This document shows positions 1-64,000 of a DNA stretch of 64,000 nucleotides, one piece after another. The translations under genes were made by a program, and so were the position numbers. Where the stretch lies: assembly GCA_000091205.1 (NCBI GenBank), contig AP006492.2. One strand, given 5' to 3'. Origin of the DNA: Cyanidioschyzon merolae. Lineage: Eukaryota. Positions within the stretch are counted from its first letter, which is position 1, and the number at the start of each line of letters is the position of its first letter. The notes below the pieces were generated by a model. The model searched no databases. It was given only the letters and a program-made list of their open reading frames with translations, and was not told where the DNA came from.

Positions 1-602
1 CGCGCTACGCGCCGCGGTTCAACCCCGTCGAAGGAGCCTTTTCGATCGTGAAACGTAATGATAGCTCCACTGGGCGAATTGCTGAAACATTCAGTAAACG
101 TAAGGTACATGAGCACATATTGATTTCCTTCCACAAGTCCTGCTCGCTTCGGGAAGGTACTCATAAAACGACATTAAGATGCGCATTCATTTTTGAAGCA
201 AAAAATCCAAGGGATAGGTATGGACGTGCAAGTTGGAGATCCTGGAGGCTCGATGTGTCGCCGCCTACCGGGAAAAGCGACAAAATTCCCTTCTCGCCTC
301 CCATCGAGGGAAGAAGAGCAGTTAACCAAGTAGATAATGATTGGGGATAGCCAAGAAAAGGTGTTTTCGCCCGGCAGTACGTTGGCGAGACTCTAGTCGC
401 ACTAAGCGCACGAGTTCTAGGAATCCTTGGAACGGTTCGTGCAAGTAGAGGCAATAAACGCATCGAGTTCGTGAACCGAAACTCCAACGCCGCCATCCGT
501 ATCAGACGAAATGCGGTGCGAAAGACGAGACCCGAATTGCTGATGGCATCCATGTTTCTGGGGCAGCCTTTCAGGCTCGAAGTGTGCCTGGATCTGAACT
601 GA
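1..602 (+). pseudogene. Fanzor/TnpB-like nuclease, C-terminal fragment (5' end cut by the window edge). It carries a RuvC-III-like motif and an in-frame TAG at 348-350.
   Basis: Frame 3 translates ...FNPVEGAFS...GNKRIEFVNRNSNAAIRIRRNAVRKTRPELL...LEVCLDLN*, ending at the TGA at 600-602. It aligns with the intact copy at 53856..54908 ([31 protein letters not shown]...KVELYEKK). The NAAxxI motif is the TnpB/Fanzor RuvC-III hallmark. A TAG at 348-350 interrupts the frame. The antisense ORF 161..646 is the opposite-strand frame of the same segment. Confidence 0.6.
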
Positions 603-1620
603 AACCGATAGGAGTCGGCTGGTCGCAACAGGCCGGAAGGCGCCAATTCGTGAGCGTATATTTACCCTCCATGGTCGTAGAACGTTTTCCGTTTCACTGA
701 CGATCGATAGGGAGCTCGTACATGCACACAGCAATGCTTGGGACTCCTCCACCTGCCATTAGAACCGAACGACATAGGTTGCTCTGCAACTGCTTCCTTT
801 TCCTCTCTGTTACCCTCGATATGAAATACGCTCAAAAATCATGGACTAAGAGCGCCGTGGCGAGCAGTCCAAGCATGTTGATTGCAGCGTCCAGGTCGCG
901 CTTCTGTGCTCAATCAGGATCTGCGCTATTCATGTCATCCACGGGAGGTACGTGCGATCGCCACCTCACTTGCAGGTTTCATCTTCTTTGTCCACAGCTT
1001 CGGTATGCTGCTTACGACGATGACACCTGCGCGCGGTCGGATGTGCCCGTATTCATATGTATATACATCGGAGATCCCCCGACTTCGACCGCCAGCCTTT
1101 GGCGCGAAAACGCGTGCTGCATCGCTCCGCAAACGCCTGTGACGGGTACCGAAGGCTCCGGTTGATGCCTCCTCGTGCGTTCCTTGCGGCCGGTGTCGCA
1201 CGCCTCCATCAAGCGCTTGTCTGGGGCGATCCGCTCGGCGAGTACGCCGTCCGCTGGACGTGTAGGCGTACGCCGTCGCATTCGAGAGCGCCTCACAAAA
1301 GGCGATGTCGTGCCCGATGGACGGTGCGCACGAGTTGCACAGAAACAGCGATACAGAAAACAAGAAGCATGCGTGATTCGACCATGCCACACACGAGGCA
1401 GAGGAAAAGCCTCGAGACTCTTTTCTACGAACTGAATAATGATACCAGTTGTTTTTGGAACCATCGTTCGAGGGCGTCACGAATCACCCTGACGCGGTTG
1501 ACGGTACGAATTCCAGCGGCAAAGCGTCGATTGCGTCACTCCGAAACCACAATCCGGAATCCTGGAACTGCACATGGATCCGTGAGCCCTTATTGCATCC
1601 ATTTTGGACATCGAGGCTGT
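347..1620 (+). repeat. Dispersed repeat family 'A', copy 1 (about 1.27 kb). Its 5' part overlaps the Fanzor C-terminal fragment. The 3' about 830 bp (787-1620) is shared with copies 2 and 3.
   Basis: Near-identical to 31350..32706 and, from position 787 onward, to 4486..5400. This is visible in the duplicated ORF translations, e.g. ORF 722..1165 vs ORF 4438..4866 vs ORF 31729..32172 with only a few amino-acid differences. No recognisable protein in any frame. Confidence 0.8.
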
Positions 1621-2449
1621 ATATTTATGAAAACTTGCGGAAAAGAAATCGTGATGCAGATACAGAGCGAGTCGTTCAGTGTTCCATTTTAATCTTTGTT
1701 TTCCTTTCGACCATGGAGCCTCGTGCGCACCCAGCGGCACGCGCGTTGATGACGCCGGATCGATTCACTGTATCAGGGCCTCGTGGAAAAGCGAGCGCTA
1801 CCCGAAAACAAGTGAGGGATCTCGTCCGCTCAAGAGGTGCTACCAGTTTCGACTAATCCAAAAAAGGCACTGCTGCAACAGTCGAGGCTTTATCCAGCGA
1901 ATCTCCGGGTGCCGATCCGACCGTAATGCTTCGTGTCAGTCCAAAGCAGCCAATCAGGATCCTCCGGAGGCGATTCCACTTTCCACGAGCCCTCGGCCAA
2001 CGACCTCATCGAGGTAAGGAGTCTGGTCGATCGAGCGCCATGAGTCGTCCTCTATGGGCCGAGTATACAGCAGACGCTTCCTGAGACGCTGGATGCCCGC
2101 CACTGCCGCTGCCGCTGCCGCTGCCGCAATGGTCGTGGTCGTGGTCTACGTTCTGAGAGACAGCGGCCTTGCGACGCCCCGCGCACGTCGGCTTGAAGCG
2201 CAACAATGCCTGGCACGAAGCAAGGAACGCTCTTGGGTCCCGGCTCTAACACCAGCTTGCGTAGCCAAGCCTGCCGACGGTGCGGAACAACCCGCTGGAG
2301 GAACTCGGCAAACCGAAGCCAGCTCGCCGGCTCGGCGCTCCCGTCAGGTTCGTGCAAGTGTGCGCTCCGTGGCAGCCGCGTCCATCGTATAGCGCTCCTG
2401 CATTGCAACAGCGCCCGGAACGTGGTTTTCTGAGACGCACACCATAGGC

Positions 2450-2790
2450 CCGCGCGCACATGCGATGTGCATGCGGATCGCGCGCCTCTGGGCAGCAGCA
2501 TTGCAGCAGCGGTCAGAGCGTGATCCAGTGGTATATTCTGGCAGCGCGCGCACATGCGATGTGCATGCGGATCGCGCGCCTCTGGGCAGCAGCATTGCAG
2601 CAGCGGTCAGAGCGTGATCCAGTGGTATATTCTGGCAGCGCGCGCACATGCGATGTGCATGCGGATCGCGCGCCTCTGGGCAGCAGCATTGCAGCAGCGG
2701 TCAGAGCGTGATTCCATGACACTCACCACAGATGCGCGTACAGCCGATGTGCATGCGGATCGCGCGCCTCCGTGCAACGTGTACGTTCAT
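2450..2790. repeat. Tandem repeat, 94-bp unit x about 3.3, upstream of GAPDH.
   Basis: cacatgcgat recurs at 2457, 2551 and 2645 (period 94). The unit is gcgcgcacatgcgatgtgcatgcggatcgcgcgcctctgggcagcagcattgcagcagcggtcagagcgtgatccagtggtatattctggca. ORFs 2460..2711 and 2554..2850 share an identical N-terminal 53 aa because of the repeat. Confidence 0.85.
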
Positions 2791-3018
2791 CGCTTTCGCG
2801 TATCGAGGAGGCGCCTTGGCAGTGCGCTGCCCGATGCGCCCACGAGGTGATGCAGTACCTCCACAGCTGATACGGCCCGCGTTGGTGATGCGGACGACGC
2901 ACCCTGCTCACAACGAGCCGCCGATACAACTCCGTCAATTGCATTGGTGTTGCTCACGAGCGAAATCAGTGCTTTCTTGCACGTTTTGCGCCCATCGGTA
3001 GAAACGTTCGTTTAGTAG

Positions 3019-4059
<1,041 letters not shown>

Positions 4060-4444
4060 GCGATGGAGATCACGATCAGTATCTGGACGGCGGTAGGAAC
4101 GTTCTTCAAATCTCGGTAAAATACGACGGACCATGCAGAGCGTTCCATTGCATTTCGAAGGTTCAGTCATCGATGTGCCTGCCAAATGTTTTTCTCGGGC
4201 CTGGTTACCCAATCCGACACTGGAAAAGCGTTGCCAGGGTCTCGCACTTCGGGCCTCGAGCCCGCCAGCGAGCCATCGACGTAATCCGAAGATGCTTTCG
4301 GATCGAGTCGAATGGGTGCCCGCGTTCGGTGCTGCTCGATGCCTCAGTGTACTCATGGCAACGTCGTCTTGGATATACTCGTGTCCGACCAGAATGGTAC
4401 GAGGTTGCTCGTTTAGAACGGGCATACGCACGAACGTTTGCGTC

Positions 4445-5400
4445 TGTTTCCACCGTCACAAGCACCAGTTCTTGCTGGTATTTTCTGCAACTGCTTCCTT
4501 TTCCTCTCTGTTACCCTCGATATGAAATACGCTCAAAAATCATGGACTAAGAGCGCCGTGGCGAGCAGTCCAAGCACGTTGATTGCAGCGTCCAGGTCGC
4601 GCTTCTGTGCTCAATCAGGATCTGCGCTATTCATGTCATCCACGGGAGGTACGTGCGATCGCCACCTCACTTGCAGGTTTCATCTTCTTTGTCCACAGCT
4701 TCGGTATGCTGCTTACGACGATGACACCTGCGCGCGGTCGGATGTGCCCGTATTCATATGTATATACATCGGAGATCCCCCGACTTCGACCGCCAGCCTT
4801 TGGCGCGAAAACGCGTGCTGCATCGCTCCGCAAACGCCTGTGACGGGTACCGAAGGCTCCGGTTGATGCCTCCTCGTGCGTTCCTTGCGGCCGGTGTCGC
4901 ACGCCTCCATCAAGCGCTTGTCTGGGGCGATCCGCTCGGCGAGTACGCCGTCCGCTGGACGTGTAGGCGTACGCCGTCGCATTCGAGAGCGCCTCACAAA
5001 AGGCGATGTCGTGCCCGATGGACGGTGCGCACGAGTTGCACAGAAACAGCGATACAGAAAACAAGAAGCATGCGTGATTCGACCATGCCACACACGAGGC
5101 AGAGGAAAAGCCTCGAGACTCTTTTCTACGAACTGAATAATGATACCAGTTGTTTTTGGAACCATCGTTCGAGGGCGTCACGAATCACCCTGACGCGGTT
5201 GACGGTACGAATTCCAGCGGCAAAGCGTCGATTGCGTCACTCCGAAACCACAATCCGGAATCCTGGAACTGCACATGGATCCGTGAGCCCTTATTGCATC
5301 CATTTGGACATCGATCTGTACATCTAAAGAGCGTTCGGGAAACTAATCGAAAAGCAGGATGCGAGTAAGCAATTCGGTGCTCCATCTTCATATGAAGCGA
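4445..5400 (+). repeat. Dispersed repeat family 'A', copy 2 (5'-truncated relative to copies 1 and 3).
   Basis: 4486..5300 is near-identical to 787..1612 and 31795..32610. ORF 4438..4866 vs 722..1165 differ at a few residues. The 3' end extends about 90 bp further than copy 1 and is shared with copy 3 up to ...catatgaagcga (5400 / 32706). Confidence 0.8.
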
Positions 5401-6536
5401 CTCAAGCCCTGCAGGTTCAATCGATGTCTCTGCTCGCGGAGGCTCACTGACGGATTCGCCACAAGCCATCAGAAACCAGACGACTTTGTTCAGTGCTAGA
5501 ATAACGTTGTCCTGGTACTAGCAGTCGCGAACCTCCTGGTTTTCTTCTAGCGGCATTCCCAGTTGTTTGCTCTATGCGTTGTGTGCACGGGTGCTCGCCA
5601 GAGCCCGCATTCGTTATCTTTTTGGAGCATATTTGCTTCTCAGGACATGCTCGAGTTGCAGCCCTCGCGCCAATACCTCCCTGCATTCGATACACGTATT
5701 CGAAAGGCTCGCGGTGCTGGCGACCGCGCTTCCGTGCTGGACGGTGAACCGGACAACCCGCGTGCCTACCGCGCTGCACCAAAGGTGCGAACCCTCGGAC
5801 CCAGTGGTACTACAGAAGACGTTTCAGGCTGGTTCTCGAAGAGCCCCAGCCTTCACAGCTCCCGGACGGGGCAGCAGCACGTGCCCGACGCGTGAACGTC
5901 AACGCTGGACGCAGACAGAGTCTGGGGTGCGCAGAGGTCCTCGGCGCTGGACACTGCTTCCCCTGCGCGTTTCCGTCCGCAACGTTTCCATTTTCCCGCG
6001 CCCAGTTCGCGACAACGAAGCCTTCGATGTTTGCGTGCGCCTGGACACGGCCACTTTGGTGCGTCGAGCAGTGCGCAAGCTCACCAAGTGTCTGTGCAAT
6101 CGGTGCTACTGCACCGACGCCACCACGCAATAACGAGTACAACCGTGCCTGTCTCGAAATCGCTCGCTCTTGCAGCACGCGATGCTGTGAGGTCTAGCGT
6201 CTACGATCGCTAGCGTTGAAGCGCGTTCGATGGGTCCTTTCTTATCGACCTGTTGTTGACAAGAGCCGCGAAGGATGCTCTCGTCAGCACGCACTGAATA
6301 CCAGCAGCAGAATAGGACGTTTCCTGGCGTGTCCATCAATGTCGTATCAGCAGCGCGTGCCTCGATAGCCCAGTGGCAGCGGCGACGGCGGCGGCAGCAG
6401 CAGCGATGCCCTTCTTGACCTCGCAGCACTGCACAGAAAGGCACTGACGTGTCGAGGAGGTCGCCAACGGAGCGATAACAACGCTGACCTGGGTTGGGCG
6501 CTCGAGGACGGAGTTTACTGGTCCCTGGAGGTTCTC

Positions 6537-9083
6537 ATGGCGCGTAAGCACAAGGTTGGAAAACACCGACTGGACAGGTACTACCACCTGGCGAAGGAGC
6601 ACGGCTACCGCTCCCGAGCAGCCTTCAAACTGCTTCAGCTGAACCGACGGCATGGTTTTCTTGGCCGCGCTTCCCGTGGTGTCGTGGACCTGTGTGCGGC
6701 TCCTGGCGGTTGGATGCAGGTGTGTCGTCAGCACATGCCCGTTGCGGCGCCGTGTATTGGTGTTGATCTCGTTCCGATCGCTCCTATTCGCAACTGCACG
6801 ACTATTGTCGCTGACATCACTTCCGAAAAGTGTGTGCGGTTGATAAGAAATGCACTCACTTCCTTTGGCGAGGTGCTTGATCCAAGCGGCCGCGTGGCAA
6901 CTGGTGATCTCGGTGTGGACGTAGTGCTCAGCGACGCCTCTCCAAATATGGGCACCGCTTGGCTACAAGACGCCTATAACCAGGTGGAACTGACGCTCCA
7001 CGCCTTGCGGATTGCGAGCACGCTTCTCCAGAGAGGCGGCTGGTTTGTGAGCAAACTCTTCCGTAGCGCTGACTCGGAAGCCTTTCTGCTCGTTGCGCGT
7101 CGTCTCTTTCAGCGAGTATACGTTACCAAGCCACCGGCTAGCAGGCAACAGTCTGCGGAGATCTACGTCGTCTGTAAGAGCTATTTGGCTCCAGCGCGGC
7201 TCGAGGCGAACCTATTCGATCCTCGGCAGGTTTTTCGGGAGTCGACGTCTCATGCGAATGCAGTGGCTGACGTAGCTTCCCCGGATGATGCTCGTCAACG
7301 GCAGCAGTTGCAAAGCAAGGACAGAAAGTTTCGCCGCCAGCTCCTCTCTGGACGCCGATCGGCCGTGCCCGACGATGTCGAGGCCATCAACGGCACAACC
7401 AAGTATAGGACCTGTTCGCTGAGAACATTTTTAGAGTCGTCATTTCCGGGGATAGTACTAAGTACCCATAATTCGATTGAAATTATTGAAGAAGACGCGC
7501 TGCCTGAACCTGTTCGCCTTCTAGTCAACGCTGAAATCAGAGCGCTTTGCAAAGATCTCGGAGTCTGTGGACCGAAAGATTTTCGCCGCCTCTTCAAGTT
7601 CTGGGAAACTTCCCGCCGCGTCCTGTTTTGTGCGGAAAAGAGCCAGAAGCAAGCAGGTAGTACTGTCCCCGAATCTGGCGTTTCGGAAGAGCCGATGGTG
7701 GATCGGTCCGCGGCATCGTCTACGATGGCATCCACTACGGGGCGAGAGAAGCGTTTGGAGGCCAAGGCCGCTCGAGAGCGTGCTCGAAAGCTCGAGCGCC
7801 AGAGGCAACGCGGGGCTCATCTCGATGCGAACGCCAACGTCGATGAGGACACAGGTTTCTCGAATCTGTTTTCGTTGCGTGAAGCGCGTGCTGCAATGCA
7901 AACGGGGTATTTTGAGGAAGTTGAAACGAGTGCATTGGAATCCAGCGCACTGGATTCAGAACAAGATGGAGCAGACGCGAGCGAAGAAAGTGGCTCTGAC
8001 GCTGCCGGTGCACACAGCGAAAGCTTTGTAGACGATCAGACGATGTCCAGTGATGACGATGGTCATGGTCAGGATGCGTCCGTGAATCTGAATATGTCCG
8101 CAGATGAGCCAATCCAGAGTGACAGTGATGTCGACCTGGACAATGAAATCCAAAACGCACAGCAGCTGGTTTTAGAGGACGACCCCAATATTCCGACGCA
8201 GCTCAAAGCTGGAGCCCAGCGCTGGCTCCATAGGCTCGGCATTCGCTCACTGGACGCGTTGCAGATTCCTGATGCCGCAGATCTCCTCCAGGCATCAGTT
8301 CTGGAAGCAGAAAATGCGAGCATGCTCACTGACGCGCACTTGTCGGACTCGTCGACATCGTCGTCGTCGTCGACATCGTCGAGCGAGCCGGCAGAAGGAC
8401 ATGGTTACCTGGGGAACACACCCGCCGCCACGCACGACCAGCACCAATCGACAGTAACCCGGGAAGATGCCATCAGTGCCGATGCAGGTACCAATACAAA
8501 CAAGATTCGACAGCTGCTGGGTACCATGGACGAGCGCACACGAGCAGAGCTGCGCACGATCGCGCGTCACTACATGCTTCGACGTTCGGGTCGCGAGGCG
8601 CTCATCGATTCTACCTACCATCGTCATGCGTTTGACGATCCCGAGAGTCTCCCGCAATGGTTTCTTGCGGATGAGCAACGTGCACGAAAAGCACCGCAAA
8701 TCGTCGACCCCGCCGAGGTCGACGCTGCAATTGCGCAGCTGGGGGCGCCCTTTGAACACCTACCAAAGCGCGTTCGGGAAGCCCGGCAGCGACGGCAGGC
8801 ACGCCTCCAGCGGCGACTTGAGGCCGCTCGAGAGCGTGCCGAGGCCATCGCTCGTGCGCCGGAGATGAATACGGCGAGCAAAATACAGCAAGTTGCACGT
8901 GTGATGCGTCGAGCACGCGCTCAGAGACGACAGCGGCCAGTGCTTGCGGTTCTGCAGGGCAATCGCGCGGTGCCGCTAGCTGGCGGCCATCAGAAACCCA
9001 AGTCACGGGGGCGCGTCCGATACAAACTCGTTGACCGTCGACTCAAGGCCGACCTGCGTGGACGACGCAAAGCGCGCCGCTAA
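6537..9083 (+). CDS. SPB1: AdoMet-dependent rRNA 2'-O-methyltransferase Spb1/FtsJ3.
   Basis: N-terminus MARKHKVGKHRLDRYYHLAKEHGYRSRAAFKLLQLN...VVDLCAAPGGW is the FtsJ/RrmJ methyltransferase fold. It has the long acidic and basic C-terminal extension typical of nucleolar Spb1 and an Spb1 C-terminal domain (KKAPQIVDPAEVDA..). 848 aa. Confidence 0.9.
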   Translation: MARKHKVGKHRLDRYYHLAKEHGYRSRAAFKLLQLNRRHGFLGRASRGVVDLCAAPGGWMQVCRQHMPVAAPCIGVDLVPIAPIRNCTTIVADITSEKCVRLIRNALTSFGEVLDPSGRVATGDLGVDVVLSDASPNMGTAWLQDAYNQVELTLHALRIASTLLQRGGWFVSKLFRSADSEAFLLVARRLFQRVYVTKPPASRQQSAEIYVVCKSYLAPARLEANLFDPRQVFRESTSHANAVADVASPDDARQRQQLQSKDRKFRRQLLSGRRSAVPDDVEAINGTTKYRTCSLRTFLESSFPGIVLSTHNSIEIIEEDALPEPVRLLVNAEIRALCKDLGVCGPKDFRRLFKFWETSRRVLFCAEKSQKQAGSTVPESGVSEEPMVDRSAASSTMASTTGREKRLEAKAARERARKLERQRQRGAHLDANANVDEDTGFSNLFSLREARAAMQTGYFEEVETSALESSALDSEQDGADASEESGSDAAGAHSESFVDDQTMSSDDDGHGQDASVNLNMSADEPIQSDSDVDLDNEIQNAQQLVLEDDPNIPTQLKAGAQRWLHRLGIRSLDALQIPDAADLLQASVLEAENASMLTDAHLSDSSTSSSSSTSSSEPAEGHGYLGNTPAATHDQHQSTVTREDAISADAGTNTNKIRQLLGTMDERTRAELRTIARHYMLRRSGREALIDSTYHRHAFDDPESLPQWFLADEQRARKAPQIVDPAEVDAAIAQLGAPFEHLPKRVREARQRRQARLQRRLEAARERAEAIARAPEMNTASKIQQVARVMRRARAQRRQRPVLAVLQGNRAVPLAGGHQKPKSRGRVRYKLVDRRLKADLRGRRKARR

Positions 9084-9904
9084 TGCGACACAGCAGGCTT
9101 CCAGACTCTGTATCTTGTCCACGGAGCGTTGACAGCGCCCAGCGTTTCCGTGTGTGTGTGTGTGCGCGCGCGCTGTGATGCACGGCGCACCAGGTCAGCG
9201 CCAGCAGCATGAAAGGCGGTGCGCTGCGCAAATTACCGGCTTCGAAGCCGCCTACAGGTACCCGTAAACCGCTCTCCCGTGTGCTGTTGCACGGATGGTA
9301 GGCGCGCTGGCACAGGCGCTGAACTTCCCTGCACAACATCCCGCAAACCTGATGCGTATTCGAGTCCAGCTCTTTTGCGCCCAGCCGTCATTCGTATATT
9401 CCGAGTAAATCTGCGCGTTGGAAACCGACGATAGGGCCCACGCACCATCACCAAGCGAAGACCCGGTGCTTAGCATTCGTTCTAGCTACTGAGCTGGTCG
9501 AAGGCATCGTGCCGCGAAAGCATGCCGGCAATCGCAGACTCTCCGTACACAACGCGACGATACCGAGTCCCAATCTTACGCGTCGGTTCAATGACGCGTC
9601 GAAGAGAACCTCACGATGCGACCGCGAAGCGTTGCTATCTCCGGGCTGCATCCGCTCTGGCGCTACAGGCGCTATAGCGGACGCTCATAGCTACTCGATG
9701 CCTGGTGGAACGAACGACATGATCAGAATCTCCGAGGGAACGTATGGGTTACGGGCCTTGACTGAAGATAGAGCAATGGACATATTCCCCGGTGCGGATA
9801 TCAAGCACGCCAATGAGCATCTGGAGTCCGCATAAACACTCTATCAGACGCAATGCGCTCACGCTGGTCAAAATATCATTAGCCGAGCATCAGGCAGTCG
9901 CACG

Positions 9905-10155
9905 GACACCGCCCCCGATGCAGAGCAGCGCAATGTAGAGCAGAGCAATACAGAGCAGAGCAATACAGAGCAAACCAATGCAGAGCAAACCAATGCAGAG
10001 CAAAGCAATGCAGAGCAGAGCAATGCAGAGCAAAGCAATGCAGAGCAAAGCAATGCAGAGCAATCCAATGCAGAGCAGAGCAATGCAGAGCAAACCAATG
10101 CAGAGCAGAGCAATGCAGAGCAGAGCAATGCAGAGCAGAGCAATACAGAGCAGCG
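9905..10155. repeat. Minisatellite, 15-bp unit (caatgcagagcagag and variants) x about 17.
   Basis: Direct tandem repetition visible in the sequence. All six frames are open across it, giving (MQSKA)n and (LLCSA)n pseudo-peptides. Confidence 0.9.
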
Positions 10156-10283
10156 CGCCGCCGCAACGCGGCGCACCAGTCGGCTTCAATTATTCTACAT
10201 CTGCGACTTGCTGAAGCGCACGTAAGAGCCCTGCCTCGGTCACCTATGGAGGACGTGACGCGACAAGAATCGCACGATCTCAT

Positions 10284-11633
10284 TTGATTCAGGGGAGTAA
10301 TTGTTACAGGGAAATATCTTTACCGACTGTAGGAAATAGTGAGCACGGAATGTGGAGACCGATCACCAGCAGGCAGCTCAGCGTGCTCTGCTGGCGACTC
10401 GGCAGCACGGCGTTGACGCGAACGTCAGCCGCTCGTGTCAACGCCGGGCGACGAAGACCCAATGAGTTGCGCCCCTTGTTGCGAAGACCGTGCACCTCGG
10501 AAACCTCAACAAGCGCCAAGCCGGTTTCAGCCACTGCGCGCACAAGCGCAGCGCCCGAGCCGCGCACCACCGAGTCCGCGTCAACAGCCGAGGTCGACCA
10601 GCACACCTCGTCGTCGTCGGTAGCAGAGGCAGCACCCGAGGCGGTCCAGGCGTACCGTCCGGGGGATCGCCGACCCGGCTGGGCCGGGTTCTTCCGAGGC
10701 CTCTTTGGCGGCACCCAGGCGGCGATCGAGGATACGCTCGCAGCGGAAGCTCGGAGGCGCGGCCAACTCAACGACGCAGAGCCCGTGCGAGCCAGCGTAC
10801 AGCGTGCTCATCGCTCGCGATCAGCAGCCACCTCTCACGCAACGTCTACGGCGTCGGCAGCGAACCGCGAAGCTGGCACCGCACTGGTACCCCAGGGGCG
10901 CGTTCGGTCGCACGACGATGACGCTCAAGGCGATGCATCCACAACAACAGGCTATGCGTCCGTGCTGAACCGAATCTTTTCGCGGTTTGCGGGTTCACCG
11001 TTTATGCGATCAGTGCTGGAGGCTAAAGAGCGCGTCAGCGAGCGTCTGGATGAGAGTGATCATCCAGTGGTGAACGTCTTTCGAACGATTCACGACCGCT
11101 TCTTCGCGGAGAATGAAATGGCACAAGTCATTGGAGCGATTCGGACCCTTGATCCCAAGTTTACCATATCTCGTTTCCTTGTAGATATCGAGAGTCGTCT
11201 GATTCCAACCGTTCTTGGAGCGTATCTTGCCGGTGACCTGGAGACATTGCAAGAGCACTGCACTGAAGAGGCGTTCGCTATGATGGCTGCAAGCATCCAC
11301 GAACGGCGCCTCAGCGGCATCGTCATGGACACGCGCATTCTGGACCTGGACCACGTCGAGCTGGTAACCGGTAGGTTCCTCGACGAAGAACCCGTGCTTA
11401 TCGTACAGTTCACCACGCAGCAAATCCATTGCCTCCGGGACCTCCACGGTGAGGTTATTGAGGGTGCGCCCGATAACATCCGCGCCGTGTACTACGTGTG
11501 GGCACTGTGCCCGGCGTTCGCGGGAGAGCCCGCCGCCTCTGCCGCCGCCGCCGCCGCCGCTGAAGACACGACATTCACCCCGACGTGGCGTCTCATGGAG
11601 ATGGTCGTTCGTGGGGCACACGCAACCATATAA
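10284..11633 (+). CDS. TIM44: Mitochondrial import inner-membrane translocase subunit Tim44.
   Basis: The C-terminal 200 aa (MRSVLEAKERV...FLVDIESRLIPTVLGAYLAGDLETLQEHCTEEAFAMMAASIHERRLSGIVMDTRILDLDHVEL...VYYVWAL) matches the Tim44 C-terminal domain. The N-terminus looks like a presequence (Arg/Ser-rich). A poly-Ala (GCC)n stretch lies near the C-terminus. The start codon is uncertain. Confidence 0.75.
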   Translation: MIQGSNCYREISLPTVGNSEHGMWRPITSRQLSVLCWRLGSTALTRTSAARVNAGRRRPNELRPLLRRPCTSETSTSAKPVSATARTSAAPEPRTTESASTAEVDQHTSSSSVAEAAPEAVQAYRPGDRRPGWAGFFRGLFGGTQAAIEDTLAAEARRRGQLNDAEPVRASVQRAHRSRSAATSHATSTASAANREAGTALVPQGRVRSHDDDAQGDASTTTGYASVLNRIFSRFAGSPFMRSVLEAKERVSERLDESDHPVVNVFRTIHDRFFAENEMAQVIGAIRTLDPKFTISRFLVDIESRLIPTVLGAYLAGDLETLQEHCTEEAFAMMAASIHERRLSGIVMDTRILDLDHVELVTGRFLDEEPVLIVQFTTQQIHCLRDLHGEVIEGAPDNIRAVYYVWALCPAFAGEPAASAAAAAAAEDTTFTPTWRLMEMVVRGAHATI

Positions 11634-12076
11634 ACGCGCCCTGACCTAAGACGACGTCGACGCTTTGCGCGCAGCCTCGAGCCCCTTGTAATAGTTATCG
11701 ATCGTCTCTCGCCAGGCTTCGTGGTAAGCGCGCCACCCGAGACCAGCGATGGTGCCGAGCAACAACCCAATGCCGATCTCGCGCGCGGTGTTTACCCGAA
11801 CTGTAGGAACACGTGGCGGTTTCATGGAATCTACACTAAGTATAGGCTATCCAGTGATAAAGCGAGCGACAAGTGAAGCGTGTTCGTCCTGTTGCCAACG
11901 AGGCACAATGCACCGTACGCGCAGTCCAACAACGCGATGCTCGCAGAACGGCGATGCGCGCGCTCGCGACATCGTGCGTGCGCACGCCGAGGTGCGCGCG
12001 CCGCTTCATCGCCTGGCAGCCGCATGCGGCGCGTCCGATGAGTCGCGCTGGAAGCGAAGCAGTAGCCGCTGGACTA

Positions 12077-15049
12077 TTAGGGATATTGATGGACATAGCA
12101 GTTCATCACAGGTTCGCACCAAGGCCATGCGACGCTGTCGTACCAGGCGCGCAGCGGATGCGTGGGCGCTACCGAGCCGACCAGTGTGCGCACCACCGCG
12201 CGCAGGGTGCGTATCTCGGCGACAACGAACGCCGGATCGAGTCTGCCTGCGCAGCGCTCCACAGCAGCGATGTAGTGGTGCACGTGCAGCACGATTTGGC
12301 GCACGCAGCGGAACGAGCGCGCCTTCATGAGGAAGCACCCGTACAGAGAGGCATCGAGGAACTCGTTCAGCGCACGGATGAGCTCATCGACAGAGCTGGT
12401 TCGATTTTCTCGCGGTGATTGCTCGTGCGAGTTCTTCGCGGCGTGTCGAAATGAGTTCCCCAGTTCGTCGAGCGTCTGCTGCCAGCGCATCCACTGGGTT
12501 TCGATGGTAGTCCAGGTCATCGCATAGAGCAGCGCATGGATCGTTTGCTGTAGCAGCGAGCAGTACAGAGGAGAGAGGATTGCGGCGTGCCGTGTTTCGC
12601 CCGTGAACTTGTGGCATACGGTTCTGGCGCGCTGTAGCTGTAATCGAATGCTGCCCAGGCGTCGTAAACAGAGATGTAAGCTGGATAGCTGGCGAAAGAG
12701 CAGCTGGAATTTGGTTATGACTCGGCGGTTGAGAATCACGCTGTACGGCCAATTCGCGTGATAGTCGAGTGACACAGCGTCTATGATGCAAAGCTGAGCA
12801 TCCCGCGTTCGCGTGGGATGCGCGAGGCTCGCAAGTTCAGCGGCCTCGGCAGACGACCACGGTGCTGCGGCACTACTCACCGCAAGGACACGCAGCAGCT
12901 GACTCGATAGCGAATACGGCAAGAAAGATATGGAAAAATGCCCTACGAGCGATTTTGGCTCCGTATTTTGTAACCTGAAGCCAGCGCCGAGGGCACGGTC
13001 GAATGCCGTTCGAACGGATTCAGCGGAAGGCGTGGATGCGAGGACCTCTGCGACGGCTCCCTGTCCGGCTAGGATTTCGCCGGGCACGCCACTGAGAACG
13101 TCATCTAGAAAATCTACTCGACCCAAAAGGAAGCAGTTTTTGAACTGCGTTAAAGTCGCCATGAGGTTTCCATCGAGAATCAGGGCCCTGACCAGAGATT
13201 TCGAGGCAGTCGCGAGCGCATTCGTGATGCGAAGCGTCATGCACTGTAGTGATTGCGGCCCCGTGGTGCCGCTGGCGTCCCGACATGACCCCGCCTCAGG
13301 TGCTACTTGCATGGGAATCGCCACCGGAGGGCGTTCCCCAGGGACGGCCTGCTGCATCACCTCCAAGCTTTGGGAGGCGAATTGATACTTGCCAGCGAGC
13401 AGGATCGGAGTCCCGACTTGTTGCAACATATTCGGCAGGTGCGAGGCTCGGAGGGTGTATCCACTCTCCCAGAAGGCAGCATTGAAGTCATCTGCGAGGC
13501 GCTCTCCAATTTGCGTCGTATCTCGTTGCACGCAGAATTCGTCGAACGGATCCGATAAGACTCCATGATCGAGCCACTGCTCTAGCATTGCCCAAAATGG
13601 CTGGAATGCTGCCCAGAACAGCTCCTCCTTCAGAGCTTTTGGGTCATCAAGCGAAGCTTCCACAGCATTATGAACGCCCCATCGCACTTGCGCTGGATCA
13701 ATGAGGTCATACAACGCGCAGAGTAGTGCCCCGCCGCCTTGTTTGCGAACCCGTTCGGCAAGGCACATCGAGGAAATCGCAAGAACTGCACCCTGAATCG
13801 GTTGAAGCTGGATCCAGAGTCTCTGAATAGTCAGCGGTGGTTCCTGTTTGAGCTGCTCGGGCACTTCGGCGCTTGGGCTCGTTGACCCTGTCCATCCCCA
13901 GTGGTCCAGAAACAGGGCGTCGTATCGGCGGAGGAGTCGCTTGAGCGCCGCTCCCAGCGCTTGGCGCACCATTCCTTGGTTATAAAACGAGCATGTTTCG
14001 GCAAAATCGCGTACAATACAAAGCGCTCCGGCGATATCAAGAATGCTTTGAACGAGCGCATGCGTGGCTGTGGGCAGCGGCACGCCGTATACCACGCGCC
14101 GAAGATGGAAGCGAACGCCACAGGACTGGCCGTGTCCCACCAAGGACACCGTGGCAACTTCCTTGGTACTCGGCGGGTACCCGAGCAAAGCGAACTGGAG
14201 GTCCCGCAGAAGCTGGCGTTCCACTTGCATCCAGCAGGGATTCGCTGAATGGTGCGTATCTGGCTGGAGCACGCTCGCCGGATCAGCGAGTAGCATCCGA
14301 AACGAGCCGTCGACATACGGGCGGTCGATACGCCACGAAGGTTCAAGCGAGATCAGCTGCTGACGGAACCGTCGCCAGCGCTGCCACGTCCGCAACTGTG
14401 GCCCGCGACCTGTTAACGCCAGGAAGCGCCCAAGTTCGGCGTCGTCCTGGGCGGCCGGTGCCTGTCGCCCGCCGCACACAGGCCGAGCATAGCCCTTAGT
14501 ATCAGTTTCGCTGTGCGCAGTCGCTGACTTGCGTGGTATAGTCTGGGACGCAGGAACGGCACCTGCCGGTCTGAGCGACTGCTGCGTCGCGTTCACTTTA
14601 AACCTGACGGTGCTTCGTGCATCTGCAGCACTGCCTGCCAGTTTCTCACCGCGAATCTCGTTACCTGAACGAAGTACTTTTTGGATTTTAAAGCACAGTT
14701 CATCAGAGACTAGGGGCAACGCCGCTGTTGACTGCCTCGTCTCCGCGCACGTCATACCCGTCGGCAAGAGCGTCACCTTTGAGGTGCGATAGCGAAAGCG
14801 TTCGGGCGGGTGAATATGAGTTTGCTTGCTTGGCTGCCTGTCTGGCTTGCCTGCGCGCGGAAACTCATCGGCGGCAATGCGATCCCCTGGGAATTTGAAT
14901 CGAATCGAGTCCTCCAAGCGGGCGTCCGCTTTGGGCATGTATTCTACGGTGGCCCCGTACCCGTATTGCCGACAGATAGGTAGAGGTCCGGTAACTCGGA
15001 CGTAAATACGCGAGTTTGGGTCGCTTCCCGTGATCCTCGACCCTAGCAT
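12077..15049 (-). CDS. Gamma-tubulin complex component (GCP/Spc97-Spc98 family).
   Basis: 990-aa ORF. It contains the GCP N-terminal signature EELFWAAFQPFWAMLEQWLDHGVLSDPFDEFCV and a C-terminal GRIP2-like region. This family assignment comes from memory of family motifs. Confidence 0.65.
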   Translation of the reverse strand: MLGSRITGSDPNSRIYVRVTGPLPICRQYGYGATVEYMPKADARLEDSIRFKFPGDRIAADEFPRAGKPDRQPSKQTHIHPPERFRYRTSKVTLLPTGMTCAETRQSTAALPLVSDELCFKIQKVLRSGNEIRGEKLAGSAADARSTVRFKVNATQQSLRPAGAVPASQTIPRKSATAHSETDTKGYARPVCGGRQAPAAQDDAELGRFLALTGRGPQLRTWQRWRRFRQQLISLEPSWRIDRPYVDGSFRMLLADPASVLQPDTHHSANPCWMQVERQLLRDLQFALLGYPPSTKEVATVSLVGHGQSCGVRFHLRRVVYGVPLPTATHALVQSILDIAGALCIVRDFAETCSFYNQGMVRQALGAALKRLLRRYDALFLDHWGWTGSTSPSAEVPEQLKQEPPLTIQRLWIQLQPIQGAVLAISSMCLAERVRKQGGGALLCALYDLIDPAQVRWGVHNAVEASLDDPKALKEELFWAAFQPFWAMLEQWLDHGVLSDPFDEFCVQRDTTQIGERLADDFNAAFWESGYTLRASHLPNMLQQVGTPILLAGKYQFASQSLEVMQQAVPGERPPVAIPMQVAPEAGSCRDASGTTGPQSLQCMTLRITNALATASKSLVRALILDGNLMATLTQFKNCFLLGRVDFLDDVLSGVPGEILAGQGAVAEVLASTPSAESVRTAFDRALGAGFRLQNTEPKSLVGHFSISFLPYSLSSQLLRVLAVSSAAAPWSSAEAAELASLAHPTRTRDAQLCIIDAVSLDYHANWPYSVILNRRVITKFQLLFRQLSSLHLCLRRLGSIRLQLQRARTVCHKFTGETRHAAILSPLYCSLLQQTIHALLYAMTWTTIETQWMRWQQTLDELGNSFRHAAKNSHEQSPRENRTSSVDELIRALNEFLDASLYGCFLMKARSFRCVRQIVLHVHHYIAAVERCAGRLDPAFVVAEIRTLRAVVRTLVGSVAPTHPLRAWYDSVAWPWCEPVMNCYVHQYP

Positions 15050-15999
15050 TTGTGGGCCCCTTTCGCCACTGCTTATCTTCTATCATGTCCCAGGTTTGAA
15101 ATGCGCCAGTCTAAATTTTTTTGGTACCAGCCCCGTTACTATCCGCGGAAGGATACGAAAAGCAGCGCTATGGTCTGGATTTCGCTGCTTCTGGCTGTTG
15201 GCGACGCACTTCGTGCTCAGGCTAAAGTCGCAATCGGTGCTGCGCTTGCCATTTTTTTCATCTTTGGTGTGCACAACCGCATGGTGCAATTCGCAGCAAT
15301 GGCCTGGCTACAATCAGGTGCTTCATGATGTCCACGATACAGCTTCGTCCTCAGCGGGCTACACTGTGGCGCTTGATCGCTCGGTAGATGCGCTTCACGA
15401 CTACAGAAGGCTCGCTTTGATGCCCTCGTCTGCTTACGCACTCGGCGCCGTATCCTACGACCACGGGGATCTTCCAGGCGATCCACTGTGTGCGTACGCT
15501 GTTCAGTGCAGGTGCGAGTGCGCGCTGTTCCCTTCGATGGATGATTCGTGGAATGCGAGGTTGTTCATGATGCAACAAGTACAGAAAGCATATTCCAAGC
15601 CAGACATCTACTCGAGAGATTTCGGTCCGTCTATGCTCCCTGTGTGCATCATGTGACGGACTCTACCCTGGAAGGAATCGTTACGATTGCTAAAGTCCGA
15701 GCCCCAGACCCCTTTTTTTTACAGGAAGAAGAAATGGAAGCTTCTGGGGCCGTATCCTGTCAGAGGTGTCATGCAGCTGTGGAATGCCATTTCGTCAATA
15801 ACCATAAAGAGAGGACGGTTTATGTTTCGAACCGAATCGATTGTTTGACATGACAAATTTAATAAGCGTTCGGCATGAGCATGTGCACGAATCATCATCA
15901 CTATGGGACGACATATCGATTTCTGATCTCCTCGTCAATCCAGCGGTGCGTTTTTCTGTGCAACGAGTTGCCCCGAAACAGAAAGATCTGAATGTGGGA

Positions 16000-16500
16000 G
16001 AATGCGTGATTTGAGCTTGATGGAGAAAACGAAAAAGGATTGGATGCTAGTACGTATGGATATGATCATTGTATCGGTTATTTTTTACGGATTCTTGTTC
16101 GATCGCGTCTCGAATCATCTTGATGACAGTGAGCGAACGATTCTCCTCGGCCAAGTGACGACGGAGCCATTCCGCACTGACGACTGTGAATCCTAGAACG
16201 ATGCATAAATCCACAAACCCATATTGCCGAATTTAGCATGTCGAGGCGCTACGTCGATAAAAAGTTCGGGAAAAGAATCCAAAAGCAGGATCAGGGCGAA
16301 CACTTCAGTGTTCGATTTTTGGTCTGACACTGATGTAGGCCGGCCGCATCGCGCTTGAAAGCGAGCATGCGATGCTCCGCAGACATATGCAGCGTGACTT
16401 GGAGCTTGCAAAGCTGCGACCTGCAGGTAGCAGTGACTGGCCACATACCGCCTATGTACCACTGTGCGGTCGATGCATCTAATCTGAATCCTTCCGACGC
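16000..16500 (+). pseudogene. Fanzor/TnpB-like relic (degenerate C-terminal half).
   Basis: ORF 16002..16196 ends ...RVSNHLDDSERTILLGQVTTEPFRTDDCES, which matches ...[29 protein letters not shown] of the intact copy. Positions 16230-16300 encode MSRRYVDKKFGKRIQKQDQGEHFSV, which matches ...[28 protein letters not shown] lower-GC patch in a GC-rich context. Confidence 0.4.
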
Positions 16501-16968
16501 GCGACATCCCAACGTCCATACAGGGCGTGCGGTGTGTCGAGCCCACAGCGCATGCACGTCACCCAGCGTAGCGCAATACACACGGCACACGATTGGTCTC
16601 GTCGATACCAGAGAGTCGTCAACAACTGATGTCAATTTCGCTCACCAGGCTCCTCTGAGTCGCTTGGTCAAAGCGACCTACCTCCACATCCAACCAGACA
16701 CTACCGCTCGTCTGACCAAGAGCAGATGAACACAACGCCAGGGTTGTGACGCGTGAGGCTCCACAACCACCATACCGATACGCCATCCCTTTCCTCAACG
16801 CTTCTATGCTTGCGTTTTGCTGTACTACAGTTGGAGGTACCGAATCTTGATCTCGCGCGTATCAACACCTAGCAGGGTGCCCAGTGCGCAACGCGAGGGT
16901 GTTCGCGAGGCGACCCACCAGGATATCACGTCTCGCAGCGTCATCGTGGTCGTCGCTCTGCACGGCGC

Positions 16969-18141
16969 TCACGGACACTTGCATTGGTCGGCCGCACAAG
17001 ACTCAGTGCAACTCGTCTGATCGCTTGCACTGAAAACGCTTCGCGTCGCATGACGATGTGTAGCTTCCTTTCCAGTGCCTCGACGAAGGTGTTCCAGCAA
17101 GATACATGCCTTGCAGATTACTTGACTGCTCACATAGCCACAACGCGCGCATTGTTTCACAGCGGTTACAGTACCTACAGCAGAAACACCATCCGCATGT
17201 CTGCTGAGCGCCTGAGCCGCTGTCAGCGTGTCTATGATTGCCCGTGGGCGAAGCGCTTCGAGTTCCTTCACAAGGTCGCGTGCGAACGCCCGGAATGCGT
17301 TTGGAGCGTAAACACACTCCGTGGCGAAGTAGTCCAGCCGTTTCCAATACGCATACATAACAATCTCCTTCTCATACATATACAGGAGTGGCTTCACCCG
17401 GGGCAGCCAGTGCACCGTCTCGTCGGGCGACGTGCCGCCGTTCGCTAGCGCACCCGTCATGACGTCCGCGCTGTGGCGCAAACGCGCTGAATCGCCTCGA
17501 ACGAGGTTCAGAAATACCGTCTCCGCCATATCGTCCGCGTTGTGGCCGGTTGCGAGTTTGTTCGCTCGAATGTGTCGCGCTCCGCGTTCCAGCGCCTGAC
17601 GACGGAAAACGCCGCAAAACGTGCAGTTGTTCGTTCGACCTATCTGCGAAACAACACGGTCCATGGTCCAACCATCGTACAGCTCGTCGTAGGAAAGTGA
17701 TACGAGGGGAAGTCCCAAGGCTGAACTGTTACGTTTCACAGCTGCGAGAGAAGCGTCACGATACCCGTGAATACCCTCATCGATGGCGAGCAGCACGAGC
17801 TCTAGACCGTACTGGTGACGCTCGTTGAGCTCTTTTAAGACATGCGCAAGTACGACTGAGTCCTTCCCTCCAGAGATAGCGATCGCAATACGTTCACCAA
17901 CCTGAAAGAGATCGTGGTGCACAATGGTCTCGTGTACCTCTCGTTCGAACTCCGCGAAGAAGCACGCCTTGCACAAACGGTGACGGTCTCGCAGCCGCTG
18001 GATTTGAGCCTTGCCACCCCGACAGCGATCACAAACCATGCACTTTCTCTTCTGGTTAGCACATGAGATGCGCACTGCTTCTACCACGGTGTCTAGTGCA
18101 GTGCAGGAGGACGCTCTGGTAGCAAGTATGAGGTGCAGCAC
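16969..18141 (-). CDS. CTU1: Cytoplasmic tRNA 2-thiolation protein 1 (CTU1/NCS6).
   Basis: PP-loop motif ISGGKDS. N-terminal CDRC..C zinc-finger-like cysteines. [17 protein letters not shown] and [22 protein letters not shown] are conserved in the Ncs6/CTU1 family. Confidence 0.9.
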
Positions 18142-19124
18142 GCCGAAGTCCGCGGCTACAACGATCGTCGCTCGTGGGATCGCCGAGTTCGTATGCAGAG
18201 ACGTCTGCGAAAAAAGCCCTGCTTGCGAGCGTTTTGGTATGCATTCCTGTATATATGGCTCTAGATACCTCTATATTCCTGTGTTGATGTATTCCAGCAT
18301 GTATGCTTGTATGAATGCCAGCATGACTTTATGACTACCTGTGTGGATGTCGTCCTGTATGTCTTCCTGTTTGCACGCCGGCTTATTGCAAGCCATACCT
18401 CGTCGACGTCGATGCCCATAAAGTCTTTCTGCTCAGTTTTGTTCCACCTCGCAGAGAGTAATCGAACGATTGTTCGAAGTGTATAGCTGGAACTCGAAAT
18501 CACCATGCCAAGTACTTTATAGATCGGAGAAGCATTGCCTGCAGGATGCGTTCTTTACTGAACAGTGCAAGAAGGACTGCATTCCTCCTTCAGGTCAGTC
18601 GTACAACAGTGCTCAGATGCCTGAGGAACAATCAAAGAAACAAGGAGATGCATTCCGCGTAAAAAACCGATATTTTTCAACACTGCTTGCGGTCAGTGGT
18701 AGAAACCGACCCATCGATCGCCTTATGGAAAGCAAAAAAGACGATTGGAGTCGCCACGGGTGTCGCTGTTTCCCAACAGCTTGTTCGTGTGGTCTTGAAA
18801 TCTCTGGGATACAGTCGCTTCGGAAAATTCGGTAGGCGCGTGTATGGGTACTTGCGGAGAAGGGCGCCCATTGTATGTAAAATCGAACTCGGAGCGAACG
18901 ACGACATCATCCTCTGTCCAAGCTCGAGGGGATTCATTTGACGGCCGCAGTCTCGCTCCTGGAGAGGGCACACACAAGAGCGTCAAGCACTTCGTCGAAC
19001 CATTGAAGACTATTCCCTGACTTTTGGGGACTTTCTTCCACTAGACAACCCGGTATTTCACCGTTCTGCTTGCGTTCGGGCTTTTGCCGATTGTATACGG
19101 GTACAGCTGCTTTTCATTCCGACG

Positions 19125-19650
19125 TGCACCCAGCGGTTCAACCCTTTCGAAGGAGTGTTTTCGATCGTGGTACGATAATGATCGTTCCACTGGGCGAATG
19201 ACTGAAGCGTCCAGCACATGGTGACACCAGGAGCACATGACGGCTTCTCCCCGCAAGTCCGTCTCATTCCGCGAAGGTCCTCACCTAAAGGATAAACAAG
19301 CACATTCATTTCCAAGCGATAAAAAATCCACGTGATGAACTCGGATGCACTCTTCAGAAGATCGACATGGAAAAGTGCCAGCGGAGCGCTTGGGTGATAG
19401 AAAAGTTCGGCAAGCTGACAGCGCAGCAAATGGCGCAGAGGGCACGGGATCCAGTACTCCCTGCACTGGAGCGTTCAAAGAGCGTCAAGAAACGCACAGA
19501 GCTCTTGAACCGGCACCTTCACGCCGCCATCCATATCAGAGGATATGCGGTGCGAGAGACGAGACACGAGCCGCTGACGCTGCCCGATTCTGTTCTGGGG
19601 CAGCGTCCCAGACTCGACGTGAGCCTGGATCAAAACCGAAACCGATAGGA
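19125..19650 (+). pseudogene. Fanzor/TnpB-like relic (C-terminal fragment) just upstream of the mtRNAP gene.
   Basis: ORF 19367..19648 reads MEKCQRSAWVIEKFGKLTAQQMAQRARDP...NRHLHAAIHIRGYAV, against the intact copy's [28 protein letters not shown]...[15 protein letters not shown]. About 70-75% nucleotide similarity to 100-640. Confidence 0.55.
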
Positions 19651-19908
19651 GTCGGCTGGTCCAACGACGCTGGGAGGCATCTGCGCGTTTTCAGACATCT
19701 ATCCAGCCTGAACAGTTGTGGAGCGTTTTTCGTTTTACGAATCGTGCACGCATCCGGAGCGTGTGCGCTGGGCAACAACGAGACTCGCGAGAGCACATAC
19801 GTCACTGGCGTTGTCGGGCTTTCGTCTCACTGGTATCGTCGGTGCTTGTGTCGCGAATTGAGTAATTTGAAGTTGGGGCTACATATCACAGCACACGACT
19901 GGCCATGA

Positions 19909-22900
19909 GTGGCTATGAGTGAACGCCTGCGGCTCTTGGGACGGCGAGTCACGCTTATGGATGTTCTTGTACAGTTCACGTCACGAGGAAGAGTACCACC
20001 AGCTGCGATTAACACTGTACGTAGAAAAGTGGCGCATCTGGGAACTTTGGCTTTAGAGTACATTGGAGATCAGGTAGCTCGAACAAAGCGCTGGTTGCGA
20101 TTGTCGGAGTCGCTTCGTGATCCAGCGCAGCCGTCCTGCGCCGGATCACGGGTGTGGCCCTCACAGGGCTCCACAAGTACTACGGAAACGATATATGCTG
20201 AGCACGCACGCTTACGGCTGATTCAGGACTCAAAGTTCGCAGCATCCGGAACCACAGCGAACCGAGGCACGGCCCTGACTGGGAGCCGGCTTGCACGACT
20301 TGAGCGTACACCGACGTCGCAGGTGCGAGTGGCTTCAACGTACGTCGCACGAAACCGGCGCAACGCTCAAGTTGGTGGCCGGTGCTCTCCTCTGGCGAGG
20401 CAGGCGGAATCAACTGGTCTGCTTTACCTGAACCCAACGGTTGCGCGGTGTCGCGTTTTATCCGTGGACGGAGGTGCGGCGTCTCTCGTGAGCGAGGCGG
20501 GTTCAGCAGCGGAGGAGACGCTTCCAGGCACTGGCCGCCAAGTCTCTCAAGCTGATGACTCTTCCTGTGATTTGCGTTGTCCGGAAACACCAGCTTGTGC
20601 GGAAGAGGCGCAGCAGCGAGGACCGGGCCGAGAAGCAAAGCATTTGGCTTCGCCGACCTCCGCTGCACCTCTCGCTCCACAGGGCGAGCGCCTCTCCTCG
20701 GAAAATGTGCGTGAAGCCTCGGCGTGGTCGCGAGCTCCTGAGCGGATAAGTGAGCCAGCATCGCCAGAACTAGGCCTGCGTGGGCATAACGAGGCGCATG
20801 GCCCCGCTGTATGCTCCCTCGGTGGCAACGCTTCCAAGCGATCGACCCCGTCCAAGCCGATCGCCCAAGAGAGTTTGTTTCCGGTTGCGGACGGTCGTCC
20901 GATGCGTTCGAGTCGAGAGCCGGCGCTCATCAAGACAACCGGGGAGCCGTTATCCACGCAGTCGGCGAAAGAGGTTGCCAACGATGAGAAGCTGGACTGG
21001 GTTGAACTCCAGCAGCGTATTGCCAGCGATAGCGGCCTCTATGGCAACCGCCATGCCCTAGGACTAGAGCGCTATCTGAACGCAGCAGAATTAGCCGAGG
21101 CCACCCGTCTCGGTTTACCAGGCACGATGAGATCCTCTGATGGGTACCTTCATGACGAGATGGACTATTTGCGTGAATTCAATCTGGAGGAACGCGCAGT
21201 AGAAGCGGCCGTTGCCCGTTATCGTTCTTTCACGCAAAGTGCTCTAGAGCGCGGTGACATCAACTCGCTGCAACCTAGCCAGCGATTGCTTCTGAGCTGG
21301 TTCTTTCCCGTGACGATGGCGATCCATCAGGAGCAGGAACGTATTCGACGAGGCGAGCTCTCCTACGACGGTAACGTCTGCGGCCCGCATTTGCTCCGGC
21401 TGAAGCCCGAAGTGCTGGCGGTGATTGCACTTCACGAGACGCTGGGGAGGGTTCTGCAGGATCGTGCTGGCGTCGCCTTTATCCGAGTTGCATCTGCTGT
21501 TGGCCGCTCGGTTCAAGCGGAAATCAACTTACAGCGATTGCGGGAGCTTCACTCTGAACAGCGGCATCGTCAGCTTCCACAAGACCGGGCGCTGCGACGC
21601 ACGCTTGCGCTAGCCTCAACGGGAAGTGGTGGCTCACGCGCTGTCGCTGCCATCAACCTCGCTGCGAAGCGCATGGAGCTGGACACCGCCACTTGGGATG
21701 ATTCCGTCACGATCAAAGTTGGCTCGGTGCTCATATCATTCGTCATGAAGCACGCGCTCATTCATATCGACACGCCAACAGGGAAGCAGGCAGTCCAAGC
21801 GTTTCGGCACGGTTACCGCCCGCTGCAACGAGAGCCACGCAAGGTTGGCGTGATTGAGTTGCACAAGTCCGTGTTGAACTTGCTCCTCGCCAACGAGAGC
21901 GACTTGCGAGAGACGATTCTACCACGTTTCCAGCCGATGCTTGTGCCCCCGCGACCTTGGACCGCATACAACAGTGGCGGATATTTGCGCCCTCGTGGCC
22001 TCGTGATGCGTGTACGAGGTTCCAGACTCCAGCTGGAGGCCTTGAAGAAAGGCGATCTGTCCGAGGTCTTCGCCGGCCTGAACGCACTTGGTGCAACTCC
22101 GTGGCGGATAAATCGCCCGGTCCTGGACGTCGTCGAGAAACTGTGGCGCGCTGGCGGTGATATTGCAGGTCTTGTCGCTCGTGCAGACCTGCAGCTGCCG
22201 GCGCTTGCGGAGTCCGTCGTGGACCCTGCTCCAGATGGCAAGGAGTCTGCCGCTTCGACAGAATCACTTTCGCGGGAACAACGGCGAGCCATTTGGCGAA
22301 TACGGAAGACAAACCGCGAGCGGCACGCGCTTCGTTGTGAGCTGCACTATCGCCTAGAGACTGCCCGAGAGTTCGCCGACGTTTCCCGCTTCTACTTGCC
22401 GCATAATCTTGATTTTCGTGGGCGCGCGTACCCGATGCCGTCCCATCTACACCACATGAGTAGCGACGTATGCCGCGGTCTCTTGACGTTTGCTGGACCC
22501 GGTCTCCGGGTTGGTGAGCGGGGACTTTTTTGGATGAAGGTGCACCTGGCAAACCTCTGTGGTATGGACAAGTTGCCTTTCGACGAGCGGGTCGCTTTCG
22601 CCGAATCCGTCATGCCCAAGGTACTGGCGGTTGCCGCTGCGCCGACTGCGGATTCCAACCTAGAATGGTGGGCGCAACAAGAAGATCCGTTTCAGCTGCT
22701 GGCGGCATGTTTTGAGCTTGCAGCTGCAAAGGGCGGGCTGGACCCCGACTATCACAGCACGTTGCCGATTCAGCAGGATGGCTCTTGTAATGGCCTACAA
22801 CACTATGCTGCATTGGGACGCGACGAGCGCGGCGGCTATCAGGTGAATCTGCTGCCCAGCGAGCGCCCACAGGATGTCTATTCTGGAGTCGCTGAGCTCG

Positions 22901-23673
22901 TACGTGAGCGGGTGGCGCATGACGCACGCGAAGGCGTCCCGATCGCTCAACTGCTTCAGGGAAGAATCAGCCGCAAAATCGTGAAACAAACCGTGATGAC
23001 CTCTGTTTACGGAGTAACGCTCATTGGAGCACGCGAGCAGATCCAGAATCGTCTCCGAGAGCTACCGGATTTCCCGGAGGAGAAAACCTGGGAGGCCAGC
23101 TTCTACCTGGCTAAGCAAACGCTTGGCTCTCTGGGCGATATCTTTCGCGGCGCGACGGATACCATGGAATGGCTCGCGGAGTGTGCGCTCCGTGTGGCGA
23201 CCTCTAAGGAGCGAACCAACGCTGTCCGTTGGATAACGCCACTCGGGCTGCCGGTCATCCAGCCTTACCGAAGACGGGAAGCGCGTCTCGTGAACACTGT
23301 TGTCCAGCACGTGCTGCTCGAGGCGCAGAATGACCACTTACCGGTGAGTCGCGCTCGACAGCGAAGCGCGTTCCCTCCGAATTATATCCACTCACTGGAC
23401 TCGACGCACATGCTGATGACGGCGCTGGCCTGCCGACGCGCTGGTCTGCAGTTTGCGGCAGTGCACGATTCGTTTTGGACACATGCAGCCACGGTCGATG
23501 AGATGAACCGCCTGCTTCGCGAATGCTTCGTTAGGCTTCATGCCCGCGATCTTCTGCAGGAGCTTCGCGAACAATTTCAGCTTCGTTTTCCGGACGTTGA
23601 ACTCCCACCGGTACCTCCGAAGGGTACACTGGACCTGAACCAGGTCCTGCTGTCGCCATACTTTTTCGATTAA
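19909..23673 (+). CDS. RPOT: Phage-type (T7-like) single-subunit DNA-directed RNA polymerase, mitochondrial.
   Basis: 1254-aa ORF. It has T7-RNAP-family motifs: LPIQQDGSCNGLQHYAALGRD (motif A region), VMTSVYGVT, HDSFWTHA (motif C). There is a long N-terminal extension. Confidence 0.9.
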   Translation: MAMSERLRLLGRRVTLMDVLVQFTSRGRVPPAAINTVRRKVAHLGTLALEYIGDQVARTKRWLRLSESLRDPAQPSCAGSRVWPSQGSTSTTETIYAEHARLRLIQDSKFAASGTTANRGTALTGSRLARLERTPTSQVRVASTYVARNRRNAQVGGRCSPLARQAESTGLLYLNPTVARCRVLSVDGGAASLVSEAGSAAEETLPGTGRQVSQADDSSCDLRCPETPACAEEAQQRGPGREAKHLASPTSAAPLAPQGERLSSENVREASAWSRAPERISEPASPELGLRGHNEAHGPAVCSLGGNASKRSTPSKPIAQESLFPVADGRPMRSSREPALIKTTGEPLSTQSAKEVANDEKLDWVELQQRIASDSGLYGNRHALGLERYLNAAELAEATRLGLPGTMRSSDGYLHDEMDYLREFNLEERAVEAAVARYRSFTQSALERGDINSLQPSQRLLLSWFFPVTMAIHQEQERIRRGELSYDGNVCGPHLLRLKPEVLAVIALHETLGRVLQDRAGVAFIRVASAVGRSVQAEINLQRLRELHSEQRHRQLPQDRALRRTLALASTGSGGSRAVAAINLAAKRMELDTATWDDSVTIKVGSVLISFVMKHALIHIDTPTGKQAVQAFRHGYRPLQREPRKVGVIELHKSVLNLLLANESDLRETILPRFQPMLVPPRPWTAYNSGGYLRPRGLVMRVRGSRLQLEALKKGDLSEVFAGLNALGATPWRINRPVLDVVEKLWRAGGDIAGLVARADLQLPALAESVVDPAPDGKESAASTESLSREQRRAIWRIRKTNRERHALRCELHYRLETAREFADVSRFYLPHNLDFRGRAYPMPSHLHHMSSDVCRGLLTFAGPGLRVGERGLFWMKVHLANLCGMDKLPFDERVAFAESVMPKVLAVAAAPTADSNLEWWAQQEDPFQLLAACFELAAAKGGLDPDYHSTLPIQQDGSCNGLQHYAALGRDERGGYQVNLLPSERPQDVYSGVAELVRERVAHDAREGVPIAQLLQGRISRKIVKQTVMTSVYGVTLIGAREQIQNRLRELPDFPEEKTWEASFYLAKQTLGSLGDIFRGATDTMEWLAECALRVATSKERTNAVRWITPLGLPVIQPYRRREARLVNTVVQHVLLEAQNDHLPVSRARQRSAFPPNYIHSLDSTHMLMTALACRRAGLQFAAVHDSFWTHAATVDEMNRLLRECFVRLHARDLLQELREQFQLRFPDVELPPVPPKGTLDLNQVLLSPYFFD

Positions 23674-24173
23674 TCCGGGAGCTAGGAACTGTAAATGCAA
23701 TGTTCACGATAGCATTGAACATGCGTCTGCATGCGACGGGCTCTGAAACGACCTGAGAAGACTCCGCCGCCAACGCCAACGCCAACGCCAACAACAACAC
23801 AGTCCGCAATACGCATCCGATCCGAAGGATGCACGCAGCGACTGGTGATGCACGGATGCCTACGCCCGCATGGACACGCATCGGTACCGTGTGCTGTTGG
23901 CGTGACACCTTGTCACGTCACAGGGTCACTGGAGTGCATCATAAAGTCTGTCGGGTGATCCATCTGCCTATTTTGGAAAACAGTAGTCGTGGGACGGTTC
24001 GCGATCCCGGAACGCCTTCTACGAGGCCCGCATGGACATTACGCGGGGCTAGGACTGCACTAGTTTTGTTTCTGCGAGGGGCAGCTGTTGCAGACACTGT
24101 CCGCGTGTCGGAGGCGATATAGACACCAGACTCATTTAGAACCAGCATTTCGGTATGCAGCGAAGCGTTTGCG

Positions 24174-25211
24174 ATGCAGGTATCGGTGCAGAAGCGTCGC
24201 CAAACGTGCGTTTGCATAGCGACGCTGATACCATCGAATTCGTCGAGGAACCCTGCATCCGATACCGAGATCTCCGGCCCTGTTCACTGCCCGAAACGTG
24301 TTTTCCTAACAAACCAGCGCCAAGAGGTCACCTGGGACCTCTATCTGCATCAACGTACGCACGATAGCAGCAGCGGGTATCCCGCGGGTACGCAATGCCT
24401 CCGCTGCGTCGACGTGCGCCCGATGATGACGCCTCCGCGATGCGCGCGTCCGTCGCACGGCGAAATCGTCGGGTGTATGCGTGCGGGCGCTTGTCGCGTT
24501 CTCTCTGTCTCTCTCTGGGATTATAAGCAAGCAGCGGGACTGCTATCGAACGTTATGAGCGCAGGCTGGAGCTCCCGGAACTCCCTTGCGTTCGATCCGA
24601 TTCGCATAGGAGATATCCTGCGTTGGGATGTTAAAGAACCGGAACGGCTTGGGTTGAATCTGGTTGTTTTTAAAACATTCCGCACTGACGTGCTGAGCGA
24701 CCTCACCGGTGCAGACCTGGCAACCGAGCTGCGCCTCGGCGCTCAGTTTGGCACCGTGCAACTGTTACCGTCACGCGCCCGTGAAGACTTTTACGACGAT
24801 AGTGAAGGTGAACCGCGGGTGCGTTGGTATCGGCCCCCGGTAGGCTCGCTGACTATTCGAACGCGTCTCAGTGATATTGGCGGCGGTGAGATGCGATCGC
24901 GCGGGGCACTCTGGTTCCGCGCTAGGATCGATACGGACAAGTGCGTTTGGCACTACGGTGTCGAGGCGGATCGCCGTATTGCGCTATCAAACTGGCATGA
25001 TACGCGAGGCTTCGTCAACGTGAAATATATGAAAAAGGCCTCGGAGCCGGAGTTCACCGTTACTAGTCAACTTGGCATCGAGCAGTACTTGCGTTTAGGT
25101 CGCGTATGGGCGCTCACACGTACAGGCGTCAATCCCGAAGGCACCCTGCACGTATCGCTCCGAGACTATGGCCTTCGGTCGAAACGCGCCCCGGCACGCG
25201 CCAAGCGCTGA
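24174..25211 (+). CDS. Hypothetical protein (345 aa), no recognisable domain.
   Basis: Long ORF with host-like composition. It sits in the gap between mtRNAP and the PRA1-like gene. No motif recognised. Confidence 0.3.
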   Translation: MQVSVQKRRQTCVCIATLIPSNSSRNPASDTEISGPVHCPKRVFLTNQRQEVTWDLYLHQRTHDSSSGYPAGTQCLRCVDVRPMMTPPRCARPSHGEIVGCMRAGACRVLSVSLWDYKQAAGLLSNVMSAGWSSRNSLAFDPIRIGDILRWDVKEPERLGLNLVVFKTFRTDVLSDLTGADLATELRLGAQFGTVQLLPSRAREDFYDDSEGEPRVRWYRPPVGSLTIRTRLSDIGGGEMRSRGALWFRARIDTDKCVWHYGVEADRRIALSNWHDTRGFVNVKYMKKASEPEFTVTSQLGIEQYLRLGRVWALTRTGVNPEGTLHVSLRDYGLRSKRAPARAKR

Positions 25212-26290
25212 ACGCAAACCAGGGCATATGCCTGTCAGAGGTTGATGGTGTTGCATGTATGCTCGACTGCTCGGAATGATATATACCTGTGCACCATTCG
25301 GAGCGTAACGAGTGTTTGTTGTGTTGCAGATTTCTCGACGCTGCGCTGCGGGGAAGTCGTTGCTGTCGGCACGGATACGCGCGTTTGCTCCGCTGTCGGC
25401 GGAGGTGCACGTTGTTGAGGTTGATTTCGAGGGCGGCTCTGATGCTGCGCACCGGAGCGAAGCGCGACCTGGTTGGTAGCTTCAACCTATCGGGGATACC
25501 CAAAGCCCGCTGTTGGGGAAAACCAGTGCATTGGAACGTGGTTGATGTCCATAGGACGTGTACTGATCCATCGGAGGAGTCCAACAGGTGCAGGCACCTT
25601 GACGAGTCTCCACACCAGCATTGCTAAATCATACGCTCGCTTCGTCTTCGCGCCTCATCGATTCGCGAACTGTGGTGGTGTCTGCAGCATCCAGTAAACG
25701 CGGGACAGTGCGCTCATGATGCAGACGACCCGCCACGCTCGCGTGCGACCAGGCCCTTGCGGCAGCGATACAGCCGACCTGATTCGGCGATGCATCCAGG
25801 AGCGGCGGCTGACCTGCGAAACGTTCGCATCCCGTTTGGGCCCGGTCGGGCATACTGCCCTTTCGAGTGCGCACGCGGTGCAGAGCGGGTTGCAGATGCG
25901 CTGACGACCGGTGTCTGGGTTGTCTGCTTGCGGCCGCACAGCTTCGACAGAGAGGTGTACCCGCGACAATTTGCCCGGTGTTTGCTCGGTGCGCTGGGTA
26001 CAGCCGTTATCGTTCGCGTTGCTCTGCTTTCGGGAATATGTCCCGACGGCATGCTCATCTCAGATCAGAGCCGAGCGCTTTCGTGCCTAGTTTAGCTGCT
26101 GGAAAAAAGTGCCCATGTGCGATGCCCTCGAACAAGGAAACCTTCCGAATCAGTCGGGTGCCTCTCGAAACGTTTCCGCGAATTCTCGACGTACTGGCAT
26201 CCGAGCGCAAGTCCCCGAAGTACGCACGTCTCCGCAGAATAAAACCCCAAGGAATATCAATCGTAATCCAAACGAGAGCTTTATGGATGC

Positions 26291-27115
26291 TTACGGTGCC
26301 ACGGTATATTCGGCATTCCGCGCGGAGAGCACGGCAACGGGATCGTGGAGCGCTGCGTGCGCGAGCGTCACAGCTGCGGCCAACGATGCGCTGGTGAGCG
26401 CCAAGGCGACAACGTCTGTCAGAAACAACATGAGCGTGAGCAAGCCACCCAGCAAAATGTATCGGATATAGCCAGGCCAGTTCTGGAACATGCGCGCGCC
26501 CAGCGAAGCGTCCTCGCCCCCGACGGCATCAGCCGTGCGTACACCCATGTACAGCGCGAGCAGGAGCCAGGATATTAGGAGCAGCGCACTCCACGGATAG
26601 AACAAACCCGTCACAATGAACATCACAAGGGCCACAAAGAGGTAGTTCCATGCGTAGAGCTCCAAATTCGTGCGCACACGAGCGCTCCAGTCCAGCCACG
26701 ACGAGGGTGGCGGCGGCGCTAGTGCGTGCAGTGCAGCCCACTCTCGCCACGGCCGTGCCGCCGACCACGCCAGCTGCAGACGCTCCTTCGGAGTGAGTTG
26801 GACACTCAGATCCACCGGCAACCACATCGTTGAGAGCGAAGGGTCACTATCCCTGATCAGCTCGGACTCGGTGGAGGCGAACGCAGCTGCCGGCGCTGCT
26901 GGCGCAGTTGCACCGTAGCTTCCGCGCTCCACCTTGCGTTCGACGGGTGCCACGGTGTTGCTTGTGATTTGCGGAACGCCCATTCTTTGTATTGTTTGCG
27001 TAACGTACCTTCCCCAATATTCGAAGCACGACGACTCGTGTTTCCGTCCGCGTGGAACGAGATCGACGACACCTCTCGCAACGAAGCTGCAACCCGTTCG
27101 GGTGCCAGCGGGCAA
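26291..27115 (-). CDS. PRA1 (prenylated Rab acceptor)/Yip3-family membrane protein (putative).
   Basis: The C-terminal half has two long hydrophobic hairpins and the NLELYAWNYLFVALVMFIVTGLFYPWSALLLISWLLLALYMGV pattern (YxxNY followed by paired TM segments) typical of PRA1. The N-terminal region is less certain. Confidence 0.45.
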   Translation of the reverse strand: MPAGTRTGCSFVARGVVDLVPRGRKHESSCFEYWGRYVTQTIQRMGVPQITSNTVAPVERKVERGSYGATAPAAPAAAFASTESELIRDSDPSLSTMWLPVDLSVQLTPKERLQLAWSAARPWREWAALHALAPPPPSSWLDWSARVRTNLELYAWNYLFVALVMFIVTGLFYPWSALLLISWLLLALYMGVRTADAVGGEDASLGARMFQNWPGYIRYILLGGLLTLMLFLTDVVALALTSASLAAAVTLAHAALHDPVAVLSARNAEYTVAP

Positions 27116-28266
27116 TGGCGCGACGCGTCGCGGGCTCCGGAAACGCTGCGCCCCATGAGTGCGTACGCACCCGAGCGCTGGTGCCTCGCTGGAATTTACG
27201 ACGCTGCAAGGTCGTTCTTGAACCTAACCGGAATCCCTCGAATATGTTGTTCGTGTTATCAGGTAGCAAAGGGGCCATTGCTCTTCTCCAAGTCTTGTGA
27301 CGGCTCGATGGTGGCAGGCTCGTAGTCACCGGCTCTGTGCACAGGTCAGTGCGAGCGCTTCACCATCGCCGCGGATATCGTCGTCAACTCTGTTGAACCG
27401 GAACGCAGATCTCGCTTTTTCTATCGCCTGTGCATTGTTATCATGCTGCAAAGCAAACTGCTTGCTCTCGTGTTCAATAAGTAATCCTGACTGTGCGTCA
27501 TGTATCCAGTAGAGGGATCATGTTTCCTGGCTGATGGTGCGCGCCTGCCGATACGCATGCCGCACGGCACGTCGATCGAAGCGCTGCGGGCGACACGCCC
27601 GAGCATCCGCGCATTTCCGATGCCCCCGTTTGATACCCAGGAATCGACACGGATGTCGTACACGCATGCACGCATGCATACGTGTCTCCATGCATGCATC
27701 TGTTCCTGATATCCCGCGCGGCGCTCTCGGGCCTGTTGCAGCATCTATTCACGTATTCAATAGACGATAGATTGCGGTGCCTTATGCAGGACCTGAGCAC
27801 ATAGCCCAGCAACGCACACCTGTGCGAAGCACGCCACGATTCCCGAACATGGATAGGCGTCGAAGAGGCTGCGCTTGCGTGGGGCCCTGTCATCGGCGCT
27901 GGTGCGGATCCAGTCAAGGCGTCAGGGCGCGAGACGTGCCATAGTCGCCACGGTGCGGGACCTGCATACAACCGGATCAAAATCGCGTTTTCCAAGTCGC
28001 CTCTATTGCGGAGGCGAGCGTCCTCTTCGCTGCGATTGTCAGTGCGAACGCTCTGGATGTCGTGCTGGGAACCGAGTATCGCAGTGGGTATTTACGAAAT
28101 AACAACGGATGTTCGTTACAGCGAACAGTACGCCATTGGCAACGGAGCCCTGGGCGAGCTTTTGCGACCCCGGGCGCCATGAGGCAGTAGGGAACGTGCG
28201 TCGCGCGCGGATGCGACCGAGAAAGACTCGACGGGGGCCGGTGGCCACCTGTCTCGCCGGTCATCT

Positions 28267-30915
28267 TCAGTCATCGAGAACGTAGTTCGGGTGCACCGTC
28301 AAGAGTCGATTCATTCCTGATGATGCTTGCGACTCCTGGCTGAGCGCGACTGACCCCTGGTCTTGAATCTGGATGAGAATGTGATCGCGGTTGAGCATGT
28401 GATGCAGCACCGCACGCATCCGTTGCGCTTCCAGGCGGAGCTCGTCCTCGGATTGGATTTCATCGGTTTCGTCGCGAAATCGGAGCATGTGTTGGATGAT
28501 TTCGTTTTCGGGGACACCGATTTGCTCCGCTGCCTCACGACTGCGTAGAAAGAGAACTACCCTGTTCGCAAGCAAGCGGTACATCTGGAACGGGAGACGG
28601 AGCGCGGAGCTCGCCGCTGGTGTGGTCGGCGCCCCGTGCGATGCACTTGTGCTGGGCAGGCGCTCCGGCGATGCCGGCGCTTCGGTCATCGTCTCAGCAA
28701 CGGGATCGTCCAGGACCACGTCCTCCGTCTCGATGTGGATGATGGACTTGCGTAGCAAGCGGGTTGCCTCTCGCACGTACTTGGGCCGAACAATGGGATC
28801 CAAATGCATGCGGGCCAGCGCTTCGGACAGACGAATCAACGACTCCAACTGGCGCACCGTGATCCGATACGCACCACCGGCGCCGCCACCGAACACGTCG
28901 TTTGCTCGGAGCTGTTTGTAACTCTCTACGAGCAGAGCGCGGGACTCTTCGGGAATCTGCGGGTGCACGGTGCGAGCGAACCGAATATATCTTTGAAGCT
29001 GCTCCGGGGTGAATTCAGGCCGAATCGCATGCTGCTGGTGTTGATGGAGACCCACGATGTAGCGCGTTACGTTGTAATCACTGGCTTCGTCACATTCGTC
29101 CAAAATCACAAAAAATAAGTCGAAACGAGACATGATAGCGGGCGACATCTGGATATTGCTGCGCAACGGCCTTGTCCGATCGTACCGTCCTCCAACCGGG
29201 TTTGCGGCGGCGAGTACTGCCGCACGAGCGTTCAAAGTCGCCTGGATGCCGGCCTTGGCGATGGATATGGTCTGCTGCTCCATGGCTTCATGAATGGCAA
29301 CCTGGTCGCGGAGATCCATCTTGTCGAACTCATCGATGCAGCAGATTCCATTGTCGGCAAGCATGAGCGCCCCTGCCTCGATACAGAATTCATTCGTTTC
29401 GGGATCCTTCACAACGGAGGCGGTAAGACCCGCTGCAGACGAGGCTCTGCCAGAGGTATACAGCGCTCGTGGCATGAGATTGCAGACAAATTTGAGGAAC
29501 TGCGACTTTGCGGTTGAGGGATCACCAACAATGCAGACATTGATATCGCCACGAAGACGAATTTGCTCGTTTGTTTTTTTGTGAACTCCACCAAAGAGCA
29601 TGAGCAGAACCGCCCGTTTCACATCATCATGGCCAAAGACAGTAGGTGCAATCGAATTGGCAAGTCGTTGATACAGCCGTGGTTGGTGCTTCATGCGCAT
29701 CATTTCGTTCCGCTCTTCCGGCGTCATGCGCTCGAGCAGCGTGGCCGAGTCGGCCTCGACGCCGCCGACACCAAAAGGGTCGCGTTCTAGTAATGCCTCC
29801 CATTCCGATTGGTTGCGAGACGAAAAAAGATCGTTCTGCGGAAGCACGTGGCAGGCAACAAAGCAAAGCCGGTAATTCAACTCCCTCTGGCCGAATTGGC
29901 GAGCTCCGTAGGGAGCCCCGTCTGGCCGGGACCTCGCAGCCGAGGTTCGTGTCAACGAGGCCTCAACGCGTTCCCCCGGTACCGCTAGCATTGTTGCCTC
30001 GGGTACGACCACTAAGGTTCCGGTAAAGATGCAGCGGTCGCCAGCCTTGGCTCGTTCAACGTTCTCGTGGCGAACAATGACATCCAAGGTTCGCGGCATG
30101 GCGCCCGGCGGAATTTCTGTCGAATGCTCTTGGACGCGAATACGCTGCCAGTCGACAAACTTGCTACGCTCTACGATGAGCTTCCAATTCGTTCGATTGC
30201 CACAATCCGCCGACGGGCAGACTGGGGGTTCCGCGTACCGATTCTGTTGTTCAATACCCACAACAACATGGCCACATTCGCCACACTGGAATGTCCCGAC
30301 GAGCAGCTCCGGCCGAATCTCACTGGTGCGTGTCACGGTGGCTGAGAACGCCACCAGTGACCCGATGCGGTCGGAGCGTAGCTCGCGCAGGCGGCGCACA
30401 TGTGGTAAACCGCACACGGACACCCAGAACATGCGTGGTCGACCAGCCTGGTCGACTTCGAGGCCCGGTGCATACTTACGAACGAACTCGAAAAGCGCTC
30501 GCCGAACGTATGGCTCAAAGCGATAGAAGGAGTCGACGAGTGCGTCCGCAAGCTCAGCGTTGTAGCTTAGAAGATGTCGATAGTCGATCACAAAAGTAGT
30601 TTCCTCGGTTTGTCGCAGTCTCTCCAGCGCTTCCACGTACACAACGCGTCCTCTGTTTGGAGATTCAGTCCTAACTGGAGGAAGTTGCGCGGGCGAGCTG
30701 CCCCAGGAACCAGACGCATCTGGCAGGCGAAACTCCTCGAGAAACTCGAGCAGCAGGCGAGCGAGTTCCTCGGCAACTTGGTCTCCCTCTGGTGCGACCG
30801 CGCTTCCTCTAGCCCCGGCTAGCCCACGAATCTCTAGGTCTGCACCAGCTGGCAGAGTAGGTTGCCGTGGTTGTGTGTATATGGCGTTGCCCTCGGAATA
30901 CAGCACTTCTGTCAT
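28267..30915 (-). CDS. MCM6: DNA replication licensing factor MCM6.
   Basis: 882 aa. Walker A NVCIVGDPSTAKSQFLKFV, Walker B/arginine finger IDEFDKMDLRDQVAIHEAMEQQTISIAKAGI...SRFDLFFVILD, a zinc-finger CGEC...C..C, and the N-terminus FLEEF...FYRFEPYVRRA resembling MCM6 orthologues. Confidence 0.9.
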   Translation of the reverse strand: MTEVLYSEGNAIYTQPRQPTLPAGADLEIRGLAGARGSAVAPEGDQVAEELARLLLEFLEEFRLPDASGSWGSSPAQLPPVRTESPNRGRVVYVEALERLRQTEETTFVIDYRHLLSYNAELADALVDSFYRFEPYVRRALFEFVRKYAPGLEVDQAGRPRMFWVSVCGLPHVRRLRELRSDRIGSLVAFSATVTRTSEIRPELLVGTFQCGECGHVVVGIEQQNRYAEPPVCPSADCGNRTNWKLIVERSKFVDWQRIRVQEHSTEIPPGAMPRTLDVIVRHENVERAKAGDRCIFTGTLVVVPEATMLAVPGERVEASLTRTSAARSRPDGAPYGARQFGQRELNYRLCFVACHVLPQNDLFSSRNQSEWEALLERDPFGVGGVEADSATLLERMTPEERNEMMRMKHQPRLYQRLANSIAPTVFGHDDVKRAVLLMLFGGVHKKTNEQIRLRGDINVCIVGDPSTAKSQFLKFVCNLMPRALYTSGRASSAAGLTASVVKDPETNEFCIEAGALMLADNGICCIDEFDKMDLRDQVAIHEAMEQQTISIAKAGIQATLNARAAVLAAANPVGGRYDRTRPLRSNIQMSPAIMSRFDLFFVILDECDEASDYNVTRYIVGLHQHQQHAIRPEFTPEQLQRYIRFARTVHPQIPEESRALLVESYKQLRANDVFGGGAGGAYRITVRQLESLIRLSEALARMHLDPIVRPKYVREATRLLRKSIIHIETEDVVLDDPVAETMTEAPASPERLPSTSASHGAPTTPAASSALRLPFQMYRLLANRVVLFLRSREAAEQIGVPENEIIQHMLRFRDETDEIQSEDELRLEAQRMRAVLHHMLNRDHILIQIQDQGSVALSQESQASSGMNRLLTVHPNYVLDD

Positions 30916-31099
30916 GGCGGTTGCGTGCGAACACCAAACGACTCATTCCCGCCACGCGCGGCAAATGCGGCACGCACGCCGCCGCCGTGCATGCATGGGT
31001 TCCCGCCATGCAGACGCCAGATCTGTGTCTGCTTTGTCTCTATGGGAAATGTTGTGGGCATGGTGTACCCAAATTAGAGAAAATCGAACGATTCCACAT

Positions 31100-31609
31100 G
31101 TAGGCTTTCAGCGCAACAGAGTGCCGCCACGGTTGCGTGTCATCAAATGCGTTTTCACGGTTTTCAGCAGATGCGTACGAAGCGCATTCATTTGAAGGTA
31201 TCAAAAATCCACGGGGAAGACATGGACATACAAGTAGAGGATCCTGGATGGACGTCATAGCCGACTGCTCGAAAAAAACGAATAAAGCCGTCGTCTCGGT
31301 GACTGTCCAGCGACATAGAGCAGTGACGAAGACGAGAGAGAAGGAGAGTGGAGATAGCCAAGAAAAGGTGTTTTCGCCCGGCAGTACGTTGGCGAGACTC
31401 TAGTCGCACTAAGCGCACGAGTTCTAGGAATCCTTGGAACGGTTCGTGCAAGCAGAGGCAATAAACGCATCGAGTTCGTGAACCGAAACTCCAACGCCGC
31501 CATCCGTATCAGACGAAATGCGGTGCGAAAGACGAGATCCGAATTGCTGATGGCATCCATGTTTCTGGGGCAGCCTTTCAGGCTCGAAGTGTGCCTGGAT
31601 CTGAACTGA
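31100..31609 (+). pseudogene. Fanzor/TnpB-like C-terminal fragment (the older, diverged part of repeat-A copy 3), ending at the TGA at 31607-31609.
   Basis: 31349..31609 is near-identical to 346..602 (EFVNRNSNAAIRIRR frame). 31100..31349 is a diverged homologue of 100..346. The antisense ORF 31255..31653 mirrors 161..646. Confidence 0.55.
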
Positions 31610-32706
31610 AACCGATTGGAGTCGGCTGGTCGCAACAGGCCGGAAGGCGCCAATTCGTGAGCGTATATTTACCCTCCATGGTCGTAGAACGTTTTCCGTT
31701 TCACTGACGATCTATAGGGAGCTCGGACATGCACACAGCAATGCTTGGGACTCCTCCACCTGCCATTAGAACCGAACGACATAGGTTGCTCTGCAACTGC
31801 TTCCTTTTCCTCTCTGTTACCCTCGATATGAAATACGCTCAAAAATCATGGACTAAGAGCGCCGTGGCGAGCAGTCCAAGCACGTTGATTGCAGCGTCCA
31901 GGTCGCGCTTCTGTGCTCAATCAGGATCTGCGCTATTCATGTCATGCACGGGAGGTACGTGCGATCGCCACCTCACTTGCAGGTTTCATCTTCTTTGTCC
32001 ACAGCTTCGGTATGCTGCTTATGACGATGACACCTGCGCGCGGTCGGATGTGCCCGTATTCATATGTATATACATCAGAGATCCCCCGACTTCGACCGCC
32101 AGCCTTTGGCGCGAAAACGCGTGCTGCATCGCTCCGCAAACGCCTGTGACGGGTACCGAAGGCTCCGGTTGATGCCTCCTCGTGCGTTCCTTGCGGCCGG
32201 TGTCGCACGCCTCCATCAAGCGCTTGTCTGGGGCGATCCGCTCGGCGAGTACGCCGTCCGCTGGACGTGTACGCGTACGCCGTCGCATTCGAGAGCGCCT
32301 CACAAAAGGCGATGTCGTGCCCGATGGACGGCGCGCACGAGTTGCACGGAAACAGCGATACGGAAAACAAGAAGCATGCGTGATTCGACCATGCCACACA
32401 CGAGGCAGAGGAAAAGCCTCGAGACTCTTTTCTACGAACTGAATAATGATACCAGTTGTTTTTGGAACCATCGTTCGAGGGCGTCGCGAATCACCCTGAC
32501 GCTGTTGACGGTACGAATTCCAGCGGCAAAGCGTCGATTGCGTCACTCCGAAACCACAATCCGGAATCCTGGAACTGCACATGGATCCGTGAGCCCTTAT
32601 TGCATCCATTTGGACATCGATCTGTACATCTAAAGAGCGTTCGGGAAACTAATCGAAAAGCAAGATGCGAGTAAGCAATTCGGTGCTCCTTCTTCATATG
32701 AAGCGA
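31350..32706 (+). repeat. Dispersed repeat family 'A', copy 3 (full young unit, about 1.36 kb), in the MCM6 upstream region.
   Basis: Near-identical to 347..1620 and 4486..5400. ORFs 31729..32172, 31889..32149, 32064..32633 and 32182..32442 duplicate those of copies 1 and 2. Confidence 0.8.
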
Positions 32707-33115
32707 GTCGATTTTTTCGAATCATGCATACGAACCACGAGTTCCGCCATCAAGCGATAATTATTGAAACCAGGAGAGCTTGCATTATCATGCTGCACAA
32801 GACCTTGATATTCCGCCAGCATCCACCTTTAAATCCCTCCGATAATCGTGGCTCGTTCGTATGCGTCTCCCAATGCCTGCCACTAGCAGTCGCCCGCGAA
32901 TGGTGTCTACCCATCTACGAAACGTCGTTCGCGCAGGAGCTGACAATGCGGGTCTCGTGGACGCGCCGCCTCCCAGTGCGTGGAACAGGACCTCGTTATT
33001 CTTGCATTCGCGCTGCACAGCGAGGCACACATCCTCGCCAGTAAGGATCGCTTTTTATCTTTCTCGTATACCACGACTGCTGTTTGATTAGGTACGGGGG
33101 CCAAGTCTTCAAAAA

Positions 33116-35218
33116 ATGCGCTGCGGCCGTCGTTTGATTTTCGTGCTTCTCTCGGTACTGCTGAGTTTCTTGGGCGGCCTCCCAGTTCAAGTCCTGGTAA
33201 GCAGCACCGACCTGGACCCTTTCCAGTACGCAACGCGGGGTGAGGAGCCTGCTAACATTTTGAGTTTGATCTCAAGCCAAACGATTCCGCGGGAGGACGA
33301 GGATATTGCTGCGCAGGAGTTCCACTCGGGAGCTTTTCTTGAGAGCTTTGACAACGAAGGCGTCGACGCCGCCGTACTTTCCCACGAGCCCGCTCGTGGA
33401 ACAGCGACGAAAGCCTACGTCACTCGTATACTGAACTGGAGGCACGAGCTGCCCGCAGCGTGCGCGCTTGCATACTCCATTGCTTCGGTCGTGTACGGCA
33501 TTGAGGATATTTCCAGAATCAGTGCCGGTGACGTCGAGCTTGTTGCTCTTGTTGAAAGTCAGCGGCTGCCGCGATCTGCCAGGTTCTACCTGGAAAAATG
33601 CGGGTACCGCGTAGTGCCGGTCCAGCCGCAACTAGGCATCCCAGATTTCCTGCGCTTGCCGCTTGCGTCATGGTCTCTCACCGAGTACAAGGCAGTTATC
33701 TTTATTGAACCCATAAGCCTGGTTCTGAGCCCCTCCGTGCAGGAACTCTTTCACTGCGGCTGCTTCTGTGCGGCGGTTCAAACAGGAGAATATTTCTCTG
33801 CTGGGGTGTTTGGCTTACGTCCAAGCTTGAAAGTTCATTCGCGAATGCTGGAGTTCCTCCGCAGGGATGTCATCGGCCTGGACTGGCCCCCCGCGCATTA
33901 TGCGGAAAAGCACCGGCATCTTTTCACAGAAGCGAGCAGATCACTGGGTGCTTTCTTGAACACGTACTTTCGAGACTTTTTGCGTGCGCCGTATTTCCCT
34001 CAAAAGATTCCAGCTGAGCACATTGATGAGGATGATATGGAGTACGGCGAGCTCATGCGCAGCTGCTGTGACGATCCGATCCTGCTGGTGTCGAGCCTGC
34101 GACTAGCGTCGGACCCCAACTCGGTTTGTGTACGGCGACTGCCGATCGGGTACAATGGCGACCCCGTGTTTCATGGCGTATTCTCCAATACCCGTGTCAT
34201 TCGATTCACAGTGCCACTGACGCCGTACGCCTGGTGGAGCGCATGGGTAATCGGTAATAAAGCAGCATGGCGAGCATCGCGCCGTGCTTTAGGAAGTGTT
34301 CGCGCTCGCTTCTGGGCTGCTGGGCCGCCCTTTCTGGGGCCGCTCATGTTAGGCAGCGGATTGATGGGCCTCGCTGCCGCCATTGTGGTACTGCTTGTGA
34401 GCTGGCGAGAGGCGCGACACCCGTTTCTGGGCCACTGGCTCGCGACCGTTCTGGGTACGCTTGCCAACGTGCAGCGCAACGCTCTCATCGAGCGCGGAGG
34501 ACAAAAGCGCGATCGCCCATTCAGGTTTTGGAGTCGACTCAGAACCGCGAGACGCCCGTCTGCGAAAAGTACTGTAGACGCTGGCTCGTGCGACCCCGAA
34601 TCGAGCTGTCGTCTGGAGCGCGCTCCATCAAGTCGTCGGTCGATGTGGATTCGGTGTATGAACCTGCTCGTTGGAAACTTATGTGGTTTGGTCGGTGGAT
34701 TAGTCTTGCCAGCCACAGCCTGGCTCATGGTGCCGACGTATCTGCCAGCACCGGTAGGAGCAGCGCTGTTCGCTAGCTTGTGTGTGGCTTTGCAACACTG
34801 CACGTTGAGTGTTCTCCGCTTTTATTTCCAGCGTCGATGTTTTTCGCAAACCATACCACCACCACCACCACAGGGTGCAGCTTTCGAGGGCGCACGTCAT
34901 CACGCCAGCGAACGAGATAGTAGCGACACCATCAACGCCATAGAAGAGAAGCAGAGTCGGGGCTATCCGCGGCTGGGTGCTTCTAGCCGCCATAGCGCTG
35001 GACTTCAGCGCAATGCTGCACGCCCGCTTCTGCTCCCGCGGTACGTTCACATCGCTCATTTCATCTGGTGGATCGTCGCTCCGCAGATACCGATTCTCTT
35101 TACGAGAAACATTCCGCGCGTGATAACAATTTGGGTCTCGTCTTTATTTATTTATGACATGATCTGTTGTCTGGGTTTCGCCTTTGTACTCCAGAGCGAT
35201 GCACAAGAAAGCTGTTAA
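33116..35218 (+). CDS. Membrane protein with an N-terminal glycosyltransferase-family-8 (glycogenin-like) domain. It may be catalytically altered, and it has a multi-TM C-terminal region.
   Basis: Signal/anchor MRCGRRLIFVLLSVLLSFLGG. Residues about 150-260 are LPLASWSLTEYKAVIFIEPISLVLSPSVQELF...YFSAGVFGLRPS, paralleling glycogenin's L.CWSLTQY.KCVFMDADTLVL.NIDELF...FNSGVFVYQPS. The DxD position reads IEP instead. Several hydrophobic helices and a poly-Pro stretch in the C-terminal 300 aa. Confidence 0.4.
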   Translation: MRCGRRLIFVLLSVLLSFLGGLPVQVLVSSTDLDPFQYATRGEEPANILSLISSQTIPREDEDIAAQEFHSGAFLESFDNEGVDAAVLSHEPARGTATKAYVTRILNWRHELPAACALAYSIASVVYGIEDISRISAGDVELVALVESQRLPRSARFYLEKCGYRVVPVQPQLGIPDFLRLPLASWSLTEYKAVIFIEPISLVLSPSVQELFHCGCFCAAVQTGEYFSAGVFGLRPSLKVHSRMLEFLRRDVIGLDWPPAHYAEKHRHLFTEASRSLGAFLNTYFRDFLRAPYFPQKIPAEHIDEDDMEYGELMRSCCDDPILLVSSLRLASDPNSVCVRRLPIGYNGDPVFHGVFSNTRVIRFTVPLTPYAWWSAWVIGNKAAWRASRRALGSVRARFWAAGPPFLGPLMLGSGLMGLAAAIVVLLVSWREARHPFLGHWLATVLGTLANVQRNALIERGGQKRDRPFRFWSRLRTARRPSAKSTVDAGSCDPESSCRLERAPSSRRSMWIRCMNLLVGNLCGLVGGLVLPATAWLMVPTYLPAPVGAALFASLCVALQHCTLSVLRFYFQRRCFSQTIPPPPPQGAAFEGARHHASERDSSDTINAIEEKQSRGYPRLGASSRHSAGLQRNAARPLLLPRYVHIAHFIWWIVAPQIPILFTRNIPRVITIWVSSLFIYDMICCLGFAFVLQSDAQESC

Positions 35219-35577
35219 TGGGCCCTGGAGCAGCGGCCGTAGCCCGTAAACATCACTCATCACAAGTTCGCTGGGCGGGACTCGACTCCGACCCAAGGCG
35301 CTCTCTATCGCGCCATGAAAAGATGCTTGTGTGCTGCGTATCGCCAAAGGCAAGCACTTGCGCTCTCCCATGCAAGATGAACTCCAGTCTGTCGACGCGG
35401 AACGCTTCTCACCGATGCACGGTACGCGTGCGGACGTCACGCATTCCAACGAAGATGCCGGGATGCTGTCCATGGACAACGACAGGAATGGATAGGAGCC
35501 TGCAGTGTTGGCGTCAAACGCACATCAACAACGAGCATGGACCCGAAGCATCGTTCAAAGTCCGGGAGCATTCCGCT

Positions 35578-37128
35578 TCAAGTGTCGCTCTCCAGCATGG
35601 CCAGGGCACGCGCCGATTCCTCCGCTTGCTCTGGTGTCGTCGGGTAAACGGATCTCAGAGTGTGCGAAATGCCGCTTGTCGAAACCATGCAGGGAACTTG
35701 AAACAGGAACGTCATCGTGTTTGTAATGAGGTTCGCATCTTCGATGAAAGCTATCCGAGCGGGACTCGCTCCAGCGCTCCACAAGCGCACCGAGAGACGG
35801 ACTGCGACGCGGTCACCACGGACGCCAGCAATACTCGAACGCATCTCCAGAATGCTGCCCACGGGAATCGGTCGATGGAAGTCGATATCGCCGATAGCGA
35901 CGAGGCGGGGTACAATACTAAGGCCGGCGTCCTGGCGAGCGCTCTCTTTCGAGACGGTCAGCGACATGGAAGCGTGCTGAAGCACGGTCAAATATGCGAG
36001 CTCGAAAGACCATAAAAGCACCGTGCCTCCAAACATGAAACCGAACAAGTTCCGAACATCGGGCTGTACGATATGCATCGTGCGCATCGTGGTCTCGTCG
36101 ATAGAGACGGAGTTCGCGCTCGATTTTGGTGCTACTGTCGATGAGTCCAAGCGCGCCTTCTCAGATTGACCAGATGCACTGGCATGTTCTGACAAGCTCT
36201 CCCTGCTCGACTGGTGTGATGTGGACGCAGCCAGGCCAGCGTGACGGTGCTGTTGGAGCCGGCTTTTGCGGCGTTCTGTGGCCAACTTTTCTCCACGGGC
36301 GAACGCCTCACGGTCAGCAGCTGTTGCCAGCAGCAGGCCGGGTACCGGGATGGACTTGTTTCCGGAAGCGTCTCGAGCGACGAATACGAACACGGCCTCG
36401 AGGAATGGCGTGCTGTCCCTATCCGCCCGAGCGACTTCACAGGAAATCGTCATAGAAGTGTTTCCAACATGGAACAGATGACCGTTGTACAGGAGGTCGA
36501 AATGGATAGCGGACCAAGGCGGAGCACTGCGGGCTGGTTTCACGGATTCTGTCGAGATTCCTGTCGGCTCTGACTGATGGTGCTGTAAAATGCGGATTTT
36601 GTCGACACAAGCGGTTACCGTGTTGATATCTGGCAGTGCCACATGCCGCAGGGCGATAGAGCCAGCCAGCGCATCGAGGTCTTCGAGCACTCGACCGATT
36701 CGAAGGCTACCCCACGCATTCGTATAAAACGAGCGCAGTGCTGGCGACGTGGACAGCTGCAGGCGCGTGTGCAGGCGCTGCGGGTGCCGCTGGGCCCGCC
36801 CCAGAGCACCAACTGGACTGCTCGGTTGTGTTGCGGTCTGCACCGGGTGCGCGTCGTCGCTCCCTAGCCCAAGAATGCGCTCATTATCCAGGAATTCTGA
36901 CACAGAGCCGGCGTTATAGAGCGGAAAGGCAACAGCTCGGGCCGTGATGGCGTCTTGCATTCTGGGGTGGTACGCGCAACGCTGCTGGTACAGTGTCGAG
37001 CGCGCACACGACCGCAGGACGTGCGCACCAGCTGACGTCAACACGGTGCGCGCTGCGTCAGAGCGGCAGTCCACACAAAGCACGCAAGATATTCGGGCAA
37101 CCGTCTGTAAGCGCTTCACTGAAAGCAT
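35578..37128 (-). CDS. Acyl-CoA thioesterase with tandem hotdog domains (ACOT9-like, probably mitochondrial).
   Basis: C-terminal hotdog domain: IVQPDVRNLFGFMFGGTVLLWSFELAYLTV...IGDIDFHRPIPVGSILEMRSSIAGV. An N-terminal hotdog-like region is also present. 516 aa. Confidence 0.65.
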   Translation of the reverse strand: MLSVKRLQTVARISCVLCVDCRSDAARTVLTSAGAHVLRSCARSTLYQQRCAYHPRMQDAITARAVAFPLYNAGSVSEFLDNERILGLGSDDAHPVQTATQPSSPVGALGRAQRHPQRLHTRLQLSTSPALRSFYTNAWGSLRIGRVLEDLDALAGSIALRHVALPDINTVTACVDKIRILQHHQSEPTGISTESVKPARSAPPWSAIHFDLLYNGHLFHVGNTSMTISCEVARADRDSTPFLEAVFVFVARDASGNKSIPVPGLLLATAADREAFARGEKLATERRKSRLQQHRHAGLAASTSHQSSRESLSEHASASGQSEKARLDSSTVAPKSSANSVSIDETTMRTMHIVQPDVRNLFGFMFGGTVLLWSFELAYLTVLQHASMSLTVSKESARQDAGLSIVPRLVAIGDIDFHRPIPVGSILEMRSSIAGVRGDRVAVRLSVRLWSAGASPARIAFIEDANLITNTMTFLFQVPCMVSTSGISHTLRSVYPTTPEQAEESARALAMLESDT

Positions 37129-37153
37129 TTTCTCAGCAAGACTGGCAAAAGAA

Positions 37154-37225
37154 AGGAGGCAGTCGGATTTGAACCAACGACCTATCGGACTGCAGCCGAT
37201 TGCTCTACCACTGAGCTATACCTCC
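37154..37225 (-). tRNA. tRNA-Cys (GCA).
   Basis: The reverse complement of 37155..37225 is GGAGGTATAGCTCAGTGGTAGAGCAATCGGCTGCAGTCCGATAGGTCGTTGGTTCAAATCCGACTGCCTCC. It has a 7-bp acceptor stem, a D-arm AGCTCAGTGGTAGAGC, and an anticodon stem ATCGG/CCGAT with loop CTGCAGT (anticodon GCA). The T-arm is GGTTCAAATCC. Confidence 0.9.
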
Positions 37226-37645
37226 TGAGCGGCTTGCGTGAAAATGAGCACAAATTTCTATATAAATACGTGTTCGACGTTGATCGCATCCGCGGCGCAG
37301 CCGCGAATCCCCGCTGGCGCACGCGATCCGCTGCAGGTGCTCGGCGCGTGGCGGCGCGCTGCGCCATCCCTTTGACAAAGCGAAGAAGCGACCTTGGACC
37401 CGAGCGTGCGATAATGATCAAGTTTCATGGGGGAACGCAAAGCGGTACGGTGCGCGCTTGCAACTGCCGTGGCGGTTTCGCTTGGAAAGTGAGCTCTGAG
37501 TCATAGGTGCTCCTCATGTTGTTTCCCTGCGCATGGCGTCGAGCATGAAGAAGCGTGGATAGATTTTTTAGTTTGATTTATGCGCGCAGCGAGACCTGGA
37601 CGCATAAAGATGCGCCCTCCTTCCTGAATGCAATGCAGGGCCGAA

Positions 37646-38332
37646 TCATACACCTCGTATCTGGAGTCGGGAGCCCCCTGCATCGAGACGATGGCGCATG
37701 GATCGGGTCGCTTCCAGCGTTGTGATGACCAAGACAAGCAATTTCAGCAGTGCAGCGTAGAGCAGATGACGCGCGGCCCTTCTCTGAATACTCAAATCCT
37801 GCTGACGCAACCACCACGAGAGGCTTTGTTTGCTGCGAATGTGCAGGACGGCTCGGTACAAGCTCTGAATTTCATTCATCATGTGTTCGAGGTGCTCTTG
37901 TTTCGCTGCAGCTTCCAGTTCTTTCAGAGATCTCTCGGAATTCGTGCGCTCCCCGAGACCGCTGAAGACGGACTGCCATTCAAATCGCAACAGAACCACA
38001 CTAGCTGAGCTTTCTTCGATCCTGCTCAGGCAGAATGCATACGTTCCCGCCTCCGCTACTCTGATATCGAATCTTCCTTCCGGCTCTGAGGTCTCGAAAA
38101 GCGGAACCCCTCTATGTGATATCACGCGAACAGAGACGGGTTTCTTATCGCTCGTAGTGACCAGAAAGCTACCCACAAGTGAGTCGCCTTCCAATACGTC
38201 CTCGTAAAAGCACTCGGGGGACGCCTCAGAAAGCTCTACAAGGTATGCACGGCAGCCAGCAGCGATAAGAAATAACAGCTGAAAAGCGCAACAGACGAGC
38301 ACGAGACGTGATCGGCGCATAGGCAGCACCAC
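37646..38332 (-). CDS. p24/emp24/TMED-family cargo receptor (GOLD domain), putative.
   Basis: Signal peptide, followed by a GOLD-domain-like segment CFYEDV...GSFLVTT...VRVISHRGVPLFETSEPEGRFDIRVAEAGTYAFCL, then a coiled-coil segment and a C-terminal hydrophobic stretch. The C-terminal tail is atypical. Confidence 0.5.
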   Translation of the reverse strand: MVLPMRRSRLVLVCCAFQLLFLIAAGCRAYLVELSEASPECFYEDVLEGDSLVGSFLVTTSDKKPVSVRVISHRGVPLFETSEPEGRFDIRVAEAGTYAFCLSRIEESSASVVLLRFEWQSVFSGLGERTNSERSLKELEAAAKQEHLEHMMNEIQSLYRAVLHIRSKQSLSWWLRQQDLSIQRRAARHLLYAALLKLLVLVITTLEATRSMRHRLDAGGSRLQIRGV

Positions 38333-39688
38333 AGCTATCTAGACGCGCCGCTCAAGCGGTTTTGCTGATGCACGAACGACGCAGCCGATTGTTGTCCGCT
38401 ACCGGTCGGACGTTTTTTGTGAACAACGCCTGGTGGCAACCGAAGAACCCCGTACCTAGCACTCGTGAATGCGTCTGGCGTGCGTGCGCGCGCAGTGCAG
38501 GGCGTCGCGTTCGCCGTCCGGTGCGCGTGTCCGCAACGGCGACGGCGGGTACGACGGGATCACCCTAGTCACCGCACGTCGTTGTGGAACGCATACCGGC
38601 CATATCGTTTCTACGACAGCCCGAAGAACTTTTTTCCCTGTTTCAAGTAGAAAAATGGTCAGGTGTTTCCTTATCAGCAATGCAACGACCGGGTTATCGA
38701 CTAGGTCTCCGGGCTATGGACTGCGTCGTCCGTTTTCGATTAGGTAGGGCATCGCGCATGATTGCACGCAGAGCGCCGGGCTCGAAAAGCTCGATGCCCA
38801 GGATCCGAAACAAGTTCTTTTATTGCCGTGGATGCAACTGCTCCGTAACCTTCCCCGTGAGTGGGATACGGCAATGTGTCCGTGCAGGCCGTGGGTCGCC
38901 CGATGAAATGCCCATGATTTGTGGATCGCTCTCTACCCTGGCGTTTCATTGAAAGCGTCGAAGATCGTTGGCAACGACAAACCACGCACATCCACGACCG
39001 CACTTGACGGCAGCAAGCGAAGCGAGTCGACGGCTGCTCCACGTCATACTGGCGCCTTCTATCGAGATTCTCGCTCCTGCAATACTTGAACTCTTTCGCG
39101 CTCTGTTTCGTTGATGTTCTGGACGGATGCGGCGATGGGTGGACCACGCTGTCACCGTGCCCCCTGCTGCCTGCTCCATGAAACTGTGTTCGCGATGAAA
39201 TCCCCCTGCGAGCGGCGAGCCCGTGGTAGCATCTCGAGCGAGAGCTCGCCCCAGGCTTCCATATTCACGCACCGTATTCGGGACGTCCGTGGATCCACTG
39301 CCAGCAACAGCATGCAGATACGGGACATTCGGGGACGGTTGCCTCTCGATAGACCAGCTCTCGTCGACGTGTGCAGCGCAGCGGGTACGCGAACGGGTGC
39401 GATACCCGCGCCTAATCTCAGGTGCACTTGCGCGCGCGCTCTCTGCAGAGAATAGGCTGTTTCGCAGGGCGCCTTGTCAGAAGCGACCTCACTGTCTAGT
39501 TCAAAGGCTTGGATGCAGTTCTTTCTGTTTTGGTCACCTGGTCAAACGGTTTCCAATATCGGAGCTCTCTGAGGATAAACAGTCAGTAGTGATCCTTTTC
39601 GACGGAGCGCAGACGTGGCTGGAGGCGACGGGTTCCTTCGGGTGCAGCGCTCGGCGACGTTGCCTCGCGAAAAACTCTTTGAAACAGT

Positions 39689-39928
39689 ATGCCGCTTTCC
39701 ATCGGATCGCTGCTCCTTTCCTTCTTGCTTTGCACAAATGCGATCGTTGTGTTGAACGAGGAGAGGTTCCTCTCACGTGTGGGTTGGCAGCGGGCGCAAC
39801 CTAACGAGGCTCGGGAGACCCTCAAGGGGCGTCTCGTCGCACTGCTGTACGCAGTGCAGATGCTTCTCCCGATCCCACTCATCTTAGCGAATACCGTAGC
39901 AGTCACGTTGTTGCTATTGTTCGGATAA
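39689..39928 (+). CDS. YOS1: Yos1/IER3IP1-like small ER membrane protein.
   Basis: 79 aa: MPLSIGSLLLSFLLCTNAIVVLNEERFLSRVGWQ...LILANTVAVTLLLLFG. It matches the conserved IER3IP1 pattern (LLCVNAIAVLHEERFL..IGW...VPLIIVNSIAIVLLLLFG). Confidence 0.75.
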   Translation: MPLSIGSLLLSFLLCTNAIVVLNEERFLSRVGWQRAQPNEARETLKGRLVALLYAVQMLLPIPLILANTVAVTLLLLFG

Positions 39929-40356
39929 AGACTCCGGAGCATACCTGGCCTGCTACCGTTGACGACGAATCTGTCCGGAATAGAGGTGATTTACCAGTAC
40001 CCACAAACCCTGGTACTAGGTTTTGCGTGCTTTGCGACATGTTGCTGTCGTCTACCGTTTGATTCCAAGTTATCTGCTTTAGACGAAAAGCATGGTATGT
40101 CCTACGCTTGGTGACAGCCCTGTCCCGCTTGAGCCCCTTGAGCATCTGTGCCGGCCTTGGCCAGCATCTACGACCATGATTTCGCGGTCAGTGTTACAGG
40201 CTCGTTACGACTCAACTCCCCGGTGCAGAAAACTTCGCAGAGGTATGGACGCTCGCGGCGGACGTTAGCAAACTGAGCAAGGCGTCCGCCGTACAGATCC
40301 GGTGCCTGCACGACTCGTAACCTAAACATAGATCGATTCTTCACGTGATGCGCTGT

Positions 40357-41226
40357 CTATGCTTTTGCCTTCGGATAATACGCCAAGAGACGATCCATGT
40401 CCGTCGAAAACGTACGCAGCCATTTGCGAACCGCATCAGTTTTGCGTGGTGTTCGACGGCCTTGGTTGCCACGTATACGCGCCGCCGTCTCTAACTCGCT
40501 AAGGTCCTGAAGTATGTTCCGCACCAGACGATCCGTGCGTTTCTGTACCTCTTCATCGAAGTTCGTATCGGCAACAACGTTAAGCACGTTTCGCAAAGTG
40601 TCGTACCGAAATACCCGCTCAAGCTCTCCAAGCACGTCGTAGGTGTCAGGGGCTGCCTCGAACTTTGCACTTATGTCGCTGACAGCCTGCCGATACTCAC
40701 GCAACGCAGCCAGCTGCTTTTGGACACGAGCCACGTCCTGTTCGGAAAGAGGCGGCGCCTCAAACTGCTCCTCAACGTTGTAACCAGGCTTTGGGTACAG
40801 CTTCTTCGTCAGCGCTGTACCTGCAGCCGCGTTGCACGCGCGCGGGGCCAGGCTACCCGCAACTGCGACGGTGAGCCACGTGAGCAGCGCTCGTCGCGTG
40901 ACGTCACCACCCGGAACCGTCGCTTTGAGCGTGCTGAACGTGTTTCGGGCACAGCTGGTCCGAAATTGGGGTATGTTGCGAAGTCCTCGTTGAGTAAGGT
41001 TTAGACGTAGGCAATGTGTAAACATTTCACCCGAGACGCTTGTACCTGCGCGGGGAGCGCCAGCAGCAAAGCAGGGACGCGTACGACGCGCCGCATTGGC
41101 GACCCCAGCCGCTGGAGCCGTGCGCTCCGCGCGAGCAGCGCCACTCACGTGCGCTCCGCGCCTCCGTTCAGGGGCGTGCAGCGCTGCCAGCATCTCTGAC
41201 AATGCACACGGGGGAAGCGTTTGCAC
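40357..41226 (-). CDS. Hypothetical protein with an RR-motif (TAT-like/thylakoid-lumen-type) N-terminal signal followed by a helical domain.
   Basis: The segment ...DVTRRALLTWLTVAVAGSLAPRACNAAAG has a twin Arg followed by a hydrophobic h-region and an AxA-like site. The C-terminal about 150 aa are predicted helical. No firm family assignment (a PsbQ-like fold was considered and not supported). Confidence 0.35.
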   Translation of the reverse strand: MQTLPPCALSEMLAALHAPERRRGAHVSGAARAERTAPAAGVANAARRTRPCFAAGAPRAGTSVSGEMFTHCLRLNLTQRGLRNIPQFRTSCARNTFSTLKATVPGGDVTRRALLTWLTVAVAGSLAPRACNAAAGTALTKKLYPKPGYNVEEQFEAPPLSEQDVARVQKQLAALREYRQAVSDISAKFEAAPDTYDVLGELERVFRYDTLRNVLNVVADTNFDEEVQKRTDRLVRNILQDLSELETAARIRGNQGRRTPRKTDAVRKWLRTFSTDMDRLLAYYPKAKA

Positions 41227-41691
41227 GCAGAGACTCTACACGGCGTACGGTATGCTCAGGTTAGGAACAAAGCAAGCACCGCGGAGACGGAGGTATGCTT
41301 GTGTGACGTGATTCGTCAATGGGTGCGCTTAAGTGACGAGTATCGGGAAAGCGACAAGTTCTGCAAGGAAACGCAACCCTACAAAAGAACTGTACGCCCT
41401 GCCTGCAAGTTTCGTTCTTCTTTAGGGACTCCCTGACGTTTCTTCCACGAATTGCTGTGCTAGTTCGTCGAACTCTGTCTCCGGCAGCGCTCTTAGAGTG
41501 TTTGCGGGAACGCAGCTGTCTGCGATAGTGCTGGACAAACGCGCAGGTGCCAGTAGAGCCAGTGTCCACCGAAAGCTCCGTGTGTCCTCGTATAGGAATT
41601 CTAGGACTGGCCAATTGATTCTGATAGTGGTTGTCTGGTTCATGAAGAACGACCGAATAAAAGCAAGCGGATCAGTTGCTGACATTTCGTG

Positions 41692-43506
41692 AAAAATGTC
41701 CTCAGTTATATCGATTAATGAAACGAGATTATTGTTCAGCAACTGCGTGGGAATACCATGCCTCGCGTGTCTATCCACACCGCTTCGTCCGCTCTAGATT
41801 GCCGAACGTGCCATACCAGTGACCGGCCTCGGGCAGCAATCCAATGCCTTGTCTCTGGGTCACTGGTTCTGCTCATCGAGAGTGCTCAGCGCCTCAGGGC
41901 AGTGCTCAAACCCAGTCCCAGACGAACTGATCGAATGTTCGCTCGACCCACAGCCGCTGGACGCCCCGGGAGCACGGAACATTGCCGGATGCTGATCGAC
42001 AGGTTCATGTCTCGGTACAGAAAAGTGCTTGCGCGCCTGGTTGCTGGTGCAGTTCCAAGGTGGCAAGCCTCTCGCCTTCGATTGCCTCGCCATCTGGCGT
42101 TCGGCCAGCATACCGCACACGGTATCGTGCATCCGACGCTGGTCCCGGCTCGTGTGCTCTACCGGTTTCAGCATGCATATGTTCTAGTCAGGCGCGTACG
42201 TCGTCATGAGGGCGTCAGTGAACGACCTTCGAAATCGATGCCTGCACTCACTTGAAGCGCTCTTCGACGGGGCACTGGAGCAACCGATGTTTGCTGGAGG
42301 ATGTTCATCGCGGTGGGCTACCACTCAACGACGCGACTTGCCGGTCGTTCCCTTTCCACAACCGCTGGACTAGGTGCCGAGTGCAAGACTACCGGCCTCC
42401 GCACAGACGAAACTGCAGGCTATCCGAGCACAGCGCCAGACACATCTGCCGTCGATTGTCTGTACAGGTCAGTCGCACGCTCGTGTGCTCTCTGAATGAC
42501 GCGCATAAACGCATCACCGTCTGCACAGTACAATACGACGCTGAGAGCGTCGCGATGCGCCCTGATGCCGTCATTCCACTTTGTGGTATGTCGCCTGGCG
42601 TCCATGATGCCCGGGCCCCGATGATGCCGCGCTCTGGAAGAATCCTGTCGCGGTGCCGATGGTGTCCCGAGCAGCCGCTGTGCTGCCGCACGAAGGTTTG
42701 ATCGAGAACGTCGAGGCGGGTAAGGACAGCTGGCTGCCGTGCGTACGGAACGCGCTCGAACAGCCGCTCGACGAGATGCGCTCCAGCGAGAGAGACGAGG
42801 GAAGCGCGAGCAAGTCGGCACACACGAAGCTTGAGGCCATCAGCGAATCTTTTCGTTTGGCCGTTGGTAGGCGACTGAACGGCTGCGTCACCACAAGCAC
42901 CGGTACTGCCGCCATTCAAGCTTGTCTCTTGTGTATGAAGTGCAGCTCGCGTCTCTCTGAATGCCGATACAAAGCTGTACCGGTTATTCCGAGAACAGTC
43001 TCATCCAGTGAGACGAAACCCCGTCCCTGCTGGAACCAGTGTTTGTGTTTCATGGGGAAGCTTAGCGAGCGAAGCTTAACGGGCGAGAGCTGCATACGGA
43101 AACATACTTCTTAGTACGAGTTCGTGTCTCTTCATCAATGCTCGTCTCAATAGAGCGGAAACTTCATATCCTGTCGCTTCTTTGACAAAACTGGTCAGCA
43201 AAAGTATGCTATAGAATGCGTTGTCGAGTGAGTGCGCAGCCGTATAGACAGCGTTTGCGAGGATCAGGGTAGGGTGCACGGCATCCGTTGCACGGACGAC
43301 GAGGACAGAGGATTCATCCGCCTACTGAGCGTAGAGTGACCGACTTGGACCAGTAATGTCGTTATCTCGCCAGCTAGCAGCGACAGCACAGAGTCTTTCC
43401 AGGACCGCTTCTCAAACCGAATAACACGTCCCGTTTGCTGAGTACCTGAAAGTAAAATAGTCTCAGATAATGTACTTGAACGTGTGTTCCGGAATTCTCT
43501 GATCTG
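41692..43506. repeat. Left arm of a large inverted repeat (about 1.8 kb), pairing with 48137..49951.
   Basis: ORFs in the two arms are mirror images: 41758..42255(+) vs 49388..49885(-), 42252..42701(+) vs 48942..49391(-), 42653..43114(+) vs 48529..48990(-), and 43076..43279(-) vs 48364..48567(+). Paired coordinates always sum to 91643, so there are no indels. Only a handful of amino-acid differences separate the arms. Confidence 0.9.
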
Positions 43507-43740
43507 GATACGGCGCTTCGAGGATGCAGTAGTTTCTTGGTCCATGCTTTGATCGTGCACCTGGAATCGAATCGCCCGGGTGAGCGACACGCCCCGCTCG
43601 ACCAGATTTCGTTTGCTTGGAGACGCTACAGGAGCCAGAGCCTCGTGCCCTGTGCGGTACAGGGCGGACTTGACGCTTGTTTCGCACGAGTTGAGCTTTA
43701 CGCTGACGAGCGAGCCACCGGCTTGCGTCGCTTAACAAGG

Positions 43741-44313
43741 ATGGGTGCGAACGCGTCCACTTTGCTGGACGACGATATAACAGAAATAGTGGCCTCGTCG
43801 TCTTTCTCGAAAGATGAAATCGAGCAACTGTATAGCCGCTTTCAAAAGCTAGACCGCAACGGATCCGGAACGATCGATGCTTCAGAGTTCCTGATGATTC
43901 CGGAGCTCGCCATGAACCCACTTGTGCCGCGTATTGTCCAGCTTTTTGACGGTGTTAACTTCAAAGAGTTTGTGCGGCTGCTCTCGGCGTTCGGAAAAAA
44001 CGCACCTCGGGAAGCACGGATTGACTTCTTGTTCCGCTTTTACGACGTTGATGGGGATGGGGTGGTCAGCGAAGCAGACGTCAACAGTATTTTTCGGTTG
44101 CTCGTTGGCGAAAACCTGGACGACGCCACCTTGCGACGAATCGTACGCCAGGCTATGCTGGACTTTGGCGCTGGCCTAGAAGCTCTGGATGGCGGAGACG
44201 AGAGCGAAGAGCTGAACGGCTGTAGCGTTCAGTGCCGACCGCTCACGAGAGAGGACTTCTGTCGAAAGCTTCAAAACGTCGAACTCGATCGCATTTTACA
44301 AATATCCGTTTAG
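43741..44313 (+). CDS. Calcineurin-B-like / CHP-type EF-hand protein (N-myristoylation motif MGANAS).
   Basis: Begins MGANASTLLDDD. The EF-hand loops are DRNGSGTIDASEF and DVDGDGVVSEADV. The arrangement and spacing resemble calcineurin B/CBL proteins. The ATG is at 43741, within the longer ORF 43537..44313. Confidence 0.7.
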   Translation: MGANASTLLDDDITEIVASSSFSKDEIEQLYSRFQKLDRNGSGTIDASEFLMIPELAMNPLVPRIVQLFDGVNFKEFVRLLSAFGKNAPREARIDFLFRFYDVDGDGVVSEADVNSIFRLLVGENLDDATLRRIVRQAMLDFGAGLEALDGGDESEELNGCSVQCRPLTREDFCRKLQNVELDRILQISV

Positions 44314-45144
44314 GACTTCATTCCGGTGACCGCATTCGCTATGCTTCGTCAATCGAGCAGGGCATGCACCCCCAGGAGCCGCCTACGTGGCTACGCCTCC
44401 CCGCTCATGCTCTCTTTTTCAAGGCGATATCATTGGTGACCAGGCGAGCTGGTGCGTGCCCAGTGGTGCGTATCCACGAATACAACGCGCGCTCTCTACA
44501 ACAGCGTCTAGCGGCAGCCTCGGTTGTGGTGCTTTCGGAGTCGGCGTGCGGCGTGCACGAGGCACTGTCACCCTTCAACAAGCTCAGTTTAGAGGAGCCT
44601 CACAGGTCTCTTGCGGGACCAAAGTTCAGAGCCGCAGTCTCGCGCACTGGAGGTCGCCTTCTCTCTCTGTGTGTGTATGTATGTGTGTGTGTGAGCGACG
44701 CACAGCGGCCTCGCGAAAGGACGCGAGACCCCGCTCTGCGTACATTTACCACAACGATGCGCCTTCCTCGACGAACGTACATAACATAGGGGCATGCTAG
44801 AGTCTCCAGCAGAGTCGTCCTCGCTTTACATTCCAAGGATGTGTACTGCCGTTACATCCATACGTGCGCAGCCGGTGATACCACAGCACGTCATCGTGCA
44901 CAGGCAGGCACACGAGCCGCTCTGTCTCGGGTCCGCAGCTGAGGCACTGTCGCCTCAGAGGTCCAACAGACGCGGATACCGTTCCGCAGCCGCAGAGCAG
45001 GTCGAGCGCCCCAGAGGCAGCGCAGCGGCAACTGCTCCGAGATGGAGCGCTCCTGATGATGCCCGCTACAGATCGACTGTTCAATAAATGAATGAATGGA
45101 ATGCCACCTGGTCGAAGATGTTGCCGAACGGTTCACTAATCCTG

Positions 45145-46821
45145 TCACGACGCTACGACAACTGGTACGGCCTCCGATGTGCAAGCGGTGTCAGTGCCTG
45201 CCCCAGTGCCTGCTCCAGTGCTTGCGTCCGCAACACGCCAACGCGCACGAATAACACTGTCCGCTGGGTATATCGTCGGCAAGTAGATGATCTCGTCGCT
45301 GTGCACGGTGCGCACCCGAGTCCAGTCCACAGTGGTCGCCAGCACCGCCAAATAGCACATCAAATGGTTGATCGCATAGTTCCGCCCGACACACATGTGC
45401 GGACCGCAGCCAAACGTCAGGAAATGCTTCCGGTACTTTTGCTCCTCCTGCCGCGGCGGCAGCATCCGCTCCGGATCGAAGCGTTCAGGTGACGGAAAGC
45501 CCTGCATGCACGCAGTCCAGAGACTCGGCACCACGAGCGCACCTCGCGGCACCTCGTAGCCGTTCGGCAGCTGCACCCGCTTGCTCGCAACCTGCGGAAC
45601 CATCACAGGCGGCGGCCGGAAGCGCAGCACCTCCAGAACGACCGCGCGCGTGTACACCATCTGCTCCAGCAGCTCGTAGGTGATCGGCTCGTCGTGCGGG
45701 CGCAGCCGCTGTTGCTCTTCGCGCACCCGCTGCAGCACGTCGGGTCGCTCGGCCACCAGCACAGTCGTCCATACCAGCGACGCTGTCGACGCATCCTGAG
45801 ACGCAAACAAAAAGTCCAGCATGGCGTCCGCCATCTCGTGGTCCGCGCTGTACTTGGGCGGCGCCCGGTTCTCGCGCTTCGCAGCTGCAACCTCCTCCAG
45901 CACGGACACCGTCCAAAAGTCCAGCAGGCACTGCGGCTCCGCCTCGGCGTCCTTCCGGAAACGCTCCTTCGACGCCCGTACACACGCAGTCAGGTCCCGT
46001 AGTACACGCTCCCGCGCCCGTATCGCACGCCACAGGCCCGTCCCAGGCAGCGCTAACGGGAACGAAAGAAAACCCTGCGTGATCAGCAGATAGTCCGCAC
46101 AGAAGCGCTCCCGATCGCGCAGGTACGGACCCACAAACACCGTCTGCGACGTCCGCAGATTCAGGTCGCGGATGCGCGGGCGCACCTCAAATGCTGCCGC
46201 GGTGCCGTCCGTGCCGCGCCCCGACAGCCACGCCGCCAGGTGCTCGCCAATCAGGCGCTCGTGGATGCTCACGTACATGCCTAGCGCCTTGGGCGTGAAC
46301 AGCCGCAGAAAAGACTGCCGCAGGAGCTTGTGCTCCTCGCCGCTCTTGAAGGCAATATTGTTCCGCCCGAGGATCCGCCAGCCGTTCGGGTGCAGTATCA
46401 TCTCAAACGCGTGCGGGCCGTTCTCGCTGAGCACGTACCGGCTGAGGTCCGTGTCCGTCACGAAAAGCACGAAGAAGCCCGCCAGCGCATTCCAGCTCAG
46501 GCCGCACGGGTTTAAGCGCCGCTGCCGCTCCCAGAACCCGTACGGCGACAGCACCATTTCCACGATGCTCCCGATGAGCGGAATCACAAACCGCGGGCCT
46601 GGGATTCGCCCGTAGCCCGCCCAGCGCCGCAGTCGCACCTGCTCTGCGATCGCGAGGCCGAGCACCAGCAGCGCAACGTACGCCAGCGCACGGCTGGCGG
46701 TACCCCAGCCGGCGATCCCCAGCGCAGCGTCCGCGCGGCGCAGGCAGTGCCGCGCCACCGATACCACCCACTCGGCTGCTGCCACAGGCGTCGAGCGCGT
46801 AAGCGAGGCCGTCTCAATCAT
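45145..46821 (-). CDS. Cytochrome P450, sterol C-22 desaturase-like (CYP710/CYP61 family).
   Basis: 558 aa. N-terminal membrane anchor, PERF-like PERFDPERM, and the haem-binding loop FLTFGCGPHMCVGRNYA. FLFASQDASTASLVWT closely resembles the CYP710/CYP61 I-helix region. There is a C-terminal (AGT)n-encoded Gly/Thr/Ala tail. Confidence 0.7.
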   Translation of the reverse strand: MIETASLTRSTPVAAAEWVVSVARHCLRRADAALGIAGWGTASRALAYVALLVLGLAIAEQVRLRRWAGYGRIPGPRFVIPLIGSIVEMVLSPYGFWERQRRLNPCGLSWNALAGFFVLFVTDTDLSRYVLSENGPHAFEMILHPNGWRILGRNNIAFKSGEEHKLLRQSFLRLFTPKALGMYVSIHERLIGEHLAAWLSGRGTDGTAAAFEVRPRIRDLNLRTSQTVFVGPYLRDRERFCADYLLITQGFLSFPLALPGTGLWRAIRARERVLRDLTACVRASKERFRKDAEAEPQCLLDFWTVSVLEEVAAAKRENRAPPKYSADHEMADAMLDFLFASQDASTASLVWTTVLVAERPDVLQRVREEQQRLRPHDEPITYELLEQMVYTRAVVLEVLRFRPPPVMVPQVASKRVQLPNGYEVPRGALVVPSLWTACMQGFPSPERFDPERMLPPRQEEQKYRKHFLTFGCGPHMCVGRNYAINHLMCYLAVLATTVDWTRVRTVHSDEIIYLPTIYPADSVIRARWRVADASTGAGTGAGTDTACTSEAVPVVVAS

Positions 46822-47299
46822 TGCTGTCGCAGCTGCGCTCGATGCTCAAGCACGCGCACGCGCCAGCGAGTACGGCCGCGATCGCGAACGCGAACGCGTG
46901 TGTCTACGACTAGGAGGCGCGCGCCCGTGTGCTTCAGCAGCGTACGCGCCTTTGGACAGCAGCAAACGCTGACCGGTCCCGCTCAAGCGCTGCGCGTTTC
47001 GCCAAAACGTATACACAAACGGCACGCACTTGGTTCACGAGCAAAGCGCTCTGCTCGGTGCCGCTCCAAAATAGTCTCCAGCAACCTCTCGGGGGCGTCT
47101 GCGCCCCAGCACGGCACGCGCAGCTCAGCAACGCCTCGCTCGACGGGGTCTCGCTCAGCCTACCGAGTTCAAGCACGGCTTAGACTAGCCTTGCCCTTGC
47201 TGTGATTCAGTCCTTGCTTTCCCTCGCCGCACTAGACTCAGACTCGTGCGGCACAGCTGCGCACCGTCACGCCGGGTCAAGCGCGCTCGATCGTGTCAG

Positions 47300-47546
47300 A
47301 GCCCGAGGCAAGCGTTCACACGTGTACACACACACAGACACAAACACACTGATGCAGACAATAAAAACAGTGATATCGACAGGACCAAACCAGAGATGCA
47401 CACACACACTTCGACCCTGTTTGGAATACACACAAGACGGGTGTTCCCCGAAATACTGCTACACTTGATTGTGTTGAAACGCGCCTTCACCGAATAATGA
47501 AATGCGCGGCATCGAGCAGCACGCATCGACGACGCGACAGCCGCAA

Positions 47547-47623
<77 letters not shown>

Positions 47624-47900
47624 ATCCATAGACCGCTCGCCTTCAGACGTAGGGCAGCGAGGCACCCGGTCGATGCGGATGCGTCACGCGGGGCAATGCG
47701 CGCCACCACGCATCGATTGCGCTGCCGCTGAGGCCTGTTGATGATGATGATGATGGTGATGATGGTGATGCTTGGGAGCGAGGCGGGGAGTCGCTGTGCT
47801 GCGTCGCCGACGCTGCTGGCTACACGATCGCGGGAGGGGGGGGGGTTTGTGTTGATGCTTCTCTCTCTCTCTCTGTGTGTGTGTATGCATCTAACATCGT
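47300..47900. repeat. Compound microsatellite cluster: (CA)n-rich, (GCGT)19, (GAT)n, poly-G, (CT)n(GT)n.
   Basis: The line starting at 47281 carries the CA-rich run tgtacacacacacagacacaaacacac. 47545-47620 is gcgtgcgtgcgt... 47741-47775 is gatgatgatgatggtgatgatggtgatg. 47823-47836 is poly-G, followed by ctctctctctctgtgtgtgtg. Confidence 0.9.
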
Positions 47901-48136
47901 GCAGCGTCCCGTAATGGCACCAGATGGTGCAGTCGACGGGGTACGCTGATTTCCCGCAGGCGATGCCCGACATTACGTAGTAGGAAGAATGCCCCACAGG
48001 ATATGCAACGCTTTGTTATTTTCGAACTCGACTGTGTATGACCTCGAGCGAATTGCAAGTACCCTCAATTGATGGAGATGTGGAAGGGAAAAATCATGCG
48101 GAAGGCTCGATTTGCGCATGATGCTCACGTTTTACT

Positions 48137-49951
48137 CAGATCAGAGAATTCCGGAACACACGTTCAAGTACATTATCTGAGACTATTTTACTTTCAGGTA
48201 CTCAGCAAACGGGACGTGTTATTCGGTTTGAGAAGCGGTCCTGGAAAGACTCTGTGCTGTCGCTGCTAGCTGGCGAGATAACGACATTACTGGTCCAAGT
48301 CGGTCACTCTACGCTCAGTAGGCGGATGAATCCTCTGTCCTCGTCGTCCGTGCAACGGATGCCGTGCACCCTACCCTGATCCTCGCAAACGCTGTCTATA
48401 CGGCTGCGCACTCACTCGACAACGCATTCTATAGCATACTTTTGCTGACCAGTTTTGTCAAAGAAGCGACAGGATATGAAGTTTCCGCTCTATTGAGACG
48501 AGCATTGATGAAGAGACACGAACTCGTACTAAGAAGTATGTTTCCGTATGCAGCTCTCGCCCGTTAAGCTTCGCTCGCTAAGCTTCCCCATGAAACACAA
48601 ACACCGGTTCCAGCAGGGACGGGGTTTCGTCTCACTGGATGAGACTGTTCTCGGAATAACCGGTACAGCTTTGTATCGGCATTCAGAGAGACGCGAGCTG
48701 CACTTCATACACAAGAGACAAGCTTGAATGGCGGCAGTACCGGTGCTTGTGGTGACGCAGCCGTTCAGTCGCCTACCAACGGCCAAACGAAAAGATTCGC
48801 TGATGGCCTCAAGCTTCGTGTGTGCCGACTTGCTCGCGCTTCCCTCGTCTCCCTCGCTGGGGCGCATCTCGTCGAGCGGCTGTTCGAGCGCGTTCCGTAC
48901 GCACGGCGGCCAGCTGTCCTTACCCGCCTCGACGTTCTCGATCAAACCTTCGTGCGGCAGCACAACGGCTGCTCGGGACACCATCGGCACCGCGACAGGA
49001 TTCTTCCAGAGCGCGGCATCATCGGGGCCCGGGCATCATGGACGCCAGGCGACATACCACAAAGTGGAATGACGGCATCAGGGCGCATCGCGACGCTCTC
49101 AGCGTCGTATTGTACTGTGCAGACGGTGATGCGTTTATGCGCGTTATTCAGAGAGCACACGAGCGTGCGACTGGCCTGTACAGACGATCGACGGCAGATG
49201 TGTCTGGCGCTGTGCTCGGATAGCCTGCAGTTTCGTCTGTGCGGAGGCCGGTAGTCTTGCACTCGGCACCTAGTCAAGCGGTTGTGGAAAGGGAATGACC
49301 GGCAAGTCGCGTCGTTGAGTGGTAGCCCACCGCGATGAACATCCTCCAGCAAACATCGGTTGCTCCAGTGCCCCGTCGAAGCGCGCCTCAAGTGAGTGCA
49401 GGCATCGATTTCGAAGGTCGTTCACTGACGCCCTCATGACGACGTACGCGCCTGACTAGAACATATGCATGCTGAAACCGGTAGAGCACACGAGCCGGGA
49501 CCAGCGTCGGATGCACGATACCGTGTGCGGTATGCTGGCCGAACGCCAGATGGCGAGGCAATCGAAGGCGAGAGGCTTGCCACCTTGGAACTGCACCAGC
49601 AACCAGGCGCGCAAGCACTTTTCTGTACCGAGACATGAACCTGTCGATCAGCATCCGGCAATGTTCCGTGCTCCCGGGGCGTCCAGCGGCTGTGGGTCGA
49701 GCGAACGTTCGATCAGTTCGTCTGGGACTGGGTTTGAGCACTGCCCTGAGGCGCTGAGCACTCTCGATGAGCAGAACCAGTGACCCAGAGACAAGGCATT
49801 GGATTGCTGCCCGAGGCCGGTCACTGGTATGGCACGTTCGGCAATCTAGAGCGGACGAAGCGGCGTGGATAGATACGCGCGGCATGGTATTCCCACGCAG
49901 TTGCTGAACAATAATCTCGTTTCATTAATCGATATATCTACGGATATCGCG
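48137..49951. repeat. Right arm of the large inverted repeat (pairs with 41692..43506).
   Basis: See the left arm. The inner boundary diverges right after ...ggaattctctgatctg (43506 / 48137). The outer boundary lies near tatatcgattaatgaaacg (41692 / 49951). Confidence 0.9.
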
Positions 49952-51586
49952 TAAAGTGTACAGCAAGTATTCTTGTTAATACCCGTGTCAGACTAACACC
50001 GAACGGGTCTACCTAATGAAACGCGCCTGCAAAGTTTCGAGACGCTTTCAACATCCATCAGCACCAGCTTCCGCGGGCTTTGTCTGCGACTGCTTCCTTT
50101 TCCTCTGTATTATTTCCAGCTTTTAGTATGTCAGACTCTCGCGTACCTGCAGCATTGCTGTCAGAAGTCGATGGATGATGATGATCGCGTACAAGTCCCG
50201 AGTTCCTAGTTTCCGTTAGTTGCCAACGGATTCGAGACTCATACGGAAGTTGCGATCTACGCTTCGCTTGCCATTTTCACCTTCTTTTCATAGAGTCATA
50301 CTGCTCCCTGCATAGTGATGAGACTTGCCTTGGACAGGTGTTCCCCCAAGTCCATCAGATCTCCTTGACTGAGGGCTATACTCTAGCGCACGAAAGCTTG
50401 CTTCGCCATTCGATACACGCCCTCTGGCGCGGCAGCGCGAACCCTCGATGCCACCCTCCGTCTGTGCACCCCGTCGTCGTAACCTAGAATCACAGGGGTT
50501 TCCTGGGTGATCCCATTAGCGAGTATGCTCTCTGCCACCCGTGCACGAGCACGCTCCCTCATTCGATGAAGGATTCGGGAAATGCGGTATTGTCCATGAT
50601 GAAACAAGAAGTACCGTTTGGAAAAATCTGGTCTCTACAAGGAGCAACGGAACTTCGATCCGTCTATGCTGCCATCTCGCAAAACAGTGACCCTCTCTCT
50701 AGTGAGTGTGTTTGTTGGAATGACTGAAGCTGGAGTTCAAGGCCCTTTTACGTGCAAGCAGATGAAAAGGGAGCCTCTTGGAGCAGATCCCGTGAGATCT
50801 ATAATGCTGCTCTCGGATGCTGCTGCGTCGATGAGCGCAACGAAAGGAGTGTATGTCCTGCGAACAGAGCCAATTATTCGATGTGAAATGTTCAGTAAAT
50901 TTTTGGTATGGGCTTGTGAAAAGGTCGTCAATAAACGAAGCGCAGCGGTTTTTGTGGTCACTTGGGCGGCATGAATCGCCGTGCCAACCGTTTGCCTTGA
51001 AACCAAAACGTTGAAAACTTGACGCATGCGTGATTCGAGCGCGCCGCACGTAGAGTAAAGAGAAGCATGGGGGCTTGTGCATGTGACTCAGATAATGAAA
51101 TCGATTATTTTAAGAACACTTGTTCCGGAGCATGGCAAATCATGGTCATTCCGGTGACGTAACAACTTCCAGCGGCGAGGCGTTGAGGAAGTCACCCCGA
51201 AAAGACGACCATTCATCGATGAATTAGGCGTAAAACGTATGCAGGTATTGCTGCACTCGGAATCTCGCGGCTTTATATCCTAAAAAATCTCGGGGAAATT
51301 TGAATATCGGGAACAGAGATACCAGGTGAGAGCTCCATGTAGGTCTCGTTAAGCTTTTGGGCAAGAATAACCAGGGTCCCGAGCGGCGCCTCCTTATCTG
51401 TCCGCGGGATCCTGCATATCAGCGATACCGCAAGTTCGAGCATTTAACTGCTCCACATTGTTTCTGGACGCAAGATCCCGTTGCGAGCCCACGACATGCG
51501 ACAACGACGGCAACAACGGCAATCAGCATTACCGCGACGAAGATCGGCACTGCCCTCGTCAGGAGTGATGGCACCTAGCTGCAAGT

Positions 51587-53761
51587 TCAAGCACGGAGGT
51601 CTGGTCGCTCTCGGCCAAGCTCCGAGACGATTCCACAATAGAGAAGAGCTGCGCGCCCAATATCTGCCACAAAACTCGAGGCAAGTTCCCCAACAGCTTG
51701 AACGTCTCCGTCATTGGGGGCAACGTACTTTTCTAGGTAAACGCGCAGGGTCGCATCCGCTGAACTTGTCCCGCTGAGCCGCAGAACGGCTCGCATCCTC
51801 CGATCAGATGAGAAAAACAACCGTACGCCCTGGTTTCGCGCCCAGGAGCCATCCACTGGATCCTGGTAATGAAATACATCCGCGGCATAGAGCTGTGGTC
51901 CATCGATACGCAAGCTGAGGATTTCGCCGCCTTCGACCGAGCGTTCTAGGTTGCGCATCCAGCGCTCGGCTGTGGTCCGTTCGATTCCGTGAAAATCCCA
52001 GCGCTCGTAATAGTTGCGTCCGTAGTGAGCCCAGTGTGCTCGAACAATATCCTCAACACTTGTGCTTTTCGATCCCGGAGCGACTTGGAGATTATGGTAC
52101 GCCAAAATTGACAGCCAAAAAAGAATAGCCCACAAACCATCTTTCTCTCTGATATGAGCCCCGCCCGCCCCGCAACTCTCCTCTCCGCATAGAGAGACCA
52201 GGCCCGCGTCGAGCAGATTGCAGAAATATTTCCACCCCGTGGGCGTTTCGTAGCACCTAATATTATGGCGTGAAGCAACGACGTCAACAGCAGAGCTCGT
52301 CGGCATCGAGCGAGCGACGCCTCGAATAAGGCCACCATCAAATCTGCAGTATGCGGCAAAATCCGGTCGAAGTGCGTAATCCAACATAATCGCCAGCGAG
52401 TCTGATGGTTGCACGACGAACTTACGCCCGAGAATAAGATATCGGTCACCATCGGCATCGGAAGCAGCGCCAAAGTCGGGTGAATCCTCATCGGAAAAGA
52501 ATTCGGCAACCAAGTCTGCCAAGTTCTCCAGATTAGGTTCCGGATGAACGCCACCAAAGTCGGGGAGATACTGACCCCGCCGGAACCAGGGATACTCCCA
52601 GTACCCGAGTTTTTCGCCAAAAATCATGAACGCAAACGGACCAGTCGATCCATACATCGCATCGTAAACCATGTTAAAGTTTGGGAGACGCAAGAGCGCT
52701 CTTAATCGTTCAAAATGAAATATACCTTCCATCAGCTCCACGTACGTTGCAGTGGCATCAACGAGGTGGATTTCAAAAGTCCTCCCGCCATCCGAGTGTG
52801 GGAGTCTGTCCGGATTCGGGGACTGGAGCGCATCGCGAGCGCCCTCCGGCAAGATCCGAAAACGGTGTACCGTTTGGATCCGTTTGAAATTGACACCGTC
52901 GAACCCGTCCCGGCCACAGAGCGCCTCCGGATCCGACGCCTCCACCTCTAAATATCTAGATATTGTCAAGGTTCTCTCGTAAATTAGGGACGTAAATGAG
53001 TCCGGCGCTGGACCACCGTTTTCCATATTGTACTTGACACCCCAGTCGCCATCAACACCGCCAGGGTTGTGGCTCGCCGTCAGGGCGATCCCGCCCAGGG
53101 CACCAGCAGCTCGAATCGCCGCACTGATAGCGGGCGTCGTAGCGATAGCGTCCGGTCCGAGCACGATCAGCCGCTGCAGGCTGTTGGCGGCAGCGATGCG
53201 GAGCAGTGTTCGAAGGGCAGCCTGGTTGCCCTCGCGGCCGTCGCCACCGACAACGAGTGTTGCCCGGTTGAGGCACGTGCGCCCGTATCGCTCGACCAGC
53301 ACATCGAAAAGGGATTGAAACCAGTTCTCGAAAAAGTTTGGTGTCTGTGTTACCTCACGTGTGCGCTTTCGTATGCCAGAGGTGCCCGTCTTCTGACCAG
53401 GTATCGGTGACGTTGGAACCTGGACAACGCACAGCGGTGTGCTTTCCTCGTACACGACGGTTTCTTGGTGGAACAGATCACTCCAGTCGATTGCAGAGCA
53501 TCGGATTTTGCTGCGTTCGAGTCTAGAGGTTTGATTCGGTTCCCGTTTGCCTGCAAACTTGCGGCGACGCCACGCGCTCTGGCACAAGTAAGAACTTGCC
53601 CTGGTTGGGTTCCAGTAGGTCCCGCGCGCCAGCGTTGCTCGTTTCGGCGTGTAGTTCACGGTAAACGCCAGGCACGGAAACCAGCCGCACTCACAACGAG
53701 GCGCCAATCTGCCGTAAGTTACGCAGTCCATCCCAGTGGATGCATCCTCGATTGAAACCAT
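51587..53761 (-). CDS. PGM: Phosphoglucomutase. The ORF has an about 100-codon N-terminal extension of doubtful coding status.
   Basis: GTSGIRK (phosphate-binding), active-site TASHNPGG, metal-binding DGDGDR, and GEESCG/sugar-binding motifs in the canonical order. The conserved core begins near residue 105 of the ORF (about 53440). The upstream residues (PRCECGWFPCLAF...) are Cys/Trp/Arg-rich and unlike a transit peptide. Confidence 0.85.
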   Translation of the reverse strand: MVSIEDASTGMDCVTYGRLAPRCECGWFPCLAFTVNYTPKRATLARGTYWNPTRASSYLCQSAWRRRKFAGKREPNQTSRLERSKIRCSAIDWSDLFHQETVVYEESTPLCVVQVPTSPIPGQKTGTSGIRKRTREVTQTPNFFENWFQSLFDVLVERYGRTCLNRATLVVGGDGREGNQAALRTLLRIAAANSLQRLIVLGPDAIATTPAISAAIRAAGALGGIALTASHNPGGVDGDWGVKYNMENGGPAPDSFTSLIYERTLTISRYLEVEASDPEALCGRDGFDGVNFKRIQTVHRFRILPEGARDALQSPNPDRLPHSDGGRTFEIHLVDATATYVELMEGIFHFERLRALLRLPNFNMVYDAMYGSTGPFAFMIFGEKLGYWEYPWFRRGQYLPDFGGVHPEPNLENLADLVAEFFSDEDSPDFGAASDADGDRYLILGRKFVVQPSDSLAIMLDYALRPDFAAYCRFDGGLIRGVARSMPTSSAVDVVASRHNIRCYETPTGWKYFCNLLDAGLVSLCGEESCGAGGAHIREKDGLWAILFWLSILAYHNLQVAPGSKSTSVEDIVRAHWAHYGRNYYERWDFHGIERTTAERWMRNLERSVEGGEILSLRIDGPQLYAADVFHYQDPVDGSWARNQGVRLFFSSDRRMRAVLRLSGTSSADATLRVYLEKYVAPNDGDVQAVGELASSFVADIGRAALLYCGIVSELGRERPDLRA

Positions 53762-53855
53762 GCACTCCCTGGGACGTGCACCCGTGCGGCTCGCCCGCAG
53801 CTGCTGCTACAGAGTGCAGCGAATGAACGCGTAGTCTACAAATCCCAGTACGCGT

Positions 53856-54908
53856 TTACGACTTGTCGATCCGAACGCCGTTCGAAATTCGAACGACGCC
53901 AGCAGTACAGTAGTGGCGAGAAGCCCGACCTAGACTAGTCGTCATTAACCAATGTGCAGACGTCCTCGTCTTTTTCGACCGGCCCCCGCTACTGCTCCCT
54001 TTTTTCTCATATAGTTCCACTTTGAGAGATTGTCCAGCAAAGTTCGCGCTTGTCCAATCTGGTGGTCTCTCCTCCAGCACCGCACATCTCCTTATATTGA
54101 TGGCGGCGTTAGAGTCACGATTCACAAACTCCATCCGTTTCTTGCCATCACTGGTTGCACTTACTAATGCAAAGAGTCCACGAACTTTCGCCCTCCTTTC
54201 CATTTGCTCTTCTGTTAGCAGTCCGTACTTTGCTATATCCTCAGGGCTCCTCTGGCACTTTTCCATCTCGACTCTCTGAAGTGTACAACCCAGCTCGTGG
54301 TGTGTGTAGGACGTTCGGAACTCATCTACAGGTATCGTGACGAAACGCCTTGTGCACTCCTTGTACAACCTTGTCGTTGGAGCTGGTGTACACCCTTTTT
54401 GAATCTTCCATCGCCCTGCTGCGTACGCTACTACGAGCCTTTGAGTCTTGTCCTCTTTGAGGGCACTCAACTGATTGAAAAAGTTGGCGAACGCCTGCTG
54501 CTTACCACAATACAGATTCATTCGCAAACGAGCCCATCGGGGCTTTGTATACTCCTCCCAGAGTGCATCCCAATGGGCAACGCGAACTTCCATAAATTTC
54601 CGAAAAGCTTCAAAGTCCGCACCTCGGCTCGTCATCTCGCCCAAAGCTTCCAGGTGATCCTTCATTCCTGAATTCCAAGTCTCGATTTTCTTCCTCGCAT
54701 TCATTATACCGGATTCTCGATAGTATCTTGCTCTCGAGAACCTCATCAGACGCATGTCTTTCTGACGTAAGTTACCATCAGCGCCATCTTCTGCACGCTT
54801 CGGTGCTGCGATGGTTGTGATATTCGTATTCCCAGGGTCCGCGCCACCGACAAAGTCGTTATCTTGCACTTTCTCGGTCACAGGACCCGCCCTCCTTCTT
54901 TTCTTCAT
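53856..54908 (-). CDS. Fanzor (eukaryotic TnpB-like RNA-guided-endonuclease family) protein, C-terminal RuvC-containing half, with an intact 350-aa ORF.
   Basis: RuvC-I-like [14 protein letters not shown] (aa 21-34). The Fanzor/TnpB TS motif is [16 protein letters not shown] (aa 193-208, nt 54285-54332), preceded by [15 protein letters not shown]. The RuvC-III motif is RDSNAAINI (aa 264-272, nt 54093-54119). No canonical RuvC-II Glu is found in the usual xVVED position, which may fit the relocated catalytic Glu described for the Fanzor1 type, as recalled from the literature rather than seen in the sequence. GC is about 50% against about 60% for host genes. Confidence 0.7.
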
Positions 54909-56124
54909 GCTTCACCGCGTCAATGGCAAGGTAGTCATCCTGCACCACCGGCGTCGCAGGATCCGCCTCCTTCTCATCTTCATCCTTCGCCGCGCCGACG
55001 ATAAGGTCGTTATCCTCCACCTCCTGCATCACAGAATCCTCCTCTTTGTTTTCTGCATCCCTCGTGACGGGCGCGGCCGAGGGCGGATCTGGACGATCTT
55101 TCTTCAACCGCCGATAGAGTACACACGTGGCTACTCCATCGGTTTCGATCAACCCAGCAAATACCTTTTGTTTGCTGACTTTGAGACGTTTGAAGTCGAA
55201 GATACTCTTCCAGTACGTCTCCCGGTTTTCACCGATGAAGTCCTCCCTGCTCACATCGAACTCCGGACAGATCTCCCTCATGATGCCGTAAAGGACGCCT
55301 GAATCGATAGTCACGAAATGTGACTTGATATTGCACATTGGAACGCCGTTGAAGCGCTTACCCATTAGGAAAGCCTTCCGTCTCTCCCACTCTTGATTTG
55401 TCTCTTCACTCAGCTTCATCTCCGCTTCGCGTTCGAGCTCTCGGTCCAGAAACACGAAATATCACAGGATGAGGCGGTAGTATCTTTCCTTATCTTTTTT
55501 CAACTCTGATCAATTTTCTGCCAAATTCGCCAGCCCCAGGACTGCACGATACTCTTGGATAGCCGCACGGATTACAGAAGCTTCATTTGCGCTCCTGCGT
55601 GACGCCTTCTTATCGACAAACTCGATCTCAACTTCATACTTGCGATCTTTCATGATGCCATTGATAATCGCCCATTTTCCGTTGCGAGCGATGCCCGGGT
55701 AGAGTGTACCCACCGCGCGTATCATAAAACGTTCGAGGTTCACTGTCAAATGGTTCTTCAGACTCGTGGTGTACTTTTTCGCTCCGTATGCCTAAATATC
55801 CGAGGCACCCCTGTATCGATTACCTTCGAAGCGGAATTCCACCAAGTTTTCGTGGAGGGCGTGCACTAGCACATTTTCCTTCAGCGCTTCCGCTGTGCCA
55901 AGCATCAGGTGACGAATAAACGTCTTGTCGAAAAACTCGTCAGGAATCTCGACTGTTTCCGTGTGCGTCACGTCGCGATACATCTCCCTCACCAAATGCA
56001 TCAGTACTGACGACGCCTTGACAATACTCTTGGAGTACGAGTCGACATGGTTTCTGATAGCGTCTCGCAACTTTTCGTTGCACGGATCCTTGATATGTTT
56101 AAGAAGGAAGGTTTTCACCACCAT
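54859..56124 (-). pseudogene. Putative N-terminal half of the same Fanzor gene. It is one reading frame broken by in-frame stops (TAG 55792-55794, TGA 55510-55512, TGA 55462-55464) and joined to the RuvC half by a frameshift within a 3x about 75-bp imperfect tandem repeat.
   Basis: ORFs 55792..56124, 55510..55749 and 54859..55455 all share minus-strand frame 0. The C-terminal ORF 53856..54908 is in frame 2 and overlaps by 50 nt. The repeats encode [11 protein letters not shown] / [11 protein letters not shown] / [12 protein letters not shown] basic NLS-like ORF (KKNKKQCRVQKKRERRR) lies at 56099..56281. No convincing intron signals flank the stops, so recent pseudogenisation is more likely than splicing. 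Confidence 0.45.
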
Positions 56125-57362
56125 CTCGTCGTAAAGTCGTCTTTGTTGCAGCCTTCAACGTAGGGCCTCCCCTTTCGGTTCTTCTTCTCTCCCTTTTCTT
56201 CTGGACTCGGCACTGTTTTTTGTTTTTTTTTCTGGCAGCCGGCGACCCTGGGCCTCCAGGATCGTGGACTTGCTTTTTCATAGCTTTCCTTTTTTAGTTT
56301 TTTTTTGAAAAACAACGCTCTGTGAACGCTTCTGTTATATACTGCGAAAAAAAACTTGAACACACTTGTTTGAGGTTTGAAAGAAAAATGAACTAAAAAA
56401 CTGTACTCTGCTAAGACCTTAACGGAAATCCAATTTTTCCAGTAGAACAACACGCTACTGATCAGGATCGCGTTTCCCTTCAACGGCGGCATTCGCATCG
56501 TGTCAGTAGACTGGCCGATCTCCGAGGTATCTCGGCGTCGATCTGGTCGTGGTGAGCAAAACGCCGGGTACAAAAACACCGATAACAAAACAAACTAGTC
56601 GCAAACTATTTATTAAAGAACAACTATCTTAAAGACCCACACACCACGCCCGCCTTAGAGGTCTAGTTTTTCCGGAGAAGCTCTGAAAGTGGGTTAACGC
56701 GGGGTGCTTGGGCGACGGCGAAGGAAGCCCACGCCAGGGACCTTGACCGCAACGAACGGAGGGGCGGCGGCAGTAGCACCAGAAAATGTTGACGAAAATC
56801 CTGATTAGTCATCCGCCCCTCCCGAATCAACGCTGCAGGTTCGGGCGCAAATCTTGGATCGATCCTCGGACTCGGGCTCCGTTTTACCTCCTACCTTGGC
56901 TACCTACCTCAACTTTGGGAACAATTTCGGCGGATACTTTGGAAGACGGCTGGCAGTATGTTCACTGTCGAAGCTGGAATAAGCGGCTTGCCCGCCTATG
57001 TGTTTGGGGAGCGGATACGTAGCCGCTGAAAGGGTGGTTTGCAGACTGTTCCCAATTGTTGAGGGGAGGTTAAAGCGTCGGGCAAGATAAAGGTCGCATT
57101 CGAATCGACCTTGACTAGCGTACATCTGATTCTACGCTAGCGCTGCGGCAGACGCTCAATGAACGACTGGAATGCAGGAGGCGCTGGTGGCATGTGCGAT
57201 CACACACGCCATGGAGGGTGCATCTCAATCGACAACGTATCTCTCGAGTACCGCAGCGTTAATCCTATTCCCTTATGCGCTACGACTCGATAGGTTTCGC
57301 ATCATGGAATATTTGTGGGATCGCCTCGGTATTGAACTACGAGATATCGAATTACCAGTACA

Positions 57363-60300
57363 GTAATGAAGAACTGATACAAGTCGAGGACTGTACAAAA
57401 GGCAAAAGAGACCCAACCAGACACGGAGAAGGAGACACAGAAACCTCATGATCCACCTAGATGCAAAATAACCAGAGAATGTAGCTCAGGAAAGAACCCG
57501 ATGAAGAAGAAAACCAACAAGAGAAAAACAGAAGAATAGGAAGAAGAACTCCCGAACGAGTCCACAGGCGGGGGCTCCAGCGAACCCATCACAAGTCGTC
57601 CCCGAAAGAGCACCCCAGCAGGAACTCAAGAAAGCCGTCGCCAAACCGAGTCACCTACTCACAGCGCTGAAGATCCGAAAAGCCGTGCATACAAATCTTT
57701 AGACCAATTGGCACGCGAGTTTGTAGATGGGAATCAGAAGTTGCCGGAGAGCTGGGACTGCTTGCACCAGAACGCAACAGTTGCAAACCTCAGTGCCTGA
57801 AACGACGTACCAATACCCGGATTGACGAGCGCCACCGACTCTATCAGATCGTCAACCACACCGCCATACGCGCCAACGCTGGAGACAAGGAAGCGAAGGC
57901 AGTCCTAACGGCGCTACAGGCACAACATGAAGAAGCTATCAAAAGAAAGAAGAAACTTTCCAGAGAAGACAAACGAGAGGATCGAAACCGCAAAATCGCC
58001 TCCCTAGCGAAATCTATGCTAGAGAGCACCAACGAAGATGAGACCTGGCGCTACATTCGATCGAGACTGGACCCACCAAAAAAGTGCTTGGGGCTCACAC
58101 CAATCGTTTATGAGGAAGTGCTGAGGACGGAGCGTGCCTCAGTGAATGAGGCCTGGACGGACCACGGCACAGAGCTGCATGAAGACGCAACTGGGAACTG
58201 CCAAGACAGAATCTATTGGCACCAGTATGCCGCAGAACTACCGCGCCTCGAACCGGTACCGGAATGGAACGACCCAATCTTCTGGCCTGAATCTGTTCGG
58301 ACCGTGCTATGCTCAAGCAACCGCAAAACACCTGGCATCGACGGTATCGCGGCGGAGTGGATGAAACTGGTGATCCCAAAAGACGGGACAAGAGGGACAC
58401 TATCGATACCAGATGAACCTGACACAAGCTTAGGCAAACGCCTTGTGGAGCTCATCCAACGCATGTTCGAAGAGGCGTACATCCCGGATTTATGGAGGAC
58501 TGCCGAGGTCGTACCGATCCTCAAAAAGGACTCCGACGTACACAAACACAGACATGAACAACTACCGGACTATTCGCCTCATCCCGTCAATCATGAAGCT
58601 ACTTTGCGCCATTCCCACGAACCGGACTCAGAGAGGCCTCGTGGAACGCAAGTTCTTCGCCCCAGAACAGGCTGGATTCCGGAGCCACGAGGAGTGCATG
58701 AGCCATGCCCTGACCCTAACTGAAGTGGTGCAACGTCGCTCCATTAGCGGCCAACAACCAGCTTACGTATGCTTCACCGACTTTCAAAAGGCCTTTGACA
58801 CGGTCCCGCACGAGGCTCCATTTCTCAAGATGGAACGAGCCCAAGTCTCCGGAAAGTGCTTAGCGTTCTTCCGTGCGCTCTATGCAGACTCATGGATGCG
58901 CATCCGACTGGGCGACCGCTCAAGAACCCCTTCCAGAAGAATCCGCCGTGGACTGCGGCAGGGCGAGCGCGCATCCCCGCTCCTTTTCAACATCTTCATC
59001 AACGATCTGCTGAACAACTGCAGACAATACGGGCTTGAGGTGCCGTGGATAGACTGTGGAGATACCCGATGAGGAGCTCTCACATAGGAACCGCCTCGCA
59101 GGCCGTCTAGTTGCGGACGATGTCGTGCTGTTGGCACCCGCCCCGGAAACGCTTGCGGGTAGCATGGAACAAGTCAGCGCCCGGGCCGATCGCTGGGAGA
59201 TGAGCATAGGAGCATCGAAGTGCGGCGTCATGGTCATCCATGGAGACTCGCAGAGCATTCGCAATCGCTCGTGGCGGTTGCAGAATCAGGAAATTCCGAT
59301 CGTGGAAAAATATCGCTACCCGGGGGTCTGTCTAACGCCGACGCTCGACGAAGAGGCACACGTCGACGAGATGATCGCCAAGATGCATAGACGTACAGCG
59401 ATCGCACGTCCATTCCCATCCGACCCCTCTATCTGCATAGCAATTCGTACCAGGGCACGAAGGATGTGTATCATCCAGCCTGCGACCTGGGGTGCTGAGT
59501 GGTGCGGCATGAACCACACAAATGCCTCACGTCTGCAGATAGCCGCCAACATGGCAATGCGACTCGTTGTTGCTGTTGGATGCTCAATGTAGAGCAGAGC
59601 AACCACCGCGCTGGCACTCGGACTTGAACTCCAAATAGCCTCGACAGAGGCGACAGCAGCAGGTTGCCGGGCACGCATATGGGGCAAAGGGCCAACTATG
59701 AACACCTGGTTCGATCGGATATCCATGCAGACCCCAACGCACCGCAAGAACACTTGGATGAAATCGACGCAGATTTGGCTGAAGCGCCTCTTAGGGGACA
59801 ACACGCTCCCCAATCGTTCCCCAGGAATGTAGAAGACTTCAGACGCCTCAAGCGAACGGTCCAAACAACAATTTGGGAACGTAGACACGGAACCAGTCGC
59901 GCCAGTAACGCCGGCTTAACTCTATACCGGAACTACAACCTAGCATACACATGCAAGTACTGGTGGGAGGCGCTGGAATTCCCGGGACTTGCTCGAGGTA
60001 CCCAGTGGCTCGCCAAAATCCGCGTTGATGGCTTCTGGCTAGCGGCACCGGCTCTAAACCATATAGGGACACTGGAATCGCACTGGGAGTCACACTGTCC
60101 CTGCTATCGAGACGAAATCCCCGAGACGCTGACATATTTAGGCTTACAGTGCCCGCGCTGGAAGCAGGAGCGCAGCGAGCTCCTTGAAGGACAGCAGCAG
60201 CTGGGCATCACCATGATAGCCGAGGGCCGGACATTCACTTTGAGTGCAGCACTGGCAACTGATGGTCCGCTAACAGATCCTCAGTGCTCATTAGTGGCCA

Positions 60301-60830
60301 ACAAACTCACATGCTACGTTCTAGGCATGAGGTCCAGCGTATCGGATGCGCACACGGGCCCAGTGCGCTTTCTGCGCCCACCTTTTGTGGTGGGTGTCAA
60401 GCACAAATCCGCATTTCCAACCGACGACAACGCATTCCATGCATGATCACGAAGGAGAGAGGCGGCTCCCACGATATATCCTAACAGTCAAGTTTCTCCA
60501 GCGTGTCGTGCAGCGAAGGCAAGCCTGCATCCGCAGACTGTCCGAGCACAAACTGACGACGAGACTCGATTCTACGTCGGGTGAAGCACACCTCGAGCCG
60601 ACGCCCTTTGTGGTATAGAAAAGCCGTTCTGTCTCCATGATGCATCTGTACCAAAGGTAAAGACGCTATTGCGGATAATTAGGACAGGTTCTGGGCACAC
60701 GATAGGACGTATGAGATGACCAGAATATCTGAGACGAAGTATAGGTAATGGAACTTGGGAGTAGCCTGTTTGATGGATACTTCACGGCGCACTGAAAAAA
60801 AGAGAAAAAAGTAAGAAAAGAAAAATGCGC
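57363..60830 (+). mobile_element. Degenerate, 5'-truncated non-LTR (LINE) retrotransposon.
   Basis: Reverse-transcriptase motifs are spread over frameshifted ORFs. ORF 58016..58723 carries motif 0 (PGIDGIAAEWMKL...WRTAEVVPILKK). ORF 58443..59072 carries motif 1 NYRTIRLIPSIMKLL, motif 2 FQKAFDTVPH and motifs 3-4 RGLRQGERASPLLFNIFIND. ORF 59056..59592 carries motif 5 LVADDVVLLA. ORF 59664..60446 carries the C-terminal Cys-His knuckle HCPCYRDEIPETLTYLGLQCPRWKQER. An A-rich tail lies at about 60795-60828. No endonuclease domain is seen upstream. Confidence 0.8.
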
Positions 60831-60924
60831 GTGATCGGAGAACGCTGGCCTAAGTAAACGTTTTGTCAACGAAAAAACAAATACCGCCCCAGCAGCGCCT
60901 GGGCGGACAAGCGGCCGCGATCCG

Positions 60925-61143
60925 GCGCAATCGCCGGAAAGCTCTGCGCCGCTGCAATCGCCGGAAAGCTCTGCGCCGCTGCAATCGCCGGAAAGCTCTG
61001 CGCCGCTGCAATCGCCGGAACGCTCTGCGCCGCTGCAATCGCCGGAACGCTCTGCGCCGCTGCAATCGCCGGAAAGCTCTGCGCCGCTGCAATCGCCGGA
61101 AAGCTCTGCGCCGCTGCAATCGCCGGAAAGCTCTGCGCCGCTG
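60925..61143. repeat. Minisatellite, 27-bp unit (caatcgccggaaagctctgcgccgctg) x about 8.
   Basis: Direct tandem copies with an A/C variant (ggaaag/ggaacg). Located about 80 bp upstream of the ClpS-like ORF. Confidence 0.9.
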
Positions 61144-61221
61144 CAGGCGCGCCGGCCAGAGCGCTCTCCATAGATCCGTAACTCTTATTTTGCGTGTGCA
61201 GAGGCTAGAGCGGTACGCTGG

Positions 61222-61818
61222 ATGGAACTGTTTCGAAAAATGAAAGCTTGCAACGGCCTACTCGGTTTTTGTTCTTGGTATACGGATATCGGCAAACTGG
61301 ACTCGACTTTGCGGCAACGACGAGAACGTTTGCGTTGTCGAGTGCGGCGTGCGGTGGTAGCTGGAGCAGCGGCTTCTTCGCTCGACGGGTCGCGCACGCA
61401 TGCACGCGGGACACCAGGACACCGACTGGTGCGAGGGCAGATGCCCGCGCCTAAAATTGGGCGGCCGAAAACCGAAGTGAAGCGAGAGACCTTCCGTATG
61501 CCAGAACCGGTAAAGGAGGTCGAGGCAGAAGCGGGCGCTGTTCGAGGGCGCCCGAAAACGAAGCGTGTGACGGACACGGAGTTCGTGCCGATGTGGAAAG
61601 TGATTCTACTAGGCGACAAAGAATATGAGGAAAAGCACGTCATAGAATCGCTAGTGAAGACCATCCCAAAAATGGACAAGGAGGAGGCGCGACGAATTTT
61701 CAAAGAGGCCCAAGCTGTTGGGGAATCTGTGGTTACCGTTGTCGCTCAGGAGCACGCCGAGTTCTACGCGACGATGCTGCGGCGATGCTCGCTTTACGTG
61801 CGAATCGAACCGGAGTGA
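61222..61818 (+). CDS. ClpS-like Clp-protease adaptor domain protein with an N-terminal extension containing two RGRP/GRPK AT-hook-like motifs.
   Basis: The C-terminal about 90 aa read PMWKVILLGDKEYEEKHVIESLVKTIPKMDKEEARRIFKEAQAVGESVVTVVAQEHAEFYATMLRRCSL, matching the ClpS core (..MYKVILLNDDYTPMEFV...A..LM..VH..G.AVCGVFT.EVAETKV..V). The N-terminus carries KIGRPKTEVKRE and RGRPKTKRV. Confidence 0.6.
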   Translation: MELFRKMKACNGLLGFCSWYTDIGKLDSTLRQRRERLRCRVRRAVVAGAAASSLDGSRTHARGTPGHRLVRGQMPAPKIGRPKTEVKRETFRMPEPVKEVEAEAGAVRGRPKTKRVTDTEFVPMWKVILLGDKEYEEKHVIESLVKTIPKMDKEEARRIFKEAQAVGESVVTVVAQEHAEFYATMLRRCSLYVRIEPE

Positions 61819-63080
61819 ACGCGCATTCTGCAGCACGGGTCCTCTTGAGGGTGTCTTTCGTCGGTGATATGAGGCGGGGTCATACGAGCCGCTCTATGGC
61901 CGGCACGATCGCACCGCTTTTGCTGGAGTGGTGGCAGCTCTGCTGAAAAGGAGCACTGACGCCCCAATGATCAGTGAAGATCTAAAGCGCTTCAGAGTTC
62001 TAGCCTGGTGGTGCACAAGTTAGCATCGCCACGGAAAATCAAGGTGCATTTGGCCGTGAAATCCCCTGTGCATATCAGAGATACCCGTCGGATGCGCGAA
62101 TGCCAGGGGTTTCTCGCCGAACGCCCCGGGGGATCGTTTCGCAAGACCTGAGGCATCCTTGAACGCGCAACGTTTGATCTTTATAAGCAGCGAGAACCCG
62201 GCTATTGGACCGGTGAACAAATACATATGTTGCCGCTGGGCAACAGCATCGAATATGCCACCCCTGGTGCCCAGCTCGTGCATGGTGCTTCACCAATGCT
62301 GTCAGTTGCGCGTATGACATCAACATGCAATCGTGGATCATTTTGTAACCCAAGTGCCTTAATCTGTCCGCCCGTACGCGAGTATCATCACACAGCATCG
62401 GCCAACAAGCGCCCAGCAACGAGCGCAGAGCAAGGCCCGGACAAGTCAGCGTCGGTCTGCGCTTATGGGGGTGCCAGGGCACGAATACGGAACTTGCCGC
62501 GTCCGCAATTTGGAAACTCGTCGCGCACTTTGCGAGAAACATGGCGCGGCCGTCGGTTTCGAAAACGTACGAGACTTGGTACGTTCATGCTTGAAAGTCG
62601 TCAGGCAGTTATTGAGCGTGCAACCAAAGAGAACCGCTGACTGTCATACCTATTACCTTTCTTGTCTGTGTTCTTGACCACCCCGGAGGCTTGCATTGCG
62701 CAAAGCGGTGCTGTTCCTTGGTGAAATTCCATCCAGCGCGCGAAACTTAACATTCACTGGGTCCGTCTACTCGTAGCACAGATAAGGTGTCTGAATGAAC
62801 GACGCGACAGTAGTATCTGAAAGCTCTTTCCAGAGATTTTTGCACCACTAACCAGAGGTGTGACAAGTCGACTGGGCAGGAGACCTCTATCTTGTAGCAT
62901 GCATGGCTCAAGAGGATTGCGCAGGATATGAGTTGCAACGTAGGATCGAACGGGAACGAGCGGGACCGAGTGAGAACGAGCGGTTTCGTAAACTTACGCC
63001 AGCGCGTCGCAGAGATCATGCGCCCCCTGCGGCGTATGTGTTCTTGTTGCGCAGACGGAAAGCACGAGCGACGAACCGCT

Positions 63081-63985
63081 TCAAACCAAAATGCAACGCA
63101 TCACGCGGTCCAGCATCCACAGTCCCAAGGACGCCATGCTTTCATCGTACTCCAGCGTTCTGAAGTTCACCGCTGTCGATATGAATGAAAATTCGCTGCC
63201 GGGCGACTCGCGTTTCGATGCATAGCGCGAAACGTCTGCGTCTCTTACATTCAGCGTTGGGCTCCAGCTGCCGTCCTTTCGCATCACGCATGTACGAAGC
63301 ACGTCACGAGTCGCAAACTCCCCGACGCACTCGAGATGCCTGCTCCCCGCATGCATATCACTTCGCTCAGCGTAGTGTGCGCTCCAGAGATGCCTCATTT
63401 CGGAATTGGGCGCAAAAAATATTCGCAGACGTCATGGCTCATCGGTAGCAACTCCGCCACGAAAAGGCGCTGTATCCAGTACAGGCACAATGCGCCTCGA
63501 TGATCTTCTACCATTTCATTCGGGAAGAGCGGCGAGCGCTGGTCGGTCTCATGCTCCGCACGCTGACCCCTGAGTCCGCATGCCTCAAAGAACATTGCGT
63601 ACGAATCGGTTGGGAAAAGGAGATCATCGTCGTGAGCGGGAATTTTCAAAAAATAGAGCATCGTCGACTCACCAGTGTCTTTGCCGCCCTGCATCCATAA
63701 ATATTCCACTTCCGTTGATGTCAACGAGGTAGTGCACCAGCACGCGTACGTCGGTCGCCAGTCGACCTTCCGACGAACAAGACCGAGAAACACTGGATCA
63801 GATACTCTGCAAGTCGGCAGATTCAACTCGTCGCATAGTTCGCTCTTCACCGCGTCTAGAAATTCCTGCCAGACCCCCTGAGTCACGTCGATGGAGGTTG
63901 CAACATTCGATGGCTCTGGATGCCCGCCCGGAAGGACCCAGCGTCCGCTGGCTTCCCCCAAGCGACTGCTACGGCGCTGGCACAC
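63081..63985 (-). CDS. Hypothetical protein, possibly Nudix-like (non-canonical), perhaps spanning two ORFs (63395..63985 and 63081..63398).
   Basis: GRWVLPGGHPEP resembles the start of a Nudix box, but the REx2EE part is not canonical. Two adjacent same-strand ORFs suggest a frameshift or an intron. Low confidence. Confidence 0.2.
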
Positions 63986-64000
63986 AATCTTGCCATCTGC

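What the first reader, a model, noticed from the sequence alone, without database searches (positions are those of the whole stretch)
41692..49951. About 99%-identical 1.8-kb inverted repeats enclose an EF-hand gene, a CYP710-like P450 and a microsatellite cluster.
The arms are 41692..43506 and 48137..49951. They are perfectly colinear (paired coordinates sum to 91643) with no indels. They contain several 150-180-aa ORFs with no recognisable domains, such as MPRVSIHTASSALDCRTCHTSDRP and MNGGSTGACGDAAVQSPTNGQTKRFADG. The axis of symmetry falls inside the P450 gene. Such long, nearly identical inverted repeats are unstable unless recent. Possible explanations are a recent inverted segmental duplication, a foldback or Polinton-like element carrying cargo, or an assembly artefact. 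A copy of the repeat-A terminal motif (ctgcgactgcttccttttcctct, 50081) lies just outside the right arm.
Basis: seen in the sequence. Interest (0 to 1): 0.65.

Follow-up and report, generated by a model that had tools for sequence, protein, structure and literature searches.

The report
Inverted repeat from dead Fanzor transposon

Summary
The arms are 41696-43506 and 48137-49947 (1811 nt, 20 mismatches, no indels), with a 4630-nt spacer holding an EF-hand gene, a CYP710 P450 and microsatellites. The window is Cyanidioschyzon merolae 10D: its P450 and phosphoglucomutase equal BAM80373.1 and BAM80374.1.

It is not an assembly artefact. Independent hot-spring metagenome contigs span each whole arm into unique flanks. 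It need not be recent. Every wild lineage sampled has the same arm boundaries, and variants group by lineage rather than by arm, which indicates gene conversion between the arms.

It is not a foldback or Polinton element. The enclosed genes are syntenic host genes, also present at this position in Cyanidium caldarium. There are no target-site duplications, no transposition genes in the spacer, and no third copy.

The arm ORFs are not genes. The arms carry a frameshifted, stop-containing relic of a Fanzor1 (TnpB-like) protein, related to the known CMe-1A transposon.

The locus is a rearrangement hotspot. CYP710 itself is duplicated, and the sister genus Cyanidiococcus has the same two-gene block inverted and a 5.3-kb CYP710 inverted repeat. 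Some metagenome contigs show the flipped junction, but short-read assembly cannot prove inversion polymorphism.

Verdict: a new member of a known kind, of modest interest.

The parts
41696..43506 (+). Left arm of the inverted repeat (1811 nt). It carries the mirrored Fanzor1 relic at 42698-42492 and 42339-42028 on the minus strand.
48137..49947 (-). Right arm of the inverted repeat. It is probably the parent copy, because it continues into a degenerate repeat-A element on its outer side.
48945..49706 (+). Dead Fanzor1 (TnpB-like) C-terminal relic inside the right arm. Three colinear pieces lie in three reading frames, with in-frame stops. They match CMe-1 residues 453-514, 561-664 and 656-696 at 33-39% identity.
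43507..48136 (.). Spacer of 4630 nt between the arms. This is the block whose orientation differs in the sister genus.
43741..44313 (+). EF-hand protein gene. The start is set by homology; the open frame begins at 43537.
45145..46821 (-). CYP710 sterol C-22 desaturase-type P450, copy a. Identical to BAM80373.1.
44312..47984 (-). CYP710 duplication unit of 3.67 kb. Wild contigs show it is shared, at over 99% identity, with the locus of a second CYP710 copy; in 10D that copy (BAM80381.1) lies outside the window.
47547..47770 (.). Microsatellites (TGCG)19 and (TGA)n in the CYP710 upstream region.
50060..51202 (+). Degenerate copy of the 0.92-kb repeat-A sub-element, just outside the right arm. 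It includes the motif at 50084-50106.
40357..41226 (-). Left flanking gene. It is the orthologue of Cyanidiococcus g228 and Cyanidium g235 and serves as the synteny anchor.
51587..53761 (-). Right flanking gene, phosphoglucomutase. Identical to BAM80374.1.

Best explanation
The feature is a pair of low-copy inverted repeats, an inverted segmental duplication, on an 839,707-bp chromosome of Cyanidioschyzon merolae 10D.

The duplicated 1.8 kb is non-functional DNA. It is part of an ancient, decayed Fanzor1 (TnpB-like) transposon copy lying in the distal upstream region of CYP710 copy a. The right arm is probably the original and the left arm a partial copy placed in inverted orientation between the g289 gene and the EF-hand gene.

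The duplication predates the divergence of the sampled wild lineages. Recurrent gene conversion between the arms keeps them about 99-100% identical, and conversion is weaker at the repeat edges.

Because both ends of the enclosed 4.6-kb block face the same sequence, homologous recombination between the arms can flip the EF-hand/CYP710 block. Such a flip would leave at least 1.8 kb of flanking sequence unchanged on each side.

What is shown: the repeat is real, it is shared among lineages, it evolves in concert, it derives from a transposon, it has no coding capacity, and the block sits in conserved synteny. What is inferred: which arm is the parent, how the duplication arose (ectopic break repair or template switching), and that flipping actually occurs.
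For: Real and shared among lineages:
- L015 runs from the spacer through the whole left arm and 9 kb of left flank.
- L014 and L016 run from the spacer through the whole right arm to the phosphoglucomutase gene.
- L008 and L009 cross the left arm, and L045 crosses the right arm.
- L010 and L011 begin and end inside the two arms.
- Contigs of 1800 nt that consist of the arm alone, and flank contigs that stop 130-150 nt into an arm, show a collapsed two-copy repeat in other assemblies.

Concerted evolution:
- The only fixed left/right differences are at arm positions 3, 7, 8 and 11.
- Both 10D arms share C, G and T at positions 1042, 1537 and 1550, against T, A and C in the full-length wild arms compared; one wild contig, L010, carries the 10D states at 1537 and 1550.
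- The haplotype at positions 1528-1570 is GGTC on both arms in 10D and in L010. It is GACC on both arm types in other lineages.
- Allele C at position 1754, 57 nt from the junction, is linked to the EF-hand side in L010 but to the P450 side in L014 and L016.

Not coding:
- No Pfam match for four of the arm ORFs, and no Rfam or tRNA hit in the arms.
- Codon scores of -0.12 to +0.02, against 0.11-0.28 for six confident genes (a seventh, the frameshifted Fanzor ORF, scored 0.06).
- The 165-aa ORF has only near-identical C. merolae relatives.

Transposon origin: colinear tblastn matches to the published CMe-1 Fanzor1 consensus, in three reading frames with stops (consensus from PMC3627910).

Right arm as parent: the right arm plus the next 1.2 kb is colinear with the composite seen in repeat-A copies (a Fanzor 3' part followed by a 0.92-kb element). 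The left arm lacks the second part.

Host block: the gene order left flank, EF-hand (+), P450 (-) is the same in Cyanidium caldarium.

Recombination capacity: C. merolae integrates DNA by homologous recombination (PMC3764038).
Against: - The 10D genome outside the window could not be read, because the strain is not indexed. A third arm copy elsewhere in 10D is excluded only indirectly, by the 25 or more wild contigs that show only the two known contexts.
- L013 joins 184 nt of arm to the second CYP710 context. I read this as a chimera formed through the 3.7-kb CYP710 repeat, but it could be real.
- Wild 'left' and 'right' arms come from short-read assemblies that may mix the two arms. For that reason the conversion argument rests mainly on 10D and on sites close to the junctions.
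- Two ancient insertions of one transposon, later homogenised, cannot be formally separated from a duplication.
- No arm homologue is detectable in Cyanidiococcus, so the arms cannot be tied to the inversion in that genus.
Confidence: 0.75

Rival explanations
1. Two independent ancient insertions of the same Fanzor-type transposon landed in opposite orientation on either side of the block. Gene conversion later homogenised them. On this view there was never a segmental duplication.
For: The arms are transposon-derived. The relic's reading frame would end roughly 100-150 nt before the outer arm boundary, so that boundary may lie near a transposon 3' end. C. merolae carries about 150 CMe-1A copies (PMC3627910).
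Against: Both arms stop at exactly the same internal point (43506 / 48137), with unrelated sequence beyond. They share the same frameshifts and stops. Only two copies were found, in two contexts. The arms have no nucleotide similarity to CMe-1A.
Confidence: 0.12
2. The arms are a functional duplicated element, such as a promoter, enhancer or non-coding RNA gene serving the EF-hand gene and CYP710. Selection, not conversion, keeps them identical.
For: The inner end of the left arm lies 235 nt upstream of the EF-hand start codon, so it probably contains that gene's promoter.
Against: There is no Rfam hit and no conserved counterpart in Cyanidiococcus or Cyanidium. The content is a decayed transposon gene. 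Variants are frequent (57 variable sites among arms) and they move between arms, which is the signature of conversion rather than purifying selection.
Confidence: 0.07
3. The whole 8.25-kb unit is a mobile element, either a foldback element or a Polinton-like element with long terminal inverted repeats, carrying the EF-hand and P450 genes as cargo.
For: Long terminal inverted repeats enclose genes, and the arm sequence is related to a transposon.
Against: The enclosed genes are in ancestral synteny with the left flank in Cyanidium, which lacks the arms. There is no target-site duplication. No polymerase, integrase, capsid or transposase domain is present. No other copy occurs in any contig, nor in the viral or prokaryotic collections.
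Confidence: 0.02
4. The structure is an assembly artefact of the 10D reference.
For: None found.
Against: At least six independent metagenome contigs from different samples cross entire arms into unique sequence on both sides.
Confidence: 0.01

Closest known systems
Inverted low-copy repeats (segmental duplications) that undergo interlocus gene conversion and mediate inversions. One example is the inverted repeats flanking the human FLNA-EMD interval, which I recall from memory. General behaviour is described in PMC3790853, PMC4132178 and PMC10172114.
   Same: There are two kilobase-scale copies at about 99% identity, in inverted orientation, a few kb apart. Variants are shared between the paralogous copies and conversion is weaker at the edges. 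The enclosed block is found in the opposite orientation in a related genome.
   Different: This case sits in a 16.5-Mb, nearly intron-less algal genome. The arms are only 1.8 kb and are made of a dead transposon fragment. Inversion polymorphism within the species is not demonstrated.
The 5,286-bp, 99.92%-identical inverted repeat at the orthologous locus of Cyanidiococcus yangmingshanensis (GCA_026122185.1, contig JANCYV010000002.1).
   Same: The chromosomal neighbourhood is the same, with the same left-flank genes. It is also a near-identical inverted repeat kept alike long after the duplication, and the CYP710 gene is involved.
   Different: There the arms contain the CYP710 gene itself plus 2.8 kb of upstream sequence, and they enclose 14.5 kb with seven genes. 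The C. merolae arms share no detectable sequence with them. From GenBank accession order and wild contigs, the two CYP710 copies of C. merolae appear to be direct repeats (inferred).
CMe-1A, the Fanzor1-encoding transposon family of C. merolae (Bao and Jurka 2013, PMC3627910).
   Same: The arms contain colinear matches to the C-terminal nuclease half of the CMe-1 protein, including the RDxN..I motif region. A near full-length CMe-1A copy lies 4 kb away at 53897-56504.
   Different: Identity is only 33-39% at the protein level, in three frames with stops, and there is no nucleotide similarity. The arms are therefore not a CMe-1A copy but a much older or different relic. CMe-1A has no terminal inverted repeats, so the repeat described here is not a transposon terminus.
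Recombinational isomerisation at large inverted repeats, as in the plastid inverted repeat or the yeast 2-micron plasmid (from general knowledge).
   Same: Identical inverted arms flank a unique segment that can flip without changing the adjoining sequence.
   Different: This is a nuclear chromosomal locus. No dedicated recombinase is present, and the coexistence of both isomers is unproven.

Membership tests
Inverted low-copy repeat pair with gene conversion | Two copies on one chromosome, inverted, at least 1 kb long and at least 95% identical | tested here: met
   1811 nt at 98.9% identity, with no indels
Inverted low-copy repeat pair with gene conversion | Both copies and all four junctions confirmed independently of the reference assembly | tested here: met
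   Spanning contigs L008, L009, L014, L015, L016 and L045
Inverted low-copy repeat pair with gene conversion | Paralogous copies share variants or are homogenised within lineages | tested here: met
   There are no fixed left/right differences except at the outer 11 nt. Both arms carry the same lineage-specific haplotypes. The allele at position 1754 is linked to opposite exits in different lineages.
Inverted low-copy repeat pair with gene conversion | Both orientations of the enclosed segment observed | tested here: inconclusive
   The orientation differs between C. merolae and Cyanidiococcus. Within the species, ten contigs (L036-L044 and L047) join the left flank and arm to the P450-upstream end. 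However, the assembly graph is the same for both isomers, and the arm haplotypes in those contigs are mosaic.
Foldback / terminal-inverted-repeat DNA transposon or Polinton | Target-site duplication at the outer ends | tested here: not met
   The flanks GTGAAAA and CGCGTAA are unrelated
Foldback / terminal-inverted-repeat DNA transposon or Polinton | Transposition or replication genes between the repeats | tested here: not met
   The two spacer genes and a low-complexity spacer ORF were scanned against Pfam; only EF-hand and P450 matched. Both genes are syntenic host genes in Cyanidium.
Foldback / terminal-inverted-repeat DNA transposon or Polinton | Multiple copies at different loci | tested here: not met
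   Only two flank contexts appear among 25 or more contigs. There are no hits in the viral or prokaryotic collections. The rest of the 10D genome was not searchable.
CMe-1A Fanzor1 transposon | Nucleotide similarity (about 80%) to the 3169-bp consensus | tested here: not met
   blastn of the consensus finds 53897-56504 and small fragments elsewhere, but nothing in the arms
CMe-1A Fanzor1 transposon | Encodes a Fanzor1/TnpB-type protein | tested here: inconclusive
   Only a broken C-terminal relic remains, at 33-39% identity (E = 7e-7 and 5e-6) with stops and frameshifts. This shows homology to the protein family, not membership of CMe-1A.
Breakpoint duplications made by a staggered-break inversion | The enclosed segment is inverted relative to the ancestral order | tested here: not met
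   The C. merolae orientation equals that of the outgroup Cyanidium. The model would need two successive inversions.
Site-specific invertible switch | A recombinase gene nearby and short specific inverted sites | tested here: not met
   The proteins scanned from 40357-53761 (two spacer genes, four arm ORFs, a spacer ORF, both flanking genes and two ORFs right of the arm) gave no recombinase domain. The arms are 1.8 kb of transposon relic.

The most novel reading that the evidence does not exclude
The repeat may be an active flip-flop. On this reading both orientations of the EF-hand/CYP710 block coexist in natural C. merolae populations. Ten metagenome contigs join the left flank and arm to the P450-upstream end, while six contigs and strain 10D show the standard arrangement. 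That would make this a recombinationally isomerising nuclear segment at a hotspot where the sister genus has fixed the opposite orientation. A more remote variant is that breaks made by the neighbouring Fanzor1 nuclease family seeded these rearrangements.
Probability: 0.3. Interest if true: 0.5.

Novelty: new member of a known kind. Interest (0 to 1): 0.3.

Why it matters
C. merolae is used as a minimal, low-redundancy model genome, and it is engineered by homologous recombination. This locus shows that kilobase-scale repeats in it evolve in concert and probably drive local inversions.

Three practical points follow:
- Constructs targeting the EF-hand gene or either CYP710 copy could recombine with the wrong repeat.
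- Short-read assemblies and variant calls are unreliable over 41.7-50 kb.
- The two CYP710 copies should not be treated as independently evolving genes.

For genome evolution, the locus offers a compact three-species example (Cyanidium, Cyanidiococcus and Cyanidioschyzon). It shows repeated rearrangement at one site, with transposon relics as the repeat material. It does not reveal a new mechanism.

Tried and rejected
- Rfam and tRNA scans of 41-51.6 kb gave only microsatellite noise.
- Pfam, NCBIfam, PHROGs and a PDB sequence search gave nothing usable. Four arm ORFs had no Pfam match. The Fanzor-like protein gave only sub-threshold TnpB-type hits (E = 0.23-0.63). Its identity came instead from the published CMe-1 consensus.
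- blastn and tblastx of the arms against the Cyanidiococcus and Cyanidium loci found no homologue. A search for a decayed second arm between the EF-hand gene and DUF1995 in Cyanidiococcus also found nothing.
- The idea that the left arm is a remnant of the two extra Cyanidium genes (g302 and a second EMP24) was rejected: tblastn was negative.
- No target-site duplication was found.
- Reading 10D beyond the window failed. Exact look-ups of BAM80373.1 and BAM80381.1 returned nothing, so the strain is not indexed.
- Scans of prokaryotic genome contigs and viral contigs with an invariant 27-mer from the arm gave 0 hits.
- The published 10D versus MS1 comparison reports rearrangements only on chromosomes 3 and 19, and its dot-plot would not resolve a 4.6-kb inversion.
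- I considered treating the nine flipped contigs as proof of polymorphism and rejected that. Their arms are mosaics of a few widely spaced variants, and the assembly graph cannot distinguish the two isomers.


Full report
OBSERVATION

The repeat is real and was almost exactly as described. The repeat finder gives a single inverted pair, 41696-43506 and 48137-49947, of 1811 nt with 4630 nt between the arms. It is the only inverted repeat of at least 60 nt in the 64-kb window.

A base-by-base comparison shows the following:
- The arms are perfectly colinear, with coordinates summing to 91643, and have no indels.
- There are 20 mismatches, which is 98.9% identity.
- Four of the first 11 positions differ.
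- The inner 468 nt are identical.

The spacer holds these features:
- An EF-hand ORF with Pfam EF-hand matches. The start supported by homology is 43741.
- A P450 at 45145-46821 on the minus strand (Pfam p450, E = 2.5e-43).
- (TGCG)19 and (TGA)n microsatellites at 47547-47770.

The quoted motif is at 50084-50106, 137 nt outside the right arm.

SOURCE ORGANISM

The window's P450 is identical to BAM80373.1 ('cytochrome P450, family 710'). Its phosphoglucomutase is identical to BAM80374.1. Both belong to Cyanidioschyzon merolae strain 10D, on an 839,707-bp chromosome. From my memory of the published chromosome sizes this is chromosome 10; I did not verify that. The nearest other genomes are Cyanidiococcus yangmingshanensis (P450 80% identical) and Cyanidium caldarium (70%).

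NOT AN ARTEFACT

Hot-spring metagenomes contain C. merolae-like contigs that are 98-99.6% identical to the window.
- L015 runs from the EF-hand gene through the whole left arm and 9 kb of left flank.
- L014 and L016 run from the CYP710 upstream region through the whole right arm to the phosphoglucomutase gene.
- L008 and L009 cross the left arm, and L045 crosses the right arm.
- L010 and L011 start and end about 310 nt inside the two arms.

In other samples the arm was assembled as a separate 1800-nt contig (41707-43506), and flank contigs stop 130-150 nt into the arm. That is how a collapsed two-copy repeat looks.

NOT NECESSARILY RECENT: THE ARMS EVOLVE IN CONCERT

All lineages share the same arm boundaries, so the duplication predates their divergence. 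Unique sequence in these contigs differs from 10D by 0.4-1.7%, about as much as the two 10D arms differ from each other (1.1%).

Without exchange between the arms, left/right differences should be fixed across lineages. Only positions 3, 7, 8 and 11 at the outer edge behave that way. Instead:
- Both 10D arms share states at positions 1042, 1537 and 1550 that are absent from the five full-length wild arms compared. L010 later proved to carry the 10D states at 1537 and 1550.
- At positions 1528-1570, the haplotype GGTC sits on both arms in 10D and in L010. The haplotype GACC sits on both arm types in other lineages.
- Allele C at position 1754, only 57 nt from the junction and so immune to assembly mixing, is linked to the EF-hand exit in L010. 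In L014 and L016 it is linked to the P450 exit.

Differences concentrate at the repeat edges, as expected when conversion tracts need homology on both sides. One caveat applies. Wild arms from short-read assemblies can be mosaics, so I rest the argument on the finished 10D sequence and on sites near the junctions.

WHAT THE ARMS ARE

The arms do not contain genes.
- Four arm ORFs have no Pfam match.
- The arms contain no Rfam family and no tRNA.
- A codon-usage score separates confident genes from arm ORFs. Six genes score 0.11-0.28 bits per codon, of which three were held out of training. The arm ORFs score -0.12 to +0.02.
- The 165-aa ORF has only near-identical C. merolae relatives among 5.8 billion proteins.
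- GenBank protein numbers run consecutively from the P450 to the phosphoglucomutase, so no gene is annotated in the right arm.

A gene called on wild contig L029 gave unexpected tblastn hits in both arms. That protein is the Fanzor1 protein CMe-1 of the CMe-1A transposon described by Bao and Jurka (PMC3627910). I took the 3169-bp consensus and the 734-aa protein from that paper's supplements.

Against this consensus, window 53897-56504 on the minus strand is a near full-length CMe-1A copy, at 85-87% nucleotide identity. In 10D its reading frame is broken near 54886-54905.

The right arm carries three colinear matches on its plus strand:
- 48945-49151 matches residues 453-514 at 39% identity.
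- 49304-49615 matches residues 561-664 at 33% identity, with two stops.
- 49584-49706 matches residues 656-696 and retains the 'RD.N..I.I' motif.

These three pieces lie in three different reading frames, and the left arm mirrors them. There is no nucleotide similarity to CMe-1A. The arms are therefore a very old, dead relic of a Fanzor1-type element, not a CMe-1A copy.

Just outside the right arm, 50060-51202 is a degenerate copy of the 0.92-kb 'repeat-A' sub-element (other copies at 783-1693, 4484-5403 and 31790-32709). It stands in the same order as in repeat-A copies 1 and 3, where an internally deleted CMe-1A precedes it. The left arm lacks this continuation. That is why I take the right arm as the parent and the left arm as a partial copy.

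NOT A MOBILE ELEMENT WITH CARGO

The left-flank genes (4HBT-like, EMP24, Yos1 and g289), followed by EF-hand (+) and P450 (-), occur in the same order and orientation in Cyanidium caldarium. That species has a single P450 and no arms. There is no target-site duplication. The two spacer genes and a low-complexity spacer ORF matched only EF-hand and P450 families in Pfam. No third context appears among the arm-bearing contigs. An invariant 27-mer from the arm is absent from the prokaryotic and viral collections.

THE NEIGHBOURHOOD IS A REARRANGEMENT HOTSPOT

C. merolae has a second CYP710 gene (BAM80381.1), eight genes further on. In wild contigs the exact same P450 protein occurs in both contexts. 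One is next to the EF-hand gene. The other is next to a Myb gene, an unnamed gene and DUF1995. The shared unit is window 44312-47984, and copies from the two contexts do not sort by context, so these copies also evolve in concert.

The accession order is P450a 80373, phosphoglucomutase 80374, DUF1995 80378, P450b 80381. Combined with the wild contig order, this implies that the two copies are direct repeats in 10D. That is an inference.

In Cyanidiococcus the two copies are the arms of a 5,286-bp, 99.92%-identical inverted repeat that encloses 14.5 kb. There the EF-hand/P450 block is inverted relative to the conserved left flank. So exactly the block bounded by the C. merolae arms has the opposite orientation in the sister genus, while C. 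merolae keeps the outgroup's orientation.

I found no trace of the arms, or of any Fanzor relic, in Cyanidiococcus. C. merolae is reported to have far more repeats than Cyanidiococcus, 12.7% against 0.59% (PMC9812998). The arms therefore cannot be shown to have mediated that inversion.

IS THE BLOCK FLIPPING TODAY?

Nine contigs from nine samples (L036-L044) join the left flank, the arm and 190-485 nt of the P450-upstream end of the spacer. A tenth, L047, does so for 13 nt. This is the junction expected of the flipped isomer. Six contigs (L008, L009, L014, L015, L016 and L045) and strain 10D show the standard junctions.

I do not accept this as proof, for three reasons. With near-identical arms the assembly graph is the same for both isomers. 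The arms of these contigs are mosaics of three or four widely spaced variants. The nine samples are probably related. The reciprocal junction (EF-hand side, arm, right flank) was not seen.

MECHANISM

Shown:
- The feature is a two-copy inverted repeat of dead transposon DNA.
- It is present in every wild lineage sampled.
- It is homogenised by exchange between the arms.

Inferred:
- It arose by ectopic repair or template switching that copied 1.8 kb from the CYP710 upstream region into the g289/EF-hand intergenic region.
- It is a substrate for homologous recombination that inverts the 4.6-kb block. C. merolae readily recombines homologous DNA (PMC3764038).
- Such a flip would leave at least 1.8 kb of identical sequence next to each end of the block, so it should be nearly neutral.

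COMPARISON AND VERDICT

The feature behaves like the inverted low-copy repeats known from many genomes, which show interlocus gene conversion and recurrent inversion (PMC3790853, PMC4132178, PMC10172114). It meets the defining features of that class except for demonstrated inversion polymorphism. It fails the tests for a foldback element or Polinton, for CMe-1A membership, for a staggered-break breakpoint duplication, and for a site-specific switch.

I found no published description of this particular repeat. The 10D versus MS1 comparison reports rearrangements only on chromosomes 3 and 19.

It is a new member of a known kind. It is useful to know about for gene targeting and assembly in this model alga, and it is a tidy case of concerted evolution, but it is not surprising.

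Noticed in passing
window 44312-47984; loci L005-L007, L013, L023: CYP710 is duplicated in C. merolae (BAM80373.1 and BAM80381.1). A 3.67-kb unit is shared at over 99% identity between the two loci. In wild strains both loci encode the identical 558-aa protein, so the copies evolve in concert.
   Followed up: partly
protein P0127 (BAM80381.1), outside the window; compare window 46403-46771 minus-strand ORF: The first 60 or so residues of the second CYP710 copy of 10D read like the alternative frame of copy a ('DRRLGYRQPCAGVRCAAGARPRDRR'). That copy therefore appears frameshifted and lacks the membrane anchor. It may be a pseudogene or contain a sequence error.
   Followed up: partly
L001+L002 (Cyanidiococcus contig JANCYV010000002.1, 763821-803238), arms at merged coordinates 7161-12446 and 26973-32257: A 5,286-bp inverted repeat at 99.92% identity. 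Each arm holds CYP710 plus 2.8 kb of upstream sequence with 78-nt tandem repeats. The arms enclose seven genes, and the EF-hand/P450 block is inverted relative to C. merolae and Cyanidium.
   Followed up: yes
window 53897-56504 (-): A near full-length copy of the Fanzor1 transposon CMe-1A (consensus positions 687-3145, 85-87% identity). Its reading frame is broken in 10D near 54886-54905, inside a 75-nt tandem repeat, but a 503-aa frame is open in wild contig L029. This explains the odd base composition of 54-56.5 kb.
   Followed up: partly
window 175-1693, 4484-5403, 31176-32709; diverged copies at 19133-19678 and 50060-51202: The dispersed 'repeat-A' family is a composite. An internally deleted CMe-1A part (consensus 826-969 plus 2849-2971) is followed by a 0.92-kb element that starts with CTGCAACTGCTTCCTTTTCCTCT. 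The 0.92-kb part also occurs alone (4484-5403) at 97-99% identity and is not part of the CMe-1A consensus.
   Followed up: partly
window 56585-59035; loci L017, L018, L023, L028, L029: A further repeated segment. Wild contigs place an inverted paralogue of 56585-59035 next to the DUF1995 gene, which in 10D lies beyond the window end. Identity to the window varies widely, from 88% to 97%. The two versions from a single metagenome are only 88% alike.
   Followed up: partly
window 60576-60764 (-), 9624-9760 (-): Short fragments matching the 5' part of CMe-1A (consensus 85-271). This is the part reported to equal the separate element TE-N2_CMe.
   Followed up: no
window 9888-10197, 60868-61191, 2451-2732: Tandem arrays of 15-nt (14 copies), 27-nt (8-9 copies) and 94-nt (3 copies) units.
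   Followed up: no
window about 41160-41235: Many independent metagenome contigs start or end here (L009, L038-L043, L047, L051, L054). L038 and L039 carry 123 nt of unmatched sequence at this point. This suggests a strain-variable insertion or repeat just upstream of the g289 gene.
   Followed up: no

Follow-up and report, generated by a model that had tools for sequence, protein, structure and literature searches.

We have analysed a 64,000-nt stretch of Cyanidioschyzon merolae 10D chromosome 10 (assembly GCA_000091205.1, contig AP006492.2), hereafter the window, with respect to a Fanzor1 unit located at 53874..56581 on the minus strand. Proteins encoded in the window match those of C. merolae 10D chromosome 10 genes exactly. 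The ends of this unit, one copy of the CMe-1A family, are defined against 86 related loci, the 5' boundary being uncertain by about 50 nt. A 350-aa ORF at 53856..54908 (-) corresponds to the RuvC (C-terminal) half of Fanzor1, as indicated by homology to the CMe-1 protein and an AF2 model, and the N-terminal (REC/WED-like) half is located at 54990..56232 (-), with 74.6% identity to residues 19-430 of CMe-1. The linker before RuvC-I is an acidic repeat of approximately three tandem 75-bp (25-aa) units (..KHEEKKEADPATQEVEDNDFVV..) at 54839..55064 (-), a repeat which varies from 1 to 6 units among relatives and has a pLDDT below 50 in the family model. A previous sequence-only reading of this DNA had described the 350-aa ORF as it is found here and had assigned three upstream ORFs (54859..55455, 55510..55749 and 55792..56124) to a common frame, which is borne out. 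It had separated these ORFs by single stop codons; four in-frame stops are present there, not two. The low-GC island reported in the same reading is real, but with a contrast of 49 vs 56-57% and not 50 vs 60%, GC content being 0.492 in the element, 0.562 in the window and 0.557 in the neighbouring PGM gene. A degenerate basic N-terminus, an NLS-like region in the family, is observed at 56099..56300 (-), where it is distributed over three frames with the consensus ATG lost and with homopolymer runs that contain indels in comparison with L007, an orthologous metagenome locus. The NLS-like KKRERRR segment noted previously is largely an out-of-frame reading, although the true family N-terminus is also basic, the published consensus being GKKRKT...KTKKQKREARRQR, which is split over three frames in the window. 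N-terminal NLSs are frequent in Fanzors (PMC10530073).

All three motifs initially recognized in the 350-aa ORF are present and in the order GADPG, DEFRTS and RuvC-III. The RuvC-I catalytic Asp, D24 in GADPG (codon 54837..54839, -), is conserved in 72 of 75 wider-clade sequences, DPG being the Fanzor RuvC-I signature (PMC10711439). At the canonical RuvC-II Glu site (54420..54422, -) the window encodes Ala (AYAAG) and 70 of the 75 relatives Gly (AYGAG/AYGSA); Fanzors carry Pro or Gly instead of the canonical Glu (PMC10530073). The relocated catalytic Glu (Ealt), E196 in VDEFRTS (codon 54321..54323, -), is conserved in 74 of the 75 relatives, is positioned 33 residues past the canonical site and is aligned with the E of SpuFz1 LLDEYKTSSVCPRC. 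The earlier suggestion of a relocated Glu is thus upheld by both the Ala at the canonical site and the alignment of E196 to the SpuFz1 Ealt, a Glu that by definition lies six residues ahead of the first CxxC (PMC10711439). The RuvC-III catalytic Asp, D265 (codon 54114..54116, -), is conserved in 71 of 75 sequences, with the motif reading RDSNAA in the window vs RDFNAA in the family (consensus RDFNAAINI). D24, E196 and D265 constitute a Fanzor-type D-E-D triad with a rearranged Glu, and the Bao & Jurka motif D-X(125,275)-[TS][TS]-...-RD is found as D24, 174 residues, T199-S200 and R264-D265. The C4 zinc finger (OrfB_Zn_ribbon / Cas12f1-like TNB) that the Fanzor/TnpB motif as first defined includes between TS and RD is not found, with HHELGC...C only being observed in the window and no CxxC...CxxC, and conserved Cys pairs were not detected among the 75 wider-clade sequences.

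The motifs could reflect chance resemblance, in which case the ORF would not be a TnpB/Fanzor homologue, and the shallow searches are compatible with this explanation. Pfam returned nothing significant on all five window ORFs and six longer relatives, PF07282 (Cas12f1-like_TNB) giving E=0.78 in the window ORF and, in three relatives, values of 5.6e-5 to 4e-3 that fall short of the cut-off. Neither a profile of the close family alone nor a single distant relative matched PDB sequences, indicating that sequence-level homology requires the wider clade as a bridge. A precomputed weak tag, PF26935/DUF8286, was set aside as uninformative. When the bridge was provided by a search of 1.84 billion proteins, the resulting wider-clade profile (A3) matched three solved Fanzor1 proteins in the PDB, those of Parasitella (PpFz1, 9cf0, E=1.5e-18), Spizellomyces (SpuFz1, 8gkh, E=1.1e-10) and Guillardia (GtFz1, 9cer, E=6.7e-5), and Fanzor2 chains were missing from the matches listed at E<=1. 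The profile check proposed in the sequence-only reading therefore failed with Pfam and the close-family profile but succeeded with the deeper one.

Its structural counterpart gave the expected result, as the RuvC fold was recovered with SpuFz1 as the best Foldseek match. The AF2 model of the window RuvC half (pLDDT 90.3, pTM 0.84) has the RNase-H-like RuvC fold common to TnpB and Cas12, and Foldseek ranked SpuFz first (E=2.7e-10, TMq 0.64), accompanied by PpFz and GtFz and then by Cas12o, Cas12f and Cas12b. A full-length model of family member P0039 aligned with SpuFz1 State 1 over 603 columns (TM 0.59/0.58, E=5e-13), with TnpB 8h1j also among the fold matches of the full-length family model. 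Two independent structure models thus match Fanzor1 first and Cas12/TnpB next, and Fanzor2 does not appear within the top 50 fold matches of the window or family models. The large REC/WED half that precedes RuvC in Fanzor1 proteins of about 600-800 aa is also present, although the homologous 1.2 kb is broken in the window. Chance resemblance is refuted by the profile and fold matches and by the direct alignment of the locus with the Fanzor1 consensus from the literature, and we assign it virtually no probability. Combined, the sequence profiles and structural models strongly support the assignment of the locus to a Fanzor1-type TnpB homologue with a relocated RuvC-II Glu, the missing zinc finger and the negative shallow searches counting against it.

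The family to which this homologue belongs has been described. Bao & Jurka (2013, Mobile DNA 4:12; PMC3627910) reported CMe-1A as the single Fanzor1 family of C. merolae, comprising ~150 copies with ~80% identity to a 3169-bp consensus which encodes an intron-less 734-aa ORF, lacks TIRs and whose 5' 635 bp correspond to TE-N2_CMe; some copies in 10D were reported to be intact (PMC3627910). By blastn, consensus positions 687-2196 align with window 56504-54990 at 85.2% identity and positions 2117-3145 with window 54919-53897 at 87.4%, a nucleotide identity typical of CMe-1A members (~80%), and at the protein level the 350-aa ORF has 83.7% identity to residues 409-727 of CMe-1. The unit spans consensus positions ~640/687-3169, the TE-N2_CMe head (positions 1-686) being absent at this locus. 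The core proposal of the sequence-only reading, a Fanzor1-type TnpB homologue of ~730-aa design, is consequently sustained by profile, fold and an 85-87% match to the CMe-1A consensus. The Fanzor1 family of C. merolae, its copy number, its age and its consensus were already published in 2013, and the locus is not a discovery. Fanzor biochemistry dates from 2023-24.

The description of the gene as near-complete does not hold, as the copy has no start codon and is interrupted by four in-frame stops and by no fewer than four frameshifts. Comparison of its frame with the family places the stops in the N-terminal half at 56155-56157, 55792-55794, 55510-55512 and 55462-55464 (-). Between the N-terminal and RuvC halves, a +1 frameshift is caused by an extra G in GGAGGGCGGG at 54884..54892 (-), and it is this 1-bp insertion that puts the 350-aa ORF and the upstream ORFs into different frames; the insertion is absent from L007, in which the region reads as a 505-aa ORF. 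A C-terminal frameshift region is observed at 53945..54005 (-), the true C-terminus (..GRSKKxGRRLHV.. plus a stop at 53945-53947) being in another frame, that of a small ORF at 53945..54085. Residues of the 350-aa ORF past ~302, the last ~45 aa, consequently represent an out-of-frame tail. The frameshifts at the two ends thus lie at ~56150-56225 and ~54000, and an uninterrupted ~734-aa ORF with a start codon is not found at this locus.

These lesions could in principle be reconciled with an intact, active Fanzor gene if the stops and frameshifts were intronic or bypassed by readthrough or frameshifting, an explanation with which the total length and domain order, which fit a full Fanzor1, and the introns known in some Fanzor genes (PMC10530073) are consistent. 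The stops, however, replace conserved codons (Y to TAG, V to TGA and R to TGA) in a sequence that is colinear with the intron-less consensus, and since they break conserved codons of the consensus ORF, neither introns nor readthrough provide a rescue; at least four separate frameshifts would also require one. That C. merolae has only a few dozen introns also counts against it. We reject such a rescue and consider an intact gene to be extremely improbable.

A domesticated or still-expressed truncated protein, in which the RuvC-only ORF has a function of its own, is suggested by a RuvC half that is uninterrupted over 350 codons and retains D24, E196 and D265, and by the orthologous hot-spring metagenome locus, 98% identical, in which it is open as well. 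The 98% identity is nevertheless too close to reveal selection, and such a protein would lack the REC/WED half which Fanzor1 needs for RNA and DNA binding. Its ATG arises from the frameshift inside the acidic linker, its final ~45 aa are out of frame, conserved positions are changed (AYGAG to AYAAG and RDFNAA to RDSNAA) and the exact protein is absent from the annotated or predicted proteins searched. A function for the truncated protein is therefore regarded as very unlikely. The copy is a pseudogene, unable to make the nuclease, and probably gives rise to nothing functional. We are confident that an old insertion of CMe-1A, the sole Fanzor1-bearing TE family of C. merolae, has been inactivated at this locus.

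The remaining copies indicate that the family as a whole is old. The present copy shares about 82% identity with the others, and among non-redundant copies the mean pairwise identity is 84%, corresponding to a divergence of about 16%. A full-length ORF was not found in any of the 86 related loci, the longest being 623 aa. The family, for which expansion and recent activity had been considered, is thus expanded, but recent activity is not supported, given copies that are ~16% diverged and a complete ORF in 0 of 86 loci. In the RuvC half, third-codon-position diversity is 2-2.5 times that of positions 1 and 2, indicating that the protein was under purifying selection while the family spread. The zinc ribbon, regarded as universal in TnpB/Fanzor, is missing from the whole CMe-1 clade, and yet the catalytic triad of this clade was kept under past purifying selection.

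At the 3' end, homology between copies stops sharply, at 53874, with a conserved terminal hairpin, CGTCGTTCGA-ATT-TCGAACGGCG followed by TT, located at 53874..53898 (-). This hairpin marks the element end and may serve as a DNA end signal or form the final stem of an omega RNA. A candidate omega-RNA scaffold that overlaps the ORF end is placed at 53874..54060 (-) on the basis of folding z-scores, which are -2.9 for the 3' region of the window and -2.1 for that of the consensus, and the consensus 3' region is predicted to form a long-range 9-bp helix, CAGTAGTGG/CCACTACTG. RNAalifold of 27 copies gave -13.3 kcal/mol, to which the covariation term contributed about 0. Covariation in the 3' helices was likewise not significant by pair counting in the 27 copies, with 88.7% of cells paired vs 88.2% when shuffled; as covariation does not lend support, the omega RNA is a feature that we infer. 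With Rfam at gathering thresholds, a tRNA was the sole match in the window, and the element 3' end matched none of the known RNA families. At some loci the element is followed by a common motif, TTTGTTTCCAGGGG, which is absent from the window. At a group of loci termed A-type, upstream homology of at least 2 kb which includes a host-like SDR gene stops exactly at the Fanzor 3' end; this homology may represent a larger mobile unit, segmental duplication, diverged metagenome strains or assembly chimeras.

The 5' end of the unit adjoins a decayed reverse-transcriptase (RT) retroelement, in head-to-head orientation, at 56577..60880 (+), with RVT_1 detected at 58443-59072 (E=7.8e-17). This Fanzor/RT-element junction recurs in other loci. 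Related copies have a constant 3' end and often truncated 5' ends, with the TE-N2_CMe head limited to about a quarter of them. Of the related 5' junctions examined that could be classified, roughly two-thirds have the Fanzor boundary fused to the RT element or TE-N2_CMe, either head-to-head or tail-to-head, as expected from twin priming or template switching. The A-rich 3' end of the RT element is the reverse complement of the CMe-1A/TE-N2_CMe consensus start, and TE-N2-like pieces are found in the window at 60576-60764 and 9624-9760. TE-N2_CMe appears to be a non-autonomous relative of the RT element, and the consensus head a retroelement derivative. Such an origin of the head would bear on how a Fanzor element without a transposase moves. 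The CMe-1 unit contains no transposase, no TIRs, with no inverted repeat linking its two ends at this locus, and no detectable TSDs. The unit might spread via an RNA intermediate, borrowing the RT of the adjoining poly(A)-tailed retroelement, a proposal which we consider possible but unlikely. Spread of this kind would make the published CMe-1A consensus a chimera of two retro-copies and, if true, a zinc-finger-less Fanzor1 lineage of a thermoacidophile would have proliferated as a retroposon.

As predicted from sequence, an intact element would encode a ~734-aa Fanzor1 in which a basic NLS-like N-terminus is followed by a REC/WED half, then by the linker of acidic repeats and finally by a RuvC half bearing the rearranged D-E-D triad. 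As a homologue of SpuFz1, PpFz1 and GtFz1, this protein would be an RNA-guided double-strand DNA endonuclease, and by the same analogy the omega RNA would be made from the element 3' end, with the sequence just past the terminal hairpin serving as the guide. C. merolae is a thermoacidophile growing at about 42-45 C, and a compact nuclease tolerant of heat might therefore be obtained if the consensus protein were resurrected.

The locus represents the correct recognition of a documented repeat and not a new kind of system. With CMe-1A it shares genome, family, protein and 3' terminus as well as the lack of TIRs, and it differs in missing the consensus 5' 686 bp, in one extra 75-bp acidic repeat, in its four stops and at least four frameshifts, and in adjoining the 5' end of a full-length-type RT retroelement and not TE-N2_CMe. 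In structure, the locus is matched best by SpuFz1 (PDB 8GKH, 9CEU-9CEZ; E=3e-10 with the RuvC half of the window), with which it shares the Asp of DPG, an Ealt within DE[YF]xTS and the Asp of RD. Sequence identity to SpuFz1 is only 14-18%, however, and SpuFz1 possesses a CxxC...C zinc ribbon which the CMe-1 clade lacks, while its omega RNA and activity have been shown experimentally and those of CMe-1 are predicted. Parasitella parasitica Fanzor1 (9CF0-9CF3) is the best profile match, with an alignment that takes in the REC region and the RD motif, but both it and Guillardia theta Fanzor1 (9CER-9CET) are distant, at 10-14% identity in structure alignments. TnpB (ISDra2, 8H1J) and Cas12f have the same RuvC fold and D-E-D chemistry, and IS200/IS605 resembles the element in its lack of TIRs and its subterminal 3' hairpin. 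In contrast to TnpB, which has the canonical RuvC-II Glu, a D-hydrophobic-G motif, a zinc ribbon and a TnpA partner, the locus has the relocated Glu and DPG, without a zinc ribbon or a transposase in the element. A rearranged catalytic Glu is also found in Fanzor2 (ApmFz2 E467, PDB 9B0L), whereas the size and N-terminal architecture of the locus are Fanzor1-like.

Six long ORFs of the window exactly match annotated C. merolae 10D proteins, including BAM80374 (phosphoglucomutase, PGM), BAM80367 (MCM6) and BAM80373 (CYP710), and the stretch is therefore assigned to chromosome 10 of C. merolae, a unicellular red alga. The CYP710 (sterol 22-desaturase) gene at 45145-46821 (-) has a paralogue of ≥90% identity elsewhere on chromosome 10 (BAM80381), a pair which suggests local segmental duplication, and a tRNA gene at 37154-37225 (-) is the sole Rfam match in the window. 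The 350-aa ORF at 53856..54908(-) on which the sequence-only reading was based is confirmed, with the GADPG, VDEFRTS and RuvC-III Asp motifs in the order claimed. It forms the RuvC half of an element which, by alignment, is a copy of CMe-1A, the single Fanzor1 family in C. merolae (Bao and Jurka 2013, PMC3627910), without the TE-N2_CMe head. CMe-1A was reported to comprise about 150 copies, with an identity of ~80% between each copy and a ~3 kb consensus, given in the supplement as 3169 bp with a 734-aa ORF; its 5' 635 bp is another repeat, TE-N2_CMe, TIRs were not found, TSDs could not be determined and its classification was given as unknown (PMC3627910). By blastn, consensus nt 687-2196 correspond to window positions 56504-54990 (85.2%) and nt 2117-3145 to 54919-53897 (87.4%), the two segments overlapping in the consensus because the window carries one extra 75-bp acidic repeat. 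By tblastn, residues 19-430 and 409-727 of the family protein, CMe-1, match at 74.6% and 83.7% identity, respectively. The Fanzor feature was thus already described in 2013 and is not new. At 54839-55064, the REC half is linked to RuvC-I by this 25-aa acidic repeat, a region of predicted disorder whose copy number ranges from 1 unit to about 6 across the family (alignment A1).

A direct Pfam scan of the ORF returned no significant match (best, Cas12f1-like_TNB, E=0.78), and a profile from the close family alone (267 proteins, 66-98% identity) matched no PDB sequence. The RuvC-half profile of this family, searched against 1.84 billion representative proteins, recovered 1179 relatives, many of them 600-740 aa long with the match placed in the C-terminal half; PF07282 was detected at the right place, below threshold, in three of ten relatives scanned. 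When one family member (P0039, 593 aa) was combined with 49 distant full-length relatives, the resulting bridging profile matched three experimentally solved Fanzor1s, those of Parasitella parasitica (PpFz; 9cf0, E=1.5e-18), Spizellomyces punctatus (SpuFz1; 8gkh, E=1.1e-10) and Guillardia theta (GtFz; 9cer, E=6.7e-5), and no other nuclease family in the PDB search. The AlphaFold2 model of the window RuvC half (292 aa; pLDDT 90.3, pTM 0.84) ranked SpuFz first among PDB folds (E=2.7e-10, TM 0.64), followed by PpFz, GtFz and then Cas12o, Cas12f and Cas12b. The P0039 model (pLDDT 82.5) could be superposed on SpuFz1 along its full length (603 columns, TM 0.59/0.58, E=4.6e-13), with the TnpB structure 8h1j also among its fold matches. 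Profile similarity and a RuvC fold were both found, as the bridging profile and both structure models match solved Fanzor1s, and the identity proposed from sequence stands: the protein is a Fanzor1.

Across the clade (alignment A4, 75 sequences), the Asp of DPG (D24 of the window ORF), the Glu of DEFRT[ST] (E196) and the Asp of RDxNAAxN (D265) are conserved in 72/75, 74/75 and 71/75 sequences, respectively, while the canonical RuvC-II Glu position is Gly in 70/75 and Ala in the window ORF. Replacement of the canonical Glu by Gly or Pro, compensated by a downstream Glu, is the Fanzor signature (PMC10530073); the triad of the Fanzor2 ApmFz2 is D324/E467/D501 (PMC11832414), and 'DPG' has been described, as has a relocated Glu (Ealt) that precedes the first CxxC by six residues (PMC10711439). 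Judged by alignment, the conservation pattern in the clade is this published signature. The relocated Glu suggested in the sequence-only reading is therefore right and can be placed at E196, within the DEFRTS motif already flagged there, opposite the E of SpuFz1 'LLDEYKTSSVCPRC' in the HMMER alignment.

The coding sequence, previously taken as near-complete, is extensively broken. The three ORFs upstream of the 350-aa ORF do share one frame, as proposed, but are interrupted by four in-frame stops (56155-56157, 55792-55794, 55510-55512 and 55462-55464, all (-)) rather than two, each at a conserved sense codon of the consensus ORF, and the 350-aa ORF lies in another frame. Further lesions are apparent against the consensus ORF: a single inserted G at ~54884-54892 parts the N-terminal from the RuvC half of the protein, the basic N-terminus changes frame twice (~56150-56225), the consensus ATG is lost, and beyond a frameshift at ~54000 the true C-terminus is replaced. 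The window copy is a pseudogene. Rescue by introns or readthrough is excluded, as the stops replace conserved sense codons and several frameshifts are present. A strain from a hot-spring metagenome carries the orthologous insertion (L007/L001; L007 2400-3914, equivalent to window 53874-55455), which is 98.2% identical, has the PGM neighbour in common with the window and differs by indels lying mostly in homopolymer runs. This orthologue is without the G insertion and therefore retains a 505-aa ORF across the linker and RuvC half, and the stop just upstream of this ORF is also present in the window copy. The earlier observation is thus confirmed with corrections of detail; with the feature already known and the window copy dead, there is little of note here.

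Close relatives, at least 290 in metagenome contigs, all derive from JGI/ENA metagenomes that carry Cyanidioschyzon-type host genes too, and 80 loci were retrieved for comparison. Mean pairwise identity of 52 non-redundant RuvC regions is 84%, the window copy shares ~82% identity with other full-length copies, and no full ORF was found in any locus compared, the longest being 623 aa. These values do not support the recent activity previously suggested for the family; present CMe-1A copies are relics, and the earlier interpretation was essentially right, if overstated. In the RuvC half, third-codon-position diversity is 2-2.5x that of positions 1-2 (0.247 vs 0.129 and 0.103), the ratio being 1.2-1.7x in the N-terminal half and the excess being lost over the final ~140 nt of the ORF. 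This excess shows that purifying selection acted on the CMe-1 protein as the family diversified, as also argued by Bao and Jurka (PMC3627910). A second Fanzor-like repeat of greater divergence is present as fragments at 14-641, 19133-19678 and 31176-31648 (+), with weaker protein-level matches at 48945-49615 (+) and 42492-42698 (-); near RuvC-III the fragments share 69-76% nucleotide and 32-48% amino-acid identity with CMe-1, in contrast to the one Fanzor family listed for the genome by Bao and Jurka. A ~1-kb dispersed repeat (175-1200 vs 31176-32207, 92.9% identical) and a 418-bp segment (783-1200 vs 4484-4901, 99.8% identical) each contain such a fragment.

The element is lower in GC than its surroundings, as noted previously, but by less than claimed (0.492 vs 0.562 for the window and 0.557 for the adjacent PGM gene), with GC3 of 0.52 vs 0.58-0.62 in host genes. 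The low-GC island is crowded with repeats, among them a decayed reverse-transcriptase retroelement (~56577-60880 (+); RVT_1 at 58443-59072 (+), E=7.8e-17) that lies directly 5' of the Fanzor unit, head-to-head. The retroelement has an A-rich 3' end (..GTAAACGTTTTGTCAACGAAAAAACAAATA), and just past it is a near-perfect tandem array of 8.1 x 27-bp units (GCAATCGCCGGAAAGCTCTGCGCCGCT) at 60927-61145. The reverse complement of CMe-1A consensus nt 1-26 and 85-271 matches the retroelement 3' end (60846-60871 and 60576-60764), a third piece similar to the reverse complement of the TE-N2_CMe head lies at 9624-9760, and a T-run precedes consensus position 1 in seven loci. Because of the head match and the T-runs, TE-N2_CMe, left unclassified in 2013 (PMC3627910), looks like an A-tailed non-autonomous relative of the retroelement, antisense to the Fanzor gene, and the two appear to have a 3' tail in common.

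Comparison of 5' boundaries across related loci (L003-L086) revealed four recurrent classes, in which the Fanzor unit is joined to the retroelement 5' end, as in the window and at loci L004/L077, L013, L047 and L052, to TE-N2_CMe, the arrangement of the published consensus, or to the 3' tail of the retroelement, which is itself 5'-truncated to varying extents, or possesses its own ~70-nt terminus containing the palindrome GGACACGTGTCC. Copies truncated 5' but intact at a constant 3' end are common among these loci, and a statistical LINE association of clade Fanzor1c was noted before by Jiang et al. The junction classes may reflect RT-mediated spread of the Fanzor unit or an insertion preference of the retroelement, or they may be artefacts of mixed-strain metagenome assemblies. 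Several Fanzor loci also have a ≥2-kb upstream stretch in common at ~81% identity while their downstream flanks differ; within it, L064 carries a 359-aa short-chain dehydrogenase ORF (990-2069 (-)), protochlorophyllide-reductase-like by eye.

Homology among copies ends sharply at 53874, right after a conserved hairpin (CGTCGTTCGA-NNN-TCGAACGGCG, then TT), conservation per 15 nt dropping from 0.92 to 0.36. The last ~185 nt, which include a 9-bp long-range helix, fold better than shuffled sequences (z=-2.9 in the window, z=-2.1 in the consensus), and a few hairpin variants, in which U-A takes the place of G-C at two positions, appear compensatory. RNAalifold on the 3'-end alignment of copies gave a covariation term of about 0, and an explicit pair count for the 3' helices gave 88.7% of cells paired vs 88.2% in shuffles, both formal tests thus being negative. 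From family behaviour, the 3' end is a candidate omega RNA. By analogy with characterised Fanzor1s, intact CMe-1 would be imported via its basic N-terminus and would bind omega RNA transcribed from the element 3' end, guide-matching DNA beside a TAM being cut by D-Ealt-D in one RuvC site. The original TnpB/Fanzor motif includes a C4 zinc finger, whereas this feature is absent between the TS motif and RD in the window ORF and in all 75 sequences of A4, so that the CMe-1 clade is without a defining feature of the motif; the zinc-ribbon-less clade (no CxxC...CxxC) includes 600-740-aa metagenome proteins and still keeps the triad. The consensus stop codon is only ~60 nt upstream of the element end and any omega RNA must therefore overlap the ORF end, an arrangement which, if such an RNA exists, would be like that of TnpB.

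Follow-up and report, generated by a model that had tools for sequence, protein, structure and literature searches.

The 7-kb segment between the host phosphoglucomutase (PGM) and ClpS genes at this Cyanidioschyzon merolae locus is filled by two mobile elements lying head to head, a Fanzor1 repeat and a LINE, and the junction between them recurs at other loci. The whole is probably best explained by two old, inactivated elements brought together at a recurrent junction through end- or RT-mediated joining. We hold with high confidence that both are ancient, inactivated transposable element copies in C. merolae 10D, as regards both identity and age, and both component repeat families are already catalogued in this completely sequenced genome. 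By the window we mean the whole stretch of DNA that was analysed, 64,000 nucleotides long. The features in and around the segment are as follows.

51587 to 53761, minus strand: host phosphoglucomutase ORF, left flank, outside the island (Pfam PGM_PMM_I/II/III and PGM1_C, E 1e-8 to 4e-30)
53867 to 56528, minus strand: Fanzor1 repeat unit matching the CMe-1A type, a 5′-truncated ~2.66-kb 'core', pseudogene (limits of homology to paralogues)
56529 to 56584, no strand: 56-nt spacer from the Fanzor 5′ breakpoint to the LINE 5′ end, found in the window, L005 and L009/L010
56585 to 60877, plus strand: full-length 4.29-kb non-LTR retrotransposon, frameshifted, without APE endonuclease (RVT_1 and copy ends)
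60927 to 61145, no strand: 27-nt tandem repeat (TRF: 8.1 copies, 98% match, GC ~0.67)
61222 to 61818, plus strand: host ClpS-like ORF, right flank (Pfam ClpS, E 4.5e-8)

The PGM–ClpS intergenic region is divergent and contains both elements. The ClpS-like ORF matches C. merolae 10D BAM80376.1 at 100% identity, and an exact-sequence lookup of the PGM protein returned no record. The 27-nt tandem repeat between the LINE 3′ end and ClpS belongs to neither element and is also present in orthologous contigs (L069 and L070).

A sequence-only reading, which placed the segment between 53856 and 60830, had described a nest of mobile DNA between the PGM and ClpS genes that held a Fanzor gene and a frameshifted LINE, with lower GC than its flanks and A-rich tracts at 56280–56420 and 60790–60830. 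This description was borne out, and its limits are close to the true ones at ~53867–53874 and 60877. The GC content of 53856–60830 is 51.9% versus 56.7–56.8% in the remainder of the window (0.519 versus 0.567), with 0.557 in the PGM ORF and 0.561 in the ClpS ORF, and only 1.4% of 7-kb windows fell below the segment. The drop is modest and uneven, at 0.493 in the Fanzor unit, 0.498 in the Lys-rich N-terminal region of the LINE, 0.480 in the LINE 3′ UTR and a host-like 0.558 in the RT-coding part. Other 1-kb bins of the window are equally low, for example 50–51 kb (0.507) and 18–19 kb (0.501). Both A-rich tracts are element-derived: A/T-rich sequence at 56160–56420 covers the 5′ leader of the Fanzor gene and the part that encodes its Lys/Arg-rich N terminus, and the tract at 60790–60830 is conserved sequence inside the LINE 3′ UTR, not the LINE tail; the terminus lies ~45 nt past it, at 60877, in a short A run. 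Across 26 paralogous Fanzor cores GC is 0.493 ± 0.007, versus 0.545 for the remainder of those loci. The low GC is the intrinsic composition of both families, chiefly that of the Fanzor unit at 49%.

Homology to more than 60 paralogous copies sets the limits of the Fanzor unit at 53867–53909 and 56501–56530, with an uncertainty of ~7 nt at its 3′ limit. Relative to an intact paralogue (P0001, 74% identity), the gene carries four in-frame stops and two frameshifts, at ~56170 and ~54890; the window copy is a pseudogene whose ORF is not intact. Two features lie inside the ORF.

54033 to 54893, minus strand: RuvC-containing C-terminal half, with the motifs DPGNTN (RuvC-I), DEFRTS (RuvC-II) and RuvC-III
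54878 to 55064, minus strand: 75-nt tandem repeat, 2.5 units (TRF)

An HSP to P0001 residues 466–752 is 83% identical and stop-free, and the translation retains all three RuvC motifs, including RuvC-III. The corresponding RuvC D/E/D triad (D398, E569 and R635-D636) is nearly invariant among 91 homologues. The 75-nt repeat encodes an acidic repeat whose copy number differs among paralogues (four units in P0001), and BLAST of Fanzor copies gives off-diagonal matches at this site. Searched one sequence at a time, the Fanzor ORFs matched nothing in Pfam or the PDB, and the link to Fanzor1 came only from a 91-sequence profile and structure prediction. Searched with hmmsearch, the profile matches PpFz (E 8e-23), SpuFz (2e-17) and GtFz (9e-13), while the AF2 model of the homologue P0032 (pLDDT 90.6) matches SpuFz over its full length (TM 0.66–0.75; Foldseek E 9e-18 with TM 0.66/0.72). 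The C4 zinc finger that Bao and Jurka describe between RuvC-II and RuvC-III is absent from the window copy, which has two Cys only, and the same segment has zero Cys in P0034 and P0035; the C. merolae family is still classed as Fanzor1 in a passage of their paper (PMC3627910).

By published description, rather than by Repbase consensus, the window unit matches CMe-1A, given in a passage of Bao and Jurka (2013; PMC3627910) as ~150 copies, ~80% identical, ~3 kb long and without terminal inverted repeats (TIRs). A passage of Nozaki et al. (2007; PMC1955436) lists 253 interspersed repeats of 3.2 kb and 26 non-LTR elements in the C. merolae genome, and the 253-copy repeat likewise matches CMe-1A by description. 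The Fanzor copies that we collected are ~80–85% identical, and a neighbour-joining tree of 56 of them is star-like, so that the monophyly of the LINE-associated copies is not decidable from it.

The sequence-only reading took the low GC and the A-rich tracts to fit horizontally mobile DNA. In the sense of a recent foreign island this is not supported: the 26 paralogues share the same GC, the copies are ~80–88% identical to paralogues, and an orthologous contig from a related strain (L005) has the same insertion, with all three tested stop codons in common and differences at 40 of 2463 columns. An empty PGM–ClpS site was not found among the contigs checked, eight ClpS-side contigs being listed of 11; these eight start 2–753 nt upstream of the ClpS start codon, and thus none spans the island. 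Distant relatives occur in giant-virus contigs, as a foreign source would predict, but a scan of viral contigs found relatives of only 22–29% identity.

The same reading had offered, as one account of the adjacency, a composite transposon of the kind reported for Fanzor1, which a passage of PMC3627910 places inside several superfamilies of DNA transposons (Mariner, Helitron, Sola, MuDR and IS4-like). A search for inverted or direct terminal repeats flanking 53.8–60.9 kb returned short chance matches only, no target-site duplication (TSD) was found around the composite or the window Fanzor unit, and no transposase, HUH/Rep included, was seen in the unit or the window, where the RT is the sole other ORF system. 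Without TIRs, TSD or transposase, and with a retroelement as the partner, this is not a classical composite transposon. An apparent flank similarity of 17–23 nt (ACAAAT...CCCAG) was rejected, scoring 15 against a null mean of 14.5 for random window pairs. Around 33 other Fanzor copies TSDs were also absent (mean score 12.7 versus 12.8 for mismatched pairs), and TPRT-type insertion of the Fanzor sequence is therefore unsupported. A recent foreign island, or a classical composite DNA transposon with Fanzor as cargo, is consequently largely refuted and extremely improbable: the GC below that of the flanks speaks for it, but this composition equals that of all paralogues, the degenerate copy is shared with a relative, and each element's own termini are seen separately elsewhere.

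The second element is a LINE with an RVT_1 domain (E 7.8e-17) whose RT is distributed over four reading frames; tblastn with APE- and RT-containing relatives covered 57737–60236. Its 5′ end is fixed at 56585 by an independent copy with an unrelated upstream flank (L090) and by L024, and its 3′ end by ~13 distinct copies that end in ...GTC[A/C]ATGAAAAAAA and then continue into differing flanks. The ORF ends in a putative Cys-rich knuckle.

60098 to 60175, plus strand: putative C-terminal Cys-rich knuckle of the LINE ORF (CPCYRDEIPETLTYLGLQCPRW), read by eye in frame 2

Relatives of ~1290 aa that have both APE and RT align to the LINE only from their own residue ~385 on. No match to APE was obtained in any frame of the window or of loci L001–L074 at E<=0.01, and only ~400 nt separates the LINE ORF start region from the RT linker. 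APE is missing from all four copies examined (the window, P0190, P0191 and P0194), which have ~120 aa of Lys/Glu-rich sequence there instead. Copies truncated at the 5′ end occur among the collected loci. One copy (L065) has an exact 12-nt TSD; that of the window LINE is ambiguous, possibly AAAACAAA. The repeat search found no long direct repeats (LTRs) at the LINE. About eight other distinct LINE 3′ junctions lie in unrelated DNA, indicating that the LINE is not site-specific.

The position at which the two elements meet is repeated elsewhere. The 5′ end of the Fanzor core (ATCGCGCTCGGTGAGCGC, ~56528 in the window) is joined to the same LINE family at about ten further distinct loci, among which two orientations and differing LINE truncations occur; counts of independent events and estimates of enrichment are rough, because the loci were gathered by Fanzor homology from metagenomes of related strains. 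In the tail-to-head loci (L015, L017/18, L021, L024 and L032) the LINE 3′ tail abuts the Fanzor 5′ end, and the LINE is either cut down, to 286 or 862 nt, or of full length but internally deleted. The head-to-head loci, in which the LINE 5′ region is joined, comprise four junction variants (window/L005/L009/L010, L048, L038/49 and L001/4) whose Fanzor 3′ flanks differ. In L048 the 56-nt spacer is replaced by a 20-nt Fanzor terminus, ATCACGCTCGGTGAGCGCA. A second locus (L009/L010), whose 3′ flank differs, has the window-type fusion too, spacer included. Longer Fanzor copies carry, at this same 5′ position, an extra 120–850 nt of separately repeated TE-N2_CMe-like DNA, and the 5′ junction is therefore not LINE-specific.

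Comparison of these loci suggests that the Fanzor–LINE adjacency is likely non-random, as the sequence-only reading had supposed, since the same Fanzor 5′ position is joined at about ten other distinct loci. Its landing zone, taken as specific to this locus, is not supported: the joint turns up again elsewhere, in other surroundings. If instead the two were chance neighbours, a gene-dense genome with few tolerated sites would have received two unrelated insertions in the same divergent intergenic region. The position of both elements between divergently transcribed genes fits this account, as do LINE fragments lying unfused within a few kb of Fanzor copies (L027, L032, L059 and L072), which suggest general clustering of transposable elements, and a full-length LINE copy without an adjoining Fanzor (L090). 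It is nevertheless very improbable, as loci with different flanks repeat the junction with nucleotide precision: they share the Fanzor 5′ breakpoint, and some of them the LINE 5′ terminus as well. Moreover, the 26 non-LTR elements make up ~0.6% of the 16.5-Mb C. merolae genome (in a passage of PMC1955436), so few that chance abutment at about ten of ~45–60 distinct Fanzor 5′ ends would hardly be expected. Against repeated joining, a single ancestral fusion followed by deletions could account for all four head-to-head variants, and the star-like tree cannot decide between single and repeated fusion; LINE-centred lookups returned two loci only (L089 and L090), neither with a neighbouring Fanzor. 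The passages of PMC3627910 and PMC1955436 that were consulted do not mention the junction.

The opposite end of the Fanzor unit behaves differently from its 5′ end. Nearly all of 64 distinct Fanzor copies retain the 3′ end, and ~20 are truncated at scattered 5′ points.

53867 to 54040, minus strand: 3′ non-coding end of the Fanzor unit (conserved across 49 distinct copies)

Folded individually, copies of this region are predicted to form a terminal hairpin, at ~53870–53905, as well as a long-range stem (AGTAGTGG/CCACTACT). At least four different stem sequences preserve the hairpin, in which G-U pairs are abundant, and its median z is -2.25 (-18.2 kcal/mol and z = -3.9 in the window copy). Alignment-wide covariation was not significant, with no excess over shuffles, and RNAalifold found hardly any consensus structure in the full 3′ alignment; in a sub-alignment 88% of cells were paired, again with covariation not beyond shuffles. 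A brute-force helix scan of the region was too noisy for use. An Rfam scan of it matched no family, and the Fanzor 3′ end has no poly(A). Paralogues have 10–22 nt in common past the conserved terminus. From its conservation and predicted folding, this 3′ non-coding end is a candidate omega-RNA scaffold or element right end.

Two further accounts start from these asymmetric ends. According to the first, Fanzor would be copied at the DNA level from its 3′ side, either by a one-ended rolling circle of the ISCR/Helitron type or by repair of an RNA-guided break (homing) with strand invasion from the 3′ flank; copying would start at the 3′ hairpin and run a variable distance upstream, and the LINE would be co-copied donor flank. 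The constant 3′ end with its conserved hairpin, the variable 5′ extents, several classes of upstream partner that are themselves repeats, the shared nucleotides past the terminus and the absence of TIRs and TSDs (for TIRs, also in a passage of PMC3627910) are all consistent with this account, as is the window-type fusion with its spacer at a second locus. However, neither the unit nor the window has an HUH/Rep or other transposase, the copied tract would have to halt exactly at the LINE's own 3′ terminus in both the window and L001, the G-U-rich hairpin suits RNA better than a DNA signal, and homing is not known for any Fanzor. We regard it as somewhat unlikely.

The second account makes the LINE the driver: the LINE RT would have generated the 2.66-kb Fanzor core as a retrocopy of a Fanzor transcript, with tail-to-head pairs arising when this enzyme, at the 5′ end of Fanzor RNA, switches template to the 3′ end of LINE RNA, and head-to-head pairs arising by dual ('twin') priming at a single break. 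Several patterns agree with it, namely the 3′-anchored Fanzor copies with scattered 5′ truncations, a sharp core 5′ end common to fusions with the LINE 3′ tail and the LINE 5′ end, tail-to-head LINE parts that are 5′-truncated to varied lengths, outer limits in the window and L001 that are exactly both elements' own 3′ termini, one locus (L059/66/71) where Fanzor 3′ sequence gives way to the LINE tail at a shared 10-mer, and the similar divergence of both families (80–88%). Set against these, the Fanzor 3′ end has neither poly(A) nor a LINE-like tail, TSDs are found at 0 of 33 Fanzor copies versus a clean 12-nt TSD at one LINE copy, many copies run 120–850 nt upstream of the core into another repeat, and the LINE family itself lacks an endonuclease. 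This account is decidedly unlikely.

Our preferred reading, that of two old elements with a recurrent junction, would proceed as follows. The Fanzor family may spread by 3′-anchored copying, as we infer from a 3′ end that stays constant while the 5′ ends vary, together with the absence of TIRs and TSDs. The endonuclease-less LINE would have been joined to the Fanzor 5′ end by DNA-end- or RT-mediated events, with LINE cDNA being inserted or captured where the 5′ boundary of the Fanzor copy presented a free DNA end, or else by template switching, and the fused pair would later have been copied as a unit to a new locus at least once (L009/L010). Candidate routes of joining are thus LINE cDNA insertion at a DNA end, RT template switching and 3′-anchored copying; a DNA-end- or RT-mediated mechanism is a tentative choice. 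A mechanistic coupling of the Fanzor1 repeat with the endonuclease-less LINE is unlikely on present evidence. Were they coupled, the LINE, without a nuclease of its own, might enter at ends made by Fanzor copying or cutting, its cDNA being captured repeatedly and in either orientation exactly at the Fanzor 5′ junction; alternatively, the LINE RT might copy Fanzor transcripts, with template switching or twin priming.

The compositional island is in itself ordinary, its GC dip being the own composition of two catalogued families. What may matter beside it, in C. merolae-like genomes, is a constant, structured Fanzor 3′ end with variable 5′ ends and neither TIRs nor TSDs, and an APE-deleted LINE repeatedly fused at one precise Fanzor 5′ position. 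Coupling, if true, would functionally tie an RNA-guided nuclease element to a retrotransposon and give a first handle on the mobility of the unclassified CMe-1A family. With ~250 Fanzor repeats and ~26 LINEs in a small, nearly intron-less, TE-poor and tractable genome, C. merolae is a good test bed for the alternatives for Fanzor1 'solo' mobility, namely DNA-end capture, RT-mediated copying and RNA-guided homing.

Among known systems, the window family resembles CMe-1A in organism, high copy number, ~80% identity, ~3-kb length, a single Fanzor1 ORF, the lack of TIRs and of a detectable TSD, and a 5′ part that another repeat (TE-N2_CMe) also contains; the window copy differs in being the short 'core' form, without the ~650–850-nt 5′ part, and in its dead gene. 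The P0032 model matches the solved Fanzor1 structures SpuFz1 (8GKH, 9CEU), PpFz1 (9CF0) and GtFz1 (9CER) over the whole length of the fold (TM 0.55–0.75, Foldseek E 1e-16 to 9e-18), yet sequence identity of the C. merolae family to them is only 12–16%, it lacks their Cys4 zinc finger between RuvC-II and RuvC-III, and the window copy, unlike these nucleases, is a pseudogene. The window LINE is like the APE-type non-LTR elements (the 26 'class I' elements of C. merolae, and relatives of ~1290 aa such as P0188 and a Galdieria yellowstonensis protein) in its RT, Cys-rich knuckle, short A-rich 3′ end and 5′-truncated copies, and in the 12-nt TSD at one copy of its family, and unlike them in lacking APE.

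Endonuclease-independent L1 insertion, cDNA capture at double-strand breaks, L1 twin priming and U6/L1 chimeric retrocopies are established processes that fuse a retroelement to a DNA end or to the cDNA of another RNA, often without a TSD. The joining of the LINE to the Fanzor 5′ end in either orientation and with variable truncation resembles them at the level of pattern only. In Xenopus, Tx1L/Tx1D is a site-specific LINE inside a DNA transposon; the LINE described here is not site-specific, and, unlike in ISCR and Helitron elements, no Rep or transposase gene was seen. The repeated joining of one element to a set position in its partner, and a constant, hairpin-bearing 3′ end next to upstream content that varies, are features that the Fanzor–LINE pair has in common with Tx1L/Tx1D and with ISCR and Helitron elements.

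GC content is 51.9% across 53856-60830, compared with 56.7% for the rest of the window and 56.2% for the window as a whole, with lower values in only 1.4% of the 7-kb windows along the stretch. The low-GC island that the sequence-only reading had described is thus real, and its two elements, a Fanzor gene and a LINE, had been identified correctly, as profile, fold and RT evidence showed. The genes on either side were confirmed as phosphoglucomutase (PGM) and ClpS, with the ClpS ORF residue-for-residue identical to BAM80376.1/XP_005534983.1 of Cyanidioschyzon merolae 10D. The drop in GC is uneven from part to part.

Parts of the island and its flanks, with GC content
PGM ORF, left of the island: 55.7%
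~53867-56528, minus strand, Fanzor unit: 49.3%
56529-56584, spacer of 56 nt
56585-60877, plus strand, LINE: Lys-rich N-terminal region 49.8%; RT-coding part 55.8%; 3′ UTR 48.0%
60927-61145, between the LINE 3′ end and ClpS, directly upstream of ClpS: 27-nt tandem repeat, 8.1 nearly perfect copies, ~67%
ClpS ORF, right of the island: 56.1%

The A/T-rich tract at ~56.2-56.4 kb corresponds to the leader of the Fanzor gene and the Lys/Arg-rich N-terminal part of its coding sequence. That at 60790-60830 is a conserved piece inside the LINE 3′ UTR; the element itself stops further on, at 60877, with a short run of A. Elsewhere in the window, other 1-kb bins match the island's low GC. Because 26 paralogous Fanzor cores have a GC content of 49.3 ± 0.7%, against 54.5% for the remainder of their loci, the dip is a property of the Fanzor family. 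The compositional anomaly is accounted for by the base composition inherent to the two repeat families, both of them old, dead and already described.

Among related loci from metagenomes containing close relatives of C. merolae, one orthologous locus from a related strain (L005) aligns without interruption from PGM through the Fanzor unit into the 5′ part of the LINE (95.8%). Its Fanzor gene differs from the window copy at 40 of 2463 columns, and three stop codons are common to both. The LINE 3′ end, the conserved 27-nt repeat and ClpS are present in two further orthologous contigs (L069 and L070) at 97-98% identity. The island is therefore older than the split of these strains. Such sharing among relatives, which the sequence-only reading had itself named as a refuting sign, contradicts a recent origin; the island is not a recent import, given that low GC is a family trait and that the stop codons are common to L005. 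Giant-virus contigs held only distant Fanzor relatives, at 22-29% identity.

The minus-strand frames from ~56290 to 53856, when searched alone, gave no Pfam or PDB match. A word-indexed protein search with the Fanzor frames returned 35 matches, 33 of them at 52-83% identity to the query, and a full protein scan at E ≤ 0.001 returned 3368 cluster representatives, mostly of 600-700 aa. A profile of 91 homologues matched Fanzor1 proteins of known structure from Parasitella (E 8e-23), Spizellomyces (2e-17) and Guillardia (9e-13). The AlphaFold model of one homologue, P0032 (pLDDT 90.6), superposed over its full length on the solved structure SpuFz (Foldseek E 9e-18, TM 0.66/0.72), with Cas12f and TnpB ranking far below. 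RuvC residues D398, E569 and D636 are nearly invariant among homologues, and the window copy keeps the motifs DPGNTN and DEFRTS as well as the third (RuvC-III). The original Fanzor motif includes a Cys4 zinc finger between RuvC-II and RuvC-III, whereas the Fanzor1 clade of the window lacks it (alignment A2 of the 91 homologues; window 54150-54300); the AF2 model of this segment is confident save for residues 604-608. Alignment to an intact paralogue (P0001) shows the window copy to be a pseudogene, its frame shifted twice and interrupted by four in-frame stops. A 75-nt repeat within the ORF (54878-55064) encodes an acidic segment, VQDNDLVVGA.KHEE..., and varies in copy number among paralogues, with 2.5 units in the window and 4 in P0001.

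BLAST against 74 related loci placed the Fanzor unit in a high-copy repeat; the other copies match that of the window at ~78-85% identity, with consistent homology limits (~53867-53909 and 56501-56530), and their tree is star-like. Longer copies continue at the 5′ side for another 120-850 nt, into DNA that is repeated in its own right; the window copy, which stops short of this, is the short ‘core’ form, with the core 5′ end ATCGCGCTCGG. The 3′ terminus is kept in nearly all of 64 distinct copies, ~20 of which are cut at scattered 5′ positions. The 3′ non-coding end is conserved and is predicted to fold into a long-range stem and a terminal hairpin; the hairpin is rich in G-U pairs and is preserved across at least four different stem sequences, while covariation over the 3′ alignment as a whole was not significant. 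The 5-6 bases past GGCGTT at this end are G/T-rich, and 10-22 nt there are common to paralogues. No TSD was found at the 33 copies examined. The constant 3′ terminus, scattered 5′ truncations, conserved 3′ end and lack of TSDs fit a 3′-anchored copying process, which might be RNA-mediated, rolling-circle-like or a form of break-repair homing. Plain retroposition of the unit is argued against by the missing TSDs and by an end that bears no poly(A).

Short 3′-terminal Fanzor fragments also occur at 396-572, 19337-19600 and 31415-31570 (all plus strand); their similarity is confined to the final 50-90 residues of the protein, as in 5′-truncated remnants, which they are, and they coincide with local GC minima. 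Further, a 1.81-kb inverted repeat (41696-43506 and 48137-49947, 98.9% identical) surrounds a segment of ~4.6 kb with a P450-like ORF (45148-46821, minus strand) that has the window's highest GC (65%, GC3 80%), and within each arm is the C-terminal half, now degenerate, of another and more distant Fanzor1 (42-44% aa identity to P0032).

From 57.7 to 60.4 kb, pieces of the LINE's RT occupy four different frames. Its 3′ end was set by ~13 distinct copies ending ...GTAAACGTTTTGTC[A/C]ATGAAAAAAA before unrelated DNA, and its 5′ end, 56585, by L090, a LINE-centred locus with an unrelated upstream flank, and by L024; with both ends set by other copies, the window LINE is full length at 4.29 kb. A truncated copy (L065) is flanked by an exact 12-nt TSD, indicating that the family does insert by the usual route. 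Relatives of ~1290 aa carry APE and RT, but align only from their residue ~385 on, and a search of every frame in the window and in loci L001-L074 detected no APE similarity. The family's ORF begins ...RYDS[LI][VG]FASWNI.G and passes through ~120 Lys/Glu-rich residues directly into the RT linker; in the window (57172-57737), the short N-terminal motif FASWNI.G is what is left after APE loss, followed by Lys/Glu-rich low-complexity sequence. The APE endonuclease domain is deleted in all four copies examined (the window LINE and the LINE proteins P0190, P0191 and P0194), and this shared deletion implies that the deleted form itself multiplied.

We found no TIRs or long direct repeats around the island and no detectable TSD. 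The proposed composite is apt only loosely, for two families recurrently fused, and not as a composite DNA transposon. Fanzor/LINE adjacency recurs at other loci in two arrangements. In the tail-to-head form, seen at five distinct loci (L015, L017/18, L021, L024 and L032), a LINE 3′ tail leads directly into the Fanzor core start ATCGCGCTCGGTGAGCGC, the LINE part being 286 nt, 862 nt, or complete at its 5′ end but internally deleted. The head-to-head form is that of the window and has four junction variants.

Head-to-head junction variants
Window, L005, L009, L010: Fanzor core end, 56-nt spacer, LINE 5′ terminus
L048: the same without spacer
L038/49: 56462 joined to 56724
L001/4: 56501, 50 nt, then LINE position 59611

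These loci are paralogous because their Fanzor 3′ flanks differ. The precise junction of the window also occurs elsewhere, in L009/L010, so Fanzor and LINE, once fused, must have been copied together on one or more occasions. Both in the window and in L001, the pair is bounded on its outer sides by the 3′ termini of the two elements themselves. With 26 LINEs reported for the 16.5 Mb genome (PMC1955436), chance abutment at such scale is very unlikely, although the loci were gathered by Fanzor homology, a biased sample that makes the count of independent events approximate. Insertion or capture of LINE cDNA at a DNA end would yield fusions of this kind, with LINE termini joined to a single exact point at the Fanzor 5′ side; RT template switching would be an alternative source. 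Within the spacer, part of the neighbouring Fanzor terminus is repeated in inverted orientation (CCGAGATA|CCTCGG), reminiscent of the fold-back filler DNA of repaired ends. At a single locus represented by L059, L066 and L071, the sequence passes from the Fanzor 3′ region into the LINE tail AATGAAAAAGA at a 10-mer that the two have in common, ACGTTTTGTC (locus position ~10345 in L059 and L071, ~1055 in L066), and continues into a GC-rich, microsatellite-like flank, which looks like a recombinant or template-switch product. No Fanzor lies beside the LINE in two LINE-centred loci, and ~eight LINE 3′ ends sit in unrelated DNA, so the LINE is not site-specific. As the junctions recur at other loci, the suggestion of a landing zone peculiar to this locus did not hold.

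Both repeat families of the island have been described previously. CMe-1A of C. merolae, as characterized by Bao & Jurka (PMC3627910), is by its published description exactly such a family as the Fanzor repeat: ~150 copies of ~3 kb, ~80% identical to the consensus, reported as without TIRs and with TSD undetermined, and sharing its 5′ 635 bp with the repeat TE-N2_CMe. For this genome, Nozaki et al. (PMC1955436) reported a 3.2-kb repeat in 253 copies, alongside only 26 non-LTR retrotransposons. The extensions of longer Fanzor copies into repeated DNA are in line with this 3.2-kb repeat and with the 5′ part shared with TE-N2_CMe. Beyond the literature as searched, what is new is only the recurrent Fanzor-LINE junction and the endonuclease-less LINE.
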